This document shows, in pieces, positions 1-24,000 of a stretch of 24,000 bases of DNA. The stretch's first letter is position 1. Each line of letters starts with the position of its first letter. The notes under the pieces are model-generated. The model did not search any database, was not told where the DNA came from, and saw only the letters and a list, made by a program, of their open reading frames with translations. The DNA lies in assembly GCF_022026155.1 (NCBI RefSeq), contig NZ_CP085041.1, forward strand, positions 70,306 to 94,305, written 5' to 3'. This DNA is from Dissulfurimicrobium hydrothermale. Lineage in GTDB: Bacteria; Desulfobacterota; Dissulfuribacteria; Dissulfuribacterales; Sh68. The position numbers and the translations under genes are program-made.

Positions 1-638
1 TCTGACGCAAAAACTTCATCCAACACTCCACGAAGATAGTGATGCACCCTCCAGTCGCAATGGACATAAATACTCCCATCATCCGCCAGCAGATCGCGCA
101 TGAGGATGAGCCGCTCGTAGATCATGGCGATGAAGGAATCCGCGCCCTTGCCCCAGGTGTCGCGGTAGGCGATCTCTTCTAGGATGTTGGGCTTCTTGGT
201 GAAGGTGTCGCCGCCGATCTCGATGTCCATTGAGAAATCCGCGCCCACGTCAAAGGGCGGGTCAATGTAGATCAGCTTGAGACCGCCCTGCTTTTCGATC
301 TCCTCGCGCAGGGGGCCGTTTTTAAGGGAAGAGAGGATGAGCTTGTTGTCACCCCAGATCAGCTTGTTGGTCCAACCCTTGAGCTGGCCGCCCCGGTTGT
401 CCATATCGAAAAGCCCGAGTTGCAGGGAGGCGGGCTTTTCCGCCCGCGGCTCGTCCACCTGCTCGATCACCTGAAAGGGCAGCACCACGTTGCAGACCTC
501 GCCGGTCTTGCCGTTCCAGACCAGCTCGACCTCGCGCCTATCCTCGAACAGCAGGAAACGAAACTTGTCCGGCAGGGGGCTGCCCGCCTCGATAAAGCGG
601 ACAATCTCCTGTTTTTCCTGTTCGGTCAGTTGAGCCAT
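1..638 (-). CDS. DNA methyltransferase, beta-class N6-adenine/N4-cytosine (type III Mod-like); N-terminal 212 aa only, the gene runs off the left window edge
   Basis: Not in the ORF track because it is truncated, so I translated the minus strand by hand from the ATG at 638-636. It reads MAQLTEQEKQEIVRFIEAGSPLPDKFRFLLFEDRREVELVWNGKTGEV...GGLKLIYIDPPFDVGADF...SIYVHCDW. The DPPF catalytic motif IV (252-263) lies near the N-terminus, which is typical of beta-class amino-MTases. The N-terminal sequence is one I recognise from Mod-like site-specific methylases. Confidence 0.8.
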   Translation of the reverse strand, partial: MAQLTEQEKQEIVRFIEAGSPLPDKFRFLLFEDRREVELVWNGKTGEVCNVVLPFQVIEQVDEPRAEKPASLQLGLFDMDNRGGQLKGWTNKLIWGDNKLILSSLKNGPLREEIEKQGGLKLIYIDPPFDVGADFSMDIEIGGDTFTKKPNILEEIAYRDTWGKGADSFIAMIYERLILMRDLLADDGSIYVHCDWRVHHYLRGVLDEVFAS

Positions 639-643
639 GGTAT

Positions 644-1471
644 TTATCTTAATCCTGTTTTTTCTGGATCAACAAGCCTTTTCGCATCTTCCCACAGCCT
701 GTCAAATTCGTTCTGCGGCAGACCGGAAAATTTTATTCCGTTAATCCTTGCCAGCTCCTCCATGGTCTTAAAACGTCTTATAAAGCGATCCACTGTTTTG
801 CTTAACGCCTCTTCCGGGTTTATCTCAAGGAGTCTCGCCATGTTCGCGACGGCAAACAGAAGGTCTCCCAGCTCATCCTTTATATTTTCATGCGTTCCTG
901 AGCCGATGGCTTCCTTGAGTTCCGTCTCCTCTTCCTCTATTTTTTTCCAGATATCTTCGACCCCCTTCCAGTCAAAACCGATCCTTGACGCCCTCTCGCC
1001 CACTCGAAACGCCTTCTGAAGCGCCGGAAGGACCTTTGGAAGCCCTCCAAGCGCACTCTCGGTCCCGCCTTTTTGTCTGGATTCCTCGGCCTTTATGACC
1101 TGCCAGTTGTCAATGACATCCTGGGTCCCCTTTACCTTGACATCCCCGAATATGTGCGGGTGTCTCCTTATCATTTTTACCGACACGGAATCCATGGCGT
1201 CTTTTATGCCGAAGCACCCCTTCTCCTCATACATCTCCGCCACAAAAATGAGGATGAAAAAGAGGTCTCCCAGCTCTTCCCTGACCGCCTCGGCATCGCC
1301 GTCTTCAACGGCCTCAACAAGCTCATAGGCCTCTTCAAGGATATATTTGCACACGGACCGCGGGGTCTGCTCCCTGTCCCACGGACAGCCGTCAGGCGCA
1401 CGGAGCCTCTTGACGATCCCCTTGATCTTAAAAAAACCCTCCCCTTCTGTTCCGATCTCTTTATTCGTCAT
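644..1471 (-). CDS. mazG: Nucleoside triphosphate pyrophosphohydrolase MazG (tandem-domain form)
   Basis: 275-aa ORF with LRAPDGCPWDREQT, EEAYELVEA and ELGDLLF motifs. A second EExxE/D-type half is present (EEETELKEAI...ELGDLLFAV). The length matches two-domain MazG. Confidence 0.9.
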   Translation of the reverse strand: MTNKEIGTEGEGFFKIKGIVKRLRAPDGCPWDREQTPRSVCKYILEEAYELVEAVEDGDAEAVREELGDLFFILIFVAEMYEEKGCFGIKDAMDSVSVKMIRRHPHIFGDVKVKGTQDVIDNWQVIKAEESRQKGGTESALGGLPKVLPALQKAFRVGERASRIGFDWKGVEDIWKKIEEEETELKEAIGSGTHENIKDELGDLLFAVANMARLLEINPEEALSKTVDRFIRRFKTMEELARINGIKFSGLPQNEFDRLWEDAKRLVDPEKTGLR

Positions 1472-1502
1472 AGCCCTTGTTTAATAACCCGCCTTAATCA
1501 TC

Positions 1503-1531
1503 TTGAAAAGCCTGGCCGCCCATGATAACGT
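1503..1531 (+). promoter_or_regulatory. Candidate sigma-70 promoter for thiC: TTGAAA-N17-TAACGT, which would put the TSS at or next to the thiC ATG
   Basis: TTGAAA at 1503-1508, a 17-nt spacer and TAACGT at 1526-1531. The thiC ATG is at 1538 with no purine-rich SD before it. The intergenic region is only 66 bp. Confidence 0.3.
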
Positions 1532-1537
1532 TATTTT

Positions 1538-2851
1538 ATGACTATAAAAGACAAGGCAAAATCAGGCGTCATCTTACCACTCATAGATCAATGCGCCAGA
1601 GATGAACGGGTCGATCCGAGAGATCTCGCCCGCGATGTCGGCTCAGGCGTTGCAGTGATCCCACACAACCGCCACGCGAACCTTAAGCGCCCAGCGGCTA
1701 TCGGTAGGGGCCTTTCGACAAAGATAAACGCCAACATCGGCACATCCAAAGATCATCCAGACATCGATACTGAACTTGAAAAACTCAAGGTCTCGCTCGA
1801 GGCAGGGGCGCATGCGGTCATGGATCTGTCCACCGGCGGCCCAATAAAGGAAATAAGGCAGGCCATAAGAGAGGCGTGCCCCGTGCCGCTCGGCACCGTA
1901 CCTATATATCAGGCGGCGGTCGAGACGGTCGAGGTCCACAAGCGTGCCATCCGCGAAATGGAACCTGACGACATCCTGCGCGTCATAGAAGAACAGGCCA
2001 TAGAAGGCGTGGACTTCATGACCATCCACTGTGGCCTCACCTTGGGGGCGCTTGACCGGCTCAAGTCCGACAGGCGCACCATGGGTATCGTAAGCCGAGG
2101 CGGGTCATTCGTCTTCGAATGGATGGTCCACAACAAGAAGGAAAACCCGCTCTACGAACGTTTCGACGACATCCTGGCCATAGCAAGGGAACATGAGGTC
2201 ACATTGAGCCTGGGTGACGCCTTGAGGCCGGGCTGCATCGCAGATGCATCCGATGGCGCACAAATACACGAACTCATCATCCTCGGCGAGCTCACACTGC
2301 GGGCCTGGGAAAAAGGCGTACAGGTGATGATCGAGGGGCCAGGCCACATGCCCATGGATCAGATCCCTGCAAACATGCTTATTCAAAAGCGGCTCTGTCA
2401 CGGGGCGCCATTCTATGTCCTAGGCCCCCTGGTGACGGACATCGCCCCTGGATACGACCACATCACAAGTGCCATAGGTGGGGCGATCGCCGCCGCCTCT
2501 GGCGCAGACTTTTTATGCTATGTCACCCCAGCTGAGCACCTGAAGCTCCCCTCCCTGGACGATGTCAAAGAAGGGATTATAGCCTCACGGATTGCAGCCC
2601 ATGCTGCGGATATCGTAAAGGGGGTGCCAGGGGCAACTGAAAAAGATAGAGAGATGGCCGAGGCGCGTCAGAGGCTTGACTGGCAGAGACAAATCGATCT
2701 CTCCATAGATCCGATCAAGGCCAGACTCTACTGGGAAGAAGGCGGGGCCTACAAGGGTCCGACCTGTACCATGTGCGGTGAGTACTGCGCCATAAAGACA
2801 TTCAGGCGGGCTATCTCAAGGTGTGACAAAAAGGGAGGCGATGCGGTCTAA
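1538..2851 (+). CDS. thiC: Phosphomethylpyrimidine synthase ThiC (radical SAM, short form)
   Basis: 437 aa. The N-terminus aligns with short ThiCs, with KINANIGTS and HCG motifs. The C-terminal CTMCGEYC matches the CxxCxxxxC Fe-S motif. Confidence 0.95.
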   Translation: MTIKDKAKSGVILPLIDQCARDERVDPRDLARDVGSGVAVIPHNRHANLKRPAAIGRGLSTKINANIGTSKDHPDIDTELEKLKVSLEAGAHAVMDLSTGGPIKEIRQAIREACPVPLGTVPIYQAAVETVEVHKRAIREMEPDDILRVIEEQAIEGVDFMTIHCGLTLGALDRLKSDRRTMGIVSRGGSFVFEWMVHNKKENPLYERFDDILAIAREHEVTLSLGDALRPGCIADASDGAQIHELIILGELTLRAWEKGVQVMIEGPGHMPMDQIPANMLIQKRLCHGAPFYVLGPLVTDIAPGYDHITSAIGGAIAAASGADFLCYVTPAEHLKLPSLDDVKEGIIASRIAAHAADIVKGVPGATEKDREMAEARQRLDWQRQIDLSIDPIKARLYWEEGGAYKGPTCTMCGEYCAIKTFRRAISRCDKKGGDAV

Positions 2852-4199
2852 AAAACGCCTGCTCTCGATAGCAGGCTCTGATCCGAGCGGCGGGGCCGGC
2901 ATCCAACAGGACATAAAGGTCTTTACGGCCCTGGACGCATACGGCGCAGCGGTGATCACGGCCCTGACCGTCCAAAACACCCTTGGTGTAAAGGACGTTG
3001 TGCCCATAGATGCAGACCTTGTTGCAAGACAGGTCGAGGCGGTACTCGAAGACATAAGGCCCGACGCCATAAAGACCGGGATGCTCGCCAACCCGGAGAC
3101 TGTAGAGGCCGTCTCCCGCACTGTCTCGTCATTAGCAAGGGATGCAATGCTGGTTGTTGACCCTGTGATGACTGCAAAGGGCGGTGCGGCCCTCCTTGAA
3201 AAGGGTGCGGTCTTCGCCCTGAAAGACCGCCTCTTGCCCCTTGCTGATGTCGTAACGCCGAATATCCCTGAAGCAGAGACCCTGCTCGATAGACGGATAC
3301 CGGATGCCGGAGCCATGTCCAGGGCGGCGCTTGACCTCCTGCATCTGGTCAAAAAAGGTGGCGCGGTGGTCTTGAAGGGCGGTCACCTTGAAGACGGCAT
3401 GGCGCTGGATGTGGTTGCAACCCCAAACGGTGTAACTGAATTGCCGCACGACCGCATCCATACCACGCACACACACGGTACCGGCTGCACATTCGCATCC
3501 GCGCTCGCTGTATTCCTTGCCAAGGGCTGCAACGTGATTGAGGCCGCCGGAAAGGCCAAGGCCTTTGTGACAACGGCAATCAGGGGGGCGTTTAAAATAG
3601 GCCGCGGTATCGGGCCCACCAACCCCATCGCCCCACTTGAAAACAAACTTGAGAGGTTTGATGTCATCAAATGTCTCGAAGAGGCTGCAAGTCGCCTCTC
3701 TTCTATTCCATGCAGGGCGCTTGCGCCTGAGGTGCAAATAAATATCGGCTATAGCCTCCCTTGGCCTGATTCCATCATGGATGTGGCTGCGTTTCCGGGG
3801 CGCATCATAGGTTTCAAGAACGGTGTCAAGGTGGTCTCATGTCCTGAATTCGGGGCATCGAGCCATGTCGCCCGCATAATACTGACCGCCATGGGTTTTG
3901 ATCCGGCATTCAGATCGGCCATGAATATCCGCTTCGACGAGGATTATATTAAAAAGGCTGCCGGACTTGGGCTTGCGGTTCAAGAATTTTCAAGGGATGA
4001 AGAGCCGGAAGACATGCGCGTAAGAGAGGGTTCGACCCTCTCCTGGGGGGTAAGAACGGCCATAGAGAGGGCAGGCCGGGTGCCTGATCTGATATTCGAC
4101 CGGGGCGCAGCGGGCAAGGAACCCATGATCCGGCTCCTTGGGAAGGACCCTGCCGGAGTGGTCGAAAAGGCCCTCAAAATAGCATCAATCGCTTTATGA
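2841..4199 (+). CDS. thiDN: Bifunctional ThiD (HMP/HMP-P kinase) fused to a ThiN-type thiamine-phosphate synthase domain (ThiDN)
   Basis: The N-terminal half has LSIAGSDPSGGAGIQQDIKVF and THGTGCTF, which are ThiD hallmarks. The C-terminal ~185 aa (EVQINIGYSLP...FGASSHVARIIL...GKEPMIRLLG) resembles the ThiN domain. I prefer the ATG at 2841 because GGGAGG lies at 2833-2838; the track start at GTG 2823 is an alternative. The gene overlaps the thiC stop. Confidence 0.85.
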   Translation: MRSKKRLLSIAGSDPSGGAGIQQDIKVFTALDAYGAAVITALTVQNTLGVKDVVPIDADLVARQVEAVLEDIRPDAIKTGMLANPETVEAVSRTVSSLARDAMLVVDPVMTAKGGAALLEKGAVFALKDRLLPLADVVTPNIPEAETLLDRRIPDAGAMSRAALDLLHLVKKGGAVVLKGGHLEDGMALDVVATPNGVTELPHDRIHTTHTHGTGCTFASALAVFLAKGCNVIEAAGKAKAFVTTAIRGAFKIGRGIGPTNPIAPLENKLERFDVIKCLEEAASRLSSIPCRALAPEVQINIGYSLPWPDSIMDVAAFPGRIIGFKNGVKVVSCPEFGASSHVARIILTAMGFDPAFRSAMNIRFDEDYIKKAAGLGLAVQEFSRDEEPEDMRVREGSTLSWGVRTAIERAGRVPDLIFDRGAAGKEPMIRLLGKDPAGVVEKALKIASIAL

Positions 4200-5683
4200 A
4201 GATACCCGCAAAAGAGATAACGGAAGTTGCAGAGGAGCTGGTGCAGCTCGCAAATTTCTACCTCCCCGAGGACGTCTTGGCCGTGCTATCTCAGGCCCTT
4301 GCAAGGGAATCATCGCCTACGGGCAGACTCATCCTTAATATGATCCTTGAAAACAGCCGCATTGCGAGGCGGGACCACCTCCCCATCTGCCAGGATACAG
4401 GGATCAACGTACTCTTCGTTGAGATAGGAAGGTCTATCTCGATCGACGGCGGCCTCATCCATGCGATAAACCAGGGGGTGGCGTCAGGCACACGCAAGGG
4501 ATATCTGAGATGTTCTGTCTGTGACCCGATAACACGCAAGAATACGGGCGACAACACCCCGGCTGTAATCCACGTTGAACTTACAGACCGGGATGACCTC
4601 GTTATAGAATGCCTGCCAAAGGGCTGCGGGAGCGAAAACATGAGCGCCCTCTTCATGCTGCCGCCTTCAACCGGCGTTGACGGCATAGTGAAGGCAGTTG
4701 TGGACACTGTCTTAAAGGCAGGCCCGAATCCATGCCCGCCTGGGGTGATTGGCATCGGGATCGGGGGGACCATGGAACGTGCCGCTATCCTTTCCAAAAA
4801 GGCCCTTTTGAGACCCATAGGGACACCCAGCCCGAGGGACGAGCTTGCAAGGCTTGAAGCCAGACTCCTGGACGAGATAAACCGCTTGGGGATTGGCCCG
4901 CAAGGGCTTGGCGGGCATATAACCACCCTTGGCGTGGCGATCGAGGCCTGTCCGTGCCACATTGCAAGCCTGCCCGTGGCCGTAAACATCCAGTGCCATG
5001 CGGCTAGACATGCGAAGGCCGTCTGGCATGACGGCCGATGGACCGTGGGGACGGATGTCAGCCCCACCGCCGACCAAACGGATGTAGAATGCAGATATGC
5101 GCCCTTTAGTCAAGACAAGGTCATAAGCATTGAACTCCCAGCCCGGAAGGAGATACTCTCCGGTCTAAGGGCGGGTGACTGGGTCCTTTTGAATGGTCTG
5201 CTCTATACTGGCCGCGATCAGACCCACAGGCGCCTTGTCAAACTCCTGGATCAGGGCCAACCCCTGCCTGTGGATCTCAAAGGCCAGACTATCTACTATA
5301 CCGGGCCGTCTCCGGCCAGACCTGGAAGGGTTATAGGCTCGGCAGGCCCAACCACCAGCTACCGCATGGACGCCTATATGCCAAGGCTTCTGGAGGAGGG
5401 GATCGTCGCCACGATCGGCAAGGGCCGCCGCTCCCTGGAGGTGCGTGAGGCCATGAAACGCCATGGTGCGATCTATCTCGCCACGATAGGCGGGGCAGGG
5501 GCCTATCTTTCACACTGCATAACCAGATGCGAACTCGCGGCCTTTCCTGAGCTCGGCCCTGAGGCCATGTACCGTCTCCAGGTAAGAGACCTCCCAGCCG
5601 TCGTAATAAACGATGCAACAGGCGCTGATCTCTACGAAGAGACAGCGAGACGACGAAACAAAACCTACATGCCCTCTCACTGA
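4196..5683 (+). CDS. Class I (Fe-S) fumarate hydratase / hydro-lyase with fused alpha and beta domains
   Basis: 495 aa with LPICQDTG, GCGSEN and conserved Cys residues of the Fe-S hydro-lyase alpha domain. The beta domain carries YTGRDQTH...GPTTSYRMD...IGKG. Its ATGA start/stop overlaps thiDN. Confidence 0.8.
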   Translation: MKIPAKEITEVAEELVQLANFYLPEDVLAVLSQALARESSPTGRLILNMILENSRIARRDHLPICQDTGINVLFVEIGRSISIDGGLIHAINQGVASGTRKGYLRCSVCDPITRKNTGDNTPAVIHVELTDRDDLVIECLPKGCGSENMSALFMLPPSTGVDGIVKAVVDTVLKAGPNPCPPGVIGIGIGGTMERAAILSKKALLRPIGTPSPRDELARLEARLLDEINRLGIGPQGLGGHITTLGVAIEACPCHIASLPVAVNIQCHAARHAKAVWHDGRWTVGTDVSPTADQTDVECRYAPFSQDKVISIELPARKEILSGLRAGDWVLLNGLLYTGRDQTHRRLVKLLDQGQPLPVDLKGQTIYYTGPSPARPGRVIGSAGPTTSYRMDAYMPRLLEEGIVATIGKGRRSLEVREAMKRHGAIYLATIGGAGAYLSHCITRCELAAFPELGPEAMYRLQVRDLPAVVINDATGADLYEETARRRNKTYMPSH

Positions 5684-7053
5684 GCGACCGTCGACCTCCA
5701 TCCCGTGTCTTCCCTCCATCTGATAGGGAAGCGGCAGGTCACCGTAGTCCCCTTGCCCTGAACGCTCTCTATCTCGATATCACCCTGATGTTCTTCCAAT
5801 ATCTCCTTTACCAGAAAAAGCCCTAGGCCTGTACCTCCAGGCTTGGTGGTAACAGGGGCGGCAAAGAGCCTCTTCTGCACGTCAGGCGGTATCCCTGGGC
5901 CCTGGTCTGAGATTACTACCGCGGGCTTACCCTTCTGTCGCGTGATTGCCACACGGACAACCCCACCGCCAGGCGACGCCTCAAGGGCGTTTCTCAATAT
6001 GTGAAGAAGGGCGGTCTTCAAAACCCTCCTGTTGGCCATGATCTCTATGCGGTCTTCTGGCATGTCCGCCATAAGGGTTACGCCCTTCTTCAAAAGACTC
6101 GGCCGCCAGGTATTCAACACCTCGTTCACAATCCCCTTTAAATCCTCCCTGGCAAAAGACCTCACTTCTTTCTCGGCCAGCTCCTCAAAACTCTTTACAA
6201 ATTCCTCGAGCTCAACAACACCCTGTCGAATAACCTCGAGCCTGCGCCTGGTCTCCTGTCCGACAGCCGGATCTTTTTTAAGTATCGCCCTTATGAGGCC
6301 GCCGATCACCGTCACAGGATTACGTATCCGGTCGGCTATCCTCAGGGCCATCTGGATGGTGGCGTGTTCCCTGGCCATTATTTCAAGGTCCTGGCCGAGC
6401 TGCAGGAGTTCCGAATTCATCCTATCCAACTCCCTGTTTTGAACGGTGGTCTGTTCAAGAAGCCTCAAGACCTCTTCATGTTTGAGCCTCAGGTTCTCAA
6501 TATAAGACTCCTCAGTGTCTCTGAAAAGTTCATTTCTGAGGGAGACCTCTTTCTGACTTATCTCCTCCCACGGCCGTCTTATCCCCCATTTTATCGCCTT
6601 GACCTTGAGCGGCGCCCCATGGACGCCTGATTGGATCTCCACATAATCAAGAACGCGCTTGAGGCCGGAGACGGCGCGCAGCTTGCCCAGATCTTCTATG
6701 TCAAGCGGACACGTCCCGTCGCTGAAGGCCGATGGATCGCAAGCCCTTTTCCCCTCGAAAAAAAGCTCTATCCCACCCTGGTCCTGGCCTATAGCGGGTC
6801 CGATCTTGCAACAGACGATCCTAAAAGTAACGATCCCTCCACCCGACATCCTAACGATGAGGCGGGCCATCTCCGACGCTGACGTCCCGACCTGTGCTGT
6901 CGCCACCCGGTCCAGACCACACATCCGGCAAAGCAATTTGGCCTTCATGCGAACCTTTGGGATATCGTCCTGTCTCTTCACGACGAGCGTAAGGACATGG
7001 AGCCTCTTGTCTATCTTGTCTATGTCTTTGTCTTTGTTCGTCGCCACTTCCAT
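5677..7053 (-). CDS. Histidine-kinase-like ATPase: intact HATPase_c, a DHp-like segment lacking the phospho-acceptor His, and a degenerate RsbT-like N-terminal domain. Terminal gene of the stressosome-type operon
   Basis: The C-terminus has an N-box HILRNALEAS, a G1 box DQGPGI and a G2 box GGTGLGL. The H-box-like motif reads RIADRIRNPVTVIGG, with D241 where HisKA proteins have H. A coiled-coil linker covers about residues 170-235. The N-terminus (~20-145) loosely resembles RsbT/RsbW. The gene overlaps the upstream gene by 34 nt. Confidence 0.7.
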   Translation of the reverse strand: MEVATNKDKDIDKIDKRLHVLTLVVKRQDDIPKVRMKAKLLCRMCGLDRVATAQVGTSASEMARLIVRMSGGGIVTFRIVCCKIGPAIGQDQGGIELFFEGKRACDPSAFSDGTCPLDIEDLGKLRAVSGLKRVLDYVEIQSGVHGAPLKVKAIKWGIRRPWEEISQKEVSLRNELFRDTEESYIENLRLKHEEVLRLLEQTTVQNRELDRMNSELLQLGQDLEIMAREHATIQMALRIADRIRNPVTVIGGLIRAILKKDPAVGQETRRRLEVIRQGVVELEEFVKSFEELAEKEVRSFAREDLKGIVNEVLNTWRPSLLKKGVTLMADMPEDRIEIMANRRVLKTALLHILRNALEASPGGGVVRVAITRQKGKPAVVISDQGPGIPPDVQKRLFAAPVTTKPGGTGLGLFLVKEILEEHQGDIEIESVQGKGTTVTCRFPIRWREDTGWRSTVAQ

Positions 7054-8162
7054 ACCGCCAGCGATGCGTCATCCTCAGAGGATGATTCGGGATTGAAAAA
7101 AAGATGCGCCCATATGCCGGACGGGATGGGCTTGAGCGCAATCTCCGGAGGGAGATCCGGCATGGGCCTGACCCCGTCCGAATGCATGAAGCAAAGTACC
7201 TGTGAACTGAAATTGTATATCTCAAATCCCTTTCGAGCCAAACGGCCGTTTCCGAGCACGCCCGGTCTTGATGTCAGCCCGCGCCTTATGCCGTCCAGAT
7301 ATAATGTGCAATTCACATTGCCTATGCCCGCAGCAGCAACCTTTGAAAGACCTCGGTCAAGCACCAGGACGTGGACAGACGCCCCGTCTGAGCCAGCAAG
7401 GGCCTCGCCGGCAGCCTCAAGGACCCTATCCAGCCCAATATTCAACGGAAGCGCTGCCAGGACGTCTATGACCGTCTGAGCCGTCCTGGCAGCGGATATC
7501 CCATGCCCCGTCGCATCGATAAGCGCCATGCGGCAGAAACAGCCGTCGTCCTGGCAGTAAAATGCGTCACCAGAATATGTCTCGCCTGGATAAGGACGGA
7601 TCAGTGCCGAGACATCGACCTCGTCTATTTTTTGTATCTGCGACCCTGCAAAGTCATTGGTCTCTTCATTCAGCGGGCAGACATCCAGGCAGGTCTTGGT
7701 CGCATGGTCAAAGAGAACCGCAATCGCCACCGTACCGAAACGAAAATCAACACCGAGGTCAGGACATGGAGAGGTCCCGACCATCGTCGAGCAGATGTAA
7801 AACCTGTCAGAAAGGCGCCTTACCGTCCCAAGCCCGACCCCGAGCCCGCCTGATGTGCTGAAACCATCCTTCATGGCCTCCTTTACATCCTGGATCCCAG
7901 GGCCTTCGTCAAGGCTTGCTATGCCAAGTTGCGGGGTACTGTTAAGGACCAGGCCGCTTATGCGGATCAGGCCGTTTCTGGTATGGTGTTCAAGATGATT
8001 TTGCGCAAGTTCGCTCGCCACAAGCACAGCCTCTTTTATCCTTGCCCCAGAGAAAGACAACCGATCCGCAGCCACGGCCGCAAGCTGCCTTGCGATGACC
8101 ACATCTTCAGGCCCTGTTATCCTGATTTCAGCCCATACAGGCGGCGTCTTCAGATGATCCAC
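7020..8162 (-). CDS. ATP-binding SpoIIE/PP2C-family protein phosphatase (RsbT-like kinase domain fused to PP2C; RsbX-position gene)
   Basis: The N-terminus has ASELAQNHLEH, LDEGPGI and KDGFSTSGGLGVGLG, which is very close to my recollection of B. subtilis RsbT (EDGFSTSGGLGAGL). The C-terminus has PP2C motifs SGDAFY, LIDATGHG, HSDGV and EDDASLAV. Confidence 0.85.
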   Translation of the reverse strand: MDHLKTPPVWAEIRITGPEDVVIARQLAAVAADRLSFSGARIKEAVLVASELAQNHLEHHTRNGLIRISGLVLNSTPQLGIASLDEGPGIQDVKEAMKDGFSTSGGLGVGLGTVRRLSDRFYICSTMVGTSPCPDLGVDFRFGTVAIAVLFDHATKTCLDVCPLNEETNDFAGSQIQKIDEVDVSALIRPYPGETYSGDAFYCQDDGCFCRMALIDATGHGISAARTAQTVIDVLAALPLNIGLDRVLEAAGEALAGSDGASVHVLVLDRGLSKVAAAGIGNVNCTLYLDGIRRGLTSRPGVLGNGRLARKGFEIYNFSSQVLCFMHSDGVRPMPDLPPEIALKPIPSGIWAHLFFNPESSSEDDASLAVWKWRRTKTKT

Positions 8163-8569
8163 TTTATGACCTCCACCTGTGTACCGTGCGGAAGCAGTGT
8201 CGAGATGCGGACGTCGTCAGAGAGGTTGCCGATGGCGGACATCCCGAGACCAAGGCCCTTGTCCTCTGAAAAACCCGGTTCAAGGGCCTTTTCGAGGTCA
8301 ATTATCCCTGGGCCCGAATCCCTAGCTACAATCCTAATGCCGGTCCTTTTGCCCGTTTTCAGAACGCTCAGGCATATCTCGCCGCCGCCTCCAGCATGTC
8401 TCAGGATATTCTGCCCAAGCTCGTTTATAATGGTAAATATCTCCGTCCGCACCGGTTCCCTTATGCCCAATATCTTGAAAAACCCCCTCGCCTCCGCCCG
8501 GATCAGGCTCAGCCCATGGGCATGATCAACCACGGCGCAGGTCTCTTTCTCTATATCCAGCCCGAACAT
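8150..8569 (-). CDS. rsbT: RsbT-like serine kinase / anti-sigma regulatory factor (stand-alone HATPase)
   Basis: 139 aa with INELGQNILRHAGGGG, ARDSGPGI and GLGLGMSAI, ending in VEVIKW. The size and motifs match RsbT. It overlaps the downstream gene by 13 nt. Confidence 0.85.
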   Translation of the reverse strand: MFGLDIEKETCAVVDHAHGLSLIRAEARGFFKILGIREPVRTEIFTIINELGQNILRHAGGGGEICLSVLKTGKRTGIRIVARDSGPGIIDLEKALEPGFSEDKGLGLGMSAIGNLSDDVRISTLLPHGTQVEVIKWII

Positions 8570-8615
8570 CAGCAGACTATACTAAATATGGAAAGGACCT
8601 AAGCATATGCCGCCG

Positions 8616-8963
8616 TCACCTGTTCAGTTTTGCAAGCGCCTGTTCGACATCAAGTGCAAATCCCACCCCTTTCAACCTGATATCAAAGTCGATAAGGGTG
8701 AGGATCACCGGCGCCTGAAGCCCGGCCACCATGACCTTTGCCCTAAGAAGACTGAGGAACGAGACAAGCCCTGCCAGGTGTTCGGCAAGAAAGGTATCAA
8801 CTATCTCGACGTCATGGAGATCGATTATCACAGCCCTTGCATTTTTTTCAGCCACACGTTCGCCAAGGAGCCCGGTAAGGGACTTTATACTCCGGTCGTC
8901 AATCTCCTCCTGGACCGAAACCAGAAGGCAGTCACCCAGCGAAAAGATGGAAAATGGCTCCAT
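8616..8963 (-). CDS. rsbS: RsbS-like single-STAS stressosome scaffold protein
   Basis: 115 aa consisting only of a STAS domain. DLHDVEIVDTF matches the phosphorylatable DxxGxxxxDS/T loop, with Thr at the position of RsbS Ser59. Confidence 0.85.
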   Translation of the reverse strand: MEPFSIFSLGDCLLVSVQEEIDDRSIKSLTGLLGERVAEKNARAVIIDLHDVEIVDTFLAEHLAGLVSFLSLLRAKVMVAGLQAPVILTLIDFDIRLKGVGFALDVEQALAKLNR

Positions 8964-8969
8964 TGCGTG

Positions 8970-9842
8970 CTAACCCCGCCCAAGCTCTCCGTCAGTGACC
9001 AGATCTATAGAGCTCCTCTTCCTCTGTATCTCAACTATGGCCAGATGAAGGGCGTCGCTCATACGGCTACGTACCGTAATGTTGGACATATTCACGCCAA
9101 GGTGCGCCATGGTAAGGGCTATGTGCGGGGAGATGCCTGTAAGTATGGCCTCACTGCCCATCAGGCGCACGGCTTCCACCGTCTGCAGGAGCCGGTTCGC
9201 AACCTCCGTATCCACGGTCGGCACCCCTGTTATATCAATGATGACAAATGGGGACCTTGTGCGCTCGATGACCTCCAGGAGACGCTCCATGGCGAGACGC
9301 GCCCTGTGGCTATCTAGTGTCCCGATAAGCGGCAGGGCCAGTACACCTTCCCAGAGTTCTATCACCGGCGTGGAAAGCTCGAGTATCTCATCCTGTAGGT
9401 GGCGGATGTATTCCTCGCGCTTCTTTATAATCTCCTCCTGCTGCCGCTGGATCAGTTTCTCCTTTTCCAGGCGGTCCGAGATATCGATGAAGTGCTCGAC
9501 ACAGCCCACCACCTTGCCTTCGTGGTTTTTTAAAGGCCTGGCCGCATATTCTATGGGGATCTCTTTTCCGTCATGGCGGAGCACCGTCTGACCATGGCAG
9601 GCCTCGTCTGTATCTGTTGCGACAAGGCAGGCGCACTTGTCCGTGCCGCACATGGGGGTATCGAATATCTCGCTGCACTTGCGGTCAAAACAGTCCCCTG
9701 GCGTACGCCCCACCAGGGCTGCCGCGCCCTTGTTGATGATCTGGATATTGTGCTCAAGGTCTGTAACGAATATACCGGACGGGACGGCGTTTATGATCTC
9801 GAACATGAAGCCCTCATCGGCCTTGTAATCGGTTATATCCAT
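8970..9842 (-). CDS. rsbR: RsbR-like stressosome sensor: N-terminal Cys-rich PAS domain, coiled-coil linker and C-terminal STAS domain
   Basis: 290 aa. The PAS-like N-terminus (~1-125) contains 7 Cys. The STAS C-terminus has STPVIELWEGVLALPLIGTLD and IIDITGVPTVDT, the RsbR-type phospho-Thr loop. A strong RBS (AAAGGAGG) lies upstream, and rsbS follows after 6 nt. Confidence 0.85.
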   Translation of the reverse strand: MDITDYKADEGFMFEIINAVPSGIFVTDLEHNIQIINKGAAALVGRTPGDCFDRKCSEIFDTPMCGTDKCACLVATDTDEACHGQTVLRHDGKEIPIEYAARPLKNHEGKVVGCVEHFIDISDRLEKEKLIQRQQEEIIKKREEYIRHLQDEILELSTPVIELWEGVLALPLIGTLDSHRARLAMERLLEVIERTRSPFVIIDITGVPTVDTEVANRLLQTVEAVRLMGSEAILTGISPHIALTMAHLGVNMSNITVRSRMSDALHLAIVEIQRKRSSIDLVTDGELGRG

Positions 9843-9901
9843 TGCAGCACGCCTCCTTTAAGTTTTATATACATCCCCTCTAGGGCCTATATGTTTATAT
9901 C

Positions 9902-10091
9902 TCATAGAGAATCAAGTTCTATGTAGGCCTCTTTTTTACCCTTGTCTCTATCCATTTTTGCCTGTCTAAGGTCTTCTGTCACCTCGTTATCCAGATCCAA
10001 CCCCAACAATTCTTCCATTTCTATAATCCTTCCATGAAATAATTACCCCGGCAGGCCTGCCCTTTATAATTTTTTTATAAATAGTAAGCAT
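9902..10091 (-). pseudogene. Frameshifted, probably N-terminally truncated remnant of a small Phd/YefM-like antitoxin
   Basis: Hand translation. The first frame runs from ATG 10091 (RBS GGAGG at 10098-10103) and reads MLTIYKKIIKGRPAGVIISWKDY.... The +1 frame from ATG 10018 reads MEELLGLDLDNEVTEDLRQAKMDRDKGKKEAYIELDSL*. Deleting the single A at 10022 joins them into a 62-aa sequence that resembles the strand-then-helices layout of an antitoxin. No toxin gene is adjacent. Confidence 0.3.
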
Positions 10092-10136
10092 AATATCGCC
10101 TCCAACATTTTAAATTATAGCATAATTTTTATCTTA

Positions 10137-11762
10137 TCATGCCTTTTTTGGTATGCGCAGGGTGAATCTCGCCCCCTTGCCCTCTTCCGATTGAACACCT
10201 ATCTCTCCGCCCCATCCCTGAACGAGCCTATGGACTATCGCAAGCCCGAGGCCTGTTCCGTCCGGCCTTGTGGTGAAAAACGGGTCGAATATCCGGATGA
10301 GGTCATCCTTTTTAATACCGCAGCCATTGTCTTCGATGGTTATCATGACAACGCCGTCCTCCTCCATGGCCTTGACCTTGATCCTGCCCCCCTTGCCCTG
10401 TATAGCCTGATGTGCGTTCAAGATGATATTGAGTATGACCTGCCTGAACTGACCTGGATCAATATCCATAACGAGGTCATCAGGGATATCGATCTCAATC
10501 CCGACACCGGGATCTTTTGATGATCCGCCAGCCCCAGGCGCGGTCCTGCGCAAACCTGCAACGGCGAGGCTCGATTCAAACTCCCGCCGCACATTTATAC
10601 TGGCGCTCTCCCTGCCCTCGGGCCTTGCATAGAGCAGAAATGACCTGGTAAGTCCGTTCAGCCGCTCCGCCTCCCTTGCTATTATGTCAAAGAGCCGTTC
10701 GCCGTCCGGGTGCACAAGGCCCTGTTCCCTTAAAAATTCCACCGCCCCGGAAAGAGATGCAAGCGGGTTCCGGATCTCGTGCGCAAGCCCTGCCGCCATC
10801 CCGCCCAGTGCGGCGAGGCGATCCATACGCCTCAGCGCCTCTTCCCTGGCCTTTTCACCTGTGATGTCCTGAAATATGAGGCCAAAGCCCAACAGCCTCC
10901 CACCATCACCCAGGAGAGGGAAAGGCGACATACCCACTATCTTCGCCTGGCCGTCAGGCCCTTTGTGCCCGAGTTCAAGCCTCCCGCCCCTCACAGCCGC
11001 GCCCTTGTCGTCGAAAAGCCTCTTCGCGCCCTCAGGCCAGACCTCCGAAAGCGGCGCGCCGAGACGGTCCTGCACGTCTTTACCGAGTATCTGCACGGCT
11101 GAGCGGTTGACGGTAAGCACAAACCCGTTTTCATCTACAACTATAAGGCCCGAGCTCAGGCTGTCGGCCAGGTGGCGGTGGACCTCTTCTATCCTCTTCA
11201 GGTCAACAACCGCCCTTGAAAGCCTGGCCTCAGCGCGCATCAGGCGCTGGACAAGGAGTATCCCTAGAAACGCCGTAAGATTGAAGGCCGCCATGTGGAT
11301 AAAAAAGGTAAGCGCGGCGTCAATAATATCCCTTTCCCCGCTGACACCCCACAGGGATGCCATGGCGTAAAAGACGGTGCTCAAGAGGGCAGCCATGGTC
11401 CCTCCGACCCTGCCCTCGACTAGGCAGGCCGAGACTATGACCAGCGGATAGAGAAAGGTGAACGGGCTTGAGGTCCGGCCCGTCAAGAATATGGCAAGCC
11501 CCACCATCAGGGCGTCCAACGCGATCTGGGCCTTGAAGAGCCACTTTCCGCCCCTGCCAGCCCTGTACCAGAGGTTATAAAAGAGGGTAAGGAAAAGGGC
11601 CGCGCCTGTCAGCATGACCCCCCAGAGACGACCCTGCCCTCCGGCGAACTGCCCAGGCATGAAATAGCCTATCAGGGCGGCAAAGACGATCAGGAGCACC
11701 CTTACAGCAATGAGCCAGTAAAACCAGCGCGGTTCAATCGGGGCCTGTCCGCTAGAGGCCAT
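10137..11762 (-). CDS. Membrane sensor histidine kinase (polytopic PilS-like N-terminal domain, PAS, HisKA, HATPase_c)
   Basis: 541 aa. The first ~170 aa form about 6 hydrophobic helices. The H-box is LAHEIRNPLASL, the N-box is NAHQA, and the G-boxes are DNGCGI and GTGLGL. It overlaps the upstream RR gene by 11 nt. Confidence 0.9.
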   Translation of the reverse strand: MASSGQAPIEPRWFYWLIAVRVLLIVFAALIGYFMPGQFAGGQGRLWGVMLTGAALFLTLFYNLWYRAGRGGKWLFKAQIALDALMVGLAIFLTGRTSSPFTFLYPLVIVSACLVEGRVGGTMAALLSTVFYAMASLWGVSGERDIIDAALTFFIHMAAFNLTAFLGILLVQRLMRAEARLSRAVVDLKRIEEVHRHLADSLSSGLIVVDENGFVLTVNRSAVQILGKDVQDRLGAPLSEVWPEGAKRLFDDKGAAVRGGRLELGHKGPDGQAKIVGMSPFPLLGDGGRLLGFGLIFQDITGEKAREEALRRMDRLAALGGMAAGLAHEIRNPLASLSGAVEFLREQGLVHPDGERLFDIIAREAERLNGLTRSFLLYARPEGRESASINVRREFESSLAVAGLRRTAPGAGGSSKDPGVGIEIDIPDDLVMDIDPGQFRQVILNIILNAHQAIQGKGGRIKVKAMEEDGVVMITIEDNGCGIKKDDLIRIFDPFFTTRPDGTGLGLAIVHRLVQGWGGEIGVQSEEGKGARFTLRIPKKA

Positions 11763-13212
11763 GTTTTGCCAGCCTGTACCTGAAGGCGCGGAAATTCATG
11801 CCGAGGAGGGCCGCGGCCTCGGTCTTCACGCCGTTCGCCCTCTTCATGGCCTTCAAAAGGAGCCTCCTCTCGATCTCGGCCAGAAAGGCCTCCATATCCA
11901 GCCCTTCGTCAGGAATATCAGGGTCGATTTGCAGGGTGTCAGCATCTTTTGTATCAGGGTCTCTTTTGCCCCCCTCTTTAAATCTCGATATGGAGAGGCT
12001 GTCCGGCAGGATGAGATTCGAGGCCGCAAGCGTAACGCTGCGCTCGATGATGTTTTCAAGCTCCCGCACGTTTCCAGGGAAATGGTAGCCTGTCAGGGCC
12101 TCCATGGCATAGCTTGAGATGCCCTGTACCTCTTTGCCCTGTTCTTTGGAGTACTTGTCCAGAAAATATTGCACAAGAATGGGGATGTCCTCCGGGCGTT
12201 CCCTCAAGGGGGGCATGTGGATATGGATGACATTCAGCCTGAAGTACAGGTCTTCCCTGAAACGCCTTGCCATGACCTCTTCTTCGAGGTCCCTGTTCGT
12301 GGCGGATATGATCCTCACATCCACCCGGACCTCGCGCTCGCCGCCAAGGGGCGTAAAGGTCTTTTCCTGCACGACCCGCAGGAGCTTAGCCTGAAGCGCC
12401 ATTGAGAGCTCACCTATCTCGTCCAGGAAGATCGTACCCTTATCGGCCTGTGCAAAGAGACCACGCCTTGCCGCGAGCGCCCCTGTAAACGCCCCCCTTT
12501 CATGGCCAAAGAGCTCGCTCTCAAGGAGGTTCTCAGGTATACCGCTCGCATTCACCACCACAAAGGGCATCCCGGCCCGGTTTCCAAGGTTATGGATGGC
12601 CCTGGCTACAAGCTCCTTTCCCGTGCCGCTCTCCCCGGTTATGAGGACACTCGACGGGCTCGATGCAACCCTTGGTATGAGTTCAAAGATCTTGAGCATG
12701 GCCGGGCTTGCGGCAAGCATCCGGTCACACCTTGCCGCCTTCGGGGCCTTTTCAGGCAGATATGCCCCCACAGCCTCTGCGCCCCCCGAAACAGTGCCGC
12801 CCTTATTGCCTGCGTTGAACGAAACGGCCTGCCTTATCACCTTGCGTATCTCGTCTATGCGGAAGGGCTTGGTAATGTAGTCCAGGGCGCCCTCTTTCAT
12901 GGCCGAGACGGCCGAGTCCATGGAACCGAAGGCCGTGATGAGGATGACCGGCGTCTGCGGCCGCACCTTCTTGACCTCCCGAAGGAGCGCAACGCCGTCC
13001 ATGCCAGGCATGCGGATGTCGCTCAAGACCACCGAGACGTCGGCCCTGTCTTTCAATATCCCAAGGGCCTCATCACCCGAAGCAGCAAGGACCACGTCAT
13101 AACCATCTTTTTGAAGGAGTATCTCAAGAAACTCCCTCAGGCTCCGGTCGTCGTCCGCCACGAGGACCACAGGCCTGCCGGGGGACGGCGCTGCAAGTTT
13201 CGATTCCTTCAT
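11752..13212 (-). CDS. Sigma-54-dependent response regulator (NtrC family: REC, AAA+, Fis-type HTH)
   Basis: REC domain has VLVADDD...DIRMPGMDG. AAA+ domain has Walker A GESGTGKE and the GAFTGA sigma-54 contact loop. The C-terminal HTH reads AAALLGMNFRAFRYRLAKHGL. I prefer the start at ATG 13212 (MKESKLAA...); the track ORF extends to 13296. Confidence 0.9.
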   Translation of the reverse strand: MKESKLAAPSPGRPVVLVADDDRSLREFLEILLQKDGYDVVLAASGDEALGILKDRADVSVVLSDIRMPGMDGVALLREVKKVRPQTPVILITAFGSMDSAVSAMKEGALDYITKPFRIDEIRKVIRQAVSFNAGNKGGTVSGGAEAVGAYLPEKAPKAARCDRMLAASPAMLKIFELIPRVASSPSSVLITGESGTGKELVARAIHNLGNRAGMPFVVVNASGIPENLLESELFGHERGAFTGALAARRGLFAQADKGTIFLDEIGELSMALQAKLLRVVQEKTFTPLGGEREVRVDVRIISATNRDLEEEVMARRFREDLYFRLNVIHIHMPPLRERPEDIPILVQYFLDKYSKEQGKEVQGISSYAMEALTGYHFPGNVRELENIIERSVTLAASNLILPDSLSISRFKEGGKRDPDTKDADTLQIDPDIPDEGLDMEAFLAEIERRLLLKAMKRANGVKTEAAALLGMNFRAFRYRLAKHGL

Positions 13213-13367
13213 CGGCCACCGCTGTAACAAACTCGGGATATCGCGCTCCGCGCACCCGTGTCCAATATTTGATTTTATTTTACACCTAGACAACACAAAA
13301 AAACATGGTATTAAAATAGTAAAGATGCTGAGATTGCGTCCAGGGCCTTTGGTTGCTCAATTTTTTA

Positions 13368-13394
13368 TTGACAACTCAAAGGTTCCTGTATAAT
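13368..13394 (+). promoter_or_regulatory. Near-consensus sigma-70 promoter (TTGACA, then TGTATAAT)
   Basis: TTGACA at 13368-13373 and TATAAT at 13389-13394, giving a 15-nt spacer. An alternative reading is a TGn-extended ATAATA with a 16-nt spacer. It lies in the AT-rich divergent intergenic region, about 240 nt upstream of the next + strand ORF. Confidence 0.5.
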
Positions 13395-13477
13395 AACTTA
13401 ACTAAACAAGCAATCGCGCCGGCAATAAATGGGTCGGGATGTTGTTGATGATTTTTTGCTGGTCTATCAGAAAGATA

Positions 13478-13506
13478 TTGACAGCGTGTTTTGTTTGACA
13501 TAGTTT
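13478..13506 (+). promoter_or_regulatory. Second candidate sigma-70 promoter (TTGACA-N17-TAGTTT)
   Basis: TTGACA at 13478-13483, a 17-nt spacer and TAGTTT at 13501-13506. A second TTGACA lies at 13495-13500. Confidence 0.3.
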
Positions 13507-13631
13507 TGTGGCTGTATTACGGTTTTACAGTTATTCAGGCTGAAAGGCCCCCGATTTTAAACTAAAGGGTTCAGACAACCGAATAATATTAATCAGTATC
13601 AGTGTCGATCAAGGCGTAAAACAAACACGAC

Positions 13632-14108
13632 GTGAATACATTAAAAAACACAAAGATGACGACCGACGCCCGAAAGACGAGAATTTACCTGCTTACCTGC
13701 CTCCTGGCGATAGGGGTCTGCCTCTCGGCATGCGCTGGTCTTCAACAAAAGACCTCTGAAGAACGTCTCCTTTCAAGGGCCAGGTCCTACTGGGCTGCAG
13801 TGGCAGCGGGTGATTACGTCTCTGCATATCAATACGAAGAGGTCTCAAAGACAGGGGCCCAGCCCATAAGTGCATACGTGAGAAAGGCCGGGCTTATCTA
13901 TAAGTCCGCCGAAGTCACCGGCGCAAAGATCGAGGGTGACAGGGCGACGGTTGACGTCAAGATCGGCTATATCATACCTGCGATGGGTTCGCATGTGTTT
14001 AATACAGACGCCAAAGACGTCTGGCTTATAATAGATGGTGACTGGTACCATCACGCTGAAGGGATCATGAAAGATCTTAAACGGATTGAAAGCGGTGAAA
14101 AGCGATGA
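13632..14108 (+). CDS. Small lipoprotein of unknown function (possibly an NTF2/DUF4878-like fold)
   Basis: The signal peptide ends in the lipobox LSAC (…LLAIGVCLSAC|AG). The mature part has the pattern YWAAVAAGDY...ATVDVKI...WLIIDGDWYH, which is common in small NTF2-like lipoproteins. The start is either GTG 13632 or ATG 13656. Confidence 0.65.
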   Translation: MNTLKNTKMTTDARKTRIYLLTCLLAIGVCLSACAGLQQKTSEERLLSRARSYWAAVAAGDYVSAYQYEEVSKTGAQPISAYVRKAGLIYKSAEVTGAKIEGDRATVDVKIGYIIPAMGSHVFNTDAKDVWLIIDGDWYHHAEGIMKDLKRIESGEKR

Positions 14109-14173
14109 AAGGAGGTGGTAAGAGGGAGTGCAGGCCGATACAGGCAGGTCCGAAGGTTTACAGGTTTAACAGG

Positions 14174-14202
14174 TTGTAAGATTTCGATTTTTGGTCTAAG
14201 AT
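14174..14202 (+). promoter_or_regulatory. Candidate internal sigma-70 promoter (TTGTAA-N17-TAAGAT) upstream of the secreted-protein gene
   Basis: The hexamers are at 14174-14179 and 14197-14202 with a 17-nt spacer. Phased CAGG repeats lie immediately upstream. Confidence 0.35.
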
Positions 14203-14241
14203 TCAAAAAAGTTTCTCAAACAAGTCAAAAACAAACAAAAC

Positions 14242-14249
14242 AAGGAGGA
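14242..14249 (+). promoter_or_regulatory. Strong Shine-Dalgarno (AAGGAGGA) for the 14257 gene
   Basis: AAGGAGGA lies 7 nt upstream of ATG 14257. Confidence 0.7.
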
Positions 14250-14256
14250 TTTCAGG

Positions 14257-15126
14257 ATGAAAAAGATTTTTTCTCTCTCACTCAGTCTTGTTGCAGCATT
14301 GATGCTTGCAATGTGGTCAAGCCAGGCGGGGGCCATAACGCTTGGTGAGTATGCCCCTGGACAGCTTGTGCCTTTCGTGGTACAAGGGGACAATATAGAC
14401 ACAGTGGTGGGTCTCACGTGCAAAAATACAAGTGGATGCACTGTTTACTGGACCTTCTTTGATGTGAACAGCAACCATGTAACTGACAGTCAATTCAAAA
14501 TTTCAGCAAACGGTTTTTATCCTTTTTCATGGAAGAAATATTCAGGGGTAGGCCTTGCAAATACACGAGGATATCTGGTCTTCTCATCTGGCTCTTTGGC
14601 AACAACGTCTACTACTTCTGATATTGCAGCTAATGCATTTTTAGTTGACACCACCGCCAAGGATGCCGTCTTTGTGCCTGTTTTACCTTTAGCAGGTACT
14701 GATTATGCTGCCGGTACCGACCTAACCAAGATGACTTCAACCAGCATCATTTCAGCTGTGGCTGCTACCGCCCCTGGCAAGACCCTTGATGTCCGTTACT
14801 GGATTGACCCGGCATACAGTGCTACTACTACTGTAGAATTCTGGTCAGTTTGCGATATAACCGGTAATCAGACTGTTGATATCTTTGACGATCAAGAGAA
14901 CCGCCAATCTGTCAATATTCCTTTTGCAAATGCTGAGCTAAACACTATAGATCCATCAACAATCGTGGGAAGGCCTGCCAGCTTTGTGGATGGCTTTATA
15001 AGATTCGTAGTGCCAGCGCCTGCTACTTGCGCAACAGGGGAAACAAACGACATGCTGGTCTTCAGCTATGTTGACTCGCACTTGATCGGCGCCACCCAGA
15101 CCATGCTTGCTGGCGAACAAAACTAG
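14257..15126 (+). CDS. Secreted Thr/Ala/Val-rich protein of unknown function with two apparent tandem beta-rich domains
   Basis: 289 aa. It has a Sec signal peptide, MKKIFSLSLSLVAALMLAMWSSQAGA|ITLGEY. The gene has a strong RBS and a strong downstream terminator. The sequence shows an internal repeat pattern. I recognise no enzyme motif, and there is no CxxCH or PEP-CTERM motif. Confidence 0.75.
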   Translation: MKKIFSLSLSLVAALMLAMWSSQAGAITLGEYAPGQLVPFVVQGDNIDTVVGLTCKNTSGCTVYWTFFDVNSNHVTDSQFKISANGFYPFSWKKYSGVGLANTRGYLVFSSGSLATTSTTSDIAANAFLVDTTAKDAVFVPVLPLAGTDYAAGTDLTKMTSTSIISAVAATAPGKTLDVRYWIDPAYSATTTVEFWSVCDITGNQTVDIFDDQENRQSVNIPFANAELNTIDPSTIVGRPASFVDGFIRFVVPAPATCATGETNDMLVFSYVDSHLIGATQTMLAGEQN

Positions 15127-15180
15127 TAGTATAGAATGCGCCCTGTTCCTCGGCGCATCGTTCGAGCAACAACCTGAAAA

Positions 15181-15206
15181 GGCGGGGTTTTACCCCGCCT
15201 TTTTTT
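15181..15206 (+). terminator. Rho-independent terminator (GGCGGGGT-TTT-ACCCCGCC followed by T7)
   Basis: A perfect 8-bp GC-rich stem at 15181-15199 is followed by TTTTTTT at 15200-15206. A short A-run upstream could give weak bidirectional function for the convergent toxin gene. Confidence 0.8.
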
Positions 15207-15265
15207 ATTTTCATTTCATCACCTATCCACCCCGCTCGCGGGAAACTCCATGGGCGGGTTTTTGT

Positions 15266-15496
15266 TTAACCCCTTTGGAGAACAAGAATATCTGCGCCCA
15301 CAAGGGCATAAATTACCCTATAGTCACCAATACGATACTTGCGTAGCCCGGCAAATTGACCTTTGAGTACCGGATGCGATTCAGGTTTCTTCGTAAGCCC
15401 TTGTTCTATTTGGTCAAGGATGCGGCTGGCCTCAGCTTTTGACAACTTCTTGAGATCGCGATGTACCGACTTCTTGTAGACAACGTTATAAGCCAA
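15266..15496 (-). CDS. RelE/ParE-family type II toxin (short, with an atypical C-terminal end)
   Basis: 76 aa: MAYNVVYKKSVHRDLKKLSKAEASRILDQIE...LRKYRIGDYRVIYALVGADILVLQRG*. The core pattern is typical of ParE_toxin/RelE. The gene overlaps the antitoxin by 11 nt. Confidence 0.8.
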   Translation of the reverse strand: MAYNVVYKKSVHRDLKKLSKAEASRILDQIEQGLTKKPESHPVLKGQFAGLRKYRIGDYRVIYALVGADILVLQRG

Positions 15497-15704
15497 GTGA
15501 CTCCCTCAGTTCTTTGCCGGAAATGATAGCATCACCCTTGTCGTAGAGCCGATCGAGTGCGATCTGAAGATCGGCAAAATCTTCAATGTATGACTCTAGC
15601 GCTTTCTGGATAATAAAGGAGCGCGGCCTCTCAGTTTCTTTGGCTATGCTGTCGAGCTGATCGACGAGATATTTGGGAAGCCTAACAGATATTGCTGTAT
15701 TCAT
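15486..15704 (-). CDS. Ribbon-helix-helix (CopG/RelB-like) type II antitoxin
   Basis: 72 aa. The N-terminal ISVRLPKYLVDQLDSIAKETERPRSFIIQKALESYI fits an RHH pattern. The RBS AGGAG lies 7 nt upstream. Confidence 0.8.
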   Translation of the reverse strand: MNTAISVRLPKYLVDQLDSIAKETERPRSFIIQKALESYIEDFADLQIALDRLYDKGDAIISGKELRESLGL

Positions 15705-15722
15705 AGTGCATCTCCTGTCATT

Positions 15723-15735
15723 GATGTATTACATC
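15723..15735. promoter_or_regulatory. Candidate TA operator: perfect inverted repeat GATGTA-T-TACATC nested inside the 7-bp inverted repeat CTCCTGT/ACAGGAG (15712-15747)
   Basis: The palindrome lies 19-31 nt upstream of the antitoxin ATG, where autoregulatory RHH operators are normally found. Confidence 0.4.
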
Positions 15736-15886
15736 TGTACACAGGAGAATGGCAGAAAATTGCTGATGCCTGTTAATTATTTGTTGCCACCCCATTTATT
15801 TGGTGCTGATTTAGACATCAAATACAACACCAATTCATCTGGAACGGCCTAGCGATTCCGGATTATTCCGATTATATTATCTGCCT

Positions 15887-16531
15887 ATGGATCTTAGTAA
15901 TATCATACAAAAACTCGCCATACTTGTCCCACCCATACTCCTGGCCGTAACAGTGCATGAAATGGCCCACGGATGGGTGGCATACCGCCTTGGGGACCCG
16001 ACGGCCAAGATGCAGGGGCGTCTTACCTTCAACCCCATCCGCCACCTGGATCCGGTCGGGACCCTTGTCTTCTTTATGACCCAGACCATAGGCTGGGCAA
16101 GGCCTGTGCCGGTTGATCCGCGCTATTTCAAGTCGCCAAGAAGAGACATGATCTGGGTCTCGCTGGCAGGGCCTGCGGCCAACCTGATCCTTGCAGCCCT
16201 TAGCGCCTTGCTTTTAAGGGAGACGGCTGGTTTTCTGCAAGGGATATGGGGCCCTTCTCTGTATTTTGCCCGGCCCCTTGTGTATATGGCCTATGTGAGC
16301 GTCCAGATAAACATAGGGCTTGCGATATTCAATCTGATCCCTATCCCGCCTTTGGATGGGAGCAAGGTGCTGATAGGGCTCTTGCCCCTTAAACTTGCAA
16401 TCTGGTATGAGCAGTTTGAACGCTACGGCTTTATTCTCATACTTATCCTTGTCTTTACAGGGGTCACAGGGCGCATTATAGTCCCGCTGATCATCTATTT
16501 GAACAGATTGTTCATGGGCGTGATACCCTAA
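15887..16531 (+). CDS. Site-2 protease family (peptidase M50) membrane metalloprotease
   Basis: 214 aa and polytopic. It has HEMAHG (HExxH) and FNLIPIPPLDG (NxxPxxxLDG), the two S2P signature motifs. Confidence 0.85.
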   Translation: MDLSNIIQKLAILVPPILLAVTVHEMAHGWVAYRLGDPTAKMQGRLTFNPIRHLDPVGTLVFFMTQTIGWARPVPVDPRYFKSPRRDMIWVSLAGPAANLILAALSALLLRETAGFLQGIWGPSLYFARPLVYMAYVSVQINIGLAIFNLIPIPPLDGSKVLIGLLPLKLAIWYEQFERYGFILILILVFTGVTGRIIVPLIIYLNRLFMGVIP

Positions 16532-16557
16532 ATACCTATATCTAGTTGAGGACTGTT

Positions 16558-17550
16558 ATGCAAAGGGTGCTTAGCGGCATGAGGCCGTCGGGCAGGCTTC
16601 ATATCGGGCATCTGCACGGGGTGCTTGAGAATTGGAAAAGGCTTCAGCGGACTTATGAGTGTTATTTTTTTGTAGCTGATTGGCACGCTCTTACGACGAA
16701 CTATGAAGATCCCAGCGCCATATATGGCAATATAGGCGAGATGGTCCTTGACTGGCTCTCTGTCGGCATAGATCCTGATAAATCCACCATCTTTTTACAG
16801 TCGGATATAAAAGAACATGCTGAGCTATACCTCCTTCTATCCATGATCACCCCGGTCCCGTGGCTTGAGCGCAATCCAACCTATAAGGAACAGCGTGAGC
16901 AGCTGACAGATAAGGACCTTTCGACCTTCGGTTTCCTTGGATATCCTGTTCTTCAGGCGGCGGATATAATCATATACAAGGCACACAAGGTCCCAGTCGG
17001 GGTGGATCAGCTTCCTCATGTGGAATTGACCAGGGAGATCGCGAGGAGGTTCAATTATCTCTATGGAGAGGTGTTCCCGGAGCCTGACGCCCTTCTGACC
17101 GCTGTTCCAAAACTGCCTGGCCTTGATGGTAGAAAGATGAGCAAGAGTTATGAAAACTCCATCTTTATTACCGATCCGCCTGCAGTCATAAGAAAAAAGA
17201 TCTCGACTATTGTCACGGACATTGAACGCCCGAGAAAGGACGATCCTGGCGATCCTGAGAGGCGCTGCGTGGCCTTTAATCTCCACAAGCTCTATATGAC
17301 CGATGACCGTATAAGAGAGATCGTAGAGGACTGTAGAGCCGCGCGCCTTGGGTGTGTCGCATGTAAAAAGGAACTCGCAGAGGCCTTGATTGATTATCTC
17401 GCCCCTATTCAAGAACGCCGGGCCACCATGTCCTCTGAGCCTGGCCTTGTGGCCTCTGTCCTTGAGCAGGGCGCAGGCAAGGCAAGGCGTGTCGCCGTAG
17501 AGACCATGGAAGAGGTGCGAAGCGCAATTTGGAGCCCCAGTGCCAGGTAA
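16558..17550 (+). CDS. trpS: Tryptophan--tRNA ligase
   Basis: It has the class I HIGH-type motif GRLHIGHLHG, plus KMSKS, ADWHALT and VGVDQLPH. I prefer ATG 16558 because GAGGA lies 5 nt upstream; the track start is TTG 16546. Confidence 0.95.
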   Translation: MQRVLSGMRPSGRLHIGHLHGVLENWKRLQRTYECYFFVADWHALTTNYEDPSAIYGNIGEMVLDWLSVGIDPDKSTIFLQSDIKEHAELYLLLSMITPVPWLERNPTYKEQREQLTDKDLSTFGFLGYPVLQAADIIIYKAHKVPVGVDQLPHVELTREIARRFNYLYGEVFPEPDALLTAVPKLPGLDGRKMSKSYENSIFITDPPAVIRKKISTIVTDIERPRKDDPGDPERRCVAFNLHKLYMTDDRIREIVEDCRAARLGCVACKKELAEALIDYLAPIQERRATMSSEPGLVASVLEQGAGKARRVAVETMEEVRSAIWSPSAR

Positions 17551-18284
17551 GACTTGAGGTCTTTGAGGGGCCTCTTGACCTCCTTTTATATCTTATAAAC
17601 AAGAACAAGCTCGATATAGCCGACATACCCATTGCCCTGGTCACGGCCCAGTATCTTGAATATCTGGAGTTCATGCAGGCCCTTGATCTGGTTGTTGCAG
17701 GCGAATACCTTGTGATGGCCGCAACCTTGCTTCAGATAAAGTCCAAGATGCTTCTCCCTGCCCCGACATTAGGCGCTTGCGGCGCCGAAGATGACCCAAG
17801 GTCTGAGATAGTAAGGCCCTTGAAAGGGCTTGTCGAGATACGCCGGCTTGCACAGGCGCTTGATGCAAGGGAGCTTTTGGGCAGGGATGTCTTCATCAGA
17901 GATGCAGATACAGAAAGCCAGGCGACAGAGAGCGATCTCCCAGCGCTTTCGAAAGGCAACGCCGGCTGTGTTCCGCGGCACGAGGATGTGGATTTGCTTG
18001 ATCTGGTCTCGGCATTCAGGTCGGTCATAAAAAATAGAAGGCTACCAAGGGTAGTTGAGATTGAAGAGGCTAGGTGTGACCTTGTCCAGACGATGGGGTG
18101 TGTATTGGGTCTTGTTTCTAGTACGGGCAGGGTAAGTTTTTGTGACCTCTTAACAGACGGCGACAGAAAGACGGCGGTTTGTATCTTTATTTCGCTTCTT
18201 GAGCTGGCGAGGCAAAAAAGGGTGCGCCTTCTTCAAGACGTTCATGGCAAGGACATAGTTATCGTCATGAGGGCATCGTCTTAG
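17529..18284 (+). CDS. scpA: Segregation and condensation protein A (kleisin)
   Basis: 251 aa with LEVFEGPLDLLLYLINKNKLDI...IALVTAQYLEYL, the ScpA N-terminal signature. It uses a TTG start that overlaps the trpS 3' end. Confidence 0.9.
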   Translation: MEPQCQVRLEVFEGPLDLLLYLINKNKLDIADIPIALVTAQYLEYLEFMQALDLVVAGEYLVMAATLLQIKSKMLLPAPTLGACGAEDDPRSEIVRPLKGLVEIRRLAQALDARELLGRDVFIRDADTESQATESDLPALSKGNAGCVPRHEDVDLLDLVSAFRSVIKNRRLPRVVEIEEARCDLVQTMGCVLGLVSSTGRVSFCDLLTDGDRKTAVCIFISLLELARQKRVRLLQDVHGKDIVIVMRASS

Positions 18285-20575
18285 TCTCCGCTCCAGCCGC
18301 CTATGCCCAGGAGCTCGAGGTTGAAGCCGAAGACGTTTTCATCTTTATTTTTTTTGTAACTACATGTAATCGCCCAGCAGCTTGCCTGATATCTTAGACC
18401 ATAGACGGATTCGACCTCATTTCCATTCTGCACTGACCACGAAGTCCTGTATGTCGCCCTCCAGGCCGCCGTAATGGGGAACATGGCATTTATATCAAGT
18501 GAGTTTATCTTTTCGATGCGGTTATAGCGGTAACTGAGCGCCAGATCCTCGCCTTCATGCTTTGAGACGCCGGTCCAGAGATTATAGCTTGTAAAGCCGT
18601 CGCCATAGAGGTTGTATGTGGTGTCGTAACGGATGTACCAGTAAGGGATAGGCCAGCAGTCAATCTCTCCGTAGATATCTGAAAACTTGTGGTTGGTGTC
18701 TATGGGTTTGGGTATGAGGGTGTTGCGGTTAAAGATGTCGTAGCTGTAGTTTTGTACCTCAGGCGGACCCGGCGGGATGCCGTGCGTGTCGTAGCTTTGT
18801 TCGACATAGAATCTTATTAGGTCCGAAAAGGCATATCTGTCTTTGCCAAGCGGTTTTTTGCTGCTCAGGAAGGAGAGTACCGACCACGTAAATCTATTTA
18901 GCGGATCAAGGCGGTCCAGGTTGTCGATGAATGGGATGTGCGTTTGATCTACAGTGGGTCTGTATGTATATGCGAGCTTGGGACGTATGGTATGACGCAG
19001 CGAAAGGCCGTCGCCCATATCAAATATCCTTGCTAGATTTGTGCTCACCTGCGTATTGAATGTGTAAAGACCACGGTTCTTGGTATCTTTTGGGCGTATA
19101 TTTTGCGTGGAACCGCTAGACGTATACATGGTCTCCTGGACTGAAAGAGAGGCCAGACCGTTCAGCCAGCCTTTGAGCTTGAAAGGCAGGGATGTGGTCG
19201 GTTCAAGGTTTATACGCTGTTCTTTTGTGTCGGAGTCACGCCAATAGTTTACATACGAGGCGTCCCAGTTGTAGTAGAGCCGTGTGTTGGCAAGGGGGAC
19301 GTCAAAACCGTGGAAAACGAGCTTGGGCAGTGTCTGAACAGTGGTGGATTGCTCCCCGGTGACGAGGTTCTGATTGTAACGCATCTCGCCCCCTACAAAG
19401 CTGTCCTCGCCGTTTCTTGTGATCTGGAGACTCGATGGCCTTATGGTGTCTGTTATGTCAGCCATGGAACGACCGAAGTTTTTTAGGAACGTCCTGTTGG
19501 TCTGATCAAAACCCATCGGCCCCCCGTTAAATTCCTGGAGGTAATCCCTGTCGCTGACCAGGTCTATATCGACCTTGGCTTTAAAGCCCAATGGCAGCTC
19601 CTGATCGATCTTGCCTCTGAGCCACCATCTTTCAGAGTTCCTTCTTATCTGGCCGTCGTTATTGTAGTCATTATCCTTCAGATTGTCGCTCAGGTGATTA
19701 TAGCGTATAATTCCCCTTGATTCAGGAGAAAAGACGTGTCGGAATTCAACTCCCTCCATCCAGCCCCTGTTGCTCATCAGGTCTTGGTAAAAGGTCGCGT
19801 CCATGCTGTCGTTTATGGCCCAGAAATAAGGGACGTCGATCTCTGCGCCGTTTCTGCTCGAATTGGCGAAATAGGGCAGCAGGAAGCCGGATTTTCTGTA
19901 TCTGTTAATCGGGATGGATATCCAGGGGGAATAGAGTACCGGCACGTTTTCTATATTGAACCTTGCATCCTTGGCGACTGCCTGGCCTGTGATGGTAAGT
20001 CTTAAATCGCTGCATCGGAAGCTCCATGCCTGTTTCGGAAGTGGGCATGTACTTATGACCGCATCCTTAGCCCTGTATTCCTCGGCCCCTGTCTTCCAGA
20101 GCTGTTTCGCCACTAGATGGACATTATTTCTCTTGAGGAAGAGATGCGCCCCTTTCATGGTACCGGTTGAGGTCTTCAGATCGAATTCCCCTTCCTCGCC
20201 CCTCAAGACCCCTTGATCCATATCCATTACAACCGCCCCGTTGGCCCAGACCTTTCCTTTTCGTGTGTCGTAGAGGATCCTGTCGGCCGATATCTTCAAT
20301 TCGCCGTGCCTGATGTTGACCGCCCCTTCTCCGAGGATGGCGTCTGTTGATTGATAGAACGTGAGTTTCTCCGCCTCTATATGCCATGGCTCGACGCCTT
20401 TGGGGGGTTCGGCTGGTCCATCAAGATGGGGGTGCCCAGGGGACGGTTGTCCTCCAGCCTGATGCGGCGGTTCGTGCGATGCATCCAGACCGTCTGCGGA
20501 TACAGATTTGACCCCGGACAGGATGCAAATCAACAGGATGCAAATCAATTTAAGTGGACATGGCCGAGTCATCAT
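18281..20575 (-). CDS. lptD: LPS-assembly outer-membrane protein LptD (OstA family)
   Basis: 764 aa with a signal peptide. The N-terminus is OstA-like (ADRILYD...VWANGAVVM...). The large C-terminal region is aromatic- and Gly-rich, as expected for a beta-barrel. Confidence 0.9.
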   Translation of the reverse strand: MMTRPCPLKLICILLICILSGVKSVSADGLDASHEPPHQAGGQPSPGHPHLDGPAEPPKGVEPWHIEAEKLTFYQSTDAILGEGAVNIRHGELKISADRILYDTRKGKVWANGAVVMDMDQGVLRGEEGEFDLKTSTGTMKGAHLFLKRNNVHLVAKQLWKTGAEEYRAKDAVISTCPLPKQAWSFRCSDLRLTITGQAVAKDARFNIENVPVLYSPWISIPINRYRKSGFLLPYFANSSRNGAEIDVPYFWAINDSMDATFYQDLMSNRGWMEGVEFRHVFSPESRGIIRYNHLSDNLKDNDYNNDGQIRRNSERWWLRGKIDQELPLGFKAKVDIDLVSDRDYLQEFNGGPMGFDQTNRTFLKNFGRSMADITDTIRPSSLQITRNGEDSFVGGEMRYNQNLVTGEQSTTVQTLPKLVFHGFDVPLANTRLYYNWDASYVNYWRDSDTKEQRINLEPTTSLPFKLKGWLNGLASLSVQETMYTSSGSTQNIRPKDTKNRGLYTFNTQVSTNLARIFDMGDGLSLRHTIRPKLAYTYRPTVDQTHIPFIDNLDRLDPLNRFTWSVLSFLSSKKPLGKDRYAFSDLIRFYVEQSYDTHGIPPGPPEVQNYSYDIFNRNTLIPKPIDTNHKFSDIYGEIDCWPIPYWYIRYDTTYNLYGDGFTSYNLWTGVSKHEGEDLALSYRYNRIEKINSLDINAMFPITAAWRATYRTSWSVQNGNEVESVYGLRYQASCWAITCSYKKNKDENVFGFNLELLGIGGWSGD
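20518..20547. repeat. Perfect 2 x 15-bp tandem duplication (ACAGGATGCAAATCA) inside the lptD signal-peptide coding region
   Basis: Read directly from the sequence: 20518-20532 is identical to 20533-20547. It encodes LICIL-LICIL in the hydrophobic core of the signal peptide. Confidence 0.9.
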
Positions 20576-20747
20576 AACCTAATGACCGTTAGTATCATAT
20601 AGGTGGGTTGTTTTCAATGGATGTACCGCCTTATTTTACAGGAATGTCTATTATCCATCCTTGATTTTATTTTAGACAGTCTTTATACAAGAAGCGATTG
20701 TCGTGATGCTTTCATAATTCTACAATTCAGGTCGTGCGATAGGATAG

Positions 20748-21359
20748 ATGGTTATGTCGAACAATTTTTTTTGGCCGGTTCTTGCGTACCTTGCTGGGTC
20801 TATCCCGTTCGGCCTCTTGTTTGCAAGGATCAAGGGGGTGGATCTAAGGGGGAGCGGGAGCGGCAATATAGGTGCAACCAACGTAATGAGGGTTATGGGC
20901 AAGGGTGCCGGTTTCCTGACCTTGCTGGCTGATCTGGCCAAAGGGTTTTTGCCGATCGTATTGCTCAGGCTGGTCGGTTCCGGTCTATCTGATCCGGGCA
21001 TCCTGGCGCTTACGGGGCTTGGGGCGGTGATCGGCCATTGCTATCCGCTCTTTCTTGGATTCCGCGGTGGCAAGGGCGTGGCGACGTCCGCAGGTGTCTT
21101 ACTGGCAGTCTGTCCGTCAGCCCTTTGTGTGGCAGCCGCCATTTTCTTGATTGTGGCAAGGGTGACGGGGTTTGTATCGGCTGGGTCTCTGGCTGCAGCC
21201 GCTATTGCACCAGCCGGTGTACATTTTTTCTGTCCAAGCGGTCCGGTCGAACTTATGGCATGGGCCATGGCCGTCCTTATCTGGTGGAAGCACAAGGAAA
21301 ATATAAGGCGGCTTCTGCGTGGAGAGGAGCATGGCTGGAAGGGTCCGCCTATGGTGTAG
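20748..21359 (+). CDS. plsY: Glycerol-3-phosphate acyltransferase PlsY
   Basis: 203 aa and polytopic, with GSIPFG, GSGNIGATNV and KGGKGVAT motifs. Confidence 0.95.
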   Translation: MVMSNNFFWPVLAYLAGSIPFGLLFARIKGVDLRGSGSGNIGATNVMRVMGKGAGFLTLLADLAKGFLPIVLLRLVGSGLSDPGILALTGLGAVIGHCYPLFLGFRGGKGVATSAGVLLAVCPSALCVAAAIFLIVARVTGFVSAGSLAAAAIAPAGVHFFCPSGPVELMAWAMAVLIWWKHKENIRRLLRGEEHGWKGPPMV

Positions 21360-21371
21360 ACGTATTGGATA

Positions 21372-22760
21372 CTATTCGCCGCTTAGTCCCAATTGTGCGA
21401 TTTTCCTATGCAAATGCCTCCTTTCCAGCCCTATAGCCTCTGCAGTTTTGGTTATATTGCCTCCATGTTCGGCCAATTTTTGCGCCAAATATTCCCGTTC
21501 GAACATCGCCTTGGCGTCGCGGAAGCTGTCACAGGAAAGCCATGGCCTGACGCCGTAGTCTGATGACCCTGCCGACGCCCGTTCGTCTTTAAGGCCCTTT
21601 TGATATGAAAGCGGCAGGTCTTCCAAGGTGATTTCAGATCCCTTTGAGAGTATTACCAGTCTTTCCGCAAGGTTTTTGAGTTCCCTCACATTTCCAGGCC
21701 AGTCGTGTCTTTTCAGTGCCTCTATTACATCGGGCGCAACTTTTTTATGGCCCTTTGCAGCCTTTTGGGCAAATTCTTGCAAAAAGACGTTCAAGAGGAG
21801 ATGGATATCTTCCTTGCGTTCCCTCAACGGTGGTACCTCAATCGGTATGACGTTCAAGCGGTAATATAGGTCTTCACGGAAGTTTCCGGCCTCTATCTCC
21901 TTCTCCAGGTCTTTGTTTGTGGCTGCTATGATGCGCACATCCACCTGGATGGTCTTTGCGCCGCCGACCCGTTCGAACCTCTGTTCTTGGAGTATCCTCA
22001 GGACCTTTGCCTGGGTTTTGAGGCTCATGTCGCCTATCTCGTCCAGAAAGAGCGTCCCACCGTTCGCAAGGTCGAATTTGCCCTGCTTCATGGATGTCGC
22101 CCCTGTAAACGCCCCCTTTTCATGTCCGAAGAGCTCACTTTCAATGAGTTCTTCAGGTATTGCCGCGCAGTTCACCTCGACGAGTGGCTTGCGCCCCCTT
22201 TTGCTCAGTCTATGGATCGTCTGCGCAACTAGTTCCTTGCCGGTGCCGTTTTCCCCCTGAATGAGTACCCAGGCATCCGTAGGACCGACGACAGCTATCT
22301 GTTCCTTAAGTTTCTGCATGGCCTGGCTCTGACCGACAAGTTCCCTAGATAAATCGGTCTTTTGTCGCAGCAATACGTTTTCTTCCTGCAACTCCTTGTA
22401 ATTAAGGGCGTTTCTGATAGTGAGGACAAGCTGTTCATAAGAAAGAGGTTTTTCTATGAAATCATATGCGCCGAGCTTTGTGGCCTTTACGGCCGTCTCT
22501 ATATTGCCATGACCTGACATTATTATGACTGGCAGAAACGGCCAGTCATCTTTGATCTTTTTTAACACATGGAGTCCGTCCATGCCTGGCATCCAGATGT
22601 CGAGGAGGACGAGATCCGGCAGGTCGTCCGCTATAGCGGCAAGGGCGGCCTCCCCATTGAGTGCCGATTTGACATCAAAACCCTCGTCTTCGAGGATCCC
22701 CTGCACCGTCTCAATGATGGTCTGTTCGTCATCGGTTATCAGTATTTTTTTCTTGAGCAT
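21372..22760 (-). CDS. Sigma-54-dependent response regulator (NtrC/NtrX-like: REC, AAA+, HTH)
   Basis: REC domain has ILITDDE...DIWMPGMDG. AAA+ domain has GENGTGKE and GAFTGA. The C-terminal HTH reads ITKTAEAIGLERRHLHRKIAQLGL. I prefer the ATG at 22760; TTG 22769 is the track start. The gene overlaps the 3' end of the HK gene. Confidence 0.9.
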   Translation of the reverse strand: MLKKKILITDDEQTIIETVQGILEDEGFDVKSALNGEAALAAIADDLPDLVLLDIWMPGMDGLHVLKKIKDDWPFLPVIIMSGHGNIETAVKATKLGAYDFIEKPLSYEQLVLTIRNALNYKELQEENVLLRQKTDLSRELVGQSQAMQKLKEQIAVVGPTDAWVLIQGENGTGKELVAQTIHRLSKRGRKPLVEVNCAAIPEELIESELFGHEKGAFTGATSMKQGKFDLANGGTLFLDEIGDMSLKTQAKVLRILQEQRFERVGGAKTIQVDVRIIAATNKDLEKEIEAGNFREDLYYRLNVIPIEVPPLRERKEDIHLLLNVFLQEFAQKAAKGHKKVAPDVIEALKRHDWPGNVRELKNLAERLVILSKGSEITLEDLPLSYQKGLKDERASAGSSDYGVRPWLSCDSFRDAKAMFEREYLAQKLAEHGGNITKTAEAIGLERRHLHRKIAQLGLSGE

Positions 22761-24000
22761 GGCCACCAATGGACTGTTGTTGAGGAAAGATCAGTGTAAA
22801 CCTTGTCCCATACGGGACATTATCTTCTACTTTAATTCGACCATTATGGTCCATGACGATCGAATTGACAATAGCAAGGCCGAGTCCAGTACCCCCCCTT
22901 TTTTTTGAAAAATATGGTTCGAAAATGCGCTCTCTGTCTTCAGGGGTGATGCCTGTACCAGTGTCGGCCACCCAGACACCCACCTCCCTCTTTTCCGAGT
23001 CAAAAAAGACGCCTACTTCCACCGAGCCACCATCGGGCATTGAGGCTACTGCGTTATCGAGGAGGTTTATGATCGCTCTCTTGATTTGATCCGGATCCAG
23101 CACGGCCTCAGGCATTATATCAGGGCGCTTTAATGTAAAAGCTATAGCCGGATGCGCTTCACGATAAAGGGCTACGACCTCCTCGGCAAGCGCGTCCAGC
23201 CTGACTGCTCTTGGCCTAATAGTCGGCATCCGCGCAAAGTTTGAAAACTCATTTACCAGCCTTTTTAATTCATCAGCCTGTTTTATGATGGTATTCGTGC
23301 AGGCGTCAAAGACCTCCCTTGCCTCTTTATCCAGGCCTTCCATATATTTTTTTCTGAGTCGCTGGGCCGAGAGCTGGATAGGTGTGAGCGGGTTTTTCAC
23401 CTCATGTGCTATACGTCTCGCCACCTCGCGCCATGCAGCGAGCCTCTGGATCTTTTCCAGCTCCGTAAGGTCGTCGAATACGATCACCACTCCATGCGAC
23501 ATGCCGTCTTGGTCTCTCAGGACTGTAAAACTTACGATGAGAGAGAGATACCTGTCCTTTACCTGTATGCGCATCGGGCGCTGAAGCGTCCCCTTGCCGG
23601 TTGAGGCGATCTCCCTTCTGATGGCCTCGAATTCATTCACCTGGTCCTTGTCCAGTAGTTTATGATAAGGCATGCCTACGATCTCATCCGCCTTGAGCTT
23701 TAATATGGCCTCTGCAGACCTGTTCATTGTGGTGACGATCCCGTTCCTGTCGATTGAAATGACCCCGGCGGCCACATTCTGGAGTATGATCTCTATGTAG
23801 CGGCGGCGTTGCTCGATCTCGTAATAGCTCTTTTTCAGTTGTCTCGAGGCGTTTTCCGCCCTGCGTCTAGCCTCCTTAAGATCTTGTGTCATTGTATTAA
23901 ATGCACGGACAAGCGAGCTCAGTTCGTCCCTTCCATGGGTCTCAAGACTAAAATCCAGGTCGCCTTGCGCGATCCTGTGTGTAGCCTCGGCCAGCATCTG
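22729..24000 (-). CDS. NtrY-like sensor histidine kinase (HAMP, PAS, HisKA, HATPase_c); the N-terminus lies beyond the right window edge
   Basis: The HAMP segment reads RIAQGDLDFSL...LVRAFNTMTQDL. The H-box AHEVKNPLTPIQLSAQRL is the NtrY-type signature. The G-boxes are DTGTGI and GTGLGL. The reading frame stays open to position 24000. Confidence 0.85.
   Translation of the reverse strand, partial: QMLAEATHRIAQGDLDFSLETHGRDELSSLVRAFNTMTQDLKEARRRAENASRQLKKSYYEIEQRRRYIEIILQNVAAGVISIDRNGIVTTMNRSAEAILKLKADEIVGMPYHKLLDKDQVNEFEAIRREIASTGKGTLQRPMRIQVKDRYLSLIVSFTVLRDQDGMSHGVVIVFDDLTELEKIQRLAAWREVARRIAHEVKNPLTPIQLSAQRLRKKYMEGLDKEAREVFDACTNTIIKQADELKRLVNEFSNFARMPTIRPRAVRLDALAEEVVALYREAHPAIAFTLKRPDIMPEAVLDPDQIKRAIINLLDNAVASMPDGGSVEVGVFFDSEKREVGVWVADTGTGITPEDRERIFEPYFSKKRGGTGLGLAIVNSIVMDHNGRIKVEDNVPYGTRFTLIFPQQQSIGGHAQEKNTDNR

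Follow-up and report, generated by a model that had tools for sequence, protein, structure and literature searches.

The five-gene operon at positions 5677-9842 of the window (the whole 24,000-nt stretch of Dissulfurimicrobium hydrothermale DNA analysed here) is a stressosome-type partner-switching locus whose last gene encodes a pseudo-histidine kinase, HK'. Because HK' carries an aspartate in place of the essential histidine, the operon probably controls another signalling pair by dephosphorylation or binding. We regard the anatomy of the operon as solid; the mechanism given further below is what we infer from it. The five open reading frames lie on the minus strand, to which all coordinates of the operon refer, and are tightly packed in the same direction in the order R-S-T-X'-HK', with gaps of 6 nt and 46 nt and overlaps of 13 nt and 34 nt. 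They encode R (8970-9842, 290 aa), a Cys-rich PAS-STAS protein of the RsbR co-antagonist type; S (8616-8963, 115 aa), an RsbS-type scaffold or antagonist consisting of a STAS domain only; T (8150-8569, 139 aa), a stand-alone RsbT-type GHKL Ser/Thr kinase; X' (7020-8162, 380 aa), in which a second RsbT-type kinase is joined to an RsbX-like PP2C phosphatase; and the terminal histidine kinase (HK)-like protein HK' (5677-7053, 458 aa). The public annotation of HK' (P0001, 456 aa) starts two codons later, so that the last overlap becomes 28 nt. A convergent fumarase gene (4196-5683) shares 7 nt with the 3' end of HK', stop codon included. An earlier, sequence-only reading of this DNA had described the packed genes and their spacing, the RsbR-RsbS-RsbT identity with its phosphorylatable STAS loops, and the convergent fumarase downstream; all of these were confirmed by the ORF coordinates, by profile-HMM searches that recovered both STAS and RsbT-type domains, and by the alignments described next. 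The order R-S-(T)-X'-HK' is conserved in ~46 Thermodesulfobacteriota species-level genomes, and the arrangement is therefore not due to chance.

Pfam searches divided R into a PAS_4 sensor (E = 2.9e-13; aa 18-124, nt 9471-9791) and a STAS domain (E = 2.3e-13; aa 162-259, nt 9066-9359), and R matched the RsbR proteins of Listeria (E = 2.7e-27) and Vibrio (E = 3.4e-26). R has two phosphorylatable threonines: Thr212 (TVDTE, nt 9204-9218), which aligned with the 'VVDT' site of RsbR and is T or S in 32 of 46 orthologs, and Thr244 (IALTM, nt 9108-9122). Six cysteines of R (aa 51, 56, 65, 70, 72 and 114) were kept in 45-46 of the 46 orthologs. S was recognised as a STAS protein (Pfam, E = 5.2e-9) and aligned at residue level with RsbS of Listeria (E = 4.4e-21) and B. 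subtilis (E = 5e-19). In RsbS of Listeria and Bacillus, the residue aligned with Thr57 of S (IVDTF, nt 8790-8804) is the Ser of 'IDSF', which we take to be the phosphorylation site (S59 in B. subtilis, S56 in L. monocytogenes); the deposited variant chain 9o4r_a departs from wild type precisely at the equivalent position (IDAF). This position was T or S in all orthologs detected.

T matched HATPase_c_2 with 43.3 bits (Pfam cut-off 27.4) and SpoIIAB with E = 1.6e-5, and its ATP motifs are intact (N-box ELGQN, G1 DSGPG, G2 GLGLGM). The N-terminal kinase domain of X' (aa 1-135, nt 7758-8162; ELAQN, DEGPG, GLGVGLG) also matched HATPase_c_2 (34 bits), and aligned with T at an hhalign probability of 99.85%. 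The PP2C domain of X' (aa ~190-375, nt 7038-7595; GD199, DATGHG216-221, SDG328-330, DD364-365) gave a SpoIIE match of 17.2 bits, under the Pfam cut-off of 25, and all of its metal-binding motifs (GD199, D216xxGHG221, D329G330, D364D365) were conserved in a 21-sequence alignment. Both the kinase and the PP2C motif sets of X' were intact in nearly all loci, and the linker of X' contains a Cys pair (C125...C134-P).

HK' consists of a pseudo-RsbT domain, a long coiled coil and a HisKA-type DHp-CA core. Its N-terminal domain (aa 14-160, nt 6574-7014) is a third RsbT-like domain of the operon, degenerate and of the RsbT/RsbW/SpoIIAB kind, whose ATP-binding motifs are gone: an invariant Arg64 (ASEMAR) occupies the place of the N-box Asn, and neither a DxGxG G1 box nor a G2 box is present. 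The domain was undetected by Pfam and by PDB sequence searches. Its alignment with RsbT covered 129 columns (hhalign probability 97.8%, E = 8e-13), and a Foldseek search of the PDB with its AlphaFold2 model (pLDDT 88, pTM 0.84) returned SpoIIAB (E = 9e-6), UsfX, RsbW (target-normalised TM 0.72-0.78) and SiaB as top matches.

The coiled coil and DHp of HK' (aa 181-297, nt 6163-6513) were modelled as a single long helix (181-260) followed by a second helix (266-297). HisKA was matched with 22.8 bits, under the Pfam cut-off of 26.9. In the H-box (IAD241RIRNP, nt 6316-6339; Asp241 codon nt 6331-6333), the phospho-acceptor His of canonical HisKA is replaced by Asp241 and the +1 acid by Arg, and the +4 Asn is retained. 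A240, D241, R244, N245 and P246 were invariant in 25 of 25 aligned sequences, and the motif AD[RKQ][IV]RNP was found in 49 of 50 loci. The CA domain (aa 301-445, nt 5719-6153; HATPase_c, 86 bits) has intact ATP motifs (N-box HILRNALE, G1 DQGPGI, G2 GTGLGL), as it does in most loci, and is followed at the C-terminus of HK' by the family motif FP.RW.E. Their integrity counts against a pure binder or phosphatase, which would not strictly need them, although nucleotide is said to stimulate HK phosphatase activity in EnvZ and NtrB. In 12 loci, all T-less, the CA motifs (N-box Asn, G1 and G2) were lost and the Asp H-box and His192 kept; a thirteenth copy (L049) ends before G1 and is outside this count. 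The loss of the CA motifs at loci where the AD[RK]IRNP motif is intact suggests that HK' acts through its DHp rather than by catalysis.

The intact CA motifs in the window would also suit a Ser/Thr kinase acting on a STAS domain or another protein, as RsbT and RsbW do, or as do the mitochondrial kinases PDK and BCKDK, which have the HK fold. Such HK-like GHKL Ser kinases exist, and BCKDK and PDK were among the weak fold matches of HK'. We consider this highly improbable: the operon already holds two intact RsbT-type kinases, the CA is decayed in the 12 loci, and no part of the core is under tighter constraint than the H-box region of the DHp.

HK' might alternatively be a working autokinase, with Asp241 as acceptor of an acyl-phosphate (an acetyl phosphate-like donor to receivers) or His192 as acceptor of a phospho-His. 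Asp241 was invariant over 56 clusters of Asp-type proteins less than 50% identical to each other, and the coupled exchange of the +1 acid for Arg, Lys or Gln looks like adaptation, not decay. His192 lies in an invariant linker motif (NLR(A/L)KH192EE, nt 6466-6495), found as KH192[ED]E in 50 of 50 loci and as H-D or H-E in PAS fusions. Strict invariance of Asp241 and His192 is equally compatible with one of them being a phospho-acceptor. In contrast, the 12 loci with decayed CA motifs keep both residues, His192 sits 49 residues (seven heptads) above Asp241 on the same long helix of the model, far from the CA, and His192 is missing from the Nitrospirota Asp-type proteins. A literature search turned up no earlier case of a GHKL domain autophosphorylating on Asp. 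An autokinase is thus improbable in our view, if somewhat less so than a Ser/Thr kinase.

Across the 50 loci the T gene is optional (present at 25), and its presence co-varied with Thr at R212, R244 and S57. Unlike T and X', HK' was present at every locus; the minimal loci L005 and L050 contain R, S and HK' only, leaving the pseudo-RsbT domain as the sole candidate link there. In two proteins (P0043 and P0045), a six-Cys PAS of the R type is fused straight to an Asp-type DHp-CA, which ties the sensor of R to the output of HK'. An independent stressosome operon (L066: R, S, T, T2, PP2C) ends in an RsbU_N::Asp-type DHp-CA gene. Taken together, the absence of T in half of the loci, the minimal loci, the PAS fusions and L066 argue for docking of HK' on R and S. 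The His-to-Asp cassette is part of a large uncharacterised family, in which PAS, REC, Tll0287-like and RsbU_N inputs are found fused to it.

The sequence-only reading had also claimed a non-canonical output with no sigma factor, RsbV, RsbW, GGDEF or response regulator adjacent to the operon. The output is indeed non-canonical, with an Asp for His in 49 of 50 loci behind a degenerate RsbT-like N-terminus. In a neighbourhood scan of 132 flanking proteins (~36 non-redundant loci), the 25 commonest flanking families included no sigma factor, STAS/RsbV or GGDEF protein, no recurrent RsbW gene was found beside the loci, and no receiver or sigma-factor module was consistently adjacent. The exclusion of a response regulator was too strong, since a sigma-54 pair lies directly upstream in the window. 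These data bear on the canonical Bacillus logic, by which the real output would be the action of T or X'-N on an unlinked target (e.g. an RsbU_N-type phosphatase with RsbV/W and a sigma factor), with HK' as no more than an accessory or feedback component. Our survey of the organism's own genome was confined to the 24-kb window, and L066 shows that an RsbU_N-type hand-over occurs in related operons. However, half of the loci have no T, L005 and L050 have neither T nor X', and HK' is present throughout; the RsbU_N of L066 is itself fused to an Asp-type core, and no sigma factor, RsbV or RsbW gene recurred near the loci scanned. We give an unlinked output of this kind little credence, slightly less than an autokinase.

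The pair upstream of R (294 nt away, minus strand) encodes a PilS-like HK (10137-11762; Pfam 6TM_PilS-PAS-HisKA-HATPase_c) and a sigma-54-type response regulator (11752-13296; REC-Sigma54_activat-HTH_8). The pair is placed likewise in Dissulfuribacterales and a Desulfobulbus-like MAG (window, L001, L003, L012 and L036), a minority of 5 of the sampled loci; at L030 the regulator alone was detected, ~2.1 kb upstream of R. The upstream position could be inherited synteny. The best family matches of the HK' core were two NtrC-family kinases, AtoS and ZraS, which places it with the NtrB/AtoS/ZraS kinases that partner sigma-54 response regulators; Foldseek matched the core to the DHp-CA structures of ZraS (top), HK853, WalK, DivL and CckA, and also RetS. 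Further afield, a Tll0287-like Asp-type protein in a Nitrospirota locus (L059) adjoins a sigma-54 regulator and a genuine HK that shares its sensor, P0158 is an Asp-type core fused to a genuine HK, and REC::Asp-type proteins adjoin hybrid HKs and single-domain receivers. Together with the AtoS/ZraS matches and the upstream pair, these associations point to a two-component link, and we propose the PilS/PilR-like pair as the prime candidate target of HK' in Dissulfurimicrobium hydrothermale.

By analogy with the pseudo-HKs DivL, RetS and RocA, which are known to act on kinases (CckA and GacS for the first two), HK' might regulate another HK such as the PilS-like one through a DHp heterodimer or complex, the stressosome gating the contact. 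The core gave fold matches to DivL and RetS, a PilS-like HK lies upstream of the operon in several lineages, and the L059 and P0158 proteins adjoin or contain a genuine HK. Nevertheless, the +4 Asn and the D-x-x-x-N geometry are more in keeping with an active site directed at a regulator than with a dimer interface, and an adjacent HK is missing from most loci. The DHp residues after the H-box are also dissimilar (V-T-V-I-G-G-L in HK', L-A-S-L-S-G-A in the PilS-like HK), giving no sign of shared partner specificity. Control of another kinase is accordingly unlikely, with a modest chance of being correct.

Our preferred, tentative reading, which we rate as quite possible, is that R and S gate HK' through its pseudo-RsbT domain and that HK', inactive as a kinase, dephosphorylates or binds a two-component partner of NtrC type. 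R and S would build the scaffold; T and X'-N would phosphorylate S-T57 and R-T212/T244, and the PP2C of X' would remove these phosphates. The pseudo-RsbT domain would dock on the STAS scaffold in the manner of RsbT and be released or re-oriented according to the phosphorylation state of the scaffold, standing in for the usual RsbT-to-RsbU_N hand-over. HK', presumably unable to autophosphorylate on His, would then act on its partner through the DHp helix. The partner would most likely be an NtrC-family response regulator in its phosphorylated state, which HK' would either dephosphorylate, as a phosphatase dedicated to this task, or bind and sequester. Across HisKA proteins (the NtrB-like CrdS among them), the H+1 acid serves the kinase activity only and the H+4 T/N the phosphatase activity only (Willett and Kirby 2012, PMC3510030), and regulator phosphatase motifs include HisKA E/DxxT/N, DxxxQ in HisKA_3 NarX and in CheZ, and CheX ExxN (PMC3510030). 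This division of labour and the CheZ/NarX motif are the grounds for the phosphatase reading.

Compared with the stressosomes of Bacillus subtilis and Listeria monocytogenes, the RsbR-RsbS-RsbT-type genes are in identical order, the phosphorylatable residues occupy the same STAS positions, and a PP2C with intact catalytic motifs is present in both. In contrast to the RsbU-RsbV-RsbW-SigB output and RsbX feedback of those species, the operon here has no RsbU, RsbV, RsbW or sigma factor; its R has a six-Cys PAS rather than a globin as N-terminal domain, its PP2C shares a polypeptide with a second RsbT-like kinase, its output protein bears a degenerate RsbT-like domain in place of RsbU_N, and T is dispensable across the family. 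HK' resembles the pseudo-HKs DivL, RetS, RocA and PsmA in apparently keeping the DHp-CA fold without canonical His autophosphorylation. These work by protein contacts with two-component partners, as we propose for HK'. DivL has a Tyr at the His site, and the defects of RetS and RocA are of other kinds; none of the four is known to have an invariant Asp and Arg/Lys pair and, to our knowledge, none is coupled to a STAS/RsbT module or belongs to the sequence family of HK'. The D241-x-x-x-N245 of HK' would form an acid-x-x-x-amide pair on DHp helix 1 similar to the DxxxQ of CheZ and NarX, with the acid at the His position itself rather than at +1.

The RSTX module of Vibrio vulnificus and V. brasiliensis has a two-component output, D1/D2 (Heinz 2022, PMC9237108; Jia 2016, PMC4976288). 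There as here, an HK-type gene directly follows an RSTX-type module without a sigma factor, and the downstream protein lacks RsbU_N; the differences are that HK' lacks the His and the acid next to it, carries a pseudokinase domain of RsbT type and is not accompanied by a receiver gene of its own, and that the sensor is a PAS rather than a haem globin. As summarised in PMC12143880, Moorella thermoacetica combines MtR-MtS-MtT-MtX with MtG, an RsbU_N-GAF-GGDEF protein (Quin 2012), and proteobacterial RsbU_N::HK proteins exist (Heinz 2022). Set against the proteins in that summary, L066 likewise places an RsbU_N adaptor ahead of its Asp-type core, whereas in the window the putative adaptor has the RsbT/RsbW fold, not RsbU_N, and a DHp-CA without the histidine takes the place of the GGDEF domain or genuine HK as effector. 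RSTX modules followed by histidine kinases, the class into which the output claimed by the sequence-only reading falls in general terms, are already described (Heinz 2022, PMC9237108); that class does not cover a stressosome output through a histidine-less (Asp) HK look-alike, of which our literature search found no description. The novelty lies in the histidine-less variant, not in two-component output as an idea.

The five minus-strand ORFs of the operon (5677-9842) lie where the sequence-only reading had put them, the genes being separated by 6 and 46 nt or overlapping by 13 and 34 nt, and the end of the last gene overlaps the convergent fumarase gene by 7 nt. The claim that the first three form an RsbR-RsbS-RsbT module was also borne out, by recovery of STAS and HATPase_c_2 domains with Pfam and by matches to RsbR and RsbS homologues. 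R (8970-9842) is of the RsbR type, with a variable sensor domain (PAS_4) and a C-terminal STAS domain (Pfam), and matched RsbR of Listeria (E = 2.7e-27) and Vibrio (E = 3.4e-26) over the STAS region and linker helix. S (8616-8963), a 115-aa single-STAS protein (Pfam) directly downstream across the 6-nt gap, matched RsbS of Listeria (E = 4.4e-21) and B. subtilis (E = 5e-19). By sequence, R and S are thus clear RsbR and RsbS homologues. T (8150-8569) scored 43 bits for Pfam HATPase_c_2 with intact ATP-binding motifs (ELGQN, DSGPG, GLGLGM); no RsbT structure was among the matches of a PDB sequence search with T, the nearest solved relative being SpoIIAB. T57 of S aligned to the 'IDSF' Ser of Listeria and Bacillus RsbS, which we take to be the RsbS phospho-site, and a deposited RsbS variant chain differs precisely at that Ser (IDAF). 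A phosphomimetic Asp at the S phospho-site was ruled out, since the 'IDSF' Ser aligns with T57 and not with D51. Similarly, T212 and T244 of R aligned to the 'VVDT' and 'IAQT' Thr of Listeria RsbR. The module has the sequence features of an RsbRST stressosome, with a putative RsbX-type phosphatase in its fourth gene. The PAS domain of R contains six Cys (C51, C56, C65, C70, C72 and C114; R aa 51-114), kept in 45-46 of 46 orthologs and in two proteins (P0043, P0045) that fuse such a PAS directly to a core of the kind found in the terminal protein HK'. This six-Cys PAS suggests a metal- or Fe-S-binding redox/oxygen sensor in these strict anaerobes.

The fourth gene, X' (7020-8162), combines a kinase and a phosphatase domain. 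Pfam reported HATPase_c_2 and, at 17.2 bits under a cut-off of 25, SpoIIE. In an alignment of 21 sequences the N-box, G1 and G2 of the N-terminal domain are intact, and profile comparison of this domain with the RsbT alignment gave 99.85% probability. Despite the weak Pfam score of the C-terminal half, all PP2C metal-binding motifs (GD, DxxGHG, SDG, DD) are invariant in the same 21 sequences. Because both halves carry intact motifs and the N-domain matches the RsbT profile, X' is predicted to be an RsbT-type kinase fused to an RsbX-like phosphatase, both halves appearing catalytically equipped. RsbX itself is a single-domain phosphatase, whereas the PP2C of X' is fused to a kinase domain. The same type of fusion is found in distant operons of Alphaproteobacteria and other phyla, where R-S-T-X' is followed by a genuine histidine kinase beginning with an intact HATPase_c_2 domain (for example HWE type, HHRTGNN, in Stakelama locus L006; HisKA type, SHMTHEFRTP, in L007). 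Between the two halves of X' lies a Cys pair, C125-x8-C134-P (7755-7805, aa 120-136), conserved in the Thermodesulfobacteriota clade and missing from the distant homologues in the alignment. In Dissulfurirhabdus thermomarina (locus L001, 9048-10004) the X' ortholog of 318 aa keeps the kinase motifs and has a decayed PP2C half without GD, DxxGHG and DD. This locus also has no separate T gene and, judged by these motifs, is a natural kinase-only variant of the module.

The N-terminal domain of HK' (5677-7053), the terminal histidine-kinase look-alike, was unseen by Pfam and gave chance matches only against the PDB, both as a single sequence and as a profile; its identity came from profile-profile and fold comparison only. 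It aligned to the RsbT profile over the full domain length (hhalign probability 97.8%, E = 8e-13). In the AlphaFold2 model of full-length HK' (pLDDT 82), aa 14-160 fold into an alpha/beta domain, aa 181-260 form one very long helix and aa 266-297 a second helix, followed by a CA domain. Modelled alone, the N-domain reached pLDDT 88 and pTM 0.84, and its best PDB fold matches were solely STAS-binding GHKL proteins (SpoIIAB, UsfX, RsbW, SiaB). Its ATP-binding residues are lost: an invariant Arg64 replaces the N-box Asn, and G1 and G2 are missing. Because the domain matches the RsbT profile and STAS-binding GHKL folds and its ATP-binding residues are gone, it is, on sequence and model, a pseudo-RsbT domain with a GHKL fold. 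An RsbU_N docking domain was not found by Pfam in X' or HK'; the RsbU_N effector expected of a stressosome is lacking at this locus and is present in a relative (P0178, from locus L066).

The C-terminal half of HK' matched the folds of DHp-CA structures of ZraS, HK853, WalK, DivL and CckA. Its H-box reads I-A-D241-R-I-R-N-P, against A-H-E-I-R-N-P in the PilS-like histidine kinase of the same window. The phospho-accepting His of H-E/D-x-x-T/N-P, which defines HisKA, is therefore missing, and the HisKA score (22.8) falls below the cut-off of 26.9. The CA domain scored 86 bits for HATPase_c with N, G1 and G2 boxes present (HILRNALE, DQGPGI, GTGLGL); that it serves as a Ser/Thr kinase is highly improbable in our estimate. 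With the DHp-CA fold kept, the autophosphorylation site lost and purifying selection evident from many invariant columns across ~46 species, HK' has the sequence and fold hallmarks of a pseudo-histidine kinase of the DivL/RetS type.

A scan of one genome per species yielded 58 related loci, in all of which ORFs were called and labelled with HMMs built from our own alignments. R-S-(T)-X'-HK' lies on one strand in ~46 Thermodesulfobacteriota genomes, including Dissulfuribacterales, Thermodesulfatator, Desulfobulbales and Desulfurivibrio, and is a real, conserved feature. The H-box A-D-[RKQ]-[IV]-R-N-P was found in 49/50 HK' copies, as was the pseudo-N-box E..R, and the linker motif K-H192-[ED]-E in all 50. 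The sole H-box exception is an orphan copy (L040, 9992-11263) with a pseudo-RsbT-like N-domain and a canonical A-H-E-I-R-N-P; R/S genes were not found within 10 kb of it, and it may represent an ancestral-like, still histidine-bearing form. Only half of the loci carry the stand-alone T gene, and the residues at the phospho-sites vary with it. In loci with T, positions R212, R244 and S57 are all Thr. In T-less loci, R212 is mostly Ala/Ser and R244 mostly Val/Ile, and nearly every S that was detected has Ser at position 57. The true output could in principle be T acting on an unlinked RsbU_N effector, a reading that the dispensability of T across the family makes very unlikely. The CA domain of HK' lacks the N-box Asn, G1 and G2 in 12 T-less loci, all with an unchanged Asp H-box; similarly, the H-box is unchanged in a copy truncated before G1 (L049). 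This CA decay speaks against autophosphorylation of HK' on Asp241 or His192, which we judge decidedly unlikely even though the invariance and the coupled Glu-to-Arg/Lys change would favour it. Two loci (L005, L050) hold just R, S and HK'.

Starting from the observed domain identities, motif states and conservation, our best reading is that HK' has no kinase activity and, under stressosome control, dephosphorylates or binds a sigma-54 response regulator. Taken as a whole we hold it tentatively, at slightly under even confidence; its anatomy is very probable, and its output mechanism is possible and more doubtful. R and S would form the scaffold; T and the N-domain of X' would phosphorylate S and R, and the PP2C of X' would reverse this. 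The pseudo-RsbT domain of HK' would dock on the STAS scaffold, because no other link is possible in the R-S-HK' loci and because the fold of this domain is that of STAS-binding kinases. The docking state would then control the dimeric coiled-coil/DHp output. Linker logic of this kind has been proposed for RsbU and related effectors (PMC12143880). In HisKA proteins, the acid beside the His is needed for kinase activity only and the +4 Asn for phosphatase activity only, and CheZ and NarX share the phosphatase motif DxxxQ (Willett and Kirby 2012, PMC3510030). With both the His and the adjacent acid missing, HK' cannot, from its sequence, be a conventional kinase. The +4 Asn is retained, and D241-x-x-x-N245 has the acid-amide spacing of DxxxQ. 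Loci with a decayed CA domain still keep the DHp motif, which makes the DHp surface the probable functional element. The core belongs to the NtrB/AtoS/ZraS type, and proteins with Asp at the His position (Asp-type) repeatedly lie beside NtrC-type systems. It is the loss of His and acid, the kept +4 Asn, the DHp outlasting the CA and this NtrC-type association that argue for a kinase-dead phosphatase or binder. We infer that HK' would act by binding a response regulator or a kinase, not by phosphotransfer. That HK' forms heteromers with another kinase and so regulates it, as RetS and DivL do, is in our view unlikely. For the phosphatase or regulator-binder reading, the PilS/PilR-like pair upstream would be the first candidate target here.

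We scanned the two genes on each side of ~36 non-redundant loci (132 proteins) against Pfam. No sigma factor, STAS/RsbV, RsbW-type or GGDEF protein was among the 25 commonest flanking families, and the case that would refute the sequence-only reading, a receiver or sigma-factor module adjacent throughout, did not arise. The statement that no receiver gene is adjacent needs qualification: a receiver adjoins the operon in a minority of loci. The only recurrent signalling neighbour is a PilS-like kinase with a sigma-54 response regulator. In the window, L001, L003, L012 and L036 this pair immediately precedes the operon on its strand, at 72 nt from R in L036; L030 yielded the regulator alone, ~2.1 kb upstream. 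The window's sigma-54 regulator (11752-13296) lies upstream of the operon but is paired with its own PilS-like kinase (10137-11762), and there is no dedicated receiver gene. The overall interpretation of the sequence-only reading is supported and can be sharpened. A partner specificity common to HK' and the neighbouring PilS-like kinase found no support, the DHp residues after the H-box being dissimilar by eye. Another possible partner of HK' is the second sigma-54 pair (21372-23997, minus strand), consisting of a REC-Sigma54_activat-HTH_8 regulator (21372-22769) and a HAMP-PAS-HisKA-HATPase_c kinase (22729-23997); the latter was called as the longest in-window ORF and lies 3 nt short of the window end, which makes its 5' end unreliable.

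Other neighbours are lineage-specific: a CLC channel, DUF1318 with a large protein without Pfam match, and glutamate-synthase-like genes. As outputs, DUF1318 with its 566-838 aa no-Pfam partner (Thermodesulfatator group), the glutamate-synthase-like genes (Desulfurivibrio group) and a DnaJ-C28-like gene (L008/L009) were rejected for this lineage specificity and treated as synteny. DUF1318 is the commonest flanking family (12 members). In L004 (11293-14366) and 11 similar Thermodesulfatator-like loci, the 566-838 aa gene overlaps the HK' stop and is followed by the DUF1318 gene, an arrangement reminiscent of E. coli ydbH-ynbE-ydbL. The spacer between the PilS-like kinase and R (9843-10136, 294 nt) is AT-rich and contains a weak sigma-70-like site (9982-9954) and a charged, helical-looking 38-aa ORF, MEELLGLDLDNEVTEDLRQAKMDRDKGKKEAYIELDSL (9902-10018, minus strand). 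Scans around the operon for the sigma-54 pattern and for sigma-70 promoters and terminators gave chance-level counts, with nothing claimable upstream of R. At ~13000-16000 the G+C content drops to 0.44-0.49, against 0.54-0.58 in adjoining sequence; two ORFs there (13632-14108 and 14257-15126) had no Pfam match.

The DHp-CA half of HK' was searched against 1.84 billion representatives and the best 150 clusters were taken. Asp occupies the His position in 56 of these 150 (54 by motif plus 2 variants). Their alignment shows an invariant Asp and a nearly invariant +4 Asn; the Asp is followed by R, K, Q, N, G, S or C and in no case by an acid. Common sensor and receiver domains occupy the N-termini: PAS (~14), REC (11), Tll0287-like (3), HAMP (3), dCache (2), and MASE3, ETR1_N and RsbU_N (one each). 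The ten Asp-type clusters inspected at member level were all metagenomic and bore generic names only. P0043 and P0045 fuse the six-Cys PAS seen in R directly to the Asp-type core, and P0178, an RsbU_N::Asp-type core, ends the separate stressosome operon L066. This independent operon (1971-5849) encodes R, S, T, a second T-like protein, a separate small PP2C and then the RsbU_N::Asp-type DHp-CA protein; compared with the window, two separate genes take the place of the X' fusion, and RsbU_N, not pseudo-RsbT, is the adaptor. Elsewhere, a Tll0287-like::Asp-type protein precedes a genuine Tll0287-like kinase and a sigma-54 regulator in a Nitrospirota locus (L059, 9242-14251), and one protein (P0158) carries the Asp-type core fused to PAS and a genuine histidine kinase. 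In L054 and L068, REC::Asp-type proteins are neighbours of single-domain receivers and of large kinases with PAS or GAF/PAS; in L068 the REC::Asp-type gene is also preceded by a hybrid kinase. The A-D-[RKQ]-[IV]-R-N-P cassette may define a large and so far unrecognised class of two-component transmitters with their own chemistry. That its members form a functional class apart, specialised as phosphatases or binders, seems to us an evenly balanced proposition; one such possibility is a CheZ-like phosphatase, dedicated to regulators and using a DHp scaffold. In the boldest form, which is very improbable, the cassette would be an autokinase that becomes acyl-phosphorylated on the Asp and passes the phosphoryl group on to receiver domains. 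In either form, the stressosome would be one input among several, wired through pseudo-RsbT, RsbU_N or direct PAS fusion.

These findings address the question of stressosome signalling outside the SigB paradigm. In Vibrio, an interaction between RsbT and the downstream kinase could not be demonstrated (PMC9237108); the HK' module suggests a less complex wiring that can be tested, since its output protein bears a putative RsbT-like docking domain of its own. Natural variants provide built-in controls: minimal R-S-HK' operons, the RsbU_N-fused version, and proteins in which the sensor PAS is joined directly to the output core. The search also exposed a sizeable unannotated look-alike family with an invariant Asp for His and PAS, REC, Tll0287-like, Cache and RsbU_N inputs, whose members are at present annotated as sensor histidine kinases. 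Should these proteins prove to be dedicated phosphatases or antikinases, the sign of many two-component circuits predicted in anaerobes is being misread. A literature search found no paper describing a natural family of HisKA proteins with Asp for His, nor one on RsbT-like::histidine kinase fusions. Of the known pseudo-histidine kinases that it turned up (DivL, RetS, RocA, PsmA), none belongs to the HK' family or is linked to STAS modules. The module resembles both the Vibrio-type RSTX system with two-component output (PMC9237108) and the Moorella and proteobacterial class with RsbU_N effectors (PMC12143880), but differs from each in that the putative adaptor is a pseudo-RsbT domain and the effector a histidine-less DHp-CA core.
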